Position numbers and translations under genes: made by a program
Notes under the pieces: generated by a model
What the model was told of the DNA's origin: nothing
Seen by the model: the letters and a program-made list of their open reading frames with translations, nothing else
The model's database searches: none
Assembly: GCA_965215975.1 (NCBI GenBank)
Contig: OZ244136.1
Coordinates: forward strand, 2,000,178-2,064,177
Length of the DNA stretch: 64,000 nt
From: Dehalococcoidia bacterium
GTDB lineage: Bacteria; Chloroflexota; Dehalococcoidia; Lucifugimonadales; UBA3495
Direction: 5' to 3'
In this document: positions 1 through 64,000 of the stretch, piece by piece
How positions within the stretch are numbered: the first letter of the stretch is position 1
Layout: every line of letters starts with the position of its first letter

Positions 1-1
1 C

Positions 2-445
2 TGCACGTCGTGGGATGTGAAGATCTCAGGACGGCAGGTAACCGACGTAACCGGCGGCCACAACGGCGCGGAGACCCGCATGGGCGTTACCTTCAGCGAG
101 GGCGTGTCCCGGCAGGGGATGTCACTGCAGCGGTTCGTGGACGTAACCTCGGGCAACGCCGCCAAGATCATGGGCCTGTACCCCCGGAAGGGCGTGATCG
201 CCCCGGGCAGCGACGCCGACATCGTGCTGATTGACCCGAACATCAAGCGGCCACTGACGATGAACGACTTCCACATCTCCGACTACAGCATCTGGGAAGG
301 CTTCGAGGCGGCAGGCTGGCCCGTGATGACAATCCTGAGGGGAATGGTCGCCGTGGAAGACGGTCGCCTGCGCACCGGCCACGGCAGCGGCAAGTTCGTG
401 CGCCGGAAGGTGGACCCGGAGGTGGTTAACCGGCCGGCGGCATAG
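2..445 (+). CDS. Dihydropyrimidinase / D-hydantoinase, C-terminal fragment (5' end outside window)
   Basis: The frame is open from the window edge. The tail ...GMSLQRFVDVTSGNAAKIMGLYPRKGVIAPGSDADIVLIDPN... matches the C-terminal region of cyclic amidohydrolases as I remember the family. Confidence 0.7.
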   Translation, partial: CTSWDVKISGRQVTDVTGGHNGAETRMGVTFSEGVSRQGMSLQRFVDVTSGNAAKIMGLYPRKGVIAPGSDADIVLIDPNIKRPLTMNDFHISDYSIWEGFEAAGWPVMTILRGMVAVEDGRLRTGHGSGKFVRRKVDPEVVNRPAA

Positions 446-480
446 TTAAACTGAAAATGGAAGGTTGAGCAACAACAAAA

Positions 481-509
481 GGGGCGCCGATTTGGCGCCC
501 CTGATTTTT
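481..509 (+). terminator. Rho-independent terminator after the hydantoinase gene
   Basis: GGGGCGCC-GATTT-GGCGCCCC hairpin (481-501) followed by TGATTTTT. Confidence 0.7.
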
Positions 510-544
510 GGATGAAGGGACACGAATAACCACGAATAACGTGC

Positions 545-1267
545 TCATTCAACAGTGGTACGCATTTCCGATCCGCCAGGTGAGGCTAATTGTCCCACCA
601 ATGAATTGCGAATCCTACCCATCCGGTACCCCATGCCCCGCCCATAGCGACGGGCCACGCTGTGTTGGACGGCAGGCATTTCCGGCGTACTAGCTCCCAA
701 CAGTTGAGCCATTGACGTTACCCGCCGGTCGGTTATGCCGCAGGGGACTATTTGGGCGAACTTCGAGAGGTCGGGGTCTACATTGATCGCGAAGCCGTGG
801 TGGGCAACGCCTCGGCTGATTTTAACCCCAATGGCAGCTATCTTTGCGTTTCCGACCCACACACCGGTCAAACCTTGCTCGACACCGGCGTTGATACCGA
901 AGTCTGCCAGGGCACAGATAATAACCTGCTCTAAATTGCGGACGTACTTTAGCGGCCCACCCCAGTCGCGCAGGTTAACTATGGGGTAGGCGACTAACTG
1001 GCCAGGGCCGTGGTAGGTTACCTGGCCGCCCCGGTCGGTCTCCACCACATCGATGCCTTGTGCCACCAGGTCTTCAGGGGATAGGGGGATATGCTCGGGC
1101 TTTGAAAGTCGGCCCCGGGTGTAAACGTGAGGATGTTCCAGCAGAAGCAAGGTGTTGGGTTGTAGCCCGTCGTGGATCGCCGCTACCAGGTCGGTCTGCA
1201 AATTCCAGGCACGCCGGTACTCCACGGTGCCGAGGGTCATGACCTGGCAATAAGGCGATTCAGACAC
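545..1267 (-). CDS. lipB: Octanoyltransferase (lipoyl(octanoyl) transferase)
   Basis: 240-aa ORF with LipB hallmarks (RGGQVTYHGPGQLVAYP, AAIGVKISRGV, PCGI). It lies next to a lipoyl-dependent E2 gene. Confidence 0.9.
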   Translation of the reverse strand: MSESPYCQVMTLGTVEYRRAWNLQTDLVAAIHDGLQPNTLLLLEHPHVYTRGRLSKPEHIPLSPEDLVAQGIDVVETDRGGQVTYHGPGQLVAYPIVNLRDWGGPLKYVRNLEQVIICALADFGINAGVEQGLTGVWVGNAKIAAIGVKISRGVAHHGFAINVDPDLSKFAQIVPCGITDRRVTSMAQLLGASTPEMPAVQHSVARRYGRGMGYRMGRIRNSLVGQLASPGGSEMRTTVE

Positions 1268-1342
1268 GGATTAACGCTATATAAAGGATGAGCGAAGACG
1301 GACGACTAATCTCATCCTGGCCATCCTGTTAGTCCATACAAG

Positions 1343-2791
1343 TTAAGCGGTGGTATTGGGGCCGATGGCTTCCAGGCGGCGCTTCATGGCCTGCATGAAG
1401 GCGCTGGACTCGGCGCCGTCGTTGATGCGGTGGTCGAAGGACATGCACAGGTTCATCATCGAACGTATGGCGATGGCGTCGTTGATGACCACAGGGCGTT
1501 TCTGGATGGCCTCAGTGGTCATTATGGCGGCCTGGGGGAAATTGATGATGGGCTGGGATATCAGGGAGCCCAAGGCGCCGGTGTTATTCAGCGTGAAGGT
1601 GCCGCCCTGCACGTCGTCAATGGTCAGCTTGTTGTCGCGGGCTCGCTGGGTCAGGTCGGCGACAGCGTGGGCCAGGCCGGAGAGGCTGAGGCGGTCGGCG
1701 TTGTGAATGACCGGCACCACCAGTCCGTTGGGCGCGGCCACGGCCAGGCCGATATTAAGGCGCTTCTTCAGGGTAATCTTGTCGCCGCCCCAAGTGGCGT
1801 TGAACGTTGGGTTCTCCTTGAGGGTTTCCACCAGGGCCCGAATGACGAAGGGCAAATAGGTCAGGTCCACGCCCTCGCGCTGGCGGAAGGCCTCGCGCAC
1901 GGCAGCGCGGGTGGCGACCAGGCTGGAAACGTCCACCTCGACGGTGCTCCAGGCGTGGGGTATCTGGGACACGCTGCGTACCATGGCCTCGGCAATCATG
2001 CGGCGCACCGGGGTCAGGGGGATGTGCTCTTCGTCGTTGCCGTCGGCTGGCTGGGTTTGTGCCGTCGGGGCCGCCGGCTGGACGGCCACCACCGAGGCAG
2101 CCACGTCACGGGTTTCCAGGTGCTTGAGGACGTCGTCGCGGGTTATGCGGCCGCCCATTCCGGAGCCGGCTATCAACGACAGGTCAACGTCGTGCTCCCG
2201 GGCCAGCCGGCGTACGGCGGGGGACAGCCTGCGAGAGCCATCGCTGGCGGGCGCAGCAACTGTCGGGCTTTCAATAGCGACTTGAGCCGCGAGTGATGCC
2301 GCCAATACGGCGGCGGTTTGCTCCGGAGGCGGTGCGGGCGGACTGTCGTCGCCGGAGCCGCCACCAGTGGGGCCGATCATGGTGGCGGAGGTGTTCAGGT
2401 AACCAATACGGCTGGCGGGGGGCGCAGCTTGCCCTTCAACCGGTTCAGTATGGGCAGTTGTTGGCGTGGCTAGCGCGGTTGGTACCGCGGCAGCCTCAAC
2501 CTGAGTGGGAGAAACAGAAGTTTCCGGCGCTGCTGATTCAGAAGAGGGGCTGTCGGAGGTTTCAACCTCGGCGATCGGCGCGCCCATGGGGACGGTTTCA
2601 CCCTCCTGGGCCAGGATTTTGACCAGGGAGCCGTCCACGGGAGAGGGAACTTCCATGGTTACCTTGTCGGTAACAACCTCGACCAGCGGCTCGTAGCGCT
2701 CCACCTTGTCACCGGGCTTTTTCAGCCACTTGCCGATGGTGCCTTCAACGACCGACTCACCGACGTGAGGAAGTTCAATAGTTTGGGCCAA
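1343..2791 (-). CDS. 2-oxoacid dehydrogenase complex E2, dihydrolipoamide acyltransferase
   Basis: N-terminal lipoyl domain (VVTDKVTMEV), long Ala/Pro linker, E3-binding domain (SPAVRRLAREHDVDL) and catalytic domain with DHRINDG. Confidence 0.9.
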   Translation of the reverse strand: MAQTIELPHVGESVVEGTIGKWLKKPGDKVERYEPLVEVVTDKVTMEVPSPVDGSLVKILAQEGETVPMGAPIAEVETSDSPSSESAAPETSVSPTQVEAAAVPTALATPTTAHTEPVEGQAAPPASRIGYLNTSATMIGPTGGGSGDDSPPAPPPEQTAAVLAASLAAQVAIESPTVAAPASDGSRRLSPAVRRLAREHDVDLSLIAGSGMGGRITRDDVLKHLETRDVAASVVAVQPAAPTAQTQPADGNDEEHIPLTPVRRMIAEAMVRSVSQIPHAWSTVEVDVSSLVATRAAVREAFRQREGVDLTYLPFVIRALVETLKENPTFNATWGGDKITLKKRLNIGLAVAAPNGLVVPVIHNADRLSLSGLAHAVADLTQRARDNKLTIDDVQGGTFTLNNTGALGSLISQPIINFPQAAIMTTEAIQKRPVVINDAIAIRSMMNLCMSFDHRINDGAESSAFMQAMKRRLEAIGPNTTA

Positions 2792-2896
2792 GGTTACACC
2801 GCCATTGGGTTTTCATTTTGTCCACGAACACGGGCGAATGGGCATAAATTGATGTCGCCCGATTTATTGACTATTTGCGTGTATTCGTGGATTGAG

Positions 2897-3883
2897 TCAG
2901 TATGCTGCCAGGTTGCGAAGGGCTTCGGCGATTTTCTGTGTGCTGGGCATGTAGGCGTCTTCCAGGGTCTGGGCGAAGGGCATGGTGGGAACGTCAGGGC
3001 CGCAAACCCGCCCAATGGGGGCATCCAGGTAATCGAAAGCCTGGTCGGCGGCCAGGGCAGCAATCTCCGAACCGACGCCGCCGGTGATGTTGTCTTCGTG
3101 GACGATAAGCAGCTTGCCCGTTTTCTTGACCGACTCCAGCACCGTCTCGGTGTCCAGGGGCTTGAGGGTGCGGAGGTCCACCACTTCCACTTGGGCAACG
3201 CCCTCCGAGGCCAACTGTTCCGCCGCTTCAAGACAGTAGTGGATCATCAGGCCGTAGCTGACCACGGTGATGTTCTTACCGGGCCGCTTGACTTCAGCCT
3301 TGCCGATGGGCAGCACGTAGTCCTCATCGGGAACATCGCCCCGCACCAGGCGGTAGGTTTTCTTGTGCTCCAGGAACACCACCGGGTTGTTGTCGCGAAT
3401 GGCGGACTTGAGCAGGCCCTTGGCGTCGTAAGGTGTAGCGGGTGCGACTACCTTTAATCCCGGGGTGTGGAAGAAAATTGCTTCCACGTTCTGGGAGTGA
3501 AACAGGCCTCCGCGAATGCCACCGCCGTAGGGGATGCGGATGGTCACGGGGGCATTGACCTTGCCGTCGGTGCCGTAGCAGGCCCGGGCCGCTTCGCCGA
3601 TAAGCTGGTTGACCGCCGGCCACAGAAAGTCGGCGAATTCAACTTCCGGTATGGGTCGCAGTCCCCGGAAAGAGGCGCCTAGCGCTATGCCCATGATGGA
3701 GGCCTCAGCCAGGGGGGTGTCAATGACCCGTTCCGGTCCGAATTCTTCGATGAAGCCCTGGGTGGCCAGGAAGACGCCGCCACGGTAGCCGACATCCTCG
3801 CCCATGACGAAGACGCTCTCGTCACGTTGCATTTCCTCCCACATGGCTTCCCGGACTGCTTCAATTACGCTTTTGACGGCCAT
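2897..3883 (-). CDS. 2-oxoacid dehydrogenase E1 component, beta subunit
   Basis: 328 aa with the transketolase-like pyrimidine-binding and C-terminal domains typical of heterotetrameric E1 beta. Operon position is between E1 alpha and E2. Confidence 0.9.
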   Translation of the reverse strand: MAVKSVIEAVREAMWEEMQRDESVFVMGEDVGYRGGVFLATQGFIEEFGPERVIDTPLAEASIMGIALGASFRGLRPIPEVEFADFLWPAVNQLIGEAARACYGTDGKVNAPVTIRIPYGGGIRGGLFHSQNVEAIFFHTPGLKVVAPATPYDAKGLLKSAIRDNNPVVFLEHKKTYRLVRGDVPDEDYVLPIGKAEVKRPGKNITVVSYGLMIHYCLEAAEQLASEGVAQVEVVDLRTLKPLDTETVLESVKKTGKLLIVHEDNITGGVGSEIAALAADQAFDYLDAPIGRVCGPDVPTMPFAQTLEDAYMPSTQKIAEALRNLAAY

Positions 3884-3960
3884 TGGTTTTCCTTTTATAC
3901 CCTACCCACTTTTACCCTATCCAAGAAGGGACACGAAGCTTCACGAAGAAAATCGGACGA

Positions 3961-4989
3961 TCAGGGAGCGTAAACGTGCTGGTGCAGGGTTGACGCATCA
4001 GGCAGGGCCGCTGCTTCGGCGGCGTCGGTGGCCTCGTTGATGGCCCGGCGGGCCTGGGCACGGATCTCGTCCTGCTCCTCCTCGGTGAGGTAGCCCTGTT
4101 CCAGCATAAACTTGCCGAAGGCCGCCACCGGGTCCCGCTGTCGCACAGCCTCAATCTCTTCCTTGGGCCGGTAACGGGTATCGTCGTCGTCGGTGGTATG
4201 GGGCATCAGGCGCTCCAGCTTCATTTCCAGCAGCACCGGCCCCTCCCGGCGGGCGTGGTGGATGGCCTCGCGGGTGGCTTCGTAGGAAGCCAGCAAGTCC
4301 AGGCCGTCCACGATAACGCCGGGGAAGCCGTAACCTTCGGCGCGATTCGCCACGTCGCCGATGGCCATCTGCAACCGCTGGGGAACCGAGATGGCGTAGC
4401 CGTTGTTTTCGCAGATGAAGATCACGGGCAGCTTGTGGACGCCGGCAAAGTTCATTGCCTCGTGGGTCTCGCCCTGGCTGGCGGCGCCGTCGCCAAAATA
4501 GGCCAGCGTTACCCGGTCGTCACCGCGCATCTTGCAGCCCAGGGCATAGCCCACCGACTGGGTCATCCCGGCGGCCACCACATTTGAAAGCTGGATGATA
4601 TTGTGGTCAAGATCGGCGCCCTGCAGGGGAAACTGGCGGGCGTTGCTGTAGGGGTCGCCCAGCTTGCCCATGAAGGAAAGCATGATCTGGGTGGGTGTAA
4701 GCCCCACTCCCATCTTGAGGGACAGGTCCCGATAGTAGGGGAAAAAGAAGCAATTGCCGTCCTTTTCGGCGGCCAGCAGAGTGCCCAACTGGGCGGCTTC
4801 GTGGCCCTGTCCGGAAGCCGCAATGGGCACCTTGCCCTGCCGGTTCATCATCCAGATGCGCTCGTCGGTGGTGCGCACGGTAATCATCCGGCGGTAGTAA
4901 TCAACCATGTCCTCCGGAGTGAGACCCTCAGGCAGGGCCCTGGAGAGATCGGCAGTTTTACCGTCGGTCTGATTGGTTAGCTGTGTCAT
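3961..4989 (-). CDS. 2-oxoacid dehydrogenase E1 component, alpha subunit (TPP-binding)
   Basis: TPP motif region YFGDGAASQGETHEAMNFA...ENNGYAIS. I prefer the ATG at 4989, preceded by GGAGGA, over the upstream ATG at 5076. Confidence 0.85.
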   Translation of the reverse strand: MTQLTNQTDGKTADLSRALPEGLTPEDMVDYYRRMITVRTTDERIWMMNRQGKVPIAASGQGHEAAQLGTLLAAEKDGNCFFFPYYRDLSLKMGVGLTPTQIMLSFMGKLGDPYSNARQFPLQGADLDHNIIQLSNVVAAGMTQSVGYALGCKMRGDDRVTLAYFGDGAASQGETHEAMNFAGVHKLPVIFICENNGYAISVPQRLQMAIGDVANRAEGYGFPGVIVDGLDLLASYEATREAIHHARREGPVLLEMKLERLMPHTTDDDDTRYRPKEEIEAVRQRDPVAAFGKFMLEQGYLTEEEQDEIRAQARRAINEATDAAEAAALPDASTLHQHVYAP

Positions 4990-5309
4990 GGTTTCCTCCG
5001 GTGAACGAACCGGTCTGGAAGGGTGTCGAGATGGTAGTGGCGAGTCTAGCCACGTAAGTGGATATACCTGAGCCAATTATATATGCTAGGGGGTGGGCGG
5101 GCAAATCTGGGGAAGGGGCATTTAATTGCCGCTGTTGCCTCCGAGGCATTCGTTTAGTAGGTAGGAAGGCTGAAATTATTGAGAGGATATTGGAAGGCAT
5201 GCCTTTCCACCTACCCGTATCAGCCATCGAACCACGCAAGTCCTGAATAGATAGTAACTGAGACTTCTGATAGAATTCGGAAGAATGCCTTGACCGTAAT
5301 GGAGCAAGA

Positions 5310-5834
5310 ATGCAACAGAAGAACCGGCATCAAATAGAACGAAAAGCTAAAGAAATTCTCTCGCAGCACGGCCTATTTTCTTTGCCAATTGATCCCGTCA
5401 AGCTGGCTCACGAGTTAGGTGTCACAGTAAATAACGCGAAGTTCGCAGATGATTCTTTGGCAGCTATGATAGCGAAGCGTGGTGAATCTACTCGTATCCT
5501 TGTTGAGCAGTCCGATCCTCCTTATAGAAAGCGTTTTTCTATTGCACATGAGTTAGGACACCACTTTCTTCATTTGATGGAAGACGGGGAAATTATTGAT
5601 AAACGTGGCGACATGTTCCGCGAGCGGGAACCGATGAGTGGCCCAATTTTAGAGGCACGGCTAAGAGAAATACACGCTAATTGGTTCGCTGCAGCGGTGC
5701 TAATGCCTGAGGAATTTGTTCGTGCAGAATGGTCCAAGGACCCTAATGTCGCCCAGTTGGCTAGAAAATTCAACGTTTCTGAAGAAGCCATGGGGTACAG
5801 GCTCGATTACCTGGAACTATGGACTCCGGTTTAA
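5310..5834 (+). CDS. ImmA/IrrE-family (peptidase M78 / DUF955-like) zinc metalloprotease
   Basis: HEXXH motif (HELGHHFLH) in a ~170-aa protein with the overall ImmA/IrrE layout. It is the first gene of a low-GC cassette. Confidence 0.8.
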   Translation: MQQKNRHQIERKAKEILSQHGLFSLPIDPVKLAHELGVTVNNAKFADDSLAAMIAKRGESTRILVEQSDPPYRKRFSIAHELGHHFLHLMEDGEIIDKRGDMFREREPMSGPILEARLREIHANWFAAAVLMPEEFVRAEWSKDPNVAQLARKFNVSEEAMGYRLDYLELWTPV

Positions 5835-6187
5835 TGGAAATCGATTGGCATCGAATTGCCCGCCGCCAGGTCTCACAAATAGGAACCCCTGTTACCTCTG
5901 AAGAAATAGACACCTTCGAGAGGCTTTCGCGATTGCAAGGTAGGGAAGAAGGCGAGCGCGGCGACCGGCGACTGCGGTTAGGGTATGGGATAACTCTTTT
6001 AGTTCTTTTGTCAATTCAAATCATTTCAGTTACCGTATTTACCTTTTTAATCGGCCTTGGCTATATGCAAATCGACCAGTGGATCTCCACGACCTTCGTT
6101 GGTGGAACGTTAGGTGAGGTTTCAGGACTAGCTTTCTTGGTTGTAAGGTACTTATTCCCCATTAAAGAAAGAAAAGGCGAAACGTGA
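5834..6187 (+). CDS. Small membrane protein, charged N-terminal half plus two predicted TM helices
   Basis: The ATG at 5834 overlaps the upstream stop (TAATG). Hydrophobic stretches are ITLLVLLSIQIISVTVFTFLIGLG and FVGGTLGEVSGLAFLVV. Confidence 0.55.
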   Translation: MEIDWHRIARRQVSQIGTPVTSEEIDTFERLSRLQGREEGERGDRRLRLGYGITLLVLLSIQIISVTVFTFLIGLGYMQIDQWISTTFVGGTLGEVSGLAFLVVRYLFPIKERKGET

Positions 6188-6541
6188 CAAGTTTAGACTT
6201 AGGTATAGCTTTTAACGCTTTGTCGGATGTGGTCGTAAACCGCCCTCCGGCGCTAAGAGATTTTGACCAAATCTATATGAAGATTTCCGATATGCTTCTC
6301 CAGGCGGAACTCTTGAGTCGCTGGCTTGACGGCAAATCGGTAGTGTTTCTAGGAGACGGTGATGCGATTGGCCTTACGCTCGTACATCTGCAAAGTAAGG
6401 GAATATTCAAGCGCGGCCCGAAACACGTGCACGTGTTGGACTTTGATGAACGCATTGTAAACTCCATAGAAATGTTCGCCAGAAGCTACGACGTAGAAGA
6501 TATGATTTCAGCGGAACTTTACAACGTAGCAGACCCTTTAC

Positions 6542-8377
6542 CTAGAAACCGGGCCGAAAAGCCCTGGTTGGGGAGAGGGATTTCGGCAGTAAAGCCGGCT
6601 TGAGCAGAATCACGGTCCACAGTATTCCGAGCCGGACCGCGCCGAAAATGGCCGTAGCATTGGCGACAACACCGTGGGAAACAGCCTGGACATCACTGGG
6701 GACGGCACTGAGGACGACGCGGTGGGCTTCCGCTCCGCCGCCGACACTGTCCGACAGCCCGCTTTTGCCCGCCACCAGGGTCAGGTTGGCCACTGTAGCC
6801 GCCAGGTACAGCTGGAATCGCGTCTTGACCCTGCCGAAATAGCGGGACTGGCGGATGCCCAACTGGACCAGTCGGGCCAACCGGTGTTCCACCGCCACGC
6901 GTCGCGCTCGATATTCGTCGTAGGCGGCGCTCTGCTGCAACGCCCGTGCCTCCTGCAGGAGGCCTTCCTGGGGATGGATCAGCACCCGCCGTCCCTTCCT
7001 GCCCTTGGCTGCGATGCACTGGGACCGCAGTGGACATGTCCGGCATTCGGCCCCGTCGAACTGGAAGGCCTGCCAGCGGTATACCCGCCCCGCGGCATCC
7101 GTCCGCTTTCCCGCTGGCACGATGGTGTGGGTGACCTGTCCCGCCGGACAGGTGCAACTGCCCGCGGCCAGGTCGATGACAAAGTCATCCTTGGGAAAGT
7201 GCTTCCGGTCGGGCCGGCCTGGCACCCGGGCTACCAGCTTGCGGCCCACATCGGCGAAGGTCTGCCTGGTAGCTCCGTCCCCATAGGCGGCGTCGCCCAT
7301 GGCCTCCTGCACCGGTACACCGGTGTTGGCCTCGCTCTGTTCCACCAGTTCCAGCGCCCCCAGGTTGTCCGGAGCGTTGCCGGGCAGTACCGCCACGGCG
7401 GTGATCAGCTGGGAATCGGTATCCACCACAATCGCCGCCTTGTGCCCGTCAAAGCGCCGGCTGCTGCTCTTGTGCCCGTGGCGCATCTCCGGATCATGCA
7501 CCGACATCATCCGGTCCCGGCTCACTCCATCCTTGAGGCTCACGCCGTCATCGCCGTCGCCGTCGCCGCTCTTGCGCTCAATGTCCTGGAGCAGCAACTG
7601 CCCCAGCAGTTCCGCCGCGTCCACAATCCGCTGCCGCTCCTCACCATTCTCGGACAACTCCCCCTGCGCCTGCCGCGACAACTCCAACAGCCGGTCCGCG
7701 TCCGCCACAATCTCGGCCAGCAGGGTCTGCCGCGCCCGTTTGTCGCTCCAGTCGATGGCCGCCTCTCCCTTGATGCTGGAGGCAAGGTACCGCCCGTATC
7801 CCCGGGCCTTGGCCCATTCTTTGACGCTGGACTTCTCCACTGCTGCCAGCGCACGCATTAATTTGACGACCCCGTCCGCCAACAGGTTGCAGGTGTCCTT
7901 CACCGCGCCCCGACCCAGGATGTTGGTCGTGTCCAGCGCCACCTTCATGCTCCGCTTTTTCAGGTAGCCCGACTCCCGGGCCAGCCGCAGGCTGGACTCG
8001 AACACCTCCCGCACTTTGTCGTGCAGGATCAGCTGGGCGCGGAACACCTGCAATGTGCTCTTGGCAAAGGGCCGGTCCTCCACCTCAATCCCCAGGGCCA
8101 CTTTCCACCGGAGGTCAAAGTCAGCCCGGGCCTTGGCCTCGGCGTCGCTCACCTTGTCGTGGGACTGGAGCAGCAGCGCCGTCGCCAGCAGGCTGGGCGG
8201 CACGCTGTCCCGGCCGTTGTCCGGGCAGTAGAACTCGGCGAAATCCGCGTCCCGGAACAACCGGCCCCGCAGCGAGGCCAGCAGACCGTAGAAGGTGTCC
8301 CGCCCCACGTGGTCCAGGTACAACCGGTCCGCTTCCCAGAGACCCCTCTGGTCCGAACGCTCTCCCAGCACTATCAT
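6542..8377 (-). CDS. DDE transposase, IS1182/IS5-like (611 aa)
   Basis: N-terminal transposase domain (FYCPDNGRDSVPPSLL...LRWKVALG). Central DDE region (MSVHDPEMRHGHKS...GDAAYGD), Cys cluster and C-terminal YRARRVAVEHRLARL...YFGRVK. The stop codon TAG lies in the terminal CTAG. Confidence 0.9.
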   Translation of the reverse strand: MIVLGERSDQRGLWEADRLYLDHVGRDTFYGLLASLRGRLFRDADFAEFYCPDNGRDSVPPSLLATALLLQSHDKVSDAEAKARADFDLRWKVALGIEVEDRPFAKSTLQVFRAQLILHDKVREVFESSLRLARESGYLKKRSMKVALDTTNILGRGAVKDTCNLLADGVVKLMRALAAVEKSSVKEWAKARGYGRYLASSIKGEAAIDWSDKRARQTLLAEIVADADRLLELSRQAQGELSENGEERQRIVDAAELLGQLLLQDIERKSGDGDGDDGVSLKDGVSRDRMMSVHDPEMRHGHKSSSRRFDGHKAAIVVDTDSQLITAVAVLPGNAPDNLGALELVEQSEANTGVPVQEAMGDAAYGDGATRQTFADVGRKLVARVPGRPDRKHFPKDDFVIDLAAGSCTCPAGQVTHTIVPAGKRTDAAGRVYRWQAFQFDGAECRTCPLRSQCIAAKGRKGRRVLIHPQEGLLQEARALQQSAAYDEYRARRVAVEHRLARLVQLGIRQSRYFGRVKTRFQLYLAATVANLTLVAGKSGLSDSVGGGAEAHRVVLSAVPSDVQAVSHGVVANATAIFGAVRLGILWTVILLKPALLPKSLSPTRAFRPGF

Positions 8378-8449
8378 TCCTCGCTACTCTTGTTGACTCC
8401 AAGTATAGCCGCCCGCCCGGCCACCGCCACTTTCCGGCCAGATTTCTAG
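6542..8449 (-). mobile_element. IS1182/IS5-superfamily insertion sequence, copy 1 (1.9 kb)
   Basis: Imperfect terminal inverted repeats CTAGAAACCGGGCCGAAAAG (left) and CTAGAAATCTGGCCGGAAAG (right, reverse complement). CTAG is present at both ends (4-bp target duplication or terminal palindrome). It encodes one long DDE transposase. Confidence 0.9.
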
Positions 8450-8918
8450 GGCCCATATATCGAAGTTTGAAGCGTTCTATACCAACCCACCGTTCGGAGC
8501 CAGCAATGGTGGACGCAGCGTAGAGGCCTTCGTGAAGAGGGGTGATGAAGCTTTAGGTCCGGATGGGTTATCCTGTATAGTTGTTGCGGACGACCCCAAT
8601 TTTTCTTGGCCAAGAGAGGTAATGAAACAAGTTCAGAGTTACCTTTTCTTAAATGGATTCGTGATTACAGAGTTGGTCCCTCGGTTCCATCACTATCACT
8701 TGGACGATGCCCCAGATCTCACATCATGTAGCCTTTTGGCAGCGCGGGACGGGAATGAGGGTCTGAAGGCTAGAAGTATCCCACTCCCTAGTTCGGACTT
8801 AGAAAATTTCTACGGAGCCTGTGCTCCTCTACGCTACCGTTATGTTCGTGACCTCCGGAACGGAGGAAAATTGGCGTCAAAGGACCATCATTTGGAACCA
8901 CTACAATAGGAGTCAGAG

Positions 8919-9660
8919 ATGGAAAGTCAATTGCCAGAAGCGTTCATTTTTATGCGTGTAGGCAACCACGCTGGAGAAAGTTTCGAATATATTATTGAAA
9001 GGAAATACCGTGAACTTAGCGACGCTGGTAGGATGTTTTGGGGTTATGGAGGAACAACACTACACCCGTTCAAACATGTACAGCCTTTCGCAAGATTGTG
9101 GGTTCAAAGGGGCGGTTCTATACGGATGGTAATGGAGCCAATCGACTCCAAAGCAGACCCTGACATCCTTCCGGCGACCGAATTCTCTGCCGACGGCATT
9201 CAGTGGGAGGCGATTCCCTCAGGGATAGTGGTAACAGGTTCTAGAAGTCTGGCCGGGAACCCCGATTCTCCCCAACCCGCCGTTTTCTTAACGTCGATTG
9301 TCGATGTAACAGTGGGTTCTTGACACGTATTATATACATTACCATGCTGTATAAGACTGGAATACGTCTGCTGGGCGTAGCGCGAAATCCGGCCAATGGC
9401 TTTCCGGCCAGACTTCTAGGTACGCAATTGTGCTTGATGAGATAAAACCGGGTGAGCTAGACCTTGACTTGGCAAAGTACGAGGTAGGTATCGGACCCAG
9501 CCGAGGTCGTAATGCTGCTACATACGTAAAGGGACGGGTCGACAAGGGGTGCTTCGTTGCAACCCAGTCGTCGCAGGAAGCCGCGGAGATTCCACGGCCT
9601 CCGGTAAGGATTGGATTCGAAGCCCGCCTCGCTGAGCCATATGCCGTCATGTTACGTTAA
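8919..9660 (+). pseudogene. Unknown-function protein gene split by a MITE (parts 8919-9244 and 9420-9660)
   Basis: Joining the two parts (one CTAG kept) gives a continuous 567-nt ORF (188 aa): ...GIVVTGSR-YAIVLDEIKPGELDL... No motif recognised. Confidence 0.7.
9241..9419. mobile_element. MITE (179 bp including both CTAG) derived from the IS1182/IS5-like element
   Basis: Perfect terminal inverted repeat CTAGAAGTCTGGCCGG ... CCGGCCAGACTTCTAG. The termini are nearly identical to the IS right end (CTAGAAATCTGGCCGG). It has no coding capacity. Confidence 0.8.
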
Positions 9661-9858
9661 GGGACTTTCTCAATAGCAGAATTACGGGCAAGGTGTAATG
9701 CGCCATGGACGAAAGAACTATTCCCATTAATTACAGAGTCAAGGCCAATTCCCCTATGACAGTGGCGTTTACCTTTCCTGGCTGATGTGCATATCATTTA
9801 GTTGTTCCTGTAACTGCTCAGACTCTTTTCACCCCACCCAATACCACCACCAATACCC

Positions 9859-9886
9859 TTGACACCCCCAAGAGACTGTGATAATT
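9859..9886 (+). promoter_or_regulatory. Candidate sigma70-type promoter of the act operon
   Basis: TTGACA (9859-9864), 15-17 nt spacer, TGTGATAAT-like extended -10 (9877-9886). Confidence 0.35.
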
Positions 9887-9962
9887 TTCACTAGGTTTGC
9901 CGACCGGGGGGTTTTCACATACGCCCCGGAATTCGATCAGGAACTCAACCAAGGCAGGACTA

Positions 9963-10259
9963 ATGGGCGATCCGAATGCGCTAACCAACATAGACTGGGT
10001 CAACATCAGCAATTGGCTCACTATGTACTGGATTGCTTTCCCCCTGGTTATCATTACCGCCTTCACCCTCATGACGGCCCTCGCATTTATTCCTTCGGCA
10101 GTCCAAACGGGGCATTTGCCGCAGGGGTTTATCCACCTGCGATGGCCGATGGTCATTTTTGCCGTTGCGGTGTGGGTGGTCGCGTGGATTTTCTGGGTCT
10201 CGGTGATGTTGTTGAGCCCGGATATGCTGGGCAATATCTACGACAGGTTCCTGGTATAG
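9963..10259 (+). CDS. Small integral membrane protein (3 hydrophobic helices), first gene of the act cluster
   Basis: ORF with an internal ATG (MGDPNALTNIDW...) followed by three hydrophobic stretches. Function unknown. Confidence 0.45.
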   Translation: MGDPNALTNIDWVNISNWLTMYWIAFPLVIITAFTLMTALAFIPSAVQTGHLPQGFIHLRWPMVIFAVAVWVVAWIFWVSVMLLSPDMLGNIYDRFLV

Positions 10260-10388
10260 GTTCATTAAGGAAGCAGCCCTGGAGGGTAGCTTTCCTTACT
10301 CTTGTAAGTCAGGGTCTCCGGCAATGTCCGGGGCCCGCCGGAACAGTCAGTCCGGCTGGAAACTAGATATAGGCAGGTTTTGGCGCCG

Positions 10389-11051
10389 ATGAGGCCAAGC
10401 GCAAATATAATCCCACTGGCTCTTGCAGGATTGGTCGTCACCGGCATTGTTGGTTTCCTGGTTGCTATCCTCTTTATGTCCTGGTTTTCCACTCCGCCAT
10501 TTGGCCTGGGCAATGCCCCCGCCCAACCCATCGATTTCCCCCACACAGTACACGCCGGTACCGTCGAAGAGGGCGGGGTCGGAATTGCCTGTGAGTTCTG
10601 CCACCGCAACGTAACCGAGGGCGCCGCCGCAACGGTGCCGGCAGTGGAGCAATGCGTCTTCTGCCACAAGCAGATCAATCCCGAGAATCTGGTCGCTTCC
10701 ACCAGCGTTGACCAGGATGAGATGCAGCTGGTGGTGGACAAGTTCAATGACAACGACCCGATTAACTGGGAACGGGTACATCGAATACCCGACCACGTCA
10801 GGTTTGTCCACGAAGCCCACATTCGGTTCCTGACCGAGGGTGAGTCGCGGATAGTGGCTATGCCTATCGGCGACGGACTGCCAACGCAGTTGCCACTTAA
10901 CACGCAACAGGCCTGTTCGGTCTGCCACGGCGATGTGGCAAGCATGAGGGAAGTCCAGCCAACGGGGGGACAGTCCCTGAAGATGGGCACCTGCGTGGAT
11001 TGTCATCGCGAACTGAACGTGGGCACCGACTGCACCATCTGTCATAAGTAG
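10389..11051 (+). CDS. actA: Alternative complex III subunit ActA, pentaheme cytochrome c
   Basis: N-terminal TM helix plus five CXXCH motifs (CEFCH, CVFCH, CSVCH, CVDCH, CTICH). Confidence 0.8.
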   Translation: MRPSANIIPLALAGLVVTGIVGFLVAILFMSWFSTPPFGLGNAPAQPIDFPHTVHAGTVEEGGVGIACEFCHRNVTEGAAATVPAVEQCVFCHKQINPENLVASTSVDQDEMQLVVDKFNDNDPINWERVHRIPDHVRFVHEAHIRFLTEGESRIVAMPIGDGLPTQLPLNTQQACSVCHGDVASMREVQPTGGQSLKMGTCVDCHRELNVGTDCTICHK

Positions 11052-11116
11052 GCCTGAAACAAACGATTCCGTAAGAGACATTCGGCACTAGCGAAACTGA
11101 GCGAAGGCATCATCGT

Positions 11117-13408
11117 ATGAAATTAACACGGCGCAATTTCCTGGCCTGGGCCGGCCTCTCCGCCATCGGAGCAGTAGCCTGCGATGTCATCCAGGACGAG
11201 GAACTGAGCCTCCAAAGCCCGCGGGACCTGCCCGAGGACCTGGTTAAGGGCAGGGACAACTGGTACGCCACCCTGGGTCGGAACGCCACCGACGGCGAGG
11301 GTGTGATCGTGCGGGTTATGGAAGGCCGCGCCAAGAAGATACAGGGCAACCCCAAGTACCCGGTTAACGAGGGCAAGCAAAGCGTTCGCTCCGAGGCTGG
11401 GCTGCAGGCCCTGTACCATCCAGACCGGATTGCCGGCCCCATGCAGCGGACGGGCCCGCGGGGTTCGGGGCAGTACCGGTCAATCCAGTGGGAGCCCGAT
11501 GCGCTGGACATCCTGCGACGGGAGTTGCGGGCGCGCAGCCAGGGCATGGTTTTGATTACTGAGCCGCTGCGGGGTCACTTGGGAATGATCGCCGACCGGT
11601 TCGCATCCTCGGCCGGCGGACGCCACCTGGGCTTCGAGGCCCTGGATGACACCACTTATCGCTCCGCCATTAAGGACGTATTCGGCCAGGAACGGCTGCC
11701 CGATTTCGATATTGGCAACGCCAATTACGTGATTTCCTTCGGCGCCGATTTCCTCTCCACCTGGGGTGCGTCAACCCGTTTTGCCAAGGCCTACGGAGAG
11801 TTCCGGCAGGGCGCCAACCGGCAGGATCGGGGCTACCTGGTGCACGTTGACCCCCGCTTTTCCATGACCGCAGCCAACGCCGACGAGTGGCTGCCCATCA
11901 AGCCGGGCATGGAGGGCTACCTGGCCCTGAGCCTGGCCTACGTGATCATCAGCGAGGGGATGCAGGCCCAGGGCGTGGACGTTGATGCCCTGACCAACGG
12001 GCAGGGCGCGGCAGCGCTGGAGGCCTTTGCTCCAGAGCGAATCGCCGGACAGCTGGGCATTCCCGAGGGAGTACACCAGAGCAAGTCAGGCGCCGAGAAG
12101 ATTCGTGACCTGGCCAACAGCTTCAGCCATCACGGACCCGCAATCGCTTTGGGTGGCGGTAGTGCCGGGGCCCACAGTAACGGCCGGTTCAACTTGGCCG
12201 CCATCTATGCCCTCAACTATTTGGTCGGCAGCGTCGGCGCCAAGGGCGGTGTCCGATTCAATCCAGGCAGCATCCTAAGTAGCCTGCCGTCGGCAGCAAA
12301 TGTGGGAAGTGTCCAGGATTGGTCCGGCGTAGCCAACGACATACGCAACGGCACCACCAGAATGGTGCTGGTGCATGATGCCAATCCGGTTCACGGACTG
12401 CCCTCCTCCCTGGCATTTGAGAACGCATTGAATAGGGATGACCTGTTCATTGTGAGTTTCTCGTCGTTCATGGACGAGACTACGATTATGGCGGACCTGA
12501 TTCTGCCCGACCGCGTGTTTCTGGAGGGCTGGGGTGACGACATTCCCGAGCCGGGTCCCGGTTACCGGGTAATCGGTATGCAGCAGCCCGTGGTCAACCC
12601 GCTGAGCGACTTGGACCCCCGCAGTTTTGGAGATCTGCTTCTCAGCATGGCCCAGGAGTTGGGACTGGAAAGTGAGTTGCCGTGGCCCAGTGTCGAGGCG
12701 GCCCTTAAGGAAAGCACAGAAGCTCTTTACAAGACGGGGCAGGGATCATCCCGGCAAGCGGCATCGGCCGGAGACCTCTGGAACCTTATGCTGCAGCAGG
12801 GTGGCTGGTGGGACGAAGATGCCACCGGACCCACGCCCTCTGCGCCGGCCGGTCTTTTGAGCAATATTGCCAGCCAGGGCCGGGAGCCGGGCTATTCCGG
12901 CAGCGGCGAATTTTACCTGCAACCCTTTTCCCATAACTCATTGTTGGACGGGCGCAATGCCCACATTCCCTGGATGCAGGGTTTGCCCGATCCCATTACC
13001 ACGGTTACGTGGCAGACGTGGGTTGAGTTGAACATCCACAAGGCCGAGCAGATGGGACTGCGCGAGGGTGATGTAGTCCGGGTGCAAACGGACAGCGGGA
13101 CTATTACGGGACTGCTGTATCCCAATCCTGCGCTGCCGCCCAATGTTGTGGCTGTGCCCCTGGGTCAGGGACGGCGCAGCGGGTCCGACTACGCCACCGG
13201 AGGCGATCCGCGGGAAAGTTCCAACGCAATTGACTTGCTTTCGGCCGGTCATTTGACGGAAAACGGTTCTCTGGCCTGGGCCGGACACATGGCAAGGGTT
13301 ACGCCCACCGGCGAGAGTTTGAAGATTTCCAAGTTCGAGGGCATATTCCCGGCGCGCGAGGTCGGGCTTACCCCGGGCGAGGAAATCGTAAAGGTTACGA
13401 ACCAGTAA
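11117..13408 (+). CDS. actB: ACIII ActB1, molybdopterin-oxidoreductase-like subunit with Tat signal
   Basis: Twin-arginine leader MKLTRRNFLAWAGLSAIGAVA. 763-aa DMSO-reductase-family fold, located between the pentaheme and FeS genes. Confidence 0.8.
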   Translation: MKLTRRNFLAWAGLSAIGAVACDVIQDEELSLQSPRDLPEDLVKGRDNWYATLGRNATDGEGVIVRVMEGRAKKIQGNPKYPVNEGKQSVRSEAGLQALYHPDRIAGPMQRTGPRGSGQYRSIQWEPDALDILRRELRARSQGMVLITEPLRGHLGMIADRFASSAGGRHLGFEALDDTTYRSAIKDVFGQERLPDFDIGNANYVISFGADFLSTWGASTRFAKAYGEFRQGANRQDRGYLVHVDPRFSMTAANADEWLPIKPGMEGYLALSLAYVIISEGMQAQGVDVDALTNGQGAAALEAFAPERIAGQLGIPEGVHQSKSGAEKIRDLANSFSHHGPAIALGGGSAGAHSNGRFNLAAIYALNYLVGSVGAKGGVRFNPGSILSSLPSAANVGSVQDWSGVANDIRNGTTRMVLVHDANPVHGLPSSLAFENALNRDDLFIVSFSSFMDETTIMADLILPDRVFLEGWGDDIPEPGPGYRVIGMQQPVVNPLSDLDPRSFGDLLLSMAQELGLESELPWPSVEAALKESTEALYKTGQGSSRQAASAGDLWNLMLQQGGWWDEDATGPTPSAPAGLLSNIASQGREPGYSGSGEFYLQPFSHNSLLDGRNAHIPWMQGLPDPITTVTWQTWVELNIHKAEQMGLREGDVVRVQTDSGTITGLLYPNPALPPNVVAVPLGQGRRSGSDYATGGDPRESSNAIDLLSAGHLTENGSLAWAGHMARVTPTGESLKISKFEGIFPAREVGLTPGEEIVKVTNQ

Positions 13409-13549
13409 TTGACACAGGGTTGGCGATTTCCCAACCTTCTGGATAGTGGCTATTCGCGAGCTTACTGAGTTCTTGGTGTCCAAGACGGCGCCCTTAGAAA
13501 AACTCAGAGTAAGCGAACAGCGAGTCGGTCGACCAAAACGGGGAGGATA

Positions 13550-14341
13550 ATGGTTACCAGCCGAGTTGAACACAAATGGGGCATGGTCGTTGACCTGGAC
13601 CGCTGCAATGGCTGTCAGGCCTGCGTGGTGGCTTGCCAGGTAGAGAACAACCTGCCCATTAATGACAAGAACTCCTTCCTGCAAAATCGGGCCTACGAGT
13701 GGATCCGGATTGAGCGGTACTGGGAGGGGGATTACCCCAACATCAAGGCTCGTTTCATTCCGGTCCTGTGCCAGCACTGTGAGAACGCGCCCTGCGAACC
13801 GGTGTGCCCGGTTTTCGCAACCTACCACAACGACGAGGGACTGAACGTCCAGCTCTATAACCGCTGTGTGGGCACCAGGTATTGCATCAACAACTGCCCT
13901 TACCAGGTGCGGTTCTTTAACTACTGGCACCCAAACTGGCCGGAGCGACTGCAGAATCAGTTGAATCCTGACGTAACGGTACGGACCCGGGGAATCACCG
14001 AAAAGTGCACTTTCTGCATTCAGCGCCTGCGCCGGGGACAGTTGCAGGTGGAGCGCCGGGGCGGCGGCACACTGAACGACAGCACGTTGAATTCCGGCAA
14101 CCACATGCCGGCTTGCGTTCAGGCCTGCCCCACCAACGCTCTGACTTTCGGCGACCAGAACGATGTCAACAGTCCCATCAACCCCTACTTTGCGGATGTT
14201 AACAAGTACGACGTTCACCACGAGCACGAACGAAAGACTCGCGGCTACCGTCTGCTGGAAGAAATGAATACCAAACCAAACCTGATCTACCTGAAGAAGG
14301 TTGATCCCAACGCGGCGAGCAGTGGCGGAAATCATGGCTAG
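13550..14341 (+). CDS. actB: ACIII ActB2, 4Fe-4S ferredoxin-type iron-sulfur subunit (PsrB/NrfC-like)
   Basis: Several CxxCxxCxxxC clusters (CNGCQACVVAC, CQHCENAPCEPVC, CVGTRYCINNC, CTFCIQR...CVQAC). Confidence 0.8.
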   Translation: MVTSRVEHKWGMVVDLDRCNGCQACVVACQVENNLPINDKNSFLQNRAYEWIRIERYWEGDYPNIKARFIPVLCQHCENAPCEPVCPVFATYHNDEGLNVQLYNRCVGTRYCINNCPYQVRFFNYWHPNWPERLQNQLNPDVTVRTRGITEKCTFCIQRLRRGQLQVERRGGGTLNDSTLNSGNHMPACVQACPTNALTFGDQNDVNSPINPYFADVNKYDVHHEHERKTRGYRLLEEMNTKPNLIYLKKVDPNAASSGGNHG

Positions 14342-15755
14342 TAGCACCGAACACCACGGGGGTGGGCAGCACGCTGGAATGTGGGTTTTCCCCAAGCTGG
14401 AAGAGATAACGTCCGACGTCTCGGGCAAGACCTTTTCCATGCCCTCCGGATACAAGCTGGCCTTGGGGATAGCCTTTATACTGACAGCCCTTGGAGTGGT
14501 TGGCTTCTTTATCCGCGCTACCACCGACGGCTTTGGCGAAACCGGACCTTGGGGCTACTACGCAGGAATCTTCTCTTTCATCTTTATGGTAACCGGGGCG
14601 GCCCCCCTGGTGGCGGCGGCTTTCCGGTTCACCAAAAGCCACTGGCGGCGTCCCGTGTCCCGGGTAGCGGAGTTGTTCGCCGTCGTGGGCGTGGTTAACG
14701 TTGTCCTTTTCATTCCCCTGATGCTGGCAATGCCGCCGATTAAGAATCCGGAAGTGGTCGGTTCCGAGCTTGAGGTGCGCCGCACCCTGTGGTTTGAGGT
14801 TCCCATCGGCGCTCCATATTATTGGGACTTCCTTTGCTTCGTGGGGCTGGCCTTCTGCAGCATGGCGATACTGTGGCTTTCAGCCACGCCGGACATGGCC
14901 CAGGCCCGCGCAACGGCGACAGGCTTCCGCCGCGGACTTTATTCCGCGCTTGCCGGCTGGTGGTACGGGACCAAGCGGCAGTGGAACCATCAGAAGGCGG
15001 GCCTTGCCTTGCTGGGCGCCTTCTACTTCATGCTGCTGATTTTCGTGCAGTTTATTTTCGTCACCGAGTTTGCCATGAGCATGGTGCCGGGCTGGAAGGA
15101 CTCGGTACTGCCCCCCATGTACACGGTGATGGGCTTCCAGACCTCACTGGGGCTGATCCTGATAGTCCTGTTCGTGATGCGCAAGTGGGGCGGGTACGAG
15201 ACCTACCTGGGCAAGTCGCCTTTCTGGTCAGCCAGCAAGATTCTTCTGGGCCTGACCCTGCTCTGGACTTATCACCTGTTTGCGTTCTTTATTACTTATT
15301 GGTATGGCCGCCTGGAGGTGGAGCAGAATATTCTCAAGTACGTGTTCACCCAGCCTTACCTGCTGGTGTTCCTGGCGAATATGCTGTTCAGCTTCCTGGT
15401 CCCCTTCCTGATGCTTATCTGGAATCCCTTGCGCCGCAGCGCCTGGGGGCCGTCCCTGGCGGGCCTGTCTGCTCTGTTTGGGTCACTGCTGTTTAACCTC
15501 AGGACTTTCGTGGCAGGATTCAACGTGGAAAACCATTATGAGTTCGCCCTGTCCCACGTCGCGCCGGCTGTTTTGCCCGACATATGGGATATATGCATAG
15601 TCCTGGGCGGTCTGGGGCTAGTTGCACTGGTGTATTTGCTGGCAGCCAAGGTCATCCCCTTAATGTCCATCTGGGAAGTGAAGGAAGGGACCCTCTACCA
15701 GAAATGGGAGCCCTTTGTCCACAGTGAGTACCTGGTACTGGGCAAGCCGGAATAA
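14334..15755 (+). CDS. NrfD-family polytopic membrane subunit (ActF/ActC-like)
   Basis: ~470 aa, about 10 hydrophobic helices, PsrC/NrfD-like. The ATG at 14334 overlaps the actB2 stop. Confidence 0.75.
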   Translation: MASSTEHHGGGQHAGMWVFPKLEEITSDVSGKTFSMPSGYKLALGIAFILTALGVVGFFIRATTDGFGETGPWGYYAGIFSFIFMVTGAAPLVAAAFRFTKSHWRRPVSRVAELFAVVGVVNVVLFIPLMLAMPPIKNPEVVGSELEVRRTLWFEVPIGAPYYWDFLCFVGLAFCSMAILWLSATPDMAQARATATGFRRGLYSALAGWWYGTKRQWNHQKAGLALLGAFYFMLLIFVQFIFVTEFAMSMVPGWKDSVLPPMYTVMGFQTSLGLILIVLFVMRKWGGYETYLGKSPFWSASKILLGLTLLWTYHLFAFFITYWYGRLEVEQNILKYVFTQPYLLVFLANMLFSFLVPFLMLIWNPLRRSAWGPSLAGLSALFGSLLFNLRTFVAGFNVENHYEFALSHVAPAVLPDIWDICIVLGGLGLVALVYLLAAKVIPLMSIWEVKEGTLYQKWEPFVHSEYLVLGKPE

Positions 15756-15871
15756 TCAGTCCGGAAAGTCAAACGAAATAGATTATAGATAAAGGGACGG
15801 GGATTGACCCGTTGATTGGGGCCGCTGTAGGGGCCCCGGAACCAAGCAAAGGAAGGTAAGCAGGAGCTTCC

Positions 15872-17248
15872 ATGCAGGAAGGCAGAGTCCTAAGTACAAG
15901 AGAAGTGAACCGGGATTTGCTCCGGTCAATCCTGGATACACCCCGGTGGTTCTGGCCGGTGGTGACGGTCCTTGGCCTGATCCTGCTGGTGGCCTCCATC
16001 GCCATCGGCATTATGGTCAATCGGGGCCTGGGCGTTACGGGCCTGAACCGTCCGGTGGCATGGGGCTTCTTCATCACAAATTTCGTGTTTTGGATCGGTA
16101 TCAGCCACGCCGGCGTGATGCTTTCCGCGATTTTGCGGTTGGCCAAAGCTGAATGGCGTCGGCCAGCCACCCGCGCCGCCGAGGTCTTGACCCTGTTCTC
16201 CCTGATGACGGCGATGATTATGCCCATCGTCCACACCGGTCGGCCCTGGCGCATCCTTTACTGGGTGTTTCCTTATGACTTTGCCCGCGGCATTTGGCCC
16301 AACATCCGGACGCCGCTGGTCTGGGACCCCAGCGCAATTCTGACCTACCTGACCTCCAGCACCCTGTTCGTTGTCATCGCCCTGGTTCCCGACTTTGCGG
16401 TGCTGCGGGATCACACCACTGGCATTGCCCACCGGGTATATTCCGTGCTGGCCATGGGCTGGGAGGGTAACGCCCGGCAATGGAAGCTGCAAATTTTGGC
16501 CGGTGTGCTGCTGTCGGCGCTGATCCTGCCCGTGTTCGTCTCGGTGCACAGCATAGTGTCCTGGGACTTCGGTATGGCGGCGTCGGTCAAGTCCTGGCAC
16601 TCCACCGTGTTCGCTCCCTACTTCGTGGTTGGCGCTGTCCACTCTGGCGTGTCGGCAGTGGCCTTCGTTCTCATCCTGCTGCGCTGGTGCTACGGCTGGC
16701 AGGACTACATCCGCCACGAGCACATCGACGCCCTGGGACGGTTGCTCATAGTGGTGGCTACGGGCTGGTTCTACTTCCTGGTCATGGAGATCGTGTTCGG
16801 CATGTACGGGCGGGAAGCAGACGAGTTGATGGTCAGGCAGACCCAGTTTACGTACTGGCCCTACAATGCGTGGTTCATCATATTCATCGTTACCACGTAC
16901 TTCATACCCGTGATACTGTGGCTGAGCCGGGCTTGGCGGCGCAACCTGTGGATAATGTCTCTGGCGTGTATCTCGGTAAACATCGGCATGTGGCTGGAGC
17001 GTTTCCTGATTATCGTGCCGGGCCTTATTAACAAGCAATTGTTCACCTTCGTGTGGGCCGATTACAGGCCCAGCATATTCGAGATAATCATCGTGGCGTC
17101 AACATTTGCCCTGGTGACCATGTTGATGCTCCTGTTCAGCCGCGTGTTCCCCCTGGTACCGTTGTACGACGTGAAGGAAGGGGATGTGCTGAAGACCCGG
17201 ATACAGATAGGTCGCCGGACGGTTCCGGCAACATTCAGAGAAGATTAG
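15872..17248 (+). CDS. actC: ACIII ActC, NrfD-like quinol-binding membrane subunit
   Basis: Conserved N-terminal region ...VAWGFFITNFVFWIGISHAGVMLSAILRLAKAEWRRP... typical of ActC as I recall it. Confidence 0.8.
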   Translation: MQEGRVLSTREVNRDLLRSILDTPRWFWPVVTVLGLILLVASIAIGIMVNRGLGVTGLNRPVAWGFFITNFVFWIGISHAGVMLSAILRLAKAEWRRPATRAAEVLTLFSLMTAMIMPIVHTGRPWRILYWVFPYDFARGIWPNIRTPLVWDPSAILTYLTSSTLFVVIALVPDFAVLRDHTTGIAHRVYSVLAMGWEGNARQWKLQILAGVLLSALILPVFVSVHSIVSWDFGMAASVKSWHSTVFAPYFVVGAVHSGVSAVAFVLILLRWCYGWQDYIRHEHIDALGRLLIVVATGWFYFLVMEIVFGMYGREADELMVRQTQFTYWPYNAWFIIFIVTTYFIPVILWLSRAWRRNLWIMSLACISVNIGMWLERFLIIVPGLINKQLFTFVWADYRPSIFEIIIVASTFALVTMLMLLFSRVFPLVPLYDVKEGDVLKTRIQIGRRTVPATFRED

Positions 17249-17302
17249 TCCCTGCCGATTGGCAGGAGGGACACCGAGGTAAAGGTAGAGAGGTTATAAG
17301 TT

Positions 17303-17809
17303 ATGGCAAGACGTCCTATATTGGGGTTGTTTGACAACGCCAATTCCGCCGCCGATGCGGGCGACGGGCTGAGGCGGGCCGGTATTCCCGAAACCGACGT
17401 GGATTTCTTGACGGATGCTCCCTATCCGGAAGGAGCTTTCGGGGAACGGGAGGAGCCGCACAAGCTGTATATTTTCCCGTTTATTGGGGCGCTGCTGGGT
17501 CTGACCTCCGGCATCCTGCTCACCTCGATGACCCAGGTGGCATATCCCCTCGTTACCGGCGGCAAGCCCATCCTTTCCATACCACCCATGGCGGTGGTGT
17601 GCTACGAAGGCACCATGCTGGGCGCAATTCTGTTCACGGTGCTGGGCATTATTTTCGAGTCCCGCCTGCCCAAGCTAAAGGCCGGCCTCTACGACACCCG
17701 GATTACTGAGGGGCACATCGGGGTGCTGGTGAACACCGAAGAAACGCAGCATGGCGCAGTAGAGGGAGTGTTCGGCCAGACCGGGGCCATCGACATTAAA
17801 ACGCAGTGA
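17303..17809 (+). CDS. actD: ACIII ActD (DUF3341-type membrane subunit)
   Basis: 168 aa. Soluble N-terminal domain (ILGLFDNANSAADAGDGLRRAG) followed by two TM helices, in the position after actC. Confidence 0.75.
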   Translation: MARRPILGLFDNANSAADAGDGLRRAGIPETDVDFLTDAPYPEGAFGEREEPHKLYIFPFIGALLGLTSGILLTSMTQVAYPLVTGGKPILSIPPMAVVCYEGTMLGAILFTVLGIIFESRLPKLKAGLYDTRITEGHIGVLVNTEETQHGAVEGVFGQTGAIDIKTQ

Positions 17810-18002
17810 CGTCGCTGGCAACAATAGCTCTGACGGAACAGCTCTGAAGAGAAGTCTGAACGGCAGCGGTCAACTTCCTTTGCTTCGTGGGAACGAAGGC
17901 TTACCCTAACTATCTGTACAATCAGGCGGAGCAGCAGGCCAAGTTACTTAAGGAAACAGGAATAGCCGGAGACCGGACGTAACCGGTAGAAGGCAGCCAA
18001 AA

Positions 18003-18557
18003 ATGAGCAAACTTTCTGGAAAACTAATGAACCTGAACCTGTTATCAAGGGTGCGCTGGTTCCGCACCAGGACTTACCTGGGCGGATTGGCCTTGCTGGT
18101 AGGTATCCTGGCGCTGGGTTGTTCCCAGGGCTCGTACCCGCTGGACATCTTCTATGAGATGCATTACCAGCCTTCGCATAAGGCCAGCGAGCCGCCTCGG
18201 TTGAGCGCTCCGGAGAGCGCGGTGCCCTTCTACTCGATGCAGGCTTCCAACCATGATGGCGAAGACCTTTACAACATCAACTGCTCAATGTGCCACGGGG
18301 CCCAGGGCAAGGGTGACGGGCCGGTACTGGTCAAGATGATGGAGACCTACGGCTATAACCCCACCGTCCCCGCCGACTTGACGGCCATTGATGACCCCCT
18401 GATGATTGCCAAGGATACTGCCGGGGTAACCAACATCATGACCGGCGGCTTGACGGTCATGCCCAGCTTCTCCAAGCTGCTGACCCAGGAACAAATAGAT
18501 GCGGTGGCCCGCTACGTGGTGGACTGCCTGCAGGGAACAAACCCGTCTGGTTGTTAA
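18003..18557 (+). CDS. actE: ACIII ActE-like monoheme cytochrome c (lipoprotein-like leader)
   Basis: Signal/lipobox-like LALGCSQG, a single CSMCH heme motif and a distal Met region. Confidence 0.7.
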   Translation: MSKLSGKLMNLNLLSRVRWFRTRTYLGGLALLVGILALGCSQGSYPLDIFYEMHYQPSHKASEPPRLSAPESAVPFYSMQASNHDGEDLYNINCSMCHGAQGKGDGPVLVKMMETYGYNPTVPADLTAIDDPLMIAKDTAGVTNIMTGGLTVMPSFSKLLTQEQIDAVARYVVDCLQGTNPSGC

Positions 18558-18629
18558 GGAATGTGCCGGTTTCGACGGTATGAGGACAGGTAAACAAGAG
18601 GAACGGAGAGTTCTCTAACCGTTCCGAGT

Positions 18630-19244
18630 TTGAAAGTGAGAAACGAAAGATTTTGCAGACGGGGGCAGGCTCAAGGCCTGCCCTTTGCTTTTTTGCCCAG
18701 CGGAATTGCCCTGTTCGCAATCTTGATTGTCGTGGCAATTGGACTCGGCCTGTGGGTTGATGTTTCCCACGCCCAGGAGCCCACCGGCACCTACGATGAA
18801 GAAGAAGCGCAGGGGATAGACCAGATGCTGATGTGTCCGGTTTGCCCCGCTGAGTCCATTGACCAGGCGCAGGTGCCCCTGGCCCGCCAGATGCGGCAGC
18901 GGGTGCGGGAAATGCTGGCTGAGGGGGCAAGTCGCCAGGAAGTCCTGGACTACTTCGCCGACCGTTACGGAACAGACGTGCTGGCATCGCCGCCCAAGTC
19001 GGGATTAAACCTGCTGGCCTGGATATTGCCGGTGATTGGAGTGGTTTCAGCCCTGGGGGCCGGACTGCTGGTTTTGCGGGCCATGACGGGCAGGAGCAGC
19101 GAGGGCCCCGCCACAGGTGAAGTTGAAATGGGCCCACCGGACGGGGACCTGGAACCGTACCTGGCTGCGGTGGACCGGTCTCTCGCAATAGAAAATGGAG
19201 TCGATGTGGATGACGAAGAAGAGCCCAGGAAAGGCAACCAATAG
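18630..19244 (+). CDS. ccmH: CcmH/NrfF-family cytochrome c maturation protein
   Basis: LMCPVCPAESIDQAQVPLARQMRQRVREMLAEGASRQEVLDYFADRYG followed by a TM helix. TTG start is uncertain. Confidence 0.7.
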   Translation: MKVRNERFCRRGQAQGLPFAFLPSGIALFAILIVVAIGLGLWVDVSHAQEPTGTYDEEEAQGIDQMLMCPVCPAESIDQAQVPLARQMRQRVREMLAEGASRQEVLDYFADRYGTDVLASPPKSGLNLLAWILPVIGVVSALGAGLLVLRAMTGRSSEGPATGEVEMGPPDGDLEPYLAAVDRSLAIENGVDVDDEEEPRKGNQ

Positions 19245-19471
19245 CGGCATATAGCATCGATGGTTTGGTGCCATTGACCAGCATTGGAATGGCGACTATG
19301 GCATCTTCGCCTCTCTTGGGATGACAGGTTGAACGGCTGCCTTGCCCAGCGTGCAATGCGGAAAACTTCAACCAAAGTCGGCGCGGTTGAAATGCCGCCA
19401 CCATATCATTAGAGTGTAGCGATATTGTTTCGCGGCGCGCCGGACCCTATCCTCTCCACCGGAGGTATGCA

Positions 19472-20692
19472 ATGAACTCCAGGGAATACGACATCGTAAT
19501 CATTGGGGGAGGCATTATCGGCCTTTCCACGGCCATGCAACTAGCCCGCCGGTTTCCCCAGGGCTGCAGCATTGCCGTGCTGGAGAAGGAGAAGGACCTG
19601 GCCACCCACCAGACCGGCCACAACAGCGGCGTAATTCACTCGGGGATCTATTACCGGCCGGGCTCCCAGAAGTCCCAGTTCTGCGTGGGCGGGGCCCAGG
19701 CCCTGATGCGGTTCTGCGACGAGAACGAAATCGAGTACGACCAATGCGGTAAGACCATCGTGGCCACCGAAGAGTCGGAACTGCCCCGGCTGGATAACCT
19801 GTACGAGCGCGGCGTGGCCAACGGGGTGCAGGGGCTGGAAATGATCGGTCCGGAGCGACTGCAGGAAATTGAGCCTCACACCTTCGGACTACAGGCTTTG
19901 TGGTCTCCCACCACCGGAATCATTGACTACGTAAAGGTCAGCGAGGCCTACGCGTCCAGGTTCCAGGACAGCGGCGGCGACATCTACATGGACGCCGCGG
20001 TCAGGTCCATCGGAGGCTCCGCCGGCGCCATGACCATCGACACCTCCCGGGGGTCGGTGCGGGCGGCCCACGTAATCAACTGCGCCGGTCTCTACGCCGA
20101 CCGCATCGCCGAGATGATGGGGGAGCGGACCGGCGTTCGCATCATTCCCTTCCGGGGGGAGTACTATACCCTGAGACCGGAAAGCCAACACCTGGTAAAG
20201 GGCTTGATTTATCCGGTTCCCGACCCCCGGTTCCCCTTCCTCGGCGTCCACTACACCCGCAACATTCACGGCTACGTGGAAGCCGGCCCCAATGCCGTCC
20301 TCGCCTTCGCGCGGGAGGGCTACCGCAAGAGCAATGTGGACCTGGGAGAGTCGGTGGGAACCTTCACTTATCCCGGCTTCTGGAAGATGACCGCCAAACA
20401 CTGGCGCACCGGCGTGTCGGAGATGCACCGTTCCTACAGCAAGAACGTGTTTGTCCACGACCTGCAAAAGCTGATCCCCGAAATCAGGGACGAGGACCTG
20501 GCCCCGGGAGGCTCCGGTGTGCGGGCGCAGGCGGTGGCCACCGACGGGGCTCTGCTGGACGATTTCTCAATACTCCAGGGGCAGCAGGCCATCCACGTGC
20601 TGAACGCGCCGTCCCCCGGGGCCACATCGTCCCTGTCCATCGGCCAGCACATCATGAACCTGGCGGTGGAAAGCTTCGAACTTGAAGGGTAG
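19472..20692 (+). CDS. lhgO: L-2-hydroxyglutarate oxidase/dehydrogenase (FAD-dependent)
   Basis: N-terminal FAD fold DIVIIGGGIIGLSTA. Overall LhgO/YgaF-like sequence (HQTGHNSGVIHSGIYY). Confidence 0.85.
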   Translation: MNSREYDIVIIGGGIIGLSTAMQLARRFPQGCSIAVLEKEKDLATHQTGHNSGVIHSGIYYRPGSQKSQFCVGGAQALMRFCDENEIEYDQCGKTIVATEESELPRLDNLYERGVANGVQGLEMIGPERLQEIEPHTFGLQALWSPTTGIIDYVKVSEAYASRFQDSGGDIYMDAAVRSIGGSAGAMTIDTSRGSVRAAHVINCAGLYADRIAEMMGERTGVRIIPFRGEYYTLRPESQHLVKGLIYPVPDPRFPFLGVHYTRNIHGYVEAGPNAVLAFAREGYRKSNVDLGESVGTFTYPGFWKMTAKHWRTGVSEMHRSYSKNVFVHDLQKLIPEIRDEDLAPGGSGVRAQAVATDGALLDDFSILQGQQAIHVLNAPSPGATSSLSIGQHIMNLAVESFELEG

Positions 20693-20738
20693 GGAAAGCC
20701 TAGATTACCAGCGGATAGTCAATAGACCGGTAACTGCT

Positions 20739-20775
20739 GAACCGGCGGAGTCGCTTAAGATGACTTCGCCGGTTC
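20739..20775 (+). terminator. Hairpin after lhgO
   Basis: GAACCGGCGGAGTC / GACTTCGCCGGTTC 14-bp stem with one mismatch. T-tract is weak. Confidence 0.4.
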
Positions 20776-20969
20776 ATTCCTTGGTTGTCTCGACCAATGC
20801 TGGTCGAAGTCCTGTCATTGGGAGCGAAGCGAAGAATCCCAACCGCACCCTGCAAAGCCTTCAGGGCTCTCAATCCACGTACTTCAGAAACGGCTGGCGT
20901 TCTTGACGCTGCACTCCCGAAGTGCCTGGAGAATATTGGCAACCAGAATAAATTCAGGCACAAAAGGAT

Positions 20970-20992
20970 GGGGCAACCACTAGGGTTGCCCC
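20970..20992 (-). terminator. Terminator of the 21038-23035 gene
   Basis: GGGGCAACC-ACTAG-GGTTGCCCC hairpin, followed on the minus strand by ATCCTTTTGTG. Confidence 0.5.
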
Positions 20993-21037
20993 GACAAGTT
21001 CCAAGGGACTGGCCAGCCTTGAACAGCTGCAGCCCTG

Positions 21038-23035
21038 CTACCGCAGAACGTCGCTGTCTCTGGCCCTGTCAATGTAGCCCTGCACGTCAGCACCGAGCAG
21101 GAACCCGTCCGATTCCAGTTGGCGGGCCACTTTTCCCACCGCGCGGACGTACCCCTCGTGGTCGCCGTAACGTTCCTCAAGGGACAGGCGCGGGTCACCC
21201 GAAGCCTCGCGTTCGGCCTTGGTGGCGGCGAAGGGTATGTGCTGGCCGTCGGACTCGCCTCCGTCGTTTTCGGCAAAGCCCTCGCGTCGCAATGCCCAGC
21301 CGGTGGTGGTGGCTACCGGGGCTTCCACCTCCGGCAGGCGCACGCCCGCCACCTCGTTCCCGTCTTCATCCACTTTCGACACGAATATGGAGTAGGCAGG
21401 ACGGTCAACCACCGACGGCGGACAGTTGGACAAGATTCCCTGGTCGGATTCGGGGCCAAAGTCCAAAACATAGCGGGTGGTTATTACACCGGTATAGGTT
21501 ACCTCCGGGATATCGGGCCAGCCCAGCTCTGCCTGGGGCACACAGCCAACCTCGGATCCGGGACGAGTGACGGCAAAGGCAGCATTTTCGGCGCCCCTGG
21601 GCACCCGGCTGTCCGGCGGAGCGATGCCCTCGCTGACCCACCGGTCCAGGGCGACAAGCAAGGCGCGGTGCGCGGCATAGGGACTGACGCCGTTGGTTAG
21701 CTGCTGGTTCTTGCCTCGCCTGGTAATGTCTCCCACACCATGGGAGAGGCCGGAAATAAGGTAGTAGCGCACGTTCTCCGGGTCGGGCAGGTCGTTCCCC
21801 TCTGTGTCGGTGTGCAGCAGGGAGCAGGCCTTGACCCAGTACTCGTTCGAAGTATTGATCTCAAAACGCTTGGGCAGAGTGGCACTGGCGGCCCCCTGCT
21901 CGCTGCGGCCGGCGGTCTTGCCAGTCAGGTGATCAGTAAGAACCTGGTGAGCAAAGGGGAAGATAGCTTCGGGATAGAGATGGTTCTGGCGGTTGCGCTC
22001 GGTGCGGTCGGTCTGGGCAAACCGGAAGTTAATCTGGTCGCCATTGCCGCCGCCGGTGTGGCTCAAGATCCCGTCCAAAACCCTCTGCCCGTATTCGTCC
22101 TCGTTGAAGCCCAGCTCCTGAAAATCGTTAAGGGTGCGGGAGGGCTGGGATATGGAGTAGCTGTAGGTGTAATCGACCTGGCCCGCCAGCGGGTTGTCCG
22201 CCGACTCCGGGGCGTTGCGCAGGAAGGACATGAAGTCGCGAGTGGCTGCCAGGCCGATGCCCGCCACCAACGGATCTTTCGCAGTGTAAGTAAATTCATA
22301 GATGCGTGACTGCTTGAAGGGAGTCCCCTCGGGCAGCAGGCGAATGGCGGTGCCTTCGTCCGAAGTGTAGTCCCACTCGGCAGGCGGGACTTCTACAGGC
22401 TCGTCGTCCAGATGCTCTCGCACCGTGAGCCTCGCCCCGGACTTGTCCAGGGTGGCGGCGGTGTAGGCCAGGTCGCTGGTCAAAGTGGTCTCGTTGTCAA
22501 AGACGATGTACTCGTAGGACGGGCCGGTGATGGTTTCCCCGTTGTTGGTTGCCACGGGGACGTTAATCGTCATGGAGTTGTGGCCGCTGGCGCTGATGTC
22601 CCATCCGTTGCCTACCACGGCATAGCCCATATTGAACACGAAGCCGGTACCGGCGTCTTTGGCCGATGATGGGTCGTTGTTTGAAGTGGCGCTGTTCAGC
22701 AAGCCCACACGCATTCCACCGCGGTTGTTGAAGTCGAGGATGACCCGCCGGTTGCCGAGGTCGAGGTTAATGGGCTTGAGAACAAAGATGTCCGTCGAAT
22801 ACTCCACCAGACCACGCTCATTTCTGGGAGCCAGTTCTATGTCGGTGATGACGGCATTGCGCGGGTCGGAGGGGTCCAGTTCGCCGTAGGCGGTACCGCG
22901 AAGCTTTTCGTACTGACCAACGCTGCCAAAGGACAGACCCTCGAAAGTGGGAGACTCGGAACGGTTGGGGTCGATAACGATGCGAGTGATACCCGACTTG
23001 GCTGCTATTGCAGCGCCGGGGCGGTTCTGTGTCAT
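21038..23035 (-). CDS. Large conserved hypothetical protein (possibly alpha/beta-hydrolase-like family)
   Basis: 665-aa ORF from the ATG at 23035, preceded by AGGAGA. The upstream extension to 23131 lacks an RBS. The family assignment is from memory only. Confidence 0.55.
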   Translation of the reverse strand: MTQNRPGAAIAAKSGITRIVIDPNRSESPTFEGLSFGSVGQYEKLRGTAYGELDPSDPRNAVITDIELAPRNERGLVEYSTDIFVLKPINLDLGNRRVILDFNNRGGMRVGLLNSATSNNDPSSAKDAGTGFVFNMGYAVVGNGWDISASGHNSMTINVPVATNNGETITGPSYEYIVFDNETTLTSDLAYTAATLDKSGARLTVREHLDDEPVEVPPAEWDYTSDEGTAIRLLPEGTPFKQSRIYEFTYTAKDPLVAGIGLAATRDFMSFLRNAPESADNPLAGQVDYTYSYSISQPSRTLNDFQELGFNEDEYGQRVLDGILSHTGGGNGDQINFRFAQTDRTERNRQNHLYPEAIFPFAHQVLTDHLTGKTAGRSEQGAASATLPKRFEINTSNEYWVKACSLLHTDTEGNDLPDPENVRYYLISGLSHGVGDITRRGKNQQLTNGVSPYAAHRALLVALDRWVSEGIAPPDSRVPRGAENAAFAVTRPGSEVGCVPQAELGWPDIPEVTYTGVITTRYVLDFGPESDQGILSNCPPSVVDRPAYSIFVSKVDEDGNEVAGVRLPEVEAPVATTTGWALRREGFAENDGGESDGQHIPFAATKAEREASGDPRLSLEERYGDHEGYVRAVGKVARQLESDGFLLGADVQGYIDRARDSDVLR

Positions 23036-23385
23036 GGTGATTCTCCTGTGGGGGAAACGTTCAGGTACGTATTCTTCCTGTCGATTTGGTTTTTGGTTAT
23101 GGAAGGCACTGTTGTTAGCATGATCATACAAAGGCAGGGTGCTTGGGTCAAATGGGGATGTCCCATAGTACGGACGAGAGCTTCAGGCTCCGACCGTATA
23201 GGTTCCTTCCCAAGAATATAAGAGCCTTGGCATGCAATAGGAATTGCCTCGAGCCTTGCATGGAACCTTGCGAGAGCCCCGTACCGGAGAACGGCCAGGT
23301 TTTCCCGCCCTACCCCGTATAAGGTATAATCAAATTCAGTTAATATCAGGGCTAAACGGGTTAAGCTGGCAAAGGGTAATCAGGG

Positions 23386-23781
23386 TTGGACGTTGCAGCC
23401 GGAGAGGCGATAGATCTGGGTTGTTGGACTCTTACCGAGGAGTCGGTAAGGAGTTATCTGGACGCCGTGGGGGACGACCTGACCCTGTATCTGGAACTGG
23501 GAGTGGCGCCCCCTTTGGCCCTGTGTGCCTATGCCTTGGGAGCGATGCTGGAGAAGCTGTCTTTGCCGGTTGGCGCCATCCACAGCATCCAGGAAATGGA
23601 GGCGGTGGGCGCGGCCAGCATCGGACAGGATATCTACGGTGAAGCAGTACCGGAGCGGCCCCGCAAGAGAGGCGGGCTCCGGTTTATGACTGTGGGTTAT
23701 ACCCTGAGAGATGACGCGGGGCAGGTGGTGCAGACGGGCAAGACCACGGTGCTGACGCCGGAGAGCGGGGACCAGGGCTAA
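23386..23781 (+). CDS. Hotdog-fold protein, HadA-like partner of the MaoC dehydratase
   Basis: 131 aa, abuts the next gene (stop-start spacing 1 nt). Non-ATG start. Confidence 0.55.
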   Translation: MDVAAGEAIDLGCWTLTEESVRSYLDAVGDDLTLYLELGVAPPLALCAYALGAMLEKLSLPVGAIHSIQEMEAVGAASIGQDIYGEAVPERPRKRGGLRFMTVGYTLRDDAGQVVQTGKTTVLTPESGDQG

Positions 23782-23782
23782 G

Positions 23783-24196
23783 ATGGCCGAAATAGCACCG
23801 GAAGAAACCGAACTACCGGCATTGACTCTGGACATTACCCAGGAGAGGCTGAACGCATACTGCGCCGCTTCAGGCGACAACAATCCGTTGCACTGGGACA
23901 CGGAGTTTGCGGCGACCACCCAGTTTGGGGGAGTAATCGCCCACGGAATGCTGACTTTGGCCCTGATTTCCCAGATGATGGCCTCGGCTTATGGGCGGGA
24001 CTGGCTGGAGACGGGCAGTCTTCGGGCCCGCTTCAAGGGGGCCGCATACTTGGGAGACTGGGTGTCGAGCCGTGGTCGGGTATCTAAAAAAGAGCAAAAG
24101 GACGGTCGCCGGTTGGTAACCTGCTCGGTGGCAGTTATAAAAAGAGTAACAGGTGAGGAGTTAGTAACGGGGAGCGCTACGGTTAAGGTCAAATGA
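23783..24196 (+). CDS. MaoC-like (R)-specific enoyl/hydroxyacyl dehydratase
   Basis: SGDNNPLHWDTEFAATTQFGGVIAHGMLT hydratase-2 motif. Confidence 0.8.
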   Translation: MAEIAPEETELPALTLDITQERLNAYCAASGDNNPLHWDTEFAATTQFGGVIAHGMLTLALISQMMASAYGRDWLETGSLRARFKGAAYLGDWVSSRGRVSKKEQKDGRRLVTCSVAVIKRVTGEELVTGSATVKVK

Positions 24197-24268
24197 TCCA
24201 ATCGCTGACTCCCTCCTGCAACAGGTCTAACTCTCGGCCAGGGATGTGACAAACCAAGGAAAGACAAT

Positions 24269-25333
24269 ATGCAGAATTCTGAATCTCCATCGTCCCACAA
24301 CGAGGCTACGTTTCAAGAGGAGCCAATTCGGGTGGCGGTGGACGCCATGGGCGGCGATTACGCCCCCCACGAAACGATTAAGGGCGCGGTGGCCGCGCTG
24401 GAACAACAAAATATAGAACTACTCCTGGTGGGAGACGCCGGGGCCGTGGAGGCCGAGTTAGCCAGCTACGACTTGTCCGGCAGGCCGGTCCAGGTTGTCC
24501 CGTCAGTGGGCAGAATTGGTGACGACGAACACCCAATGCACGCCTTCCGGCGGAAGCCGAATGCTTCCATTGTCGTAGGTACCAAGCTGGTCAAGTCCGG
24601 GCAGGCCGACGTGCTGGTGTCCCTGGGCTCCACCGGTGCCTCGATGGCCACAGCTTCCCTGATTCTCGGGGTAATGGAGGGCCTGGAGCGGCCCTGCATC
24701 GGCGGACCTTTCCTGGGGCTGGCTCCACGTACCGTTCTGATGGACCTGGGCAGCAACGTGGATTGCCGCCCCTCCCAGATTCTTAACTTCGCAGCGCTAG
24801 GTTCAGCGTTTGCGTATAAGTTTATGGGAATGGAAAATCCGCGGGTGGCGCTGTTGAGCGTGGGCGCCGAAAAGTCCAAGGGCAACCGGCAAGTCCAGGA
24901 AAGCTACCAACTGCTGGAACAGAGCCATCTCAACTTTGTGGGCAACGTGGAGGGGATGGACTTTTTCACCGACAAGGCTGACGTCATAATTTGCGATGGG
25001 TTCGTCGGGAATATCCTGATCAAGTTCACCGAGGGCATGGGCACTGCGCTCGGGAGTTACCTTGCCAGGCAACTGTCACCCTATATGTCCGAAGAACAGA
25101 TGAAGGATGTATTCAACGATCTGTGGGAGACCACAAACCGGCCACGAACCATGGGCGGCCCGCTGTTCGGCGTAAATGGCGCCGTGGTCGTGGGCCACGG
25201 CTCCTGCAAGGCAGAAGGTGTCACGGGCGCCATCAACACCGCCGTGCACTACATTAAGGGCGGCCTGGTGGACGTAATGCGGGAGGAGCTGGCAGAGATC
25301 AGCCGGCGCGGGCTGACTGGGGACCACGAGTAA
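24269..25333 (+). CDS. plsX: Phosphate acyltransferase PlsX
   Basis: IRVAVDAMGGDYAP... and ...VICDGFVGNILIKFTEG motifs. Confidence 0.9.
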   Translation: MQNSESPSSHNEATFQEEPIRVAVDAMGGDYAPHETIKGAVAALEQQNIELLLVGDAGAVEAELASYDLSGRPVQVVPSVGRIGDDEHPMHAFRRKPNASIVVGTKLVKSGQADVLVSLGSTGASMATASLILGVMEGLERPCIGGPFLGLAPRTVLMDLGSNVDCRPSQILNFAALGSAFAYKFMGMENPRVALLSVGAEKSKGNRQVQESYQLLEQSHLNFVGNVEGMDFFTDKADVIICDGFVGNILIKFTEGMGTALGSYLARQLSPYMSEEQMKDVFNDLWETTNRPRTMGGPLFGVNGAVVVGHGSCKAEGVTGAINTAVHYIKGGLVDVMREELAEISRRGLTGDHE

Positions 25334-26088
25334 TGGCAACCAATAGGCTGGCGGAACAGGTAGCCCTGGTTACCGGCGCATCCCGGGGCATCGGCGCGGT
25401 TATTGCCCAACGACTTGCGAAGGAAGGGGCCAAGGTGGCGATCAACTACCAGGCGTCGAAGGAAGCGGCTCTCCAGGTGGTTCGTGGAATCGTCGATGCC
25501 GGCGGCGAGGCGGTGGTTCTTCCCGGGGACGTTTCCAAGGAAAAGGATGCCGAGACCCTGGTGAAGAGTGTCATAGAACAGTGGGGCCGCATCGACATCC
25601 TGGTGAACAACGCGGGGATAACCCGCGACCGTCTGTTGCTGCGCATGACGGTGGAAGACTGGGATCGGGTACTGGAAGTCAACCTGCGGGGGGCTTTCCT
25701 TTGCACCAAGTACGTGATGCCTCACTTGATTCGCCGTCGCCAGGGGCGTGTGGTCAACATTTCTTCAGTAGTGGGCATCGGTGGCAACCCGGGCCAGGCC
25801 AATTACGCCGCATCCAAGGCCGGGCTCATCGGGTTTACCAAGTCCGTGGCTAGAGAGGTAGCCTCACGCAACATTACGGTCAACGCCTTGGCCCCAGGCT
25901 TCATAGACACCGGCGGCATGGTGGACCAGATGACCGAAGAGGCAAAGAAAACGGTGTTGGGCCGAATCCCGATGGAACGGTTCGGCAACGCCGACGACGT
26001 AGCCGAGGCGGTGTCCTTCCTTTGCGGAAAAGGGGCGGGGTACATTACGGGACAAGTTATTACCATCGACGGCGGAATGGTGGGGTAA
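25333..26088 (+). CDS. fabG: 3-oxoacyl-ACP reductase
   Basis: SDR motifs TGASRGIG, NNAG, YAASKAG. ATGA-type overlap with plsX. Confidence 0.9.
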   Translation: MATNRLAEQVALVTGASRGIGAVIAQRLAKEGAKVAINYQASKEAALQVVRGIVDAGGEAVVLPGDVSKEKDAETLVKSVIEQWGRIDILVNNAGITRDRLLLRMTVEDWDRVLEVNLRGAFLCTKYVMPHLIRRRQGRVVNISSVVGIGGNPGQANYAASKAGLIGFTKSVAREVASRNITVNALAPGFIDTGGMVDQMTEEAKKTVLGRIPMERFGNADDVAEAVSFLCGKGAGYITGQVITIDGGMVG

Positions 26089-26135
26089 CATGATTGCTCT
26101 TGGGGTAGGCCAGTGGCTTTAGTAGGAGGCCAAGG

Positions 26136-26648
26136 ATGTCAACTGCGAATGCTCCCGACACGTTACCGCAAAGTGTGGTACCCGGCGAATTGGTGAACAG
26201 CTTTATCGAGTTAGTCGGTGTGCGGAGGGAGCACGGCAGCAGGTCAATAGTCCTGCAGGCTGCGGCTCAAGTAGGAGACGACACCGCACGGATTCGGTGG
26301 CTTCGTCCTACCTTGGAAGGCATATGCCATCTTCCATGGCACGAAAATGATATGCCCGATGGTAGAAAATCTACGAAAACGGAATCAGCGGCGCGTCTAC
26401 TGTGGTTGCTCTGCGAGGTTCTGGAAGAGGACACTGTACCCCCTACCAGCATAATCCCAACATGGAGAGGTGGAGTTACCGCCGAATGGCACGTAAACGG
26501 GTTTGACCTCGAGATTGAGTCAGACCCAAGCGGCACCATGGAGTACAACTTTGTGGGCCCCGGTAATGTCGAGTATGAGGGTCCCGTTGACGACAACCTG
26601 GAAAACCTGAGGTCGCACGTCAAGCTGCTGCCTGAAGAGAGGCACTAG
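26136..26648 (+). CDS. Hypothetical protein (170 aa)
   Basis: Coherent ORF with no recognisable motif. First of a two-gene insertion between fabG and the prpB-like gene. Confidence 0.55.
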   Translation: MSTANAPDTLPQSVVPGELVNSFIELVGVRREHGSRSIVLQAAAQVGDDTARIRWLRPTLEGICHLPWHENDMPDGRKSTKTESAARLLWLLCEVLEEDTVPPTSIIPTWRGGVTAEWHVNGFDLEIESDPSGTMEYNFVGPGNVEYEGPVDDNLENLRSHVKLLPEERH

Positions 26649-26660
26649 GCACCTGAACCG

Positions 26661-27050
26661 ATGTCCACTCCACCCGGGCAGCAACCAATCCTGGATGACG
26701 ATGTGCTCATGCGGCGAGTGAGGCGCCAGGAACTTACAACCGACCAAGAGGGAGGGCCAGCGAGGCCATCCAGCGATGCATTCAAGCAGGATGGAGCCGA
26801 GGGCGAAACTTCGGTTTACCTGTTCTCGGAGACTACGCCAGAGCGAATCAGCTACAACTATCCCGATATATTCGTAGCTCTAGTCGATGTGGGACTCCTC
26901 CGCCAACTAGGGCTAAATGTTGAGCGCAGTGCCATGGAAGGGGAACCTGGTCACTGTGTCATCACCGGTCGCGAAACTAGAAGCGTACTGAGAACACTCG
27001 CCCGTGCGAGTTATTGGGCACAAGGTTTTGGCCCAGTGGGCGAAGAATAG
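26661..27050 (+). CDS. Hypothetical protein (129 aa)
   Basis: ORF 12 nt after the previous stop. No recognisable motif. Confidence 0.55.
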   Translation: MSTPPGQQPILDDDVLMRRVRRQELTTDQEGGPARPSSDAFKQDGAEGETSVYLFSETTPERISYNYPDIFVALVDVGLLRQLGLNVERSAMEGEPGHCVITGRETRSVLRTLARASYWAQGFGPVGEE

Positions 27051-27203
27051 CTGATTAGATTCGTCAGGGTCTCGATCTGAATGCTCTCCCACAATCTCTG
27101 GGCCCGTCACGGTTATAGCTGGATTGCCGAGCCTGCTTGGTAACAACTTACGCAGAAACCACAGATTTCCCCAATCCAAGACAGCCCAACGAGAGGTCTT
27201 CCC

Positions 27204-28091
27204 ATGCAACGCGCCACCACCAAACTCCGAAAACTGCTCCAGGATTCGGGTATCATCATGGCCCCCGGGGCTTATGACTGCCTCACCGCCCGCATTATCC
27301 AGAATGCCGGTTTTGGGGCCGTCTATATGACCGGGGCCGGAACCTCGGTGGCAACGCTGGGCTACCCCGACCTGGCCCTGGCAACCATGAGCGAGATGGT
27401 GGGCAACGCCGCCGACATTGCGGCCACGGTGGACGTGCCGGTAATCGCCGACGCAGATACGGGCTATGGCGGCATATTAAACATCCAGCGCACCATCCGC
27501 CAGTACCAGCGGGCCGGCGTAGCTGCGGTACATATCGAGGACCAGGAGTTTCCCAAGCGGTGCGGCCACCTGGACAACAAGCGGGTCATTGGCATTGATG
27601 AAATGGTGGGCAAGATCAAGGCGGCGGTCGATGCCCGCACCGACGACGATTTTGTCATCATTGTCCGCACCGATGCCCTGGCAGTTACCGGCTGGGACGA
27701 CACCATGCGCCGCTGCGAGGCATTCACCAGGGCCGGGGCTGACGTACTCTTTGTGGAAGCGATCCGGTCCCACGAGGAAGCGGAACAGGTGGTGGCCTCG
27801 GTGGAACTGCCCCTGCTGTACAACTACGTGGAAACGGGCAAGTCGCCCCTGTTCACCGCCCGGGAGTTGGAGCAGTTGGGCTTCAAGCTGGTTATCTACC
27901 CGGCCAGCGCGCTGCTTACGGTGAGCAAGGTCGTGGCCGTGCTGATGGAAGAATTGAAGGCCAAAGGCACCACGGCGCACCTGGTGGACAACATGATCAG
28001 CCTGCACCAGTGCTTCGAGCTTATGGGACTGTCGGAAATGCTTGCCACCGACGAAAGCTACTCCGCCGCAGCTATGGAGGCGGGGCGGTGA
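27204..28091 (+). CDS. Isocitrate lyase/PEP mutase family enzyme (2-methylisocitrate lyase-like)
   Basis: ...MAPGAYDCLTARI...DADTGYGG...HIEDQEFPKRCGH... family signature. Confidence 0.8.
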   Translation: MQRATTKLRKLLQDSGIIMAPGAYDCLTARIIQNAGFGAVYMTGAGTSVATLGYPDLALATMSEMVGNAADIAATVDVPVIADADTGYGGILNIQRTIRQYQRAGVAAVHIEDQEFPKRCGHLDNKRVIGIDEMVGKIKAAVDARTDDDFVIIVRTDALAVTGWDDTMRRCEAFTRAGADVLFVEAIRSHEEAEQVVASVELPLLYNYVETGKSPLFTARELEQLGFKLVIYPASALLTVSKVVAVLMEELKAKGTTAHLVDNMISLHQCFELMGLSEMLATDESYSAAAMEAGR

Positions 28092-29161
28092 ACGAGGAAC
28101 TCCGCCAGTTCATCAAGGAGTCTCTCGAACTGGGACTGGCGCGGGATGCCATCCGTAACGTGTTGCTGGAGGCCGGCTGGCAAGAACGGGATGTGAGCAG
28201 CGCCCTGGGTGCCTTTGCGGAGGTGGACTTTCCCGTGGCGGTTCCCTTGCCCCGGCCATACCTGCACGCGCGCGAGGCGTTCCTTTACCTGGTCTCCTTT
28301 ATAACGCTCTATGCATTTGCTTTCAGCCTGGGTGCCGTGTTCTTCGGCCTCATTGATTACCACTTCTCAAGTTCCATTTACCGTTTCGATCCCGGCCCTT
28401 CAGCTGCCCAGACCACGGCATTAGCCGCCGTAATCGTGGCATTCCCCCTTTATCTCTTCCTGATGCGCCGCTTGGGGGCAGCAGTGGCGGCCGATCCGGA
28501 ACGCCGGCAATCCCTGATCCGCCGTTGGCTCACCTACCTGACCCTGGTAGTGGGCGCGGCAGTGATTCTTGGCGATGTGATTGCTTTGCTGGCCCGACTG
28601 CTTGCCGGCGATCCCACTGCGGGCTTTGTCCTCAAGGTATTTGCCATCCTGGTAATCACCGGGCCGATATTCGGATACTACCTCTGGGATATGCGGCAAG
28701 CCGAAGACGAGGTAACCGAGTCTGTAGCCCGCGCTGCGCCGGTACTGCGGGGCCTCGTAATCGCCGCCATAGTGATTGTGATTGCCACCCTGGGTTACTC
28801 CATCTACCTGGTTGGCACCCCCGGGCAGCAGAGGGATACGAGGCTGGATGACCAGCGCATTACAGACCTGCGAAACATTTCCCGCAACATTGATACTTAC
28901 CTTGAGCTTAATGAGAGAATGCCGGGAAGCCTGCGAGACCTGACGGGCCCCAGATTCTATGTAGACTCCATTGAAGACCCGGAGACGGGAGTTCCCTACG
29001 AATATGGGGTCATAAGAGGCACTGACTATGAACTTTGCGCCGTCTTTTCGACAAATACCTCGGAGCGTAGAGACGAGCGCCGGTCCTTTTCCGAGCAAAT
29101 ACGGGACCATGGTATAGGAAGGGCCTGTTTCCAACTGGTAGCCAGGGCAGAGCCCAGGTGA
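28088..29161 (+). CDS. Polytopic membrane protein, DUF5671-like
   Basis: The GTG at 28088 overlaps the upstream stop (GTGA). Soluble N-terminal helix bundle, about 6 TM helices, and a C-terminal DLRNISRNIDTY...DPETGVPYEY...YELCAVF motif. Confidence 0.55.
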   Translation: MNEELRQFIKESLELGLARDAIRNVLLEAGWQERDVSSALGAFAEVDFPVAVPLPRPYLHAREAFLYLVSFITLYAFAFSLGAVFFGLIDYHFSSSIYRFDPGPSAAQTTALAAVIVAFPLYLFLMRRLGAAVAADPERRQSLIRRWLTYLTLVVGAAVILGDVIALLARLLAGDPTAGFVLKVFAILVITGPIFGYYLWDMRQAEDEVTESVARAAPVLRGLVIAAIVIVIATLGYSIYLVGTPGQQRDTRLDDQRITDLRNISRNIDTYLELNERMPGSLRDLTGPRFYVDSIEDPETGVPYEYGVIRGTDYELCAVFSTNTSERRDERRSFSEQIRDHGIGRACFQLVARAEPR

Positions 29162-29198
29162 CTGTCGCCGAACGGACTGAGGTAATTGAGGTGCAAGC

Positions 29199-29717
29199 AT
29201 GGCAAACGTAGTACTGGTTATCGACATGGTTCGCGGCTTCCTGGAGCCGGGGCACAATCTCTACTGCGAGGGCTACCGCCCCCTGATTCCCAGGATTCAG
29301 GCTTTGCTGGAACAGGAAACCGCCGCCGGTTCCAACGTCCTGTTCATCTCCGACCACCACGACCCGGACGACCTGGAGTTCCAGATATTCCCCGTTCATT
29401 GCGTCAAGGGTACGGAGGAACCCGAGGTAATCCCCGAACTGGCCGGTTACCTGACCAACGAGAACCTGGTGCCCAAGAACCGGTACAGCGGCTTCTTCAA
29501 CACCGACCTGGAGCAGCGCCTCGCCGACCTACAACCCGACAAGGTTATCGTCTGCGGGGTCTGCACCGACATCTGTGTCCTTCACACCACATCAGATGCC
29601 CGCAACCGCGACTATCCGGTGGAGGTGCCGTCCGACTGCGTGGCAACCTTTGACCCTGATGCCCACATCTGGGCTCTGGGGCATTTGGAAAAGATTCTGG
29701 GGGCCAAGGTGGTTTAG
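29199..29717 (+). CDS. Isochorismatase-family cysteine hydrolase (nicotinamidase-like)
   Basis: VLVIDMVRGF..., catalytic Cys context VIVCGVCTDICV. Confidence 0.85.
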   Translation: MANVVLVIDMVRGFLEPGHNLYCEGYRPLIPRIQALLEQETAAGSNVLFISDHHDPDDLEFQIFPVHCVKGTEEPEVIPELAGYLTNENLVPKNRYSGFFNTDLEQRLADLQPDKVIVCGVCTDICVLHTTSDARNRDYPVEVPSDCVATFDPDAHIWALGHLEKILGAKVV

Positions 29718-29962
29718 GGGACCAAGGGGACGCCACCGCCCCCTCTCGCTGGGAAAGGGAACATTTCCACTCTTTCCAGCGGGCTATCTGGCTTTGGTCC
29801 TTGGTAAAGGTCTTTGGGAACAGACAGCACCCCCACATCGCCTCCCTGTGCTATACTTGCTCACCAAAAGGGCCGAAAATCGGGCCCTCATCTCTTATAT
29901 AGCCACAATCCGTAATCCCCAACACTCCCACAAAGGCATATCTTCCGGCAAGGGAGGCCAAC

Positions 29963-31996
29963 ATGCTGTTTTACCGCTCCTACCGCTACTCCCAATGGGA
30001 TGGATCCCAGGAAATCTTCGACATTGACGCCGACGAGTTGATGGATCGTCTGGCGGACGAACTGCTCAAGCAGGGCGACGTCATGCAGGCCCTCCGCGAG
30101 TTGCTGCGTAACGGTATGCAGGACCGCAACGGCCAGCAGATGCCCGGCCTCCGCGAGTTGATGGACATGCTCAAGGACCGCCGCCGCGAGCAGTTGCAGC
30201 AGCACAACATGGACTCGGTGGTGGACGACCTCAAGGAACGGCTGGACGAAATCCTGCGCACCGAACGGGAAGGTATCGACCGGCGCATGGACGAGGCCCA
30301 GGAACAGGTCAACCAGTCCCCTGACGAAGACCGTCCCATGCAGGACAACCTGCTGGACATGCTGAAACAGCGGGCCGACCGCAACCGCGAGAAGCTGGAC
30401 AACCTGCCAGACAGCCTGGGCGGCCAGATCCAGGAGTTGATGGAGTACGACTTCATGGACCCGGATGCCCAGCAGATGTTCCAGGAATTGCTGGAAATGC
30501 TGAAGCAGCAGATGGCCCAGAACATGGGCCAGCAGATGCAGCAACAGATGCAGAACATGTCCCCCGAGCAGATGGCGGCCATGCAGGAAATGATGCGCCA
30601 GCTCAACGAAATGATGCGGGACAAACTATCGGGTATGCAACCCGACTTCGACGGCTTCATGCAGCAGTTCGGCCCCATGTTCGGGGACAATCCTCCCCAG
30701 AACTTTGAAGAACTGATGGAAATGCTGCAGCAACAGCTTGCCCAGATGCAGTCGATGCTGGACAGCATGTCGCCGGAGGCACGCCGCGAGCTGGAGGATG
30801 CTCTTCAGTCCGCCCTGGACCCGGGGATGCAGCAGCAGATGTCAGAATTCGCCTCGCTGATGGAACAGCTGATGCCCATGGACGACTTGCGCCGCCAGTA
30901 TCCCTTCCTGGGCGACGACAGCCTGACCATGGAGCAGGCTATGGAAATGATGCGCCAGTTCCAGGACCTAGACCAACTGGAACAGGCCCTGCAGCAGGCA
31001 TTGCGCACCGGCGACATGGAAGAGATTGACCCGGACAAGCTGGCCCAACTGCTGGGCGATGAGGCACGGCGGGCCTGGGAGGAACTGGATAGGCTTCGGC
31101 AGCTATTGAAAGAAGCCGGCTACGTCACCGGCGACGACGACCTGAAACTTACTGCGCGGGGCATCCGCCGCATCGGTCAGAAAGCGCTGCGGGAGGTCTT
31201 CATACACTTGAAGAAGGACCGCAACGGCAATCACGACCTGGACGTCCGGGGCGCCGGCGGCGACCTGCTGGGCGAGACCAAGCCCTACGAGTTCGGCGAT
31301 CCCTTCCAGATCGACCTGCAGTCCACGGTAAAGAACGCCATCGTACGGGGCGGGCCACAGATTCCGGTGAAGATAAGTCCCCAGGACTTTGAGATTTACC
31401 GCAACGAGCACATGACCCGCGCCGCCACCATCGTGCTGTTGGACCAGAGCCGGTCCATGGGCCTCTTCAACAACTGGCAGGCCGCCAAGAAGGTCACCCT
31501 GGCCCTCTTCTCCCTGATTCGCACCCAGTATCCAAGAGATACCCTGCACGTGGTTGGCTTTTCCGACTACGCCCGGGAAATCAAGGAGGAAGACCTGGCA
31601 TCCCTTAGCTGGAATGCCTGGGTTTCGGGCACCAACCTGCACCACGCCCTGATGCTGTCCCGCAACCTCCTGGCCAAGGAGAAGGGCGGCACCAGGCAGA
31701 TAATTGTAATCACCGACGGGGAGCCAACGGCCCACCTGGAGAACGGCCGCTCCTACTTCAACTACCCGCCCAGCTACCGCACCGAGCTGGAAACCCTAAA
31801 AGAAGTCAAGAAGTGCAGCCAGGAGGGCATTGTCATCAACACCTTCATGCTGGAAAACAACTACCAGTTGGTGAATTTCGTTGACCGGATGACCCGCATC
31901 AACCGAGGCCGCGCCTTCTACAGCAGCTCGGAGAACCTGGGCGAATATATCCTGGTTGACTACATGAACAACCGGAAAAAGCGGGTGACGGGGTAG
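29963..31996 (+). CDS. von Willebrand factor A (vWA) domain protein with long Met/Gln-rich helical region
   Basis: The C-terminal third carries a MIDAS-type vWA region (IVLLDQSRSM...ITDGEPT). N-terminal YSQWDGSQ motif. The middle is extremely M/Q/E-rich. Confidence 0.8.
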   Translation: MLFYRSYRYSQWDGSQEIFDIDADELMDRLADELLKQGDVMQALRELLRNGMQDRNGQQMPGLRELMDMLKDRRREQLQQHNMDSVVDDLKERLDEILRTEREGIDRRMDEAQEQVNQSPDEDRPMQDNLLDMLKQRADRNREKLDNLPDSLGGQIQELMEYDFMDPDAQQMFQELLEMLKQQMAQNMGQQMQQQMQNMSPEQMAAMQEMMRQLNEMMRDKLSGMQPDFDGFMQQFGPMFGDNPPQNFEELMEMLQQQLAQMQSMLDSMSPEARRELEDALQSALDPGMQQQMSEFASLMEQLMPMDDLRRQYPFLGDDSLTMEQAMEMMRQFQDLDQLEQALQQALRTGDMEEIDPDKLAQLLGDEARRAWEELDRLRQLLKEAGYVTGDDDLKLTARGIRRIGQKALREVFIHLKKDRNGNHDLDVRGAGGDLLGETKPYEFGDPFQIDLQSTVKNAIVRGGPQIPVKISPQDFEIYRNEHMTRAATIVLLDQSRSMGLFNNWQAAKKVTLALFSLIRTQYPRDTLHVVGFSDYAREIKEEDLASLSWNAWVSGTNLHHALMLSRNLLAKEKGGTRQIIVITDGEPTAHLENGRSYFNYPPSYRTELETLKEVKKCSQEGIVINTFMLENNYQLVNFVDRMTRINRGRAFYSSSENLGEYILVDYMNNRKKRVTG

Positions 31997-32067
31997 CATC
32001 GCGGTTAGTGAATTTGGCCAGAGATACCAGCTGAGGCCTGCCAAAGGTCAGAGATGCGTTAAGATTA

Positions 32068-32580
32068 GTGGAACGGGACGGATGGCGACTAGTGAACACT
32101 CGGGGCAGTCATCGCCAATTTCAACACCCTGACAAACCTGGCACCGTTACAATCCCGGGACACTCCAGCGATGATCTGGCTCCCAAGACTTGGCGAAGTA
32201 TCCTTCCAAGCCGGATTGACGAGGGAAAATTGATGAAGGCTAGTTACGCAGTTGTGTACGAAGAAGCTCAGAACAACTACTGCGCCTATCTTCCGGATTT
32301 CCCCGGTTGCATCTCCACGGGAAAGACTTGGGACGAAGTCCAAAGAATGGTGCGGGAAGCTGTGGAATTCCATATCGAAGGGATGATCCAACACGGCGAC
32401 TCGTTGCCAGAGATCCCGATATCTCTGGAAGCCGCAAAGGCTTATCACAACGAGCCTCTCTCTAAGAGGGAGCAGGACAGCCTGGCAGACTATGGTGAAG
32501 AACCTCCAACCCTTACTACCACCTTCGGAACGGTTGAGGTTGAGATTTCGGTGTTCACCGTGTCTCCTGGCGCAGTATAA
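32068..32580 (+). CDS. hicAB: HicA toxin and HicB antitoxin domains in one continuous reading frame
   Basis: HicA signature (L)VERDGWRLVNTRGSHRQFQHPDKPGTVTIPGH reads without a stop into the HicB N-domain MKASYAVVYEEAQNNYCAYLPDFPGCISTGKTWDEV. The frame is open from 32035. Confidence 0.7.
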   Translation: MERDGWRLVNTRGSHRQFQHPDKPGTVTIPGHSSDDLAPKTWRSILPSRIDEGKLMKASYAVVYEEAQNNYCAYLPDFPGCISTGKTWDEVQRMVREAVEFHIEGMIQHGDSLPEIPISLEAAKAYHNEPLSKREQDSLADYGEEPPTLTTTFGTVEVEISVFTVSPGAV

Positions 32581-32761
32581 AGTGCAAGCGTAGCGCAATT
32601 GCTGAAAGCCGTGCACCGGAGTGCGTTTATTGACGAAATATGTTATAGTCAGGCGGTGATTTCGTGGTCAGGGTCGGGTTGCTGGTAAACTCGCCCCCCC
32701 AAACTTGAACAACTGAATAACCCCCTTGGGCTCGGCAAGTTTACCCTGGTAAACCTGCCGT

Positions 32762-32792
32762 CTTTTAAGCAGTCCCGTGAGGCTGGCAAAGT
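32762..32792 (+). promoter_or_regulatory. Candidate PyrR-binding RNA loop (pyr attenuator)
   Basis: CTTTTAAGCAGTCCCGTGAGGCTGGCAAAG resembles the PyrR site consensus (..AGUCCAGAGAGGCU..), differing at two loop positions. Located in the 350-nt leader of the pyr operon. Confidence 0.55.
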
Positions 32793-32851
32793 GTTTCGCC
32801 CTTTATCGGTCAGGTCAACGCCGCGGCAACGCGGTGCAGACTGGCCGGCTT

Positions 32852-32885
32852 AACCCCTTGCCGCCTGGGTAAGGGGTATTATTTT
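32852..32885 (+). terminator. Attenuator terminator in the pyr leader
   Basis: ACCCCTT-N11-AAGGGGT hairpin followed by ATTATTTT, 45 nt upstream of the first operon gene. Confidence 0.45.
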
Positions 32886-32928
32886 GGAATCCAGCGCCGT
32901 GACCGGCTAAGCAACAACGGGAGTCAAC

Positions 32929-33483
32929 ATGAAAATAGTCAGCATCGTGGGCAGTCTGCGGCAGGACTCGTGGAACCACAAGCTTACCCGGGTGGCCATT
33001 GATATCCTCAAGGGCAAGGGGATTAAGGTGGAAGAGGCCAGCCTGGCAGGTCTCACCCTGTTCAACGGAGACCTTGACGACGGCACCTTCCCCGGGCCGG
33101 TGGCTGCCCTGCGGGACGCCATGCACTCAGCAGACGGGCTGTTGGTTGCCGCCCCTGAGTACAACCACTCCATTCCCGCTGTACTGAAGAACGCCATCGA
33201 GTGGACCTGTCGGCCGCCCAACTGCTGGACCAACAAGGTCGTCTTTGCCATGGGCACCACCCCTGGCCGGTCGGGCGGCATACGGATGCACCTGCACTTG
33301 TCCGACTGCCTCCAGTGCGAGGGAGCGTGGCTTATTCCCAGGCCCATGGTACTGGTTCCCAACGCCGCCAGCGTCTTCGGAGGGAATGGCGAATTGCTGG
33401 ACCCCACCGTTGGCGACCAGCTTGAAGAGGGCATGACCAGGCTGGTGGAGACCATCAATACTGTAGCCGGTACCCGGGTCTAA
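32929..33483 (+). CDS. NAD(P)H-dependent FMN reductase family oxidoreductase
   Basis: MKIVSIVGSLRQDSWNHKL...APEYNHSIPAVLKNAIEW flavodoxin-like reductase signature. Confidence 0.85.
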   Translation: MKIVSIVGSLRQDSWNHKLTRVAIDILKGKGIKVEEASLAGLTLFNGDLDDGTFPGPVAALRDAMHSADGLLVAAPEYNHSIPAVLKNAIEWTCRPPNCWTNKVVFAMGTTPGRSGGIRMHLHLSDCLQCEGAWLIPRPMVLVPNAASVFGGNGELLDPTVGDQLEEGMTRLVETINTVAGTRV

Positions 33484-33502
33484 CCCGGACTGGAGCTAAC
33501 TT

Positions 33503-34072
33503 GTGATGCCTGCCAATGGCAGCGAGATGCCGGAACGTCGGATAATGGATGCGCAGGAAATCCAGCGTTCCCTGTCCCGCATCGCCCACGAGATTCTGGA
33601 GCGGAACCGGGGCGTCGACGACCTGGTGCTGGTGGGCATCCACACCCGTGGCGTGATTTTGTCCCAGCTATTGGAACAGAACATCCTGCGCTTTGAGGGC
33701 AACTGCGCCCCCTTGGCAGAACTGGATATCAACCTGTATCGCGACGATTTGCAGGCTCGGGAGAGTCCCCGTGTCCGGCCCACCAAATTTCCGGTGGACA
33801 TCCGCGGCAAGAACGTAGTGCTGGTGGATGATGTCCTTTTCACCGGCCGCACCATCCGTGCTGCGCTGGACGCCCTCAGCGATCTGGGCCGGCCCCGGCA
33901 GGTGCAGCTAGCGATTCTGGTGGACCGGGGCCACCGCGAGTTGCCGATACGGGCGGACTACGTGGGCAAGAACGTGCCCACCAGCCTGGACGAAGAGGTC
34001 AAGGTGCGGCTGACGGAAACGGACCAGACCGAGGATGTAATCATCGTCAAACTGGGGCGGGAGATAAAATGA
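33503..34072 (+). CDS. pyrR: Bifunctional pyrimidine operon regulator / uracil phosphoribosyltransferase PyrR
   Basis: [16 protein letters not shown]... and PRPP motif [18 protein letters not shown]. Confidence 0.9.
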
Positions 34073-35109
34073 CCACTCCGGACGCAATGGCGCTGGGCAA
34101 TGAGTCCCAGGACGTGGCGCTGACCGCATCTGCCAGCACCCGCCGCAACGTGCTGGACCTGGACGATTTCTCTGCAGAAGAAATCACGTCAGTCCTGGAC
34201 GATACGGGAGCCATGGTTGAGGTGCTGCGGCGGGACATCAAGAAGGTGCCCACCCTGCGGGGCCGTGTCGTCGTCACCATGTTCTACGAGTCCAGCACCC
34301 GCACCCGCATCTCCTTCGAGGAAGCGGGCAAGGTGCTCAGTGCCGACGTCATCAATATGTCCAGTTCCGGCAGCAGCGTGGACAAGGGAGAGTCGCTGCT
34401 GAACACGGGCCTCACGATACAGGCCATGGGCGTGGACGTGGTGATCATCAGGCACCCCCACTCGGGAGCCCCATATTTGCTGGCCCGCCATCTGCCCCAG
34501 GTATCGGTTATTAACGCCGGAGACGGCATGCACGCCCATCCCACGCAGGCTTTGTTGGACCTTTACACCATGCGGGAAAAACTGGGCAGCCTGGGTGGCA
34601 GCAAGGTGGTCATCGTGGGCGACGTGCTGCACAGCCGGGTGGCCCGCTCCGATCTGTGGGGTCTGACCAGGATGGGCGCGCAGGTCACGTTGTGCGGCCC
34701 AACCACCCTGATCCCCCTGGACCTGCTCAGTGGGAGGGACGAACTGGAAGAAGACCATCCCTTCGCCCACGTTGACGTGGACACCGACCTGGACCGGGCC
34801 ATCGAGGGCGCCGACGTGGTCATGGCTCTGCGCCTCCAGTCGGAACGACAGCAGAGCGGCTTCCTGCCCAGCCTGCGCGAGTACATCCGCCGCTGGCAGG
34901 TAACCGAGGAACGTTTGGCTCGGGCCAAGCCTGGGGCCCTGGTGATGCACCCCGGCCCAATGAACGAAGGCGTGGAGATAAGCACCGCCCTGGCCCACGG
35001 GGAAAGCTCGGTAATTGAAGAGCAGGTAACCAACGGCGTGGCCGTTCGCATGGCCCTCCTTTACCGCCTCTGCGCCGGCCGAGGAAACCGGATAGGAGAA
35101 CCAGGGTAA
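34069..35109 (+). CDS. pyrB: Aspartate carbamoyltransferase catalytic subunit
   Basis: [21 protein letters not shown] and HPGP motifs. Confidence 0.95.
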
Positions 35110-35128
35110 ATGGCAACAGCCGCCCCAC

Positions 35129-35240
35129 CTGTCATCCTGAACGAAGCGGGAACCGACTCCCTTTTCCCTGTCATCCCGACAGAACCGGGGCGTAGCCCCC
35201 TTGGCTGTCATCCTGAGCGAAGCGGAGTCGAAGGGTCTAA
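35129..35240. repeat. Three tandemly spaced CTGTCATCC(T/C)GA... units (REP-like intergenic repeats)
   Basis: Units start at 35129, 35168 and 35205 (spacing 39 and 37 nt). The 77-aa ORF 35110-35343 is their translation. Confidence 0.6.
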
Positions 35241-35374
35241 AATCCCCAGCCATGAGAAGCCTTGTATAGCAAAGGGGTCCCGATCATTGAAGACTTCAAT
35301 GATCACCGGGCCCATGCCTTGGCAGGCAATTAACCAGAAGTAATCGAACACAGTCACAACAGGACAGCGCTAAA

Positions 35375-36736
35375 TTGGTAAACCGCAACTACAACAGACC
35401 GGTATTGATCAAAGGAGCCCGAATCGTTGACCCCGGACGCGGGGTCGACGCCGTCGGAGACGTCTTGACCCAGGAAGGGCGGATCGCCTCGGCAGGCCCT
35501 ACCTTGTCCCCTTCGGACGTGCCCGACGGTACTCACTCCATCCCGGCCAACGGACTGGTGCTGGCGCCCGGGTTTATCGACCTCCACTCCCACCTGCGGG
35601 AACCAGGTTATGAATACAAGGAGACCATCGCAACCGGCACCGCCGCGGCAGCGCGCGGCGGGTTCACCACCGTGTGCTGCATGCCCAACACCGACCCGGC
35701 CATCGACAACGAGGCGGTGGTGGAACTGGTAAAGCGGCGGGCCGAGTCCGACGGGGTGGTTCGGGTCTTTCCCATCGGCTGCGTTACCAAGGGTCGCAAG
35801 GGCCGCGAACTGGCGGAGATGGAAGAACTGGCCGCCGCCGGGGTGGTGGCCTACAGCGACGACGGCGACCCGGTCTACGACCACAACCTGATGCGCCTGG
35901 CCCTCACCTACACCCTGGACCTGGGCATGCCCATCAGCAACCACTGCCAGGAACACAGCCTTTGTCCCCGCGGGGTAATGGCCGAGGGCTGGACTGCCAC
36001 CCGACTGGGCCTGCCCGGCATTCCGGCCGCCGCCGAGGAATCAATGGTGGCCCGGGACCTGGCCCTGGCGGAAATGACCGGCGGCTGGCTCCACCTTGCT
36101 CACCTGAGCACCGCCGGGTCAGTAGACCTGGTGCGGCAGGCAAAGAATCGGGGAGTCTCCGTCACCTGCGAGGTTTGCCCGCACCACCTGTTCATTACCG
36201 ACGAGTGGGCTCTTGGCTACCAGGGCGATAAGGGCCGCGCCGCGGGGCCCCTCAACTACGACACGTCCACCAAGGTATATCCCCCGCTCCGCAGCCAGAC
36301 TGACGTAGAGGCGCTGATTGCCGGGCTGGCCGAAGGGGTAATCGACTGCATCGCCACCGACCACGCGCCCCACGAGGTTGCCAGCAAGCAGGTCACCTAC
36401 GAGGAGGCTTCTTTTGGGATAAGTGTCCTCGAAACGGCCCTGGGCTCGCTGATGTCCCTGGTCCACCACGGGCGAATTTCCTTGAGCACCCTGGTTGCCC
36501 GCCTTACGGTTGGCCCCTCTCGGGTACTGGGGCCCAGCTTCGAGAAATACGCCACCCTGGAAGCAGGCTCTCCGGCGGACCTGGTGCTGCTTGACCCCGA
36601 CGCCGAGTGGACCGTAGACACCCGGCAGTTTGCCTCCAAGGGCAAGAACACGCCGCTGGAGGGCGTGTCCCTCAAGGGCCGTGTGACCTCCACCATGGTT
36701 GACGGCCGGCTCGTGTACCAGGACTACGGAGTTTAG
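35375..36736 (+). CDS. pyrC: Dihydroorotase
   Basis: GFIDLHSHLREPG..., ...CIATDHAPH... amidohydrolase motifs. TTG start. Confidence 0.9.
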   Translation: MVNRNYNRPVLIKGARIVDPGRGVDAVGDVLTQEGRIASAGPTLSPSDVPDGTHSIPANGLVLAPGFIDLHSHLREPGYEYKETIATGTAAAARGGFTTVCCMPNTDPAIDNEAVVELVKRRAESDGVVRVFPIGCVTKGRKGRELAEMEELAAAGVVAYSDDGDPVYDHNLMRLALTYTLDLGMPISNHCQEHSLCPRGVMAEGWTATRLGLPGIPAAAEESMVARDLALAEMTGGWLHLAHLSTAGSVDLVRQAKNRGVSVTCEVCPHHLFITDEWALGYQGDKGRAAGPLNYDTSTKVYPPLRSQTDVEALIAGLAEGVIDCIATDHAPHEVASKQVTYEEASFGISVLETALGSLMSLVHHGRISLSTLVARLTVGPSRVLGPSFEKYATLEAGSPADLVLLDPDAEWTVDTRQFASKGKNTPLEGVSLKGRVTSTMVDGRLVYQDYGV

Positions 36737-36752
36737 TTAGACCAATTGATCA

Positions 36753-36808
36753 ACGAACAGGCACCAATTACCACGAATAGATATTAGTGAATATTCGTGC
36801 CTGTTCGT
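36753..36808. repeat. CCACGAA/TTCGTGG-type palindromic intergenic element before carA
   Basis: ACGAACAGGCAC (36753-36764) pairs with GTGCCTGTTCGT (36797-36808). The inner CACGAATA/TATTCGTG pairing is an alternative. Confidence 0.55.
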
Positions 36809-36833
36809 GGAAAGAAAAAAGGGGTTTTGAATC

Positions 36834-38036
36834 TTGTCCACATCTGCTAGTAACAGTCCCGTCCCGGCCTACCTGGTTCTGGAGGACGGGTCGGTACACC
36901 GGGGCGAGTCCATGGGGGCTCTGGCTACAGGCCACGGCGAGGTGGTCTTCAATACGAGCATGACCGGCTACCAGGAGGTTTTGACCGATCCTTCCTATGC
37001 TGGTCAACTGGTTACCTTGACTTATCCTCTGGTGGGAAATTACGGTATCAATCCGCAGGATTTTGAGTCGGCGAAGATACGGGTGGCGGGCCTTATCGTC
37101 AGGGAACACTGTGACCGTCCCAGCCACGGCCAGAGCGACCGGACGCTGGACGAATACCTCAAGGCGCAGAACATCCCTGGCATCTGCGGGGTGGACACCC
37201 GGGCCATTACCAGGCGACTACGACAACATGGCGTGATGATGGGTCTGTTGACTACCGAATCTCCTGAAGCGGCTGTAGCTCAGTTGGCCGAAATGCCCCG
37301 GTACGATGACCAGGACCTTGTGAGGACAGTTACCACAGAAGCCCAGTACCGATGGGACGGGGAACCAGTGACTTTGGAAGCTCTTCCATTGACTGCGTCT
37401 GGAAATATTTCTCGGCCAACCCTAGTCGTAGGGTCTCCAGGTGAAAATAGCGGTGAAACGCAAGAACCTCGCCCCCGCATCCTCGTAACCGATGTGGGGG
37501 TGAAGTACAACATCCTGCGGTTGCTGCAGGAGCGTGGCTGCGAAGTCATCGCCATGCCAGCGGCTACCTCCGCCGAAGATATGCTCGCAATGAATCCGTC
37601 AGGAATCCTGCTGTCCCCCGGGCCCGGCGACCCACAGTTGCTGGACTACGTGGTAGACAACGTGCGGCAGGTACTGGGCCGCGTGCCGGTGATGGGCATC
37701 TGTTTGGGGCACCAGTTGGTGGCCCGGGCCCTGGGGGGCCAGACCTACAAGCTGCCCTTCGGCCACCGGGGCGGCAACCATCCGGTTCAGGATATGTCAT
37801 CTGGTCGGGTGTATATAACCGCCCAGAATCACGGATTTGCGGTAGACCCGGACACCTTGCCCGCGGGTCTGGAGGTGTCCCACATAAATCTGAACGACGG
37901 TACCGTCGAGGGTACCCGCCACCGGGATATGCCTCTGTTCACGATTCAATACCATTCAGAGGCGTCGCCCGGCCCTAGGGACAACGAGTATATTTTCGAC
38001 CAGTTCCTGGGAATGGTTAAGGAGTTCAACCACTAG
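36834..38036 (+). CDS. carA: Carbamoyl-phosphate synthase small (glutaminase) subunit
   Basis: N-terminal CPSase domain and GATase triad region GICLGHQL...HGFAV. The inter-domain linker is longer than usual. Confidence 0.9.
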   Translation: MSTSASNSPVPAYLVLEDGSVHRGESMGALATGHGEVVFNTSMTGYQEVLTDPSYAGQLVTLTYPLVGNYGINPQDFESAKIRVAGLIVREHCDRPSHGQSDRTLDEYLKAQNIPGICGVDTRAITRRLRQHGVMMGLLTTESPEAAVAQLAEMPRYDDQDLVRTVTTEAQYRWDGEPVTLEALPLTASGNISRPTLVVGSPGENSGETQEPRPRILVTDVGVKYNILRLLQERGCEVIAMPAATSAEDMLAMNPSGILLSPGPGDPQLLDYVVDNVRQVLGRVPVMGICLGHQLVARALGGQTYKLPFGHRGGNHPVQDMSSGRVYITAQNHGFAVDPDTLPAGLEVSHINLNDGTVEGTRHRDMPLFTIQYHSEASPGPRDNEYIFDQFLGMVKEFNH

Positions 38037-38159
38037 CCTGTGTGTGGAGGTGTGGCAAAGGGGTTTGCTCTGGCGCCGATGTCATCCGCAAATAGACGCG
38101 GAGTTTCCGGTGGCCAGGCTGGTTAGTCCAATTCCTGAACGCACTATTTGGAGGGTATT

Positions 38160-38579
38160 ATGTCCACATTCTCAATGGTATTGGTGGAGGAAGGCGTAGA
38201 AGCGGATCTTCCCATTAATCTGTCTAACATGCTCGGACTGCTGGACCAGATCGTGCCCAACATCGAGCACAACAACTTTGGTTACCAGTTGGCCTCGGTG
38301 AGCCGGGCCAACCTGAGAAGCCGCTGGGAGTTGAACGTCAAGCTGGTTGACCTGCGCAACAACAAGGTGTACGAAGAGCCGGTGGGCTGTATCGAGGTCC
38401 AGAAGACGGGCGACGATACGGTCAATTTCCGGGTTCCGCCTCGTGCGGAGCAGGACTTCCCCGGCATGGCCAAGCTGGACTTCGACGGCGTCTACTACGG
38501 CTCTTTTTGCTGCCAGATGATCAACTCCTTGTATGACCGGGGGTTAATGCAGCTGCCGGGCAGGCTGCCGACCTTTTAG
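38160..38579 (+). CDS. Hypothetical protein (139 aa) inserted between carA and carB
   Basis: ATG at 38160 preceded by GGAGGG, with good GC3 codon usage. No motif recognised. Confidence 0.55.
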   Translation: MSTFSMVLVEEGVEADLPINLSNMLGLLDQIVPNIEHNNFGYQLASVSRANLRSRWELNVKLVDLRNNKVYEEPVGCIEVQKTGDDTVNFRVPPRAEQDFPGMAKLDFDGVYYGSFCCQMINSLYDRGLMQLPGRLPTF

Positions 38580-38589
38580 AAAAACTGGA

Positions 38590-38620
38590 AAGGGCACCTC
38601 TCGTAGGTGCCCTTATTGTG
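38590..38620 (+). terminator. Hairpin after the inserted orf
   Basis: AAGGGCACCT-CTCGT-AGGTGCCCTT perfect 10-bp stem, followed by ATTGTG (poor T-tract). Confidence 0.4.
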
Positions 38621-38830
38621 GGAAGGGTCCTTTAGGTGGTGGTGCGGAGGGCGGTCAACAGAGCTGCGCCTGCCAAGGTGTCCGGGGACAATGCGGCACC
38701 TGGTGGGAATAAAAGACTGTAGGGACGCCCCTTGTGGGTGCCCTGATGCAGTGAGCAAAGCTACGGCAAGACCTGCTGAGGTTCCTGCCTGCGCAGGTAC
38801 GAAGGAATTCATGGAGGACATTAGGCTAAC

Positions 38831-41800
38831 TTGAGCAACGCAACACCGCCACTGGAAAAAGTACTGGTTATTGGCTCCGGCCCCATCGTCATCGGCCAGG
38901 CCGCCGAGTTTGACTACGCGGGAACCCAAGCCTGCAAGGCCTTGCGGGAAGAGGGCGTGTCCGTCGTGCTGGTCAACTCCAACCCCGCCACCATCATGAC
39001 CGACACGGACATTGCCGACCACGTCTACATCGAACCCCTGACCGTTGAGGTCATTGAGCGTATCATCGCCAAGGAGCGACCCCAGGGCATCCTTCCTACC
39101 CTGGGCGGCCAGACGGGCCTGAACATGGCCGTGGCCCTGTCCGACGCCGGCGTGCTGGACCGGTACAACGTGCGGCTGCTTGGCACTCCGTTGGAGACCA
39201 TCCGCAAGGCCGAAGACCGTGAATTCTTCCGCAACTTCCTGCATGACATCGGCGAACCGGAACCGCCCAACCGTACCGTAAACTCGATGGAAGAGGCGTT
39301 GGCCTACCGCGAAGAGATGGGGTTGCCCCTGGTGGTCCGTCCCGCCTACACCCTGGGCGGCACTGGCGGCGGAATCGCCAATACCCAGGGAGAGTTTGAG
39401 GCGACAGTAGCCAGCGGCCTGGCCTCCAGCCCCATTTCCCAGGTGCTCCTTGAACGCTCCCTGGTCGGCTGGAAGGAGATCGAGTACGAGGTTATCCGGG
39501 ACGGGGACGACAACTGCATTACCGTCTGCAACATGGAGAATCTCGACCCCATGGGCGCGCACACTGGCGACAGCATTGTGGTCGCGCCCAGCCAGACCCT
39601 GACCGACAAGGAATACCAGATGCTGCGCTCCGCCAGCCTCAAGATTATCCGGGGCCTGGGCATTGAGGGCGGCTGCAACATCCAGATGGCCCTGCGTCCT
39701 CATCCGGACGTGGAAGCGGCCATCCAGTCTCACTGGGAGCCGGACTCTCCCTACTACGTTATTGAAGTCAACCCTCGGGTAAGCCGCAGCTCAGCTCTGG
39801 CCAGCAAGGCCACCGGCTACCCCATCGCCCGGGTTTCCGCCAAGATCGCCGTGGGCAAGCGGCTGCACGAGATTCCCAACGCCGTTACCGGCAAGACCGG
39901 CGCGGCCTTTGAGCCGGCCCTGGACTACTGCGTGGTCAAGATTCCCCGTTGGCCCTTTGACAAGTTCCCCAACGGCGACCGCCAGATTACAACGCAGATG
40001 AAGGCCACCGGCGAGGTGATGGCCATCGACCGCTCCTTTGAGGCGGCGCTGCAAAAGGCCATTCGCTCGCTGGAAATCGGCAACCGGACCCTCCTCTGGG
40101 AAGGCATGGCAACCGATGGCCACGGGGAAGGCCCGGACACCAGAAATTTGATGGAGCCCAACGACCTGCGCCTGTGGGCGTTGATGGCTGCCCTGCGCCG
40201 CAACACCCCACCGGAAGAGTTGATGGGCAAGACCTTCATTGACCCCTGGTTCATCAGTGCCATGCAGCGCATCGTCAACATGGAACGCCGTCTGCTGGGC
40301 GAAACTTTGACTCCCGACCTCCTGTACCGGGCCAAGCGGCTGGGCTTTTCCGACCGCCAGGTGGGTACCCTGGCCGATATGCTTCCGGAGCAGGTGCGGA
40401 ACCTCCGGCACGACTGGAACCTCCGCCCGGTATACAAGATGGTGGATACCTGCGCTGCCGAGTTCGAGGCCGTCACCCCCTACTACTACAGCACCTACGA
40501 AGAGGAGAACGAGGCCCTGCCCTTGCCAGGGGAAAAGGCCATAGTCATCGGCAGCGGCCCCATCCGCATCGGCCAGGGCATCGAGTTTGACTACTGCAGC
40601 GTCCACGCCGCTTGGGCGTTGTCCCAGGCCGGCGTCTCCAGCGTAATGATCAACTCCAACCCGGAAACGGTGTCCACCGACTTCGACACCAGCGACCGGC
40701 TCTACTTCGAGCCCCTAGACGAGGAGGCGGTGCGGGACATCATCGACAACGAGACGGTGGACGACGTGCCCCCGCCTTCCGTGGTCCAGTTCGGCGGGCA
40801 GACGGCCATCAACCTTTCCCAGGCCCTGGCCCGCGCCGGTCTGCCTATCCTGGGCTCCAGCGCCGATGCCATTGACGTGGCCTCCGACCGACAGAGGTTT
40901 GAGGAATTCTTGTCCCGGCTGGGCATCCCCCAACCGCCGGGAGCGTCGGTTACCTCGGTGTCGGAGGCCCTCCAGGTGGCCCAGAACATCGGCTACCCGG
41001 TGGTTGTGCGGCCCAGCTACGTGCTGGGCGGCCGAGCCATGGAGATTGTCCAGAACGCTTCCGAACTGGTTCGCTACCTTACCGTGGCAACCGAGGTAAC
41101 CCCGGAACGGCGGGTCCTGGTGGACCACTACATGGAAGGCAAGGAATGCGAGGTTGACGCCATCTGCGACGGCGAGCAGGTGCTGATTCCCGGCATTATG
41201 GAGCATATCGAGCGGGCCGGTGTCCACAGCGGTGACTCCATGGCCATCTACCCCGGCCTCAACCTCACCGAGCAGGAAGTGGACACCCTCGTCGAATATA
41301 CCACCCGCATCGGCCTGGCCATGGGCGTACGGGGCTTGATGAACATCCAGTTCGTCATCCAGGGCGGCGCCGCCTACCGTAGTCCCCATTCCCCTACCGA
41401 CGATACGGAGACGACCGTTTACATCATTGAGGTCAACCCCCGGGGCAGCCGCACCATTCCCTTTATATCCAAGGTTACCAGCGTGCCGGTCGCCCACATC
41501 GCCACCCGGGTCATGCTGGGCGAGACCCTGGCTGACATGGGCTATTCCGGCGGATTGTGGCCGCGGCAGAAATTGGTGGGCATCAAGGCCCCGGTCTTCT
41601 CCATGTCCAAGCTGGTGGGCGTAGACTCCTATTTGGGCCCGGAGATGAAGTCCACCGGCGAGGTTATGGGTATTGACCGCGACTTCCCCAGCGCCCTGTC
41701 CAAGGCCCTGTTGGCGGCCAGCCTGAACCTTAAAAAGGGGGATGGCATACTCCTGAGCATCGCCGACCAGCACAAGGCCGAGTCGCTGGCGTTGATCCGC

Positions 41801-42148
41801 GAACTGCTGGAGGCAGACTGCAAGCTATACGCCACCGAGGGCACGGCAGCCATGATCCAGGCCACCGGCATGCCGGTAACCATGGTAACCAAGCTCCTGA
41901 CCGAGTCCTACCCCAACGTCGTGGACGTCATCAACGACGGCACGGTGAGCGCGGTGGTCAACACCCTGTCGGGCGACACATCCGTGATGCGGGATGGGTA
42001 CTACATCCGTCGGGCCGCGGTGGAACACCGCATACCCTGCTTCACCTCGCTCGACACGGCCCGGGCCGCTGTAGAAGCATTGCTGATGCAAGGCGGTGGC
42101 TACAGTGTCGAGCAGATAGACGCCTATTTGCGGCCTGTGGAGGGGTAG
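38831..42148 (+). CDS. carB: Carbamoyl-phosphate synthase large subunit
   Basis: 1105 aa with duplicated ATP-grasp halves ([21 protein letters not shown] / [20 protein letters not shown]) and an MGS-like C-terminus. TTG start. Confidence 0.95.
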
Positions 42149-42307
42149 GTGGGTCCGGCCTGAGCCCCGACCCCAAAAGGTGAACAGTTACGGACAGAAA
42201 GCGCCGGTAGACGAGCGCGGCCTGATAACGGACAATATCAAAGACGATCATCATTTCGCCAGCCAACCACTCGAAGAAGGGCCAGCAACGTGAGAGGAGA
42301 CGACTGT

Positions 42308-42547
42308 ATGATTGACTGGGAGAAGTGTCCAGCAGTCGAAAGCGTACCTGGAAGGCTCAGCGGAGCTTGGGTGTTCACCAGGACTCGGGTGCCGGTCTCA
42401 GCCCTGTTCGGGAACCTGGCCGCCGGAGCCACCATAGAAGAGTTCCTGGACTGGTTTGAAGGCGTGGAGAACTGGCAGGTAAACGCCGTACTGGAACACG
42501 TGGTCGAGGGCCTGGACGCCAAGATAAGGCATGAGAATCCTGTTTGA
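42308..42547 (+). CDS. DUF433-domain antitoxin-like protein
   Basis: ...PGRLSGAWVFTRTRVPVSALFGNLAAGATIEEFLDWF... typical DUF433 core. Confidence 0.75.
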   Translation: MIDWEKCPAVESVPGRLSGAWVFTRTRVPVSALFGNLAAGATIEEFLDWFEGVENWQVNAVLEHVVEGLDAKIRHENPV

Positions 42548-42848
42548 CCACAACATTCCAGGGCCCTTGCGCCGCTACCTTACGGAACACACTGTAGATA
42601 CCGCCAACGAGAAGGGCTGGGCCGAACTCAGAAATGGAGACTTGCTCAACAGCGCAGACACAGAAGGCTACGAAGTTGTGATAACCGCAGACCAGAGTTT
42701 GCGTTATCAGCAGAACATCTGCCATAGGCAAATCGCTGTCATAGTCATATTCTCCAACAGATGGCCTGATGTACGATTGAAGATTGAAGAGATCCGCTCT
42801 GCCCTGGAAGACCTGGACCCGGGTGAACTTCGGGAAGTCCCCATATAA
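42531..42848 (+). CDS. DUF5615/PIN-like (Mut7-C-like) toxin-type protein
   Basis: MRILFDHNIP...DLLNSADTEGYEVVITADQSL. Overlaps the DUF433 gene by 17 nt, the usual arrangement for this pair. Confidence 0.7.
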   Translation: MRILFDHNIPGPLRRYLTEHTVDTANEKGWAELRNGDLLNSADTEGYEVVITADQSLRYQQNICHRQIAVIVIFSNRWPDVRLKIEEIRSALEDLDPGELREVPI

Positions 42849-42905
42849 AGTTAGACCCGGTCAACAGATCTCTCGACCCTATCACCAACAAGGAGGTCAT
42901 TAACC

Positions 42906-43802
42906 ATGAGTTGGGATTTTGAACTGGTAGCGGGACCCTACGGCGGCACCACCGAAGGTGCGGTTTGGGACGGCGAGGCCGTCATCTTCTCCCACATACC
43001 CGCGAGTCGCCTGCTGCGGTATGACCCCAGGACTGGGGAGACCACCGAGTATTTCACCAACGTCAACCACGTCAATGGGCTCTGCTTCGACGTTTCCGGC
43101 AACCTGTTCGGCTGCCAGCAGGGCGGGCGGCGCATTGTCCGGTTCGAAAAGGACGGCCAGACCATAACCTCGCTGCCTCACATGCTGGACGGAAAGCGGC
43201 ACAATAACCCCAACGACCTGGTGGTGGACCGGTCGGGCCGCATCTGGTTTACCGACCCCTACAGCGGCATCGGCGACAGCGGTCCCCAGGAACTGGACCA
43301 CATGTCGGTCCTGCGGCTGGATCCCACGGGCGACGGCGACTACGAACTGTCGCGGGTAACCACTGACATCAGCCGGCCCAACGGCGTCATTATCTCCCGC
43401 GACCAGAAAACCCTGTACGTAGCCCAGAGCGACTACGGGCTGGATCGGCTTCGGGAACTGCGGGCCTATCCCATCAACGACGACGGGTCACTGGGCCAGT
43501 ACGAGACCCTGCACACCTTCGGCGTTGACCATCGTGGCGCCCAGCGCGGCGTGGACGGCATGACTCTAGACACCGACGGCAACATCATCGCCTGCGCCGG
43601 CTGGGAAAGTGGCGGCCCCGGCCCCATGATCTACGTCTTCTCTCCCGAAGGCCGGGTGCTGGAAACTCACCCCATTCGCGCCGAGCGGGCCACCAATTGC
43701 TGCTTCGGAGACGCCGACATGAAAACCCTCTACGTAACCACTGGCGGCGGCCACCTCTTCCGCGCTAGGACGGACCACACCGGCTGGATAATGTGGCCGT
43801 AA
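42906..43802 (+). CDS. SMP-30/gluconolactonase/LRE-family beta-propeller protein
   Basis: Repeated ...NDLVVDRSGRIWFTDP..., ...PNGVIISRDQKTLYVA..., ...DGMTLDTDGNI..., ...TNCCFGDADMKTLYVTT. Confidence 0.85.
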   Translation: MSWDFELVAGPYGGTTEGAVWDGEAVIFSHIPASRLLRYDPRTGETTEYFTNVNHVNGLCFDVSGNLFGCQQGGRRIVRFEKDGQTITSLPHMLDGKRHNNPNDLVVDRSGRIWFTDPYSGIGDSGPQELDHMSVLRLDPTGDGDYELSRVTTDISRPNGVIISRDQKTLYVAQSDYGLDRLRELRAYPINDDGSLGQYETLHTFGVDHRGAQRGVDGMTLDTDGNIIACAGWESGGPGPMIYVFSPEGRVLETHPIRAERATNCCFGDADMKTLYVTTGGGHLFRARTDHTGWIMWP

Positions 43803-43829
43803 AGGGACTTCTGTATTTGCGAAGTCTAT

Positions 43830-43866
43830 GAAACGGGAAGCCACGCTCTCTGTGGCTTCCCGTTTC
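43830..43866. terminator. Strong bidirectional hairpin terminator
   Basis: Perfect 15-bp stem GAAACGGGAAGCCAC / GTGGCTTCCCGTTTC with a 7-nt loop, between convergent genes. Confidence 0.6.
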
Positions 43867-43999
43867 ACTCTGTTGGGTATCTTGCCGATTCCCTGATTCT
43901 TCAAGACTTCGCCAATGGGGGAAGAGATCCTGATCAATGCCATAGTTCATACGCAGAACGTGGTTGTTCCAGTCTTGAAAAGCCTATGTGAGAACTTTA

Positions 44000-44731
44000 C
44001 TAAAGGGCAAAATTCTTGCCAACTCTCGAGGCATGCCTGCTAACTCTTCCAGTTCCTTTTTTCTGCCAGTCTTCTAGCAATTGTCGGTAGCTGCATGAAA
44101 GGAATTTAACCTCGTCACCCTCTACAGTCGCGGCAAAACCTGCAATTTCCTGACGGTGACGTTGAATAGCTGCTTCTGACAATGGTAAGCCAGTTGTGGG
44201 CCAAGATTCCGGCTCGGCATATACGTAGAGGAGTACAGGATTGAGTCCGTGATTCTCTCCTAGTTTGTTGACTTGTGTACGTAGAGCGAAAGCGTGTTTG
44301 AAAAGCTGAGCGGTGTCTAAGGAATAAATGCCGCCTCTGTTGGCACCCACTTCATCCCTTACCTGTTCAAAGCCTCTCATTCGGTCACCCCAGCACTGAC
44401 GCCAATAAGCGTTGGGAAGGGATTTGACACGGTTTCTCCTGAAAGGCTCAAAACGCTTGCACTCAATGCCAATTAGGGCCGAGGGAGTGGTAACCAGCAC
44501 ATCAAGAACGGTATGGCGTCCGCCTCTCCAGGGAAGCCTCACCGTCTGCTCAAGAGCAACAGAAATTGCGGGCCATTCTTCGTCAGCGCACCCAGGTAGT
44601 GGCGGCAGGTCGATTGCAGAGTTAAAGAAAAACCCGAACACATTTGCTGCCAGATTGGCCGAGGACTCTGGACTATCGAATTTACCGGAGGAAATCTCAT
44701 TGCCCTTGGCATTTCGGTAAGCTGTTTCCAC
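44000..44731 (-). CDS. Orphan PD-(D/E)xK-nuclease-like protein
   Basis: 243-aa ORF in a low-GC islet. Candidate catalytic motif ...VLDVLVTTPSALIGIECKRFEPF (D...ExK). No adjacent methyltransferase. Confidence 0.5.
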   Translation of the reverse strand: METAYRNAKGNEISSGKFDSPESSANLAANVFGFFFNSAIDLPPLPGCADEEWPAISVALEQTVRLPWRGGRHTVLDVLVTTPSALIGIECKRFEPFRRNRVKSLPNAYWRQCWGDRMRGFEQVRDEVGANRGGIYSLDTAQLFKHAFALRTQVNKLGENHGLNPVLLYVYAEPESWPTTGLPLSEAAIQRHRQEIAGFAATVEGDEVKFLSCSYRQLLEDWQKKGTGRVSRHASRVGKNFAL

Positions 44732-44820
44732 TTGTTCTGATGGGATTCAAGACAAGAAGCGGCCAACCATTGCAAGCTCCTGAATAGCCGCTTGCACTTA
44801 ATTCGTAGCATAGCTTTTTG

Positions 44821-45774
44821 CTACCACTCCATGTCCATCCCCAAACCCTTCTCCTTGGCGTTGTCGTGGGCCAGCTTGGCGGCGGCCACGTCGGCGACCC
44901 CCGTGCCCATCAGCTTGGCGTAGATGATCTGGTCGGCGCTGTCCCTGCCGCTGACCGTGCCCGCCACCGCATGGCGTAACTCTAGCAGCTGGCTCCATTG
45001 CAAAATCCCCCGGTCCACGGCTCCGGCCAGGTCCCCCACCTCGATGGGCGCCTGTTCCGGCGAGTCCACAAAAATCTTGGCGGCGCGGGCAAAGGTGGCG
45101 TCGTCCACCTCGCGGGCCCGCCAGGTGGTCGGTCCGGCCCCTATCACCGTGGCCCCGGGAGACAGCCAATCCCCTTGCAGCACTGGGTCCAGCACGGCGG
45201 CGATGCAGATGACAATATCGCTGCCCGAGACGGCTTCCTCGGCACTGTCCACCGAGTCCACCTCGACGCCCAAAGAGTTGGTCATGCCCTGTGCGAAGGC
45301 GTTGCGGCGTTCCTGAGTGCGGCTGTAGGCCTTGACCTTCTTAAGGTTGCGCACCTTGCTGACCGCCTCCAGCTGGGTGGGTGCCTGGTAGCCGGTGCCA
45401 ATGATGCCTACGGTGGCGGCATCAGGGTTGGAGAGGTGCTTGACCGCGACGCCGGTGGTGGCCCCGGTTCGCAGTTGGCCCAGCCGGTTGGCCTGCGTGT
45501 AGCACATCAACTCGCCGGTGTCGGCGTTGTAGATGCTGACCTGGAAGGAGTACTTGCCTTGCACTACGGTGTAGGTCTTGACGCCGAGAATGCCGTCGTA
45601 GAAGAGACCGCCGCCCATGACCGACAGCATCCCGCCCGGCGCGATGATCTTGCGCCGGCCCAGGTTCATCACCTCGCCGTGACCGTAGTGCCGCTGCATA
45701 TCTTCTATAGCGACCAGCATTTCGTCCATGCCTACCGCCTGGTTTACCTCTTCATCCCGCAGAAACAGGGCCAT
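44821..45774 (-). CDS. Ornithine cyclodeaminase / mu-crystallin family protein
   Basis: Rossmann region VGIIGTGYQAPTQLEA and the overall OCD layout. Confidence 0.85.
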   Translation of the reverse strand: MALFLRDEEVNQAVGMDEMLVAIEDMQRHYGHGEVMNLGRRKIIAPGGMLSVMGGGLFYDGILGVKTYTVVQGKYSFQVSIYNADTGELMCYTQANRLGQLRTGATTGVAVKHLSNPDAATVGIIGTGYQAPTQLEAVSKVRNLKKVKAYSRTQERRNAFAQGMTNSLGVEVDSVDSAEEAVSGSDIVICIAAVLDPVLQGDWLSPGATVIGAGPTTWRAREVDDATFARAAKIFVDSPEQAPIEVGDLAGAVDRGILQWSQLLELRHAVAGTVSGRDSADQIIYAKLMGTGVADVAAAKLAHDNAKEKGLGMDMEW

Positions 45775-45879
45775 AGTTGCCTACCTCTATTCTTCAAGTC
45801 TGAAATTAACCAGCATAGTTTACCCGCCTCAGCCGCGTCTGGCAAAATCCGTACTTCCTGAATACACTGGGCGGCAAAA

Positions 45880-45926
45880 AACCACGAAGTTCAAATCTCT
45901 TCGTGGTTCTTCGTGTTCCTTCGTGG
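45880..45926. repeat. CCACGAA/TTCGTGG-type intergenic element
   Basis: AACCACGAAG ... CTTCGTGGTT hairpin, followed by CTTCGTG and TTCCTTCGTGGAAAAAGG. Confidence 0.55.
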
Positions 45927-45953
45927 AAAAAGGACGGCGAGGAGAAACGAAAA

Positions 45954-47498
45954 TTAGTTGTCGCCGCCGCCAGGCTGGGCCGCCGGGGCCGCCCTTGGCG
46001 GGGCATTGCTAGCTGTGGGGGTGCGCTGGAACATGGCCACTATGCCGCCCGAAATCATAATCCAGACCACGGCGAGAGCAGAAATCTGGAACCCGCTCAG
46101 GTAGTGGGTCTGAGCTTCCGCCGAGGGCATCAGGTCAATGGCCACGGGCAGCGCCAGTCCCAGCACCGTGGCGCTGACGGTGGTGCCTATCGAGTGGCCC
46201 ATTTGGCGGGTGGTCTCCAGCATACCCGAGGCAAAGCTGCGGTTCTCGGGCAGCGAGTTCATCACCGTTGCATTGTTGGGCGAGTTGAACATGTTGGACC
46301 CCACCGCAATAGGCAACAACAGCACGGGCAACCAGTAAATGGGTATGTTGTCGGCAAAAAAGCCGGCCAGCAGGAAGCCTGACGCGATAAGCATCAGGGA
46401 GCCTGGCCGCAGCCAGCGGGGGTTGTGCCGGTCATGGATCCAGCCGCCCAGGGTGGGCAGGAACAGACCCAAAACCTGGTTGGGCAGCAGGACAAAGGCT
46501 ACCATTATTGGAGCCTGGCCCAGTCCGTTTTCCACCAGTATCGGTATCAGCGTGGTAACCGCCAGCATGGACAGGTGGAAACAAGTGTTGGTGAACAGGG
46601 CCATTGAGAAGTACTTCTGTTTGAAGTACCCGAAATCAACAAAGGGATCGTTGCTGCGCTGCTGGATGATTATAAACAGTATCAGGCAGGCAAAGAACAG
46701 CAGGTGCATCGGAATGTGATAGCTGAGGGCGTCGGGAGTGGTGAATGACTCGGCCCCGTCGTGCATGTGCAGGCCCGACAGGATGAAGGTTCCCAGGGTA
46801 GCAACCATCAGGATGGCGCCAACATAGTTGATGGAGACCTGCTTCATATCCTCGGTCGCCTGCTGGGCGTGGTACTTCAGCAGGGGGAGGCTGCAATAGA
46901 TGGCCAGCAACCCGATAGGCAGGGAAGAGATGAAGACCAATCTCCAGCCCCATTGCAGACTGAAGAATTGCAGGAACAGGCCAAACATACCCAGCCCGAT
47001 CAGGGTTCCGAAACGCGCGGCCACCACCGGCACTGCAAAGGCGCGGCCCCGCTCCTCCGCCGGGAATACCATGGCCAGAATGGCGTTGGAGTTGGCGGTA
47101 ACCATGGCACCGCCGATGCCCACCAGTCCGCTCCAGAGAATTAACTGGGTCGTGGAAAATGAGGTGGCTGCCATCACGCTGGCACCAGACAGGACGATGG
47201 CGCCGACGAAGTAAACCCTGGCATGCCCGTATCTCTGGCCCAACCGGGCGGCGAGGAACACGGTACAGCCCAGCATCAGCAGCCGGATGACAACCATCCA
47301 GGCAGCCTCGGCAACGTTTACCTCAAAGTGGCGCGCTACTGAAGGAATGACCAAGGCAACGGGCATGCTGGCCAACTGCACCAGCAGTTGCGTGGCCGCC
47401 AGACCTATCATGGTCTCTTTGCGCTGGCGGTCGGTGCCCAGTTCCTTGAAATTGCCGATTACGTTCAGTCGGCGAACAATCAGAAAGAGAAGATCCAA
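45954..47498 (-). CDS. MFS transporter, 14-TMS DHA2/EmrB-like
   Basis: About 14 hydrophobic helices and MFS loop motifs. The true start may be the internal ATG at 47411. Confidence 0.8.
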   Translation of the reverse strand: MDLLFLIVRRLNVIGNFKELGTDRQRKETMIGLAATQLLVQLASMPVALVIPSVARHFEVNVAEAAWMVVIRLLMLGCTVFLAARLGQRYGHARVYFVGAIVLSGASVMAATSFSTTQLILWSGLVGIGGAMVTANSNAILAMVFPAEERGRAFAVPVVAARFGTLIGLGMFGLFLQFFSLQWGWRLVFISSLPIGLLAIYCSLPLLKYHAQQATEDMKQVSINYVGAILMVATLGTFILSGLHMHDGAESFTTPDALSYHIPMHLLFFACLILFIIIQQRSNDPFVDFGYFKQKYFSMALFTNTCFHLSMLAVTTLIPILVENGLGQAPIMVAFVLLPNQVLGLFLPTLGGWIHDRHNPRWLRPGSLMLIASGFLLAGFFADNIPIYWLPVLLLPIAVGSNMFNSPNNATVMNSLPENRSFASGMLETTRQMGHSIGTTVSATVLGLALPVAIDLMPSAEAQTHYLSGFQISALAVVWIMISGGIVAMFQRTPTASNAPPRAAPAAQPGGGDN

Positions 47499-47612
47499 GC
47501 TGTTTCCCTTGTGCTGTCGTAGCGGATTGCCGTTGCCGTGGTAGTCCCTGGTAGTTCAGCAGCTTAATGCTGCGGATTTGCAACGGCCCTGCCGGCCCGA
47601 GCCGGCTCGGGG

Positions 47613-47855
47613 TTACTTGCGGAAGAAGACCCGGTTTTTCTGGACGTATTCCCGCATGGTGGCGGGTACCGTAAATTCGTCGAAGATAGCGTTTACCGGG
47701 CACGCCGATTCGCAGTAGGCGCAGTCAATGCAGTCATCTGGATTGATGAAATACATTTCCGCTGCGTCGTCGGTGTGGATGCAGTCCACTGGGCACACCT
47801 CAACACAGGAAGCATCTTTGACCCCGATACAGGGTTCAGTAATAACAAAAGCCAT
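47613..47855 (-). CDS. Ferredoxin (two Fe-S cluster motifs)
   Basis: CIGVKDASCVEVCP and CIDCAYCESACP motifs in an 80-aa protein. Confidence 0.9.
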   Translation of the reverse strand: MAFVITEPCIGVKDASCVEVCPVDCIHTDDAAEMYFINPDDCIDCAYCESACPVNAIFDEFTVPATMREYVQKNRVFFRK

Positions 47856-48040
47856 TAGCCCTGTTCCTCCTCGTACATAGAGTCAAAAATGTTAAGCGCA
47901 CTAGCCGTCCCCAGCGCACACTTCGGCTTATGCCAGTGCCCCCATTTTCATTAGAGATTAGTATTTTGTCAAGCGATATTGTATAATATTTTATATCCAT
48001 GTATTATATGCCTTAAACCCGTTAGAGGTAACTGGCAATT

Positions 48041-49003
48041 ATGGAATTACGCGAGATTATCAGTTTTTATCATGTGGCCCGTCTGCACAGCGTATCCAAG
48101 GCGGCCCGCAAGCTGGAACTGGGACAGCCTACGGTAACAACTCACCTGCGAAAGCTGGAAGACGAGTTTGGTATTACTCTGTTCGACAGGATCAAGCGTC
48201 CAATCCAGATGACCTCTGAAGGATCCATATTTTTGGAGTTGATAACCCCCATAGTTGAATCGGTGGATACCCTGAAAACCCAGATGGACTATACGGAACG
48301 GCGTGGGTCGCTCCATATAGGGGCCTACCCGGACGTGGTAACTCATCACCTGCCCAGGCCGATCCAGTCTTACCTCGACTTTTACCCCGATGTTCGCCTC
48401 CAGTTGACCGCCCGCCCCTATGCGGGACTGATACAACTGGTGAAGTCCGGGGAACTGGACTTGGCGATTACCTCCCCGCCTCCCACTGACGAGCCCTCTC
48501 TCGAGTTTTTCAAGCTCTTCGATTACAGGGTAGTGCTGCTAACCCCTCCGGGGCACCAGTTGCTGCAGAAACACCCCATCGAACTGGAAGATATCGCCCA
48601 CTGGCCGTTGATTCTTTCGAGTCCCGAGAGTATTACCCGTCGCAACCTGGAACAGTCCTTTAAGGACCACGGCATCCGGTTTGACGTTGTGCTGGGCGTG
48701 GACCACGCCGAGTCGGTCAAGCAGTACGTCGAAATTGGTATGGGAGTCGCCATCGGCAACGACTTTACTCTCCATCCCGAAGACCACAACAAGCTGGGCG
48801 TGGTATCACTGGAGCACATTTTCCCATCGTCGGTGCTGGGCGTGTGTACCTTGAGGGGCAAGTTCCTGGGCCGCGCTGTGCGTAACTTCATGGACACCCT
48901 GGTCAAGCACCTGAGCGACTTCCACGTCCACCTGGACGAGTGGGAAAGCACCCCCCAGGAAATCGCCAACCGGACTGACGACCTGGTGCAGGCGGGCAGG
49001 TAG
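48041..49003 (+). CDS. LysR-family transcriptional regulator
   Basis: N-terminal wHTH (FYHVARLHSVSKAARKLELGQPTVTTHLRKLE) plus a substrate-binding domain. Divergent from the ferredoxin gene across an AT-rich region. Confidence 0.9.
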   Translation: MELREIISFYHVARLHSVSKAARKLELGQPTVTTHLRKLEDEFGITLFDRIKRPIQMTSEGSIFLELITPIVESVDTLKTQMDYTERRGSLHIGAYPDVVTHHLPRPIQSYLDFYPDVRLQLTARPYAGLIQLVKSGELDLAITSPPPTDEPSLEFFKLFDYRVVLLTPPGHQLLQKHPIELEDIAHWPLILSSPESITRRNLEQSFKDHGIRFDVVLGVDHAESVKQYVEIGMGVAIGNDFTLHPEDHNKLGVVSLEHIFPSSVLGVCTLRGKFLGRAVRNFMDTLVKHLSDFHVHLDEWESTPQEIANRTDDLVQAGR

Positions 49004-49050
49004 AAGTCTCGACAGCAATCCCACCCCCAGCAAATCGGGAAAAGACGTTT

Positions 49051-49210
49051 CCCGTCATCCCATTATTGCTCGTCATTCCTGCGAAGCCAGAAATCTCGAC
49101 GTTAACCGCCATTCCGCCTTAACTGTCTTCGAAAGATTAACCGCCACTCCAACAATAACTGCCGTTCCAACTCTAACCGTCATTCCTGCGAAGGCAGGAA
49201 TCTCAGAGCC
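49051..49210. repeat. Cluster of GTCATTCC / TAACCGCC-type short repeats with a terminal perfect hairpin
   Basis: CGTCATTCCTGCGAAG occurs twice. TAACCGCCATTCC-like units occur 4 times. ATTCCTGC-GAAG-GCAGGAAT hairpin at 49182-49201. Confidence 0.6.
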
Positions 49211-49282
49211 AGCAACCGTGCGACTTCCCGCCTTGCCGAAGGGACAGCGCAAGGGCAAACTAAACCGCGGGCCTTGTCCCAA

Positions 49283-49498
49283 CTAGTCCAGGACTGACTC
49301 ATCCACTGGCGCCTCCGCTGGCAGCACCTCTTTTACCCGCCTTTCCAGTTGCGGCCTTGGCAGCATCACGAAGCGGCGGCAGGTCACGCAAACCAGGCCA
49401 ATATCCGCTCCCAGTCGGGTAACCCGCCAGTGGTAGCCACCACAGGGATGCGGTTTCTTGAGCCGCACCTGGTCGCCCACCTTTACTTCTAGGGCCAT
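49283..49498 (-). CDS. DUF951-family small protein
   Basis: VGDQVRLKKPHPCGG..W.V.R.GADI.L.C..C motif pattern. Confidence 0.7.
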   Translation of the reverse strand: MALEVKVGDQVRLKKPHPCGGYHWRVTRLGADIGLVCVTCRRFVMLPRPQLERRVKEVLPAEAPVDESVLD

Positions 49499-50325
49499 CC
49501 CTTTCCCTCATCTTCCAATGTTTGGTTGATCGCTTCGCGCAGCCTGGTAGTTGCCTGCCGCGCCGCCTCGGCGAAGTCCGCCCCTGTCGAGGCATAAATT
49601 ATTCCCCGGGACGAGTTGATAACTGCCCGCCGCCCCCGGCCATCGGTACCATTCCTGACCGAAGCTTCCAGATCGCCGCCCTGCGCCCCTATGCCGGGAA
49701 TCAAGAGAGGAGCATCGGGACAGATGCTTCTTACCGAGGCCAGCTGCTCCGGCACCGTGGCTCCCACCACCAGGCCCACGTTGCCCTTGCCGTTCCAGTC
49801 GAGGGATGTACGGGCCAGGTGCTCGTATACGGGCATCTTACCCTTGGGCGAAACCACCTTGAGGTCCTGCAAGTCTGCGGCGCTGGCATAGGAGCCTCGG
49901 CACCAGATGTAAACCCCTTTTGTCTCATCTTCAAGGAAAGGCTGGATTGTTTCGCCGCCGCCCCAGGGATTGACCGTAACAGCGTCAACACCCCACACCT
50001 CGAACATGGCCCTCGCATAGGCGGCAGCCGAAGGGCCGCCATCCCCCCGCTTGGCATCGGCAATTAGCTGCACTTGAGGGGCCACTTCGCGAATGTGCCG
50101 GACTGTCTGCTCCAGGGCCTGCAGGCCGGGGATGCCCAATGCCTCATAAAAGGAAAGGTTCGGCTTGTACGCGCACACCAGGTCGGCGGTCGCATCTATA
50201 ATGGCCCGGTTGAAGTCCAGCACGTCGGGCACCGACATGCGGGACGGTTCCGGGTCGAGGCCGACGCATACCAGGCTACGGTTGGTCTCGCACGCCTGGT
50301 CAAGTTTTTCCAAAAAGGTAGGCAT
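49489..50325 (-). CDS. pyrF: Orotidine 5'-phosphate decarboxylase (type 2)
   Basis: MPTFLEKLDQACETNRSLVCVGLDP...IADAKRGD... from the ATG at 50325. The 419-aa ORF in the track is an upstream over-extension. Confidence 0.85.
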   Translation of the reverse strand: MPTFLEKLDQACETNRSLVCVGLDPEPSRMSVPDVLDFNRAIIDATADLVCAYKPNLSFYEALGIPGLQALEQTVRHIREVAPQVQLIADAKRGDGGPSAAAYARAMFEVWGVDAVTVNPWGGGETIQPFLEDETKGVYIWCRGSYASAADLQDLKVVSPKGKMPVYEHLARTSLDWNGKGNVGLVVGATVPEQLASVRSICPDAPLLIPGIGAQGGDLEASVRNGTDGRGRRAVINSSRGIIYASTGADFAEAARQATTRLREAINQTLEDEGKGWP

Positions 50326-50472
50326 CGGTTCCCCCCAAGTTCGACATATTATAGTCCCGCGCTCTGTCTCTATGCACATTATGTTCGATACCGTTTGCCA
50401 CGAATGTGTCCGGTTGCTACCATTGGGAATCCAAAAGCTAATGACTTTCATGATGGCTCTGTCGAGGCAGCC

Positions 50473-51165
50473 GTGAAACTGCACCCTTACCTTGAAGAAG
50501 GCTTCTTCCTGACTCGCCTCAACCGCTTTGCCGCACTGGTGGAGGTGGCAGGACGGGAGGAAATGGTGCACGTCGCCAATTCCGGCCGCCTCCGGGAACT
50601 GTTCGTCACCGGGCGCCGGATGCTCTTGGCCCCCGCTCCTGGCGAACACCGCAAGACCCGCTACGACCTGGCCCTGGTGGACTTGGGGCACACCCTCGTC
50701 TCCGCCGACGCCCGTCTGCCAAACACCCTGGTCGCGGAGGCCCTGCACGCAGGAGATCTACCACCCTACGCCGAATATCCGGAAGTGCGTCGGGAGGTAA
50801 CCTGCGGCGACAGCCGGCTGGACCTGATGCTGGAGGGGCCAACGGGCAAGTGCTACCTGGAAACCAAGTCGGTAACCCTGGTGGAGGACAACGGCATGGC
50901 CCTGTTTCCCGATGCGCCCACTACCCGGGGAGTGAAGCACCTGCACACCCTGATACAGGTCGCCGCCGGGGGGCACCGGGCCGGCGCCATCTTCGTGGTT
51001 CAGCGCAGTGACGCCCGTTTCCTTGTACCCCACGATGACGCCGATCCCGAGTTTGGCAGGGCCTTGCGCGAAGCCAGGGCCGCGGGCGTGGAGGTCCGCG
51101 CCTATAGTTGCGCGGTCACACCCGAGGAAATCCGGTTGGCTGAACCAATACCGGTTAACTTGTGA
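50473..51165 (+). CDS. sfsA: Sugar fermentation stimulation protein SfsA (nuclease-fold DNA-binding protein)
   Basis: ...GFFLTRLNRFAALVEVAGREEMVHVANSGRLREL... SfsA N-terminus. GTG at 50473 is the likely start. Confidence 0.8.
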   Translation: MKLHPYLEEGFFLTRLNRFAALVEVAGREEMVHVANSGRLRELFVTGRRMLLAPAPGEHRKTRYDLALVDLGHTLVSADARLPNTLVAEALHAGDLPPYAEYPEVRREVTCGDSRLDLMLEGPTGKCYLETKSVTLVEDNGMALFPDAPTTRGVKHLHTLIQVAAGGHRAGAIFVVQRSDARFLVPHDDADPEFGRALREARAAGVEVRAYSCAVTPEEIRLAEPIPVNL

Positions 51166-51174
51166 GGCCAGGCG

Positions 51175-51891
51175 GTGACTGCCAACAGCGTCCAACATCA
51201 TCCGCCAACCCTGATGGCAGTCTATCAGCTCCTTTATGACGAGTACGGGCCCCGTAACTGGTGGCCCGGCGAAGGACCCTTCGACGTCATAGTGGGTGCC
51301 ATCCTGACCCAGGCCGCGTCGTGGAAGAACGTGGAACTTGCCCTGTCCAACCTCAAAGCGGCGGACTGCTGGTCCTTCAAAGCCATTGACGCCTGCCCTC
51401 CGGCGGAACTGGCCGAAATCGTCCGTCCCTCCGGGTACTTCAATGCCAAAGCCGCCAAGCTCCAGGCCTTCGCCGCCCACGTCCTTCAGCAATACGAGGG
51501 CGATCTGGACCGGATGTTTGCCCTGGATACGGAGCTACTACGGGAGGAACTGCTGTCCATCCACGGCATCGGCCCGGAGACAGCGGACGATATTCTGGTA
51601 TATGCTGCCCTAAAACCCTCCTTCGTCATAGACACTTACACCATCCGAATCCTGGAGCGGCTGGGCATTAAACCTGGTCAAGAGCGGCCAAAGTACGGAC
51701 ACTGGCAGCAATTATTCCATGAGCAATTACCCGCCGAAGTCCAACTGTTCAACGAGTTTCACGCCCTGCTGGATCACCACGCCGGCCAATCCTGCCGGAA
51801 GACGCCAGTCTGCAACGGCTGCTGCCTCCTGGACATCTGTGCTACCGGACAGGCCGCCGAGGCCGCCGATATTGCAAACAGACCAGCGTGA
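51175..51891 (+). CDS. Endonuclease III-related HhH-GPD DNA glycosylase-like protein
   Basis: NWWPGEGPFDVIVGAILTQAASW, HhH region LLSIHGIGPETADDIL, and C-terminal Cys cluster CRKTPVCNGCCLLDIC. Confidence 0.8.
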   Translation: MTANSVQHHPPTLMAVYQLLYDEYGPRNWWPGEGPFDVIVGAILTQAASWKNVELALSNLKAADCWSFKAIDACPPAELAEIVRPSGYFNAKAAKLQAFAAHVLQQYEGDLDRMFALDTELLREELLSIHGIGPETADDILVYAALKPSFVIDTYTIRILERLGIKPGQERPKYGHWQQLFHEQLPAEVQLFNEFHALLDHHAGQSCRKTPVCNGCCLLDICATGQAAEAADIANRPA

Positions 51892-52359
51892 CTCAAGTAA
51901 TAAGAATCACTCAAATGGCGGGCCAATCTTGCCAACAATCATGTCGCCCTGAGCCTGCCGAAGGAGCTACTTTCGCCCCTTTTCAAATACAACATACCTC
52001 AGTCTCAGTCTCAGTTACCACTTTCTTCTCTTAGGATACAGGAGGCTTTTTGGCTGTTGTCCGATTTAATGACGGGAACATGCGACCCAACACACCAACG
52101 TCGGTTTGGCTAGTGGTTGACCTTCCGAGTCGAGCAGCTGTAATAGCGGAAAAATCAGAAAAAGCAAAGCAATGGTGGAATACGCCAAACAATGGGTTGG
52201 GGAAGCTGGTAAGAACATCAGCCCTGGTGAACGACACCAGGTTGAGTCAGGTCAGGCCGAGACTAGCAAACTGACGATATCAGTTAATGTAAGTTAGCGC
52301 GCTTCAGCGGTTGTCCTGTTTCTCTTGCCATGAAACAGTTGTTGAACTCGTCGGGCCCC

Positions 52360-52500
52360 TGGCATTACAACGACGAGTTGAAAGTAGAAGAACAGATTCT
52401 GCCACGCGCTGATTGTGAACGGTTCCCAAGTCAGAATACTCTTCGGCACTCCGACACGAAGCCACAGGCGGCGTTAGTTAAAGCCGACTCTATAATGCTA
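52360..52500. mobile_element. Degenerate copy (C) of the TA-flanked ~150-bp element
   Basis: The left end GCATTACAACGACG shares 12 consecutive nt with copies A and B. The right end CGACTCTATAATGC-TA-G is a weaker match. It abuts the stop codon of the next gene. Confidence 0.4.
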
Positions 52501-53433
52501 GGCCAGCGTCAGGGTAGAGGCGGGAAATAACTCTTCAGGATCGACCTTTTCAGGGATTACCCCTTGTTCGACATTGAATCGAACGAAGGTTTCCAGCGTC
52601 TTGCGGGAACTTTCGAACCCATAAGGGATCGGATCATCCCCCACTACCTCAGCCATTTTCAGCAGGGCCCGGTCCGCCTGGCTCGGATGGTCACCGGAGT
52701 GCAGGCCCTCGATGTAGTGGCTCTTGGCCGTCTTGAACACCTCGAACAACTCTTGCTCAAGGCCGGGATTTGCCTCCAGCCGCGCGTTCTTGACCACCAC
52801 CATATGGCTTATAGGATAAATTCCAGTCTTTTGGTGCCAGGCGTCGTCGGCCGCGTCCGGCTCCGAGAACAGGGGTTGGACATCGGGCGAGTCGACCGGT
52901 CCCGCACCAATTGCGGCGTCTATCTCTCCGGAGAGCAGCATTTCCCCCAGGTCCCCATTGGGGGACGACACCACATTCGGTGGCGCGACGAATTCGGCGA
53001 CGTGTTCATCGCCGGACAAAACCCAGGTTACGGCTTCCAGGTCCACACCGTACTCGGTTTGCAGGATGCCCCGTGTCCAAACCCCGGGAGTAAGCGTGTA
53101 GCTGCGCAGTCCTACCTTCCGCCCTTCCAGGTCTTTGGGTGACGTAATTCCACTGCGCGTATTGTGTACCAGCCCTCCGTGGTAGAAGGCCCGAGTCAAA
53201 AAGACGGGTATTCCAGTAAAAGGCTTCCCGTGGGCGCGGGCGCACATGTACGTCGAAAGGGCCATCTCCGCAACGTCGAACTCCAGACCGCGCACCATGC
53301 GCCGGAAAATGCTGACCACGGGGGACACTTCGATATGTTCCATGCTAAACATCGCCGAGGCGATGGTTCCGTCCTTCAACGGTGTCGTGTGACCGTAGCT
53401 ACCCACGGCTGTCCGCAATACCAAGTCTGTCAT
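52498..53433 (-). CDS. 4,5-dihydroxyphthalate decarboxylase-like / periplasmic-binding-fold protein
   Basis: The pattern ...FDVAEMALSTYMCARAHGKPFTGIPVFLTRAFYHGGL...DLEGRKVGLRSYTLTPGVWTRGIL... resembles the PhtD-like family, from memory. Confidence 0.6.
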   Translation of the reverse strand: MTDLVLRTAVGSYGHTTPLKDGTIASAMFSMEHIEVSPVVSIFRRMVRGLEFDVAEMALSTYMCARAHGKPFTGIPVFLTRAFYHGGLVHNTRSGITSPKDLEGRKVGLRSYTLTPGVWTRGILQTEYGVDLEAVTWVLSGDEHVAEFVAPPNVVSSPNGDLGEMLLSGEIDAAIGAGPVDSPDVQPLFSEPDAADDAWHQKTGIYPISHMVVVKNARLEANPGLEQELFEVFKTAKSHYIEGLHSGDHPSQADRALLKMAEVVGDDPIPYGFESSRKTLETFVRFNVEQGVIPEKVDPEELFPASTLTLA

Positions 53434-53608
53434 TATCTCAATCTCCTGGTCACTGACTCCTGCTGGTCATAGCCCAACAACAAGCTACTCTTGTTTCCGT
53501 CGGTTGGCAACACTCGCCGTGGGGCCGGAGTTCCTTTTAATGAACGCTATCCATCATCCCTGTTTCATTTTGTTGGCCGGTTATGGGCTGGCCCATCCTA
53601 AACCAAAG

Positions 53609-53755
53609 AGCCTGTCTCATAAGTATTTTCGCCAACGACTATCGTACTATTGTGAGGTTAAGAGAGAGCTAACCGACTATTTTGCACAGTAATATGTCCA
53701 AACAATTATCGATCATGCCGATTACAGTTAAGAGCTTTGACTTCTGAGACAGGCT
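53609..53755. mobile_element. 147-bp MITE nested in the left inverted repeat of the IS630-family element
   Basis: Perfect 11-bp terminal inverted repeats AGCCTGTCTCA / TGAGACAGGCT. Flanking 6-bp direct repeat CCAAAG (53603-53608 and 53756-53761). Confidence 0.7.
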
Positions 53756-54904
53756 CCAAAGCCAAGGTGGGATGTGCATTTGCCGGGTGATGGGGATCGG
53801 GTCGGGGGTCTTGCAGGAGTGCTTCGGCCGTTGACTGCAGTACCGTCCGGCAGCGGCGCCTAACCTCGTCTCTCCGGCTGGCCAGACCGGCCAGGAAGTT
53901 GCCGACCCTCTCCTGCACCGCAGCCCTGCTCCCCAGGCAGAGATTGCCGGTGGCCTCCTCTCTGGTCCAGCCCCAGATGGCCTCATCGGCGTTGAAGTCC
54001 GGGCTGTACCCCGGCAGGTTCACCAACCGCAAGCCCAGCCCAGGCGTCCTGAGGTACTCCCGCATCGCCTCGCCACGATGGGCCGGCGCGTTGTCCCAGA
54101 TGACCCGCATCGGCCCCGGATGCCTTTCTCTCAGTTGTTCCAGGAAGGCAACCGAGGTCCCACTGTTGCTGTTGCCCTCCAGTTCCATCCATTCCACCTC
54201 GCCCGTCTCCAGGCACACCGCCGAATAGTAGCTGGCCTTCTCCCCATACCGCGGGCTGGTCGAGTCCACCAAAGCAGGTTTGCCCTTCAGCACCCACTTG
54301 CCCCGCAGTTCCGCATCGGCCCGGAAGTGGGCCTCATCAGCAAAGAATATTCTGGCTTCCTTCCGACCAGCCTACTCCCTCAGAGCGGCGTACTCCGCCA
54401 CGAAAGCCTCCCGCTTCGCCTCGTCCGCCTTGAGCAGGCGTTTCTTGGGACGCTTGAAGGCAAACCCCAGCCGGTGCAGCCAGTTCACACAACTGCTGCG
54501 GCTCAACCCAATGCCGAACCGCTCCCCGGCAAACCGCCGCACCACCTTCCAATACCAGTTGGCCAGATCGATGCCCGAGGCGCCGGGCGGTTCCTGTACC
54601 GCTGCCTTCAACTCCTCCTGCTGCGCTTGATCAAGGGCGGGGGGGAACCACCGGCCTGCTCGAATATCAAGGCTGCAGGTCCTCCCTCTCCGAAGGCCGA
54701 CGCCCATCGTCCTATGGTATGGGGGTCCCTTCCCAGAGTCTGCGCCGTGGCCGCTGCGGTCCAGCCCTGCGCCAGCAGCAGCAAGGCGTACCACCGCTCC
54801 CGCTCCCTGGGTGTGGGCGCCAAAATCATTCGCCGACGCAAGTCCTTGATTTCCATCTGCCACTGTTCCAGACACCGGTCTATCTCCCTCACGCCCATCA
54901 CCAA
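53706..54904 (-). pseudogene. IS630-family DDE transposase, disrupted
   Basis: The HTH part (54608-54904) is in a different frame from the middle part, with the shift at the G7 run 54639-54645. An in-frame TAG at 54372-54374 precedes the DDE_3 part (…VIWDNAPAHRG…NLPGYSPDFNADE…). Confidence 0.8.
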
Positions 54905-54988
54905 CCCCTCCCAACTCCCGACACCAGCTAACCGGGTTCCTTCACAAATTTACCCCTTCCCACTGCGCGCTTCACCTTGGCTTTGGTT

Positions 54989-55138
54989 TAGTATTACAAC
55001 GACGGATCGCAAGAAAGGGATCTTGAGTACCCTTCATAGCAACCTGCCCGCGCGCTCGATAGCTTTGTGGCCTTGCCTTCCGCGAAGCGATATCCAGTCT
55101 AAAACTCACCAAATTGAGGTAGCGTCGTTGTAATACTA
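54989..55138. mobile_element. TA-flanked ~150-bp inverted-repeat element, copy A
   Basis: Termini GTATTACAACGACG / CGTCGTTGTAATAC (14/14) bounded by TA. It lies inside the 3' end of the cache-domain gene. Confidence 0.65.
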
Positions 55139-55951
55139 GAGCGCCGGTATGGTCCGGGTTTGGGGCGGCGGTCTGCGGGTTCCGGAAGACGTAGGAAACC
55201 CACCTGCCCTCGGGCGGAGCGGCCAGCAGATTCGGCCCGAAGTTGTAGCCGTTGGCGTCGGTGCCCAGGCAGCCCTTCAGGTCCAGGCCCCTCAGGTGGG
55301 CTTCGTAGTGGCCGATGACCAGGTCGTTCTCATCGACGATGAAGAGGTGCCACTGGCCGTCCACGCTCTCCTCCCGGTTGTAGTGGGCCAGGGTGGCGGC
55401 GAGCCCGTCGGACTCGTAGCGGCTGATGGCATTTTGGACGAAGAACCTGGTGTAGGCGGCGGGGTCGGACCTGGGAGGAATCCGGGCCACAACGCTTTCC
55501 GCAACACCTTCCGAGATCCGCTGGATCTCTTCCTGGCTTGGACCTGCTTCCGGAACGCCGGCGATGTAGTCCAGGACGATCTGCTGGACCTGGGCCCTGG
55601 TGAGGCCCGGCTGCGAGTTCTGCAATTCCGGCGGTTCCGGAAGTTCTGACAGCGCTTCCTGGATTATTTCCTGGACCTGGGCGTTGGTCAGACCGGACTC
55701 GGTTTCGGAGGTGGAGGCAATGGCCTGCTGGATGGTCTCGCTGATCTCAGTGCGGGACGGCCTGGGTGAGGGCGGAGTCCTCCCCGGTGCAGGCTGCGGT
55801 CAGCACCGTGAGCAGGATGATGAGGACGGCGAAAGCTGCCTTCCGCCAGTTGGGATAGATCATGGGCGTTGTCCTTTGGGTTTGTTGTTGCTGAGCTGCG
55901 GCTCATGGTTGCCGGCTGTGGAACTGAATGGAACTGACGGGCAGAGATCTG

Positions 55952-57995
55952 CTACAGACCGCCAGGAGCATTTACCAGGTGGCTTAGATCATCAGCCACT
56001 CCGTCGTGGGTTAGGACCGCATCGTGGACGGAGCCGGCAACGATGGCACCGCCGTTCAGGGTCAGTTGGTTGGCATTGATTGCGATGCCGTCCGCATCGT
56101 TGTCACCCGCCTGGACGGTGTAACCGAACATTACCGCAGCGCCGCTGGTGCTGCGGTACTCCGCGGTCCGGGCGGTGCCGCCGATGTCCAGTTCCAGTTG
56201 CGGGGCGCCGGTGACGCTCACGTCCTCGCTGAAGGTGACGGTCGCCTGGACGGTATCCCCTGCAACGTAGGTGTCATCGTCTCCGGGATTGGAGGTGAGG
56301 GCGACGTCGGAGATGGTCGGCGCGGTCACGTCGGGCGGTGCCAGTTGACCGTTCACCTTGTGGTCGGGGTCCTCCCCCATGGTGACGGCTCCATAGTAGG
56401 GGTCGGGAACGTAGCTGATGTCGGTCCCGGCGGCCTTGATGTCCTGGGTGTAGGACATCAAGGCGTCTATGCCGTTTTCGTCCAGGTCATCCTCCACCAC
56501 CGTGTACTCGAATACCAGGGTGTCGGTGCCGTTGCCCGAGACGAAGGGGATATGTCGCTGGTCGATGGTGGACCCTATGCGGAGGGTCAGGAAAGTGACT
56601 GGGCCCGCGGTGACGTCCTGGCCGAAGTTCACGCTGGGCCGGATGACCTCGCCCCGTCCGTAGGTATCCTCCGCCGCCACCGGGGTGGAGAGGATGCGGA
56701 TTTCCTTCGGGTAGGGCCGTCCGTCCAGCTTGTGGCCCGACTGGTTGAACAGCCCGGTGAACTTTGCCGGTACCAAGATGTCGGTGCCCTTGACCTTGAT
56801 GGTGCCAGGGCCGCCCCAGCCCTTCCGGACGTCGTCCTCGACGTAGCTTCTCTGGATGGTGATGCCGTCCTGGTCCAGGTCCCTGGACTGGACGGTATAT
56901 CCGAACATCAGGGTGGTTGGTGCCGGTGCCGGATTGGTACCAGACGCCGCGCCACCAGTCGTCGTCTCCGTCGCCGACCCGTGCGTTCAGGTGCTTGAGG
57001 CCGTTAACTTTGACTTCGGCGCTTAGGGTGAGGGCGACCAGAATGGTCTCGCCGTAGCGGTATTTGACGCCGTCCTCTGGCTCGGAGATGATCTCCATGC
57101 CGGTGCCGATGGGGGTCAGGCTGCCGTTAACCTTGTGGTCGGGCTGATTGTCGATGCCGTCATAGGCCTGGTAGGCAATGATCGGGGTTCCCGCAGCCGT
57201 GACGGCGTCATGGTTCAGGAAGTTGAACCAGTTACTTAATATGCCCTTGTCGACGCCGGGTATTTTGATGCCGTTCCAGTCTCTTTCCCCGGACTGGACG
57301 GTGTAGCCGAATACAAGGGTGTCGGAGCCGGAGCCCCGCAGGTAGTAGGCGATCCACCAGTTGCTGCCGATCTGGATTCCCAGGCCGGGGTTGTCTTCCA
57401 CTTCCACGCTGGTGTTGACGTCCACGCTGGTGCTGAAGGTGGCTTCAATCTCAATGGTTTCCCCAACGCCGTAGGTGTTGTTGTCGCGGGCCGGTTCGGA
57501 GATTATCTCGAGGCCGGTGATGTTGGGGTCGTTGTCGAGGATGGTGATCTCGCACCTGTTGTCCCGGGCTGGGTCGTCTTGGTCCACCACGTTGTCGGTG
57601 GGGGTGAAGCGGACCGTGAAGGTCTCGTTGCCCTCCAGGAGAGCATCATCCAGGGTGCTGAAGGTGCGCTTGGCCCGGTTGGCCTCGCTCTCGGAGTCGT
57701 TGGCCACGATTTGGCCAGAATCCTGGGCGACGTAGTCGTCGGCGCCGGCGGTGCCGGCGTCGGTGTGCCAGTTGGCGGAGAAGGTGTTGTCGTGCTGGTG
57801 GTCGCTGACCCGGACCAGGTAGACGTCAAAGTCCTCGCCCTCACGGACCTCAGTGGTCGGGCATTCCAGGTAGAACTCGGCGGTGTCGGCGCTGGCCGGG
57901 GCCGGTTGCAGCAGGGCAGTCAGGCCGATTAGCCCCATCAGTCCAGCCAGGGTGGCCAGAGCAAGTATTCCAGGTGCTCGGGTTCGTTTTTTCAT
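55952..57995 (-). pseudogene. Secreted Calx-beta / repeat-domain surface protein, frameshifted
   Basis: Signal peptide MKKRTRAPGILALATLAGLMGL..., a Calx-beta-like domain, then four repeats ending ...TLVFGYTVQ... The reading frame switches at 56909-56918 (C-run). Removing one C restores GTGTNHLMFGYTVQ. Confidence 0.7.
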
Positions 57996-58089
57996 CGTAT
58001 TCCTCCTGTGATCCGATTGAGCCCTCTTGATGGGGGCTTATTGGGGGTCATGCCGGTTTAGCGTGCAGGTGACGTCTGAGGCGGTGGAC

Positions 58090-58520
58090 CCTTTTCTTTG
58101 CTCTGATTCCTCTAATTTCTCCGGGCGGTTGCTTTGCACTGCTTTCGCTGTAGATATAAAAAGACCATTCTCTTGATGGTAATGGCCCTGCAGTGGCCCT
58201 GTTAGGGCCGTTTGTACAGACATTTGTGGGGGCAATCTGTTGCTCGAATGGTTGGCAAAGTGGTTGCCATCGAGCCTGTACGTTTTGGCAACTGTCTATT
58301 GAGAATGGTTGTCCTCGGACGTGGTGCGACGGCACAGTTCTCATGGGTCTGGTTGGCGCAGCTGGCGACGGGGGTTGACCGGACAGGAAGCGCTTTGCTA
58401 GGTGAGTTACCCTGCCTGGCGGGGCCCGGGTGGTGGCTGGCAAAGCAAAACGCCCCGCGCCGAAACGGCGTGGGGCGTCCACGACATACTGCCGGAAGCA
58501 GGACCTTGCCGGTCCCGGAG
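58090..58520. repeat. Conserved ~0.4-kb noncoding element, copy 1 (upstream of the 57995 surface-protein gene)
   Basis: Aligns with 62890-63265. Shared hairpins GGCCCT-GTT-AGGGCC (58195-58209), CCCCGCGCCG-AAA-CGGCGTGGGG (58453-58475) and GGACC-N5-GGTCC (58501-58515). Confidence 0.6.
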
Positions 58521-58653
58521 AGCCTAACGTCCGGCAGGGTTCCGTTTGCTTTTGGGGTTTACGGGGGCAGTCTGAATCGGAGCAAACCCCACTACCGAAC
58601 GAAACCACCTGCCCTGGAGGCTTGTAAAATGCACTGCAGGGAGGTCGAAACCC

Positions 58654-58902
58654 GTGGTAACGCTGTGCAAAGGTGGTCCCAACATATACCCGACCTGGCT
58701 ACCCAAGCTGATAGCCGGCCTCGACCAATGCGAGTGGAAGATGTGGTTCCAGGTACACCACGACGGCAGGACCCTGGGAAGCGACTTCAACCTGATCCGC
58801 TACAGCATCGAGCATACCGAGCTGGTGCGCTTCAGCACCGACGAGAACGAGCAGCCCGGCTTCACAGTAACGGTGAAGGCCCAGAACCAGTTCAAGTTGT
58901 AG
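58654..58902 (+). CDS. Small hypothetical protein
   Basis: 82-aa ORF with GC3-rich codon usage (…FNLIRYSIEHTELVRFSTDENEQPGFTVTVKAQNQFKL) followed by a GGGAC…GTCCC hairpin. No motif recognised. Confidence 0.35.
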   Translation: MVTLCKGGPNIYPTWLPKLIAGLDQCEWKMWFQVHHDGRTLGSDFNLIRYSIEHTELVRFSTDENEQPGFTVTVKAQNQFKL

Positions 58903-59000
58903 GTGGCGAAAGGGACCTCTCCGGAAGTCCCGACATCGTCACCTGGCGGGACGAGGAGGCCATGATCGTGGCCGCCAAGGCGGCCAAATGTTCCTGCAAG

Positions 59001-62000
59001 TCAGTCGTCCAGTTCACTCAAAGACACCTTGTAGGTCCCTATAGTCGTGAAACGCCTGTAAGTACGTTCAAGGTTGGAGTGATAGTTGTCGTAATCCTCC
59101 TGGTTGCTCCCCAGTATGTAGATATCATCCCCCCAGATCGACACGAAGTGCTTCCCGCTGGCGTCGGGCCGGGAATCCCAGCTCATCTCACTCCCGTCTG
59201 CAACGTGGCCCTCCGCAGGACTTCCGTCCGCGCCATAGATGCCGTGGATCTTGCCGTAGCCCATGGTGAACTCGCTTGATGCCTGGAACGCTCCGGTGAT
59301 GGCGATGCGGTAGTCGTGACCGGCGGTCAGTTCCAGAGCGAACCAGTCCTGGTCACCCACCGTTTCTATTTCTGCCTGGATGGATGCACCCACCTGCACC
59401 TGCCCGGTAGTGTTGGTGAAGTTGGCAAAGTCGTCGTCTTCACCGGAACTGTACTCGGTGAGAAACAGGGAATACGTGCCCTGGGCGCCGCGTCCGACGG
59501 AAGTACCGTCCCAGTCGATCCGCTTGTAGGCGCTGGCCTCGATGTAGTGGCGCCCGGTGCTCGTGGGAGTGAATACCACCCTGGCATTGCCTCCCACGCC
59601 CGAGTCGTCATCCCTGGTCCAGCGGACCGACGAGCCGGCGGCATCGAATATCCCGGTGATGGCGGTGTTGGTCAGCGTGCCGTGTTCGGTAGGCCGGCCC
59701 TTGTGCTCGATCCAGTAGGTTTGCCCTGAGGTAAGTTGGGTGGCGAACCAGTCGCGGTCGCCGGTGAACTCAATTTCCCCGGTCCTGGAACCGTTGACCG
59801 TGATGGTTCCGGTGGTATTGGTACTGCGGGCGTAGTCGTCTCTTTGATAGCGGGTCTGATACCTGAGGTTGTATGAGTTGCTGCCATTGCCCACGGCCTG
59901 GACCCGTATATAGTACGTTCCGCGCTCCACGGAGATTTCGAACCACCTGTCCGTGGCCCAACTGGAATCACGGATCTTCAGCCTCCTGCCCTTCGTGTCC
60001 TCCAGGTACAGGCCGGCATCCACGTCCAGGTCCTCGAGCCACACCGTCACCTTCTTGGCCCTGCTGACCGTGAATTTGTAATAGTCAACCGTGTCTTCCC
60101 CCCGGTTAACGGTGTCTTGTCTTGTCCGACCCGAACCTTGGTTGGTGATGTCGCCCAGGTTGTTGGCGGTGTCGCGAGTTGAGTCCGGGTCCGGGGTAGG
60201 GTCGTTGTCGTGGATGGAGATGGTGGTTTGGGCGTTAGTTTCTGCGCTTACGCGGTCCGGGAGGGTGCCAAAGCTGAGGGCAACGCTCTCCCCGTCGTCG
60301 TCATCGGCGTCGTCCGTCGCGGTTACGGTGAAGGTGGCCTCGGTGCCCCCCGAGACGATTGAAACGCTGTCAGGCATGCCGGTGAGGTCCTCGTCGGTGG
60401 CGCCGTCCTGGTTGGCACGGGTGATCGGGATGGTGAGCTCGCGCTCAGGGTCGGCGCTGAGGTTCACGGTGACGGTGGCGGAGCCGCCCTCGCTGAGGCC
60501 GTAAGTGGACGTCTCGAAGCTGACGGTCACTGCAGGTGGCGCCGCCGGGACCGTGACGTTCACCTGGTTGCTCTGGAGACTGAGGCCGTCCTGGTTTCGG
60601 GCCCTGATGCGGTAGATGTACCTGCCCTCAGGCTCCACGCTATCGTCAAAGTAGCGGGTGTCCGCACTCCCAGTATCGTCCACGAGGACTGAGAGCGTCG
60701 GTTCGTCGGCTTGATTGCGTCTGAGTATCTGGTAGCTGGTGATGGTGTCGTCGTCAGGCTGGTCCCAGGACAGGGTGACCGAGGTGGGCGCAGCCGTAGC
60801 GGACAGGCCCGACGGAGCATCAGGGGGATCGGCAAGAGGCTCGGGCGGTTCTTCCGCCTCCCGTAACTCCGCCACCTTGTCGGCGGCGGGTTCGGCCACG
60901 CCGTAGCGCAGCACATACACGTTCTCGCCGGCCTCCTGCGCTTCCACCCGGATGAAGTAGCCGCCTTCCAGTATCGTACGGGTGATGGCCTCGTTGGCCG
61001 TGCCGCTCTTGCGAGACCGCGTTATGGTCTCGCCCTCACTGTCCTCTAATGACAGGTCCGCGTTGAAGTCCAGCTGCTTGACGCCGATAGTGACCCGGTT
61101 GGGTTCGGCCAGCGTGAACCGGAAGTAGTCGATGCTGTCGTCACCGCCGTCGATAGTGTACTTCGGGAACTGGACCTCGCTCAGGCCGGTGATGTAGCCC
61201 AGGTCGTTGGCTCCCTCCCTGGTGGCATCTTCGTCCGTGGCCTGCGGCGTTGCCTGGGGCTCCGGCTCGTCGTTGTCGGTGATGGATACCGTGGCCTGGT
61301 TCGTGGCGCCGGCGTTACCCGCCCGGACAGATTGCCCAGGGCCAGCACCAGACTTTCGCCGTCATCGTCCTCACCGTCGTCGGTGGCCGTTATGGTGATC
61401 GTAAGGCGGGTGTCTCCGCTGTTGAAGGTGACCTCCGACGGGACGGCGGAATAGTCGGAGTACGACGCGCCGTCCTGGTTGGACACGGTCAGCGGTATCG
61501 TCACGGAGCGTTCCGGGTCTACGTCTAGCAGGATGGCGACGGATACGTTCTGGCCCTCGCCGACTGTGTAGGTCGCCTGCTCGAAGGACACGGTGACCGC
61601 TGGCGGCTGGGGCGTCTCCACCTCGAAGTGGTTGCTCTGTCCGCTCAGGCCGGCTTCGTTTCGGGCCCTGACTGCGTAGACATAGGTGGTTCCAGGTTCC
61701 ACGTAGTCGTCGGTGTAGGAGAGGCTGGCGCTGCCGGTGTCGGGTACCAGGGTCTCAAAGTCTGACCCTTCCTGCCGCAGGACCTGGTAGCCGGTGATGG
61801 TCTCATCGTTGGGATCGTCCCAGGTCAGGGACACTGCCTTGTGGGTCGCGGCGCCGCTCAGGCCGGTGGGGCTGGCCGGTAGCTCTGGCTCCGGAGATTC
61901 CGGCAGGTTGGCGTCGAAGAAGTTGCTCATGGAGCTGAGTCCGGCCTCGTTCCTGGCCTTCACTCGGTAGGTGTCCCGGCCCTCGGCCTGGACGTCGGTG

Positions 62001-62495
62001 TCGGTGGCGGTGTAGGCGGTGGCGGTGGAGTCGGTGTCGTCCACCAGGACGGAGAAGTCTCCCGCATCCTGGGTCTGGCGATCCCGCCTCAGCACCTGGT
62101 AGCCGGTGGGGTCGGCTCCTCCTTTGGGGGCGTCCCAGCTGAGTTGTACTTGGTCGTGGCTGACGGTACCGGTCAGGTTCCTTGGCTTGTTCGGTGGCTC
62201 CGCCTCTTCCGTTTCCTCTGCTGCTGCCATCACGGTGACGGTGACGACGTTGCTTCACGGGCCATTGCTGCCGCTGTACCGGGCCCTCACCCTGGCCTTA
62301 ATCGTTGAGGGCGGGGGTTGGGCACGTCCCACTGCAAGGACATGGCGCCTGGCGTCGTGCTGCTGGCGCTCAGGCCGGAGATGGCCCCTTCCTCCTGCTG
62401 GGCGACGGCGGTACCGCTGACGGTAAGTGCCAGAAGGATTGTCAGGACTGCCCCCAGGGCTATCGCCAGGCAGATGCCGGCGGCCTGCGATTTTG
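59001..62495 (-). pseudogene. Giant secreted FN3 / Calx-beta / PPC-domain surface protein, multiply disrupted
   Basis: Signal-like AAGICLAIALGAVLTILLALTVSGTAVAQQ near 62400-62495. Frameshift at the C/G5 run 62313-62317, in-frame TGA at 62255-62257 (expected GPWS), and frameshift at 61316-61325 (G-run). Otherwise it is a continuous series of FN3, Calx-beta and pre-peptidase C-terminal-like domains down to 59001. Confidence 0.7.
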
Positions 62496-62889
62496 TCCCT
62501 GACGCAGTGGTTAGCTTCTGTATTGCTGGTCTTCCCCGTTTTGATGTGGATGGCTTGAAGGGGCCCGGTTTTTCGGGCCGGGGGTGGTCCGCTTTCTGGC
62601 CCCATGGATTTGTGTGGGTTGGCTGCCTGGCACAAGCTGGCGCCGGTCAGGTCCGGCGCCAACTGTTTCCATGAAGAGTGTCATGGATGTTACGGCCCTG
62701 CTGGCCGTCTCGGGTTTGGCTATCCTGGCGAGTGAAGGCTGGATTGCCTTCTTTGTTTCACGTGGTGGATACGCTGTTAGCGCTGGTGGTTTTGTCGCTA
62801 TTCGAGGCAAGCCGTCTCTGATGGCTGGGGGACTCTGCTGGCCTGGTCCCTTCGTAAGCTGCTCCAGAAGGGCCTGTGGCCTGGGCTTC

Positions 62890-63265
62890 TGTTTCCTTTG
62901 CTGCCCTTGGTCTCTCTGGGACGATCTGAAATGCTTTCGCGGTAGCTATAAGCCTATTGCAGTGATGATAATGGCCTAGCAGTGGCCCTGTTAGGGCCGT
63001 TTGTACAAACGTTTGGGTGGTATTCTGTTGCTTGAACGGTTGACAAAACGCTTGCCATTTGGCCTGTACGTTTTGGCAATTCTCTTCTGAACTGGCGCAA
63101 CGGCGCAGTTGGCGACGGGGGTTGAGTGGACCGGAAGCTCTTTGCCAGGGGAGTTCCCCTGCCTGGCGTGGCCAGGCTGGTGGCGGGCAGAGCAAAACGC
63201 CCCGCGCCGAAACGGCGTGGGGAGTCCACGACATACTGCCGGAAGCAGGACCTCGAAGGTCCCTA
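62890..63265. repeat. Conserved ~0.4-kb noncoding element, copy 2 (upstream of the giant surface-protein gene)
   Basis: The same three hairpins at 62984-62998, 63200-63222 and 63248-63262. It is about 41 nt shorter than copy 1 in the middle. Confidence 0.6.
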
Positions 63266-63589
63266 CGACCTTGACTTTGAGGGCGCGTCCCCGGGGGAAC
63301 GCAATGGTATAGCTAGACTCATGGCCAATGGTGCACTAATCACCATTGGCGCCTACGACTGGTGTAGCCTCCAACTATTTCAGCCGGGCAGTCCGTAGAT
63401 TTACTCTGCGGGCTGTTTACGTTGCCCGCGTCTTTGATTGAGGCCGGGATATACCTCGCATGTCAGTAATGGTCTGACACCCAAGCTGCGTTACCCGCGA
63501 TCAGGGCATGCTGGTTGCCCCGTTTTCAGGCTTTGACTGCCTTATTTTGTCCGGCGTTTTGGTTGTAAAGAGAGGGCGGTATCAGGTCC

Positions 63590-63740
63590 TACTATTACAA
63601 CGACGGTTTGGAGAAAAATATGGCTGATGCTTCCTGTCTGACTCTGAATGACTTGTGGTTACAGGCTTGCGGCGGTGATTGCCCAGCTACAGTTTCGCGT
63701 CAAGAATGGCCGTGCCTGATAAACCGTCATTGTAGTACTA
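63590..63740. mobile_element. TA-flanked ~150-bp inverted-repeat element, copy B
   Basis: Termini CTATTACAACGACGG / CCGTCATTGTAGTAC (12/15 complementary) bounded by TA. Its right TA+G forms the CTAG used by IS copy 2. Confidence 0.6.
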
Positions 63741-64000
63741 GAAATCTGGCCGGAAAGTGGCGGTGGCCGGGCGGGCGGCTATACTTGGAGTCAACAAGAG
63801 TAGCGAGGGCGGAGAATGCTGGGAGAGCGATCGGACCAGAGGGGCCTCTGGGAAGCGGACCGGTTGTATCTGGACCACGTGGGGCGGGACACCTTCTACG
63901 GTCTGCTGGCATCACTGCGGGGCCGGCTGTTCCGGGACGCGGATTTCGCCGAGTTCTACTGCCCGGACAACGGCCGGGACAGCGTGCCGCCCAGCCTGCT
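63738..64000 (+). mobile_element. IS1182/IS5-superfamily insertion sequence, copy 2 (left part; continues beyond window)
   Basis: Starts CTAGAAATCTGGCCGGAAAGTGGCGG..., the reverse complement of the copy-1 right end. Roughly 95% identical to copy 1 over the visible 263 bp, by eye. Confidence 0.9.
63816..64000 (+). CDS. Transposase of IS copy 2, N-terminal fragment
   Basis: MLGERSDQRGLWEADRLYLDHVGRDTFYGLLASLRGRLFRDADFAEFYCPDNGRDSVPPSL matches the copy-1 transposase N-terminus (which starts MIVLGERS). Confidence 0.85.
   Translation, partial: MLGERSDQRGLWEADRLYLDHVGRDTFYGLLASLRGRLFRDADFAEFYCPDNGRDSVPPSL

Follow-up and report, generated by a model that had tools for sequence, protein, structure and literature searches.

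Three mobile elements of three IS families nested in an apparently truncated pseudogene for a putative cache-domain lipoprotein in a Dehalococcoidia bacterium

Three mobile elements belonging to three different IS families are nested one within another in the genome of a Dehalococcoidia bacterium (Chloroflexota), within a 64,000-nucleotide stretch of DNA that was analyzed as a whole and is referred to below as the window. The best overall explanation, which we consider probable, is a nest of three IS families in a cache-domain lipoprotein pseudogene, followed by a later rearrangement of one flank. Each element landed here because its own target sequence was present, and the locus is ordinary transposon biology with one notable detail, namely a small element that targets the end of another transposon. 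All three elements are new members of known families, and the sole moderately novel point is the targeting of a terminal repeat by an IS1182-type element and its MITE. The locus illustrates how transposon nests arise from target specificity alone, and for the host it is without functional effect, since the gene concerned was dead beforehand.

In the history that the sequences show, a 144-bp IS701-family MITE (E150) first entered a mid-gene CTAG spanning the Leu-Glu codons of ...HTGAL/EYK..., with duplication of the CTAG. A 1235-bp IS630-family IS then entered the left CTAG copy of this MITE and duplicated its TA, and a 147-bp IS1182-family MITE (M147) in turn entered the left inverted repeat (IR) of the IS, between its positions 8 and 9. 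In a fourth step, the original left flank of the IS may have been replaced by the leader of a neighboring gene. The junction sequences bear out the three nested layers in the order proposed by the first-pass annotation, from the 150-bp element through the IS to the 147-bp MITE. When the IS is removed in silico, the duplication around E150 reads CTAG/CTAG; E150 is placed before the IS because the reverse order would need TTAG/CTAG. Nor are the three elements chance resemblances, since each family is multi-copy (84 unique full-length copies of the IS, ~22 short and five long copies in the 150-bp family, and five of the 147-bp element). The insertions of the earlier three-step history and their order thus stand, and its completeness does not, as a further event is needed to account for the truncated host gene. 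Coordinates of the features are collected in Table 1. No Rfam match was found in 52000-56000.

Table 1. Features of the nest and its surroundings, in window coordinates.
Feature	Position	Strand	Remarks
E150c, third, degenerate copy of the IS701-type MITE family	52363-52497	.	
Leader of the 4,5-dihydroxyphthalate-decarboxylase-like gene (52498-53433)	53434-53600	-	includes the C-TA left flank of the IS
Left CTAG duplication of E150, split by the IS	C-TA 53598-53600 and TA-G 54989-54991		
TA duplicates of the IS630-family IS	53599-53600 and 54989-54990		inside the left CTAG copy of E150
IS630-family IS	53601-54988	- (transposase)	1235 bp without the layer-3 insert
Split left IR of the IS, outer 8 bp (AACCAAAG)	53601-53608	+	inner half CCAAGGTG at 53762-53769
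CCAAAG duplicates flanking M147	53603-53608 and 53756-53761		
M147, 147-bp IS1182-family MITE	53609-53755	.	between positions 8 and 9 of the IS630-type IR
In-frame TAG in orfB	54372-54374	-	copy-specific nonsense mutation
Putative recoding site, G7 (C7 on the coding strand)	54639-54645	-	joins orfA (54608-54898) to orfB, -1 frame
Intact right IR of the IS	54973-54988		exact reverse complement of the rebuilt left IR
E150, 144-bp IS701-family MITE	54992-55135	.	right CTAG duplication 55136-55139
Cache-domain lipoprotein pseudogene body	55139-55751	-	ends ...NPDHTGAL within the first domain
Lipoprotein signal-peptide ORF (MIYPNWRKAAFAVLIILLTVLTAAC...)	55747-55863	-	same gene, other frame (three-frame translation)
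E150b, second copy of the IS701-type MITE family	63593-63737	.	right CTAG duplication 63738-63741

Removal of 53609-53755 together with one CCAAAG copy rebuilds perfect 16-bp IRs (AACCAAAGCCAAGGTG) and a 1235-bp IS with TA at both ends. Its transposase scores 192.1 bits on NCBIfam NF033545 (cut-off 100) and contains the Pfam domains DDE_3, HTH_23, HTH_29, and HTH_33, in agreement with the IS630-family assignment made earlier. Related genomes hold 84 unique full-length copies that align to 1-1235 with identical termini; the ends proposed from the window alone are thereby confirmed, differing ends in other copies having been named in advance as a possible refutation. These copies have the 16-bp IRs in common, and 83 of the 84 have TA on both sides. 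Their target context is C-TA-G, with C at -3 in 84/84 copies and G at +3 in 82/84, and TAG flanks 280 of 291 IS630-type IR termini. Relatives carry the IS in high copy number, with a total of >540 tblastn matches and, in one genome, at least 40 near-identical copies. It shares with IS630 of Shigella sonnei and with ISY100 a transposase combining HTH and DDE_3 domains, short terminal IRs, and a TA duplication; IS630 itself reportedly has a CTAG core target (Tenzen et al. 1990, as cited in PMC2170065). ISY100 inserts at TA, and the N-terminal HTH domain of its transposase binds the terminal IRs (PMC2170065). The present IS differs from both as a new 1235-bp element from uncultured Dehalococcoidia with the IR AACCAAAGCCAAGGTG, with a transposase whose two parts meet at a conserved C7 tract and need a -1 shift to be joined, and with a transposase stop codon formed together with the target TA.

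The frameshift at the G7 run was initially taken as damage, a reading that does not hold, as 61 of 78 IS copies share C7 with no stops in either part. The motif GGTTCCCCCCCGCCCTTGA is conserved, and copies with C8, C14, or C17 have both parts in one frame. Judged from these sequences, the frameshift is the conserved two-ORF state of the family, with a putative -1 recoding or slippage site, and not a lesion. Both frameshifting and transcriptional slippage have precedents within the IS630 family (PMC5009743). An IS630-family element of Roseiflexus, from the same phylum, has a transposase that likewise needs recoding at a homopolymer-containing motif; there the motif is T5C5 with an upstream RNA hairpin, and one C is lost (PMC5009743), whereas the present motif, TTC7, would call for the gain of one base or, alternatively, for a -1 ribosomal shift. 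The lesson for annotation is that when a frameshift at a homopolymer is conserved in an IS630-type transposase, it should not be counted among the lesions of a pseudogene. The in-frame TAG was rightly called a lesion, since GAG occupies this codon in nearly all other copies, and this copy of the IS is in all appearance disabled by it. The left IR is in addition split by 153 bp, which probably disables the IS as well.

The host gene appears to be truncated at the element boundary, with ~143 codons missing. All 119 homologues run past GAL, by a median of 143 residues, so that the earlier placement of the nest five codons before the stop is not tenable; only two of the 119 end within 10 residues of GAL, both with frameshifted tails. 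Orthologues ending differently from the reconstructed C-terminus had been named in advance as a refutation of the earlier history, and this is what is observed. The cache homologues (312-367 aa, with sCache/dCache Pfam matches) continue with EYKHVWVVRHDGLLFASGW and a second domain. The end of the first domain and the whole second domain are absent from the host gene, and the missing half was not found anywhere in the window. The host-gene fragment in the window gives no Pfam match at E<0.01, and the full-length homologue P0015 matches dCache_2, sCache_2, and sCache_3_2 just above the cut-offs. A 5' frameshift separates the signal peptide from the body of the gene, and the signal-peptide ORF is called as a separate 38-aa gene on seven contigs (L001-L007, 99.8% identical). 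The closest cache homologue, P0043 (73% identity), lies in a context that is not syntenic, and no intact orthologous cache locus was present in any fetched locus.

To the left of the nest, the spurious ‘GWASP-stop’ at 53581-53598 is leader DNA of the neighboring decarboxylase-like gene. Contig L207 is 95% identical up to exactly 53600/53601, at the IS-proximal TA, and then continues into unrelated DNA. The leader has no similarity to cache-gene homologues, and an exact look-up of the decarboxylase-like protein found nothing on record. Because the host gene is truncated and the left flank is the leader of its neighbor, a fourth event is needed, which may have been IS-IS recombination, a deletion, or an assembly chimera. 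The likeliest course would be homologous recombination with a second copy of the same IS located at the C-TA in the leader, which would yield a deletion or an inversion. No reciprocal recombination product was found, and contig L206 (94% protein identity) departs from the window sequence 73 bp short of the junction and is uninformative on it. An inversion of 53601-63589 relative to L207 was considered on the basis of a leader in L207 that is 72% similar to 63182-63468, and was rejected as unproven because the two leaders are only as alike as paralogues and no IS630-type copy lies at the far boundary.

The seven 99.8%-identical metagenome contigs all break inside the IS and leave the junction 53600/53601 without independent support, and the discontinuity of the flank could therefore be an assembly chimera at the repeat, with two IS copies collapsed, their unrelated flanks fused, and the 3' half of the cache gene lying after another copy of the IS. 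Such a collapse would be favored by the high copy number of the IS in relatives, and it would fit the fact that short-read contigs of the same population all stop inside the IS. However, the records of this clade are dominated by long-read MAGs, which normally bridge a repeat of 1.4 kb, the layer-3 MITE in the left IR and the TAG occur in the same copy with no sequence seam, and L207 also has no cache gene here, so that a real rearrangement in the lineage is needed anyway. We consider a chimera unlikely and retain a genuine rearrangement of the left flank.

M147, the last arrival in the nest, carries IRs that are perfect over 11 bp, extend to 12 bp counting G/C, and reach 17 bp at 94%. The family comprises five copies, every one exactly 147 bp, and the earlier description of a 147-bp element with 11-bp perfect IRs is confirmed in the sequence. 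Six parents of 1651-1688 bp share the termini AGCCTGTCTCA with the five M147 copies. P0244, a transposase of the parents, reaches 360.7 bits on NF033551 (cut-off 270), and the coding sequence of the parent copy at L013 falls into two ORFs (223.5 and 90.7 bits). M147 shares only its terminal 15-16 bp with the parent, and the common insertion site lends indirect support to the idea that the IS1182-type parent transposase may mobilize M147. A metagenome scan with the M147 terminus AGCYTGYCTCAGAAGT gave one true copy (L174) among the matches listed, the rest being almost all chance matches, and two viral-contig scans gave only chance matches or unrelated conserved phage sequence.

All 11 insertions found (window, L042, L046, L047, L174, L013, L281, L280, L278/279, L282, and L283) occupy the same nucleotide of the IS630-type IR, AACYAAA(G)^...CCAAGGTG, and insertions of M147 and its parent occur in both orientations and at both ends of the IS. 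In the sample, an IR context surrounds only 20% of all CYAAAG hexamers, and for the first six insertions a score of 6/6 by chance has P ~6e-5, a value that uses the hexamer frequency of the sample itself, which is small and biased. The census loci were chosen for IS630-type copies or IS1182-type parents, which inflates the share of IR targets. Duplications beside IS1182-type insertions are imperfect in several copies and may be 4, 5, or 6 bp long. The 6-bp CCAAAG duplication reported earlier is correct for the copy in the window, while across copies a 4-bp YAAA plus a variable adjoining base fits best.

The shared site might also reflect descent, with one ancient insertion of M147 spread by its carrier IS. 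All hosts carry the same 16-bp repeat, which makes propagation by the IS possible in principle, and the sample is biased towards IS neighborhoods. Yet the insertions lie at the transposase-3' end in some loci (window, L174, L281, L283, L280, and L282) and at the 5' end in others (L046 and L013), with both orientations found relative to the tip of the repeat; one sits in a short IS-derived MITE (L042), and full-length IS1182-type parents occupy the same site. A split repeat should moreover hinder propagation of the carrier IS. Descent from one insertion is on these grounds very unlikely, and repeated targeting of the terminal repeat is preferred.

We lean, by a modest degree, towards reading the IS1182-type element and M147 as ‘hyperparasites’ of the IS630-type IS. 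The transposase would recognize the IR, which would offer a harmless landing site, and the insertions would disable copies of a high-copy IS; as part of the same reading, the insertion point would lie between the cleavage tip of the IR and its presumed transposase-binding part. To our knowledge, no IS1182-type DDE transposase has been described that targets the terminal repeats of other ISs. In a related subfamily (82% identical), the site used is a different one, which contains CCAAGG and lies beside other IS630-type genes; this hints that target specificity evolves along with the host element. If confirmed, the targeting would amount to a naturally occurring system of sequence-specific insertion, and it would naturally curb the spread of IS630-type elements in the IS-rich genomes of Dehalococcoidia.

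Two known systems resemble this behavior. IS1272 of Staphylococcus, itself of the IS1182 family, is reported to choose inverted-repeat structures as targets (PMC5678879). The present target is instead one fixed nucleotide in the IR of another IS, which is neither a hairpin nor replaced, and the present element makes a short duplication. IS4321/IS5075-like elements insert in a single orientation and make no duplication, whereas both orientations and a short duplication are seen here; the behavior is similar, and the present element is not a member of that family. According to the title of Partridge and Hall 2003, as given in PMC11208160, the preferred target of IS4321/IS5075-like elements is a fixed position in the IR of a different transposon. 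These elements use an IS110/IS1111-type DEDD recombinase, which in the IS110 family works with a bridge RNA (PMC11208160); the present element has a DDE IS1182-type transposase and is accompanied by a MITE derivative.

The first layer of the nest is an IS701-family MITE with a 4-bp CTAG duplication. The stretch 54989-55138 has 16-bp perfect arms, TA included, and the 150-bp inverted-repeat element described earlier therefore exists with its arms; its supposed TA duplication gives way to a true duplication of 4 bp (YTAR), with the core at 54992-55135. E150 is small, non-coding, bounded by terminal IRs, and multi-copy, and it folds only via its terminal arms, with no Rfam match. The census of the family gave ~22 short copies (137-156 bp) and five long ones (~1460 bp) with the same termini GTATTACAACGACG. 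The duplication reads CTAA/CTAA at L011 and L054, TTAG/TTAG at L067 and L023, and CTAG/CTAG elsewhere. The long parent encodes a 421-aa ORF scoring 366.6 bits on NF033540 (cut-off 150), and this match, the 4-bp YTAR duplication, and the length of ~1460 bp are shared with the IS701 family. Only the 14-16-bp termini are common to E150 and the parent; the interior of the MITE, in contrast, is unrelated to it and varies between subfamilies, at a constant length of 144-147 bp. Two further copies of the MITE family lie in the window. An IS1182-family IS starting at 63742 abuts the right CTAG of E150b, and E150c sits in a CTAG (52498-52501) that contains the stop codon of the decarboxylase-like gene, with its empty site CTGGTCTAGGG present in L206.

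The 8.7-kb segment from E150 (54992) to E150b (63737) could be imagined to have moved as a composite transposon via the outer MITE ends, carrying the 5' part of the cache gene to the CTAG by the decarboxylase leader and leaving the 3' part behind. CTAG stands at both outer borders, the inner border of E150 coincides exactly with the cut in the gene, and the homology to L207 ends at the site. But CTAG borders are uninformative where every element uses CTAG, the 43-nt flank beyond E150b in L001 and L002 differs from the far-side sequence expected from L207, and a second copy of the segment was not seen, which makes such a transfer highly improbable. Scarcely credible is a history that was complete with three insertions near the native stop of an intact gene. 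Excision does mechanically give ...NPDHTGALGWASP followed by a stop, with an open frame ending at 53581 and a CCTAGA site that fits both the CTAG and the TA target, but the restored GWASP-stop is not the native end: orthologues are ~143 residues longer, 119/119 homologues go beyond GAL and the two short ones are frameshifted, the DNA that contains GWASP shows 95% identity to the leader in L207, where no cache gene is adjacent, and the left C-TA is expected for any copy of this IS and is no proof of continuity. The preferred account thus remains the nest with a later rearrangement of its left flank.

CTAG is 4.3-fold depleted in these genomes (1379 observed against 5895 expected), and insertions pile up at element borders because CTAG is rare and CTAG-duplicating elements regenerate it at both of their borders. 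The clustering follows the target specificities of the elements, and the gene-level ‘hotspot’ of the first-pass annotation is not supported. Copies of the IS630-type IS abut E150-family borders elsewhere as well, on both sides at L021 and L022 and on one side at L024, L029, and L047. IS ends at E150 borders number 8-9, compared with ~5 expected if all CTAG sites were equal (P ~0.14). An extended TAC-TA-GTA preference of the IS was weighed as a possible explanation of the hotspot and rejected, as insertions at E150 borders do not significantly exceed the supply of CTAG at this P value. In a CTAG-poor genome, CTAG-duplicating elements create landing sites for all other CTAG-using elements. Plant Stowaway and Tourist MITEs insert into one another, and their borders recreate the preferred target; the present case differs in that it is bacterial and in that three unrelated families share or regenerate one tetranucleotide target. 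TAGTA flanks are enriched at the IS630-type IS, at 27% compared with ~8% of CTAG half-sites.

The nested insertion in the minus-strand cache-domain lipoprotein gene is real, largely ordinary, and was partly misread by the first-pass annotation. The junctions it described are present as placed, and each of the three nested elements is a new member of a known IS family. Nesting of MITEs and ISs is commonplace. Removing 53609–53755, the 147-bp MITE M147, together with one copy of CCAAAG restores the 16-bp terminal repeat AACCAAAGCCAAGGTG, the exact inverse of 54973–54988, and leaves a 1235-bp IS630-family IS with TA at each side. The first-inserted element, E150, has perfect 16-bp arms in 54989–55138, of which the TA is part. 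What stands out is that a DDE IS1182-type element, together with its MITE, targets terminal repeats.

M147 has four further 147-bp copies (L042, L046, L047 and L174), with conserved ends and diverged interiors. Elements of 1651–1688 bp share its AGCCTGTCTCA termini and encode IS1182-family transposases; that of one parent, P0244, scores 360.7 bits against NF033551 (cut-off 270). Counting M147 copies and parents at least 86% identical, 11/11 insertion events fall at one fixed nucleotide within IS630-type terminal repeats (AACYAAAG^...CCAAGGTG), in both orientations. Of the CYAAAG hexamers in the sample, only 20% are in this repeat context, and six of six would fall there by chance with P ~6e-5. 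These observations favor recognition of the IS630-type repeat itself by M147 and its parents over inheritance of all positions from a single insertion event. Members of this group resemble IS4321 and IS5075, placed in Tn21-family repeats by a title (Partridge and Hall 2003) cited in PMC11208160, in working on the terminal repeats of another transposon, and IS1272, an IS1182-family member reported to select inverted-repeat structures (PMC5678879), in having a repeat as target. What sets them apart from these systems is either the class of enzyme or what serves as target. The proposed 6-bp CCAAAG duplication is perfect at the window copy, but most copies are better accounted for by a 4-bp YAAA next to a base that varies. 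An 82%-identical, 1669-bp IS1182-type subfamily (L270–L276) duplicates CCAAGG in a different sequence beside IS630-type HTH genes. Several of its copies have one flank inverted (CCAAGG left, CCTTGG right), and these swapped flanks point to probable inversions by recombination between copies.

Features of the nest and related elements
Feature	Locus	Positions	Remark
E150 core	window	54992–55135	right duplication CTAG 55136–55139
E150-family member (E150b)	window	63593–63737	
E150-family copy, degenerate	window	52363–52497	
G7 run	window	54639–54645	
In-frame TAG	window	54372–54374	
1900-bp IS1182-family IS, full	window	6546–8445	
1900-bp IS1182-family IS, cut by window end	window	from 63742 (63738–64000 with CTAG)	adjoins right duplication of E150b
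IS630-repeat element, ~145 bp	L012	15539–15683	
IS630-repeat element, ~145 bp	L042	2014–2160	
IS630-repeat element, ~145 bp	L024	16654–16799	
IS630-repeat element, ~145 bp	L045	8561–8696	
IS630-repeat element, ~145 bp	L049	12358–12503	
IS630-repeat element, ~145 bp	L020	18897–19042	
M147/parent insertions	window, L174, L280, L281, L282, L283		transposase-3' end of IS
M147/parent insertions	L046, L013		5' end of IS
M147 insertion	L042		in short IS-derived MITE
M147 insertion	L047		in diverged repeat
M147/parent insertion	L278/279		tip side alone retained

The restored IS630 transposase scores 192 bits against NF033545 (cut-off 100) and carries Pfam DDE_3 and HTH domains. Scanning one genome per species with the protein as guide gave more than 540 relatives, every one in a Dehalococcoidia MAG, and 77 loci were kept. 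These loci contain 84 unique full-length copies, which match positions 1–1235 of the restored element and have the same termini, confirming the inferred ends and dispelling the possibility that other copies end differently. C stands at -3 in 84/84 copies and G at +3 in 82/84, and TAG follows 280/291 IS630-type repeat termini in 1.65 Mb; the target is C|TA|G, narrower than TA, with the TA duplicated. Since the element starts with A, the CTAG it uses is destroyed. The transposase frame has no stop within the IS: it ends ...PTLALV and terminates at a TAG across the left end (53598–53600), formed by the duplicated TA and the target G, so the stop codon is supplied by target choice. The ~145-bp elements bounded by IS630-type 16-bp repeats indicate that the IS has MITE derivatives of its own, and one IS630-derived MITE (L042, ~19905–20205) holds an M147 insertion. 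Further nesting is seen in L031, where a single copy (12358–13168 and 15747–16177) is split at about position 425–431 by a ~2.6-kb insert.

The G7 frameshift had been taken as damage. The motif GGTTCCCCCCCGCCCTTGA at this site is conserved among IS copies, and 61/78 scorable copies have C7 with both frame parts stop-free and orfB in the -1 frame; C8, C14 and C17 copies are rare and in frame. One genome holds at least 40 near-identical C7 copies at differing sites, indicating that C7 is the active form. IS630-family elements are known to use recoding, and a Roseiflexus (Chloroflexota) member does so by transcriptional slippage (PMC5009743). Together with the conserved C7 and open frames, this makes the frameshift part of the element's design and not damage. 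The in-frame TAG is a genuine lesion, as proposed: GAG occupies this codon in nearly all other copies. Across L008–L084 the tract ranges from C6 to C17; being hypermutable, it can convert a copy from split to fused transposase and back.

E150 is a MITE of an IS701-type family with ~22 short copies and five of ~1460 bp in related loci, all sharing its termini; the longer form encodes an IS701-family transposase (NF033540, 366.6 bits, cut-off 150; Pfam DDE_5). The inverted-repeat element described initially is present, but CTAA/CTAA and TTAG/TTAG flanks in other copies make the duplication 4 bp (YTAR), not TA. The IS interrupts E150's left CTAG (C-TA ... TA-G). MITE-first insertion gives a perfect CTAG/CTAG, whereas IS-first would require TTAG/CTAG, which fixes the proposed order of E150 before IS. 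The degenerate copy E150c (52363–52501) sits in the CTAG where the decarboxylase-like gene has its stop codon; its duplication regenerates TAG, so the gene remains intact. The site is empty in L206 (CTGGTCTAGGG) and filled, with CTAG on both sides, in L207.

Given the base composition, CTAG is under-represented 4.3-fold (1379 observed, 5895 expected; L008–L084 and the window, together 1.65 Mb), even though no fewer than three resident IS families target it. Its users are the IS701-type element and MITE, which duplicate it, the IS630-type element, which duplicates the TA inside it, and a 1900-bp IS1182-family IS (611-aa transposase, NF033551 312.8 bits), all of whose copies in the window and in six loci have CTAG flanks. 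A CTAG-duplicating element leaves a new CTAG at each border. IS630-type ends adjoin E150-family borders in L021 and L022 (both sides in each), L024, L029, L047 and the window. These 8–9 events, against ~5 expected with all CTAG equal (P ~0.14), require no hotspot beyond target supply.

Mechanical excision of all layers yields ...NPDHTGALGWASP-stop, previously read as the native end of the host gene. Its homologues, 312–367-aa lipoproteins with two cache-like domains, all continue past ...DHTGAL with EYKHVWVVRHDGLLFASGW and the second domain, running a median 143 residues beyond GAL (n=119); the only two of 119 ending nearby have frameshifted tails. The missing 3' part was not found anywhere in the window. 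Orthologues end differently from the reconstruction, which refutes the reading of this stop as native. The codons of 'GWASP-stop' belong to the leader of the neighboring decarboxylase-like gene. L207 is 95% identical over 52364–53601; homology stops exactly at the IS-proximal TA, beyond which L207 has a leader of unrelated sequence followed by a lipoprotein gene that is divergent. The two IS flanks do not form one target, so three insertions alone do not account for the locus and the three-step history is incomplete. The most economical reading of the fourth event is recombination between two copies of the high-copy IS, one of which would have lain at the MITE border and the other at C-TA in the leader. 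An assembly chimera at the left junction, consistent with every independent contig breaking inside the IS, is unlikely. A less favored alternative is that the E150...E150b segment moved by composite transposition, with which the 43-nt flank in L001/L002 does not fit. In these two metagenome contigs of the same population, positions 1–43 beyond E150b differ (GGAGCCGCGCGCATGG...) from the window, which has an IS1182-family IS after 63741; the cause is a difference between strains or else an assembly that broke at the repeat.

Besides its truncation, the host gene carries a 5' frameshift: its lipoprotein signal peptide (55747–55863) lies in another frame than the body, and seven metagenome contigs at 99.8% identity have it annotated as a 38-aa gene of its own. 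A ~160-bp repeat, 89.5% identical between 58355–58516 and 63102–63263, lies in the long leaders that precede paralogous genes for fn3/Calx-beta surface proteins; in L207 a lipoprotein gene is preceded by a leader 72–80% similar. The gene for a 648-aa fn3/PPC protein (59001–60947) is intact in the window, L003 and L004, and is called as 526 + 130 aa in L001/L002, a strain-level frameshift.

Follow-up and report, generated by a model that had tools for sequence, protein, structure and literature searches.

A two-copy noncoding repeat before two unrelated surface-protein genes of a sponge-symbiont Chloroflexota, a possible terminator-plus-promoter cassette

The locus and its neighbourhood

The DNA analysed here, referred to throughout as the window, is a stretch of 64,000 nt from a member of the Chloroflexota that lives in symbiosis with the sponge Geodia barretti. 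Two minus-strand genes for surface proteins lie towards its right-hand end, each with a copy of the same repeat on its upstream side, together with the remains of a plus-strand nuclease gene:

56487-57995, minus strand (ATG at 57995): gene A, signal peptide and Calx-beta-like surface protein
58140-58516, minus strand (that of its downstream gene), 377 nt: copy A of the repeat, from alignment
58654-59102, plus strand: PDDEXK_1/Cas4-like nuclease gene fragment, an 82-aa ORF with an out-of-frame continuation
59001-62520, minus strand: gene B, fn3/Calx-beta/PPC surface protein
62932-63263, minus strand (that of its downstream gene), 332 nt: copy B of the repeat, from alignment

Genes A and B have no meaningful similarity to each other, and their 5′ ends are non-homologous, in agreement with the original prediction that the genes downstream of the two copies have unrelated N-termini. 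Gene A is represented by a 502-aa ORF with a frameshift near 56900, and coding continues in the ORF at 55952-56908; the frameshift is real, because the same 502-aa ORF is found in independent HiFi and Illumina assemblies. A 56-nt segment occurs four times in gene A (56083-57321), about 390 nt apart, and marks a repeated domain of ∼130 aa. In gene B, the signal-peptide coding region begins near 62493 in a frame that has no ATG, GTG or TTG, there are at least three frameshifts, and the gene is likely a pseudogene. The defects in both genes are not sequencing errors, since they are the same in independent HiFi and Illumina assemblies. The nuclease fragment is found 138 nt beyond the right edge of copy A, and its 82-aa ORF is an N-terminal fragment with 42% identity to a locus of a related genome (L004, 19792-20448). 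Intact nuclease paralogues are arranged in tandem at that locus (19792-21240), beside a Calx-beta gene and a BrnA antitoxin gene. Strain-level SNPs are concentrated in two places, the nuclease fragment and the 3′ half of gene B, which together account for most of them.

We compared the window with two related Chloroflexota genomes (91% and 85% nucleotide identity), using a LysR gene as the anchor. Both are colinear with the window only to ∼51955, just after a HhH-GPD glycosylase gene; thus, the whole remainder of 12+ kb, with both copies of the repeat, is a lineage-specific island. The island consists of IS elements, pseudogenes and surface-protein genes, with an IS630-like element at 53900-55000 and an IS1182/IS5-like element from ∼63734 to the window end (64000). 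In every other strain contig fetched that extends to this point, similarity to the window is lost exactly at 63741, and two of the strain contigs (L001 and L023) have a DDE_5 transposase further on, rather than the IS1182/IS5-like element of the window. One of these two (L023, a 655-kb contig that is otherwise 99.95% identical) has within 7133-7665 a 72-nt tandem duplication of window positions 63284-63355; the duplicated stretch is 20 nt past the right edge of copy B and has a palindrome, GCCAATGGTG...CACCATTGGC. Elsewhere in the island, a 1.24-kb unit (52364-53601) with a 311-aa ORF (52498-53433, minus strand) is found again in related contigs, sharply bounded and ∼95% identical, in no fewer than eight unrelated settings, mostly flanked by IS elements, and behaves like a mobile or repeatedly captured module. 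The 311-aa ORF belongs to a cluster of 47 members, has one source name of ‘4,5-dihydroxyphthalate decarboxylase’ and gives a faint NMT1 match; as part of a multi-copy unit in unrelated contexts, this gene was unsuitable as a synteny anchor.

A direct repeat with two sharp edges

Alignment and a repeat search find the direct repeat twice in the 64-kb window, with no third copy. The copies are 85% identical over 332 ungapped columns, and copy A is longer than copy B by ∼45 nt. Most of this difference is a hairpin-shaped insertion that is present in copy A only:

58300-58343, unstranded: insertion TGAGAA...TTCTCA

The original prediction had placed the repeat at 58090-58520 and 62890-63265. The two copies do align, but the leftmost 50 nt (58090-58139) are outside the significant similarity: this flank and its counterpart at copy B, both of which are CT-rich, are no more alike than shuffled sequences (p = 0.16). 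We therefore start the repeat at TGCTTTCGC (58140 in A and 62932 in B), and the conserved part ends 144 nt before the gene A ATG at 57995, a correction of the ∼95 nt given at first. On the right side, the flanks of A and B are likewise unrelated (p = 0.86 versus shuffles). Because the flanks are unrelated on both sides, both edges are sharp; the edge sequences (left, then right) are TTGCAC and GGAGAG for copy A, and CTGAAA and TACGAC for copy B, with the repeat between them. Each copy has the same orientation relative to its own downstream gene, and the distance from the end of copy B to the signal-peptide coding region of gene B exceeds 430 nt. With unrelated flanks on both sides and non-homologous downstream genes, the copies are not the edges of a larger duplication that includes coding sequence, an explanation that had been raised along with the original prediction.

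The similarity is noncoding and patchy

The repeat is noncoding. Mismatches between the copies are distributed by codon position as 6/7/4, 5/4/7 and 5/4/2 in three ungapped blocks, with no 3-nt periodicity, and the similar translations change frame across the indel. ORFs that overlap the repeat have no Pfam match, and the overlapping ORFs of 186 and 158 aa match only themselves in collections of 5.8 and 1.8 billion proteins, besides one spurious tandem-repeat protein. A protein-coding remnant was rejected, since the substitutions have no codon phase and there is no similarity to known proteins, and conserved small ORFs were dropped because none is common to A and B. The earlier description of the similarity as not protein-like is thus borne out by the mismatch pattern, by the frame switch at the indel and by the Pfam search.

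Conservation within the repeat is patchy. There are three perfect runs between A and B, of 29, 30 and 32 nt, and the probability of a third run of at least 29 nt is 0.001. The 29-nt run coincides with a short hairpin (hairpin 1, the GGCCCT palindrome) plus TGTACA, the 32-nt run with a large hairpin including its T-tract, and the 30-nt run with a spacer that leads into a terminal hairpin; indeed, the hairpin-bearing blocks are better conserved than the remainder of the repeat. The highest conservation is seen over 77 nt at 58440-58516, with five mismatches, three of which are in a loop. This best-conserved end is the one farthest from the genes, not the promoter-proximal one. The patchiness of the runs argues for constraint, or for patchy gene conversion, that would have acted on those parts alone. 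Both copies are unchanged in ∼12 strain-level contigs (99.7-99.95% identical), with zero SNPs in either copy, a number that is not significant relative to the overall SNP density.

Conserved hairpins and inverted repeats

The original prediction named three hairpins, and all three are found in A and B as described. These hairpins and the other conserved elements of the repeat are as follows:

58195-58209 (A) and 62984-62998 (B), unstranded: hairpin 1, perfect palindrome GGCCCT-GTT-AGGGCC, in the 29-nt perfect run
58210-58218 (A) and 62999-63007 (B), unstranded: GTTTGTACA, directly after hairpin 1, from the aligned copies
58252-58269 (A) and 63040-63057 (B), unstranded: operator-like inverted repeat, TTGGCAA-N5-TTGCCA in A and TTGACAA-N5-TTGCCA in B, from a sequence match
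58363-58378 (A) and 63110-63125 (B), unstranded: invariant block TGGCGACGGGGGTTGA, complementary to one arm of the large hairpin
58453-58475 (A) and 63200-63222 (B), minus strand: large GC-rich hairpin CCCCGCGCCG-AAA-CGGCGTGGGG, in both copies
58476-58500 (A) and 63223-63247 (B), unstranded: invariant 25-nt spacer between the two right-hand hairpins, in the 30-nt perfect run
58501-58516, minus strand: terminal hairpin GGGACC-GGCAA-GGTCC, marking the sharp right-hand end of copy A
63248-63263, minus strand: terminal hairpin GGGACC-TTCGA-GGTCC, marking the sharp right-hand end of copy B

On the minus strand of copy A, the large hairpin has a 10-bp stem with one A.C mismatch and can be extended to 58450-58478; on the plus strand, it has 13 pairs including one G.U, with a CGAAAC/GAAA loop. 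Its fold energy is −28.1 kcal/mol on the plus strand and −25.9 kcal/mol on the minus strand. The spacer sequence after 58476 is GTCCACGACATACTGCCGGAAGCA, and in the terminal hairpin that follows, the stem is identical in A and B while the loop differs at three of its five positions. Through its complementarity with one arm of the large hairpin, TGGCGACGGGGGTTGA could serve as an alternative pairing partner for that arm. The pattern TTGRCAA-N5-TTGCCA has four matches versus 0.12 expected, three of them within the repeat, and a third TTGGCAA is found inside a conserved block, CCTGTACGTTTTGGCAA (58275-58291 in A and 63063-63079 in B).

We compared the folding of the repeat with that of shuffled controls. 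The consensus fold is more stable than those of column-shuffled alignments on both strands (z = −4.1 on the plus strand and −4.8 on the minus strand), the structure conservation index gives p = 0.04 and p < 0.005, respectively, and the folds of single copies have z of about −2.7 to −2.9. The structural excess on both strands comes mostly from strand-symmetric palindromes. An end-to-end helix is supported on the plus strand (p = 0.006 and 0.016) and is not significant on the minus strand; however, the right end finds better pairing partners in internal windows than in the left end. A 47-nt plus-strand hairpin has a few pair-compatible substitutions, including one change from A-U to G-C, in a comparison of two sequences only, and several predicted helices differ between A and B. 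The strand signals conflict, because the terminal hairpin folds better on the minus strand and the large hairpin folds better on the plus strand.

Terminator and promoter candidates

On the minus strand, the large hairpin is followed in both copies by the tail TTTTGCTTTG (in context, CGTTTTGCTTTG at 58452-58441 in copy A and CGTTTTGCTCTG at 63199-63188 in copy B). A GC-rich hairpin followed by a T-rich tail on the minus strand reads as an intrinsic terminator and, in both copies, the GC-rich stem-loop is directly before the T-rich tract on the transcribed strand, as the definition of such a terminator specifies. The hairpin with its TTTTGCTTTG tail is the strongest terminator-like site on the minus strand of the 64-kb window (−26 kcal/mol). 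The earlier proposal of a terminator-like hairpin on the gene strand is thus credible, given a GC-rich stem and TTTTGCTTTG in both copies and a fold energy of −25.9 kcal/mol. Comparable sites with a hairpin plus a T-run are found at ORF ends elsewhere in the window (480/505, 18684 and 47635). Copy A is 525 nt downstream of the gene B stop (59001), with an opposite-strand pseudogene between them, and upstream of copy B there are only noncoding DNA and an IS element. The terminator-like hairpin is separated from the coding start by ∼455 nt in copy A and by more than 690 nt in copy B.

Each copy also has a candidate promoter of the sigma-70 type:

58205-58200 and 58181-58176, minus strand: candidate of copy A, CTAACA, 18 nt, TACCAT, aligned with that of copy B
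62994-62989 and 62970-62965, minus strand: candidate of copy B, CTAACA, 18 nt, TATCAT, 9/12 match

The candidates are at the same aligned position in A and B and match the consensus weakly (8-9/12), and the number of promoter-like sites in the region is not above that in shuffles. Hairpin 1 overlaps the −35-like CTAACA of the minus strand, and three TTGSCAA half-sites are upstream of the promoter-like site. A sigma-54 promoter was rejected: TGGCA-N6-TTGC is found on both strands in copy A, but copy B has one defective half per strand.

The repeat is confined to one bacterial population in our searches

Membership of an Rfam 15 family is defined by a covariance-model score at or above the gathering threshold of that family. 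At this threshold, the whole window yields zero matches and, at E ≤ 10, the two copies yield only chance-level scores of 12-16 bits, versus thresholds of 34-102. The original prediction could not place the repeat in a familiar RNA family, and the covariance-model check, in which none reaches its threshold, agrees. A scan for tRNA and tmRNA found none. We also considered three known kinds of structured element, none of which fits: for an integron attC core, GTTAGGG does not conform to GTTRRRY; for a group II intron domain V, there is no bulge, no AGC triad and no Rfam match; and for an IS605 omega-RNA or an IS110 bridge RNA, there is no TnpB, IscB or recombinase ORF and no Rfam match.

Sequence searches gave similar results. 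Exact scans found no match for a 23-mer of the invariant spacer in GTDB species genomes, one chance match (in Paraprevotella) for a 20-mer of hairpin 1 in GTDB genomes, six matches for a 20-mer of the spacer in JGI metagenomes, all by chance and inside unrelated coding sequence, and no match for two repeat blocks in IMG/VR. No match was obtained by blastn against plasmids and phages. A profile of the two copies, run with nhmmer, and a covariance model built on the right-hand 91 nt each recovered nothing but the known copies from ∼300 kb of related Chloroflexota loci. Thus, the known copies are the two paralogues plus near-identical strain copies, all from one bacterial population.

If the repeat were an old part of the control of gene A, homologues of gene A would be expected to have it. 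The repeat is absent from the upstream regions of all four gene A homologues examined (55-61% amino-acid identity). These upstream regions are quite different, and three of the homologues are beside a divergent HisKA_3/GerE two-component system:

L004, 8342-10000: gene A homologue locus with divergent HisKA_3 kinase/GerE response regulator
L005, 7290-10000: gene A homologue locus with divergent HisKA_3 kinase/GerE response regulator
L006, 6199-10000: gene A homologue locus with divergent HisKA_3 kinase/GerE response regulator

Since the homologues have other upstream regions, the repeat is not ancestral to the control of gene A. The last two of these loci share a conserved upstream stretch of ∼450 nt, which is unrelated to the repeat.

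Discussion

The reading that we favour, although tentatively, is that the repeat is a copied intergenic terminator-plus-promoter/operator cassette before two unrelated surface-protein genes. Read in the direction of the gene (minus) strand, the cassette would open with the short hairpin at the sharp edge, followed by the 25-nt invariant stretch and then by a strong Rho-independent terminator that would stop read-through from upstream. Beyond the terminator there would be an upstream regulatory stretch of ∼270 nt, in which TTGRCAA-N5-TTGCCA, TGTACA and GGCCCT-N3-AGGGCC are palindromes that resemble operators, and then a weak sigma-70-like promoter, CTAACA-18-TAYCAT, with its −35 within the GGCCCT palindrome. 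A transcript from this candidate promoter would have an untranslated leader of ∼170 nt in copy A and of more than 450 nt in copy B. To judge from the sequence, the terminator and the promoter may be in use and the palindromes may be bound by a regulator; copying presumably occurred by recombination rather than by transposition. In favour of this reading, the repeat is noncoding, with sharp edges and with unrelated flanks and downstream genes, its conservation is centred on hairpins, its anatomy is terminator-like, both copies are oriented alike relative to their genes, a promoter-like site is at the aligned position in each, the operator-like motif is in excess, and homologous upstream regions before non-homologous genes have a precedent (PMC3488235). 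Against it, the promoter match is weak and promoter-like sites are no more frequent in the region than in shuffles, the best-conserved end is the one distant from the genes, gene A homologues have other upstream regions, some helices (the large hairpin with its G.U, and the end-to-end helix) pair better on the plus strand, and the lack of SNPs is not significant. In addition, genes A and B are both frameshifted and gene B has no start codon, and the cassette may be driving nothing at present.

The original prediction offered three options: a riboswitch- or attenuator-type leader, an independent small RNA or a regulatory landing region. The last of these would fit best and a small RNA is possible, but a leader is disfavoured. 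Like a riboswitch or attenuator, the repeat has a terminator hairpin upstream of a gene, and one arm of this hairpin could pair with TGGCGACGGGGGTTGA. However, the terminator is at the far upstream end, remote from the coding start (∼455 nt in copy A, more than 690 nt in copy B), and is preceded by just ∼45 conserved nt, with no conserved sensor domain, promoter or upstream anti-terminator partner, and Rfam gives no match. Furthermore, TGGCGACGGGGGTTGA is downstream of the terminator on the gene strand and thus cannot act as an anti-terminator.

In another reading, which we consider somewhat unlikely, an old duplication or gene-conversion event within a decaying region left the repeat behind as a neutral remnant, with no present function and with hairpins that were simply inherited from the original sequence. 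Such a leftover would agree with the pseudogene-like state of both downstream genes and the fragmentary nuclease gene, with the restriction of the repeat to one population, and with a lack of SNPs that is not significant; moreover, two-member families are the commonest outcome of random duplication of promoter regions (PMC3488235). It accounts less well for the significant clustering of conserved positions around the hairpins and the T-tract of the terminator (P = 0.001), or for a duplicated piece that has no coding sequence and yet precedes, identically oriented, two genes of one functional class. That orientation, in which both copies face the downstream gene in the same way, also speaks against a non-autonomous mobile element or an orphaned end (MITE-like, an IS200/IS605-type end or another IS terminus) that landed twice, with hairpins recognized by a transposase or recombinase, an origin that we regard as improbable. 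Although the repeat is sharply bounded and ends in a hairpin on one side, and although the island is rich in IS elements (IS630-like and IS1182-like, with DDE_5 in other strains), has resolvase genes in related loci and is absent from related genomes, A and B have no terminal inverted repeats in common, the only pairing partner of the left end is a sub-terminal segment, and no target-site duplication or common flanking target motif is seen at the edges. There are two copies in the window and none in the fetched IS copies, in viral, plasmid and phage collections or in GTDB. In addition, the divergence between A and B is 15%, versus ∼0.3% between strains, which argues that there has been no recent mobile-element activity.

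Unlikely, too, in our estimate, is that the repeat encodes its own RNA in two paralogues, either a minus-strand sRNA of ∼80 nt, with a 5′ hairpin of variable loop, a 25-nt invariant single-stranded ‘seed’ and an intrinsic terminator, or a plus-strand structured RNA of ∼330-380 nt, with its two ends paired and with the GAAA-loop hairpin inside. The 77 nt of highest conservation (58440-58516) have the classic anatomy of an sRNA, and an RNA product is consistent with a consensus fold that beats column-shuffled alignments on both strands and with the z values of the single-copy folds. The plus-strand form in particular would explain a large hairpin that is perfect apart from one G.U and has a GAAA loop, ends that pair on this strand and not on the other, and the pair-compatible substitutions of the 47-nt hairpin. 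If either form were transcribed from within the repeat, a shared promoter would be expected; however, no conserved promoter precedes either, as similarity stops at the terminal hairpin and at TGCTTTCGC. For the sRNA, the upstream flanks are unrelated with no shared −10/−35, and for the structured RNA there is no terminator. Other observations also weigh against an RNA product: no Rfam family matches, no homologue is found in related genomes, several predicted helices differ between the copies, internal windows compete successfully for the right end, the terminal and large hairpins favour opposite strands, and pair-compatible changes drawn from two sequences only are not a test. The more specific proposal that this is a new lineage-restricted RNA (the ∼80-nt sRNA or the ∼330-380-nt plus-strand RNA) that controls the expression of eukaryote-like fn3/Calx-beta surface proteins is less likely still.

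The favoured cassette is best grouped with duplicated intergenic regulatory repeats of kinds already described and is not demonstrably a new class. Its closest counterparts are the putative mobile promoters (PMPs) of Matus-Garcia et al. (2012), homologous upstream regions before non-homologous genes, whose families are mostly two-member and private to one species (PMC3488235). The definition of PMPs requires an identity of ≥80% over a minimum of 50 nt, before CDSs that are non-homologous and whose upstream neighbours are non-homologous as well (PMC3488235). The repeat has 85% identity over 332 nt with unrelated genes and flanks and, like PMPs, is a two-member family in one species with no IS or riboswitch match. 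It differs from PMPs in its length (330-380 nt versus a typical 50-100), in its position, which is −145 to −521 in A and farther in B and thus outside the −50 to −150 before the translation start that is specified for PMPs, and in having a terminator at the distal end while its promoter is a candidate only.

Similar comparisons can be made with other repeats and RNAs. The pneumococcal BOX and RUP elements are intergenic repeats that carry promoter or terminator signals. Correia elements (CREE, in Neisseria) and ERIC are also named intergenic repeats (PMC3488235). The repeat resembles all four in being a discrete noncoding unit with stable hairpins, located between genes and able to affect transcription of a neighbour, but those elements have terminal inverted repeats, are often flanked by target duplications and number in the tens to hundreds, whereas the repeat has neither a terminal inverted repeat nor a target-site duplication and is known in two copies. 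The large hairpin resembles Rho-independent terminators in its GC-rich stem of 10-13 bp, its 3-nt loop and its TTTTGCTTTG tail on the minus strand; it differs in that no intact gene ends just upstream, in being embedded in a repeated unit, and in its stem, which has an A.C mismatch when read as the terminator and a G.U on the opposite strand. With multi-copy sRNAs that end in a terminator, the repeat shares a 5′ hairpin, an invariant single-stranded stretch, an intrinsic terminator and the presence of two paralogues, but it has no conserved promoter or homologues, and a further 290 nt are conserved downstream of the terminator.

Sponge symbionts have many eukaryote-like surface proteins, which are thought to mediate contact with the host. 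To our knowledge, almost nothing is known of how the genes for these proteins are controlled. The present case is a weak one, from a single population and a decaying, IS-rich island in which both downstream genes are apparently broken. If the repeat is indeed a terminator-plus-promoter cassette that can be reused, or else a small RNA private to this population, it would provide a first handle on the control of surface-protein genes in these symbionts.
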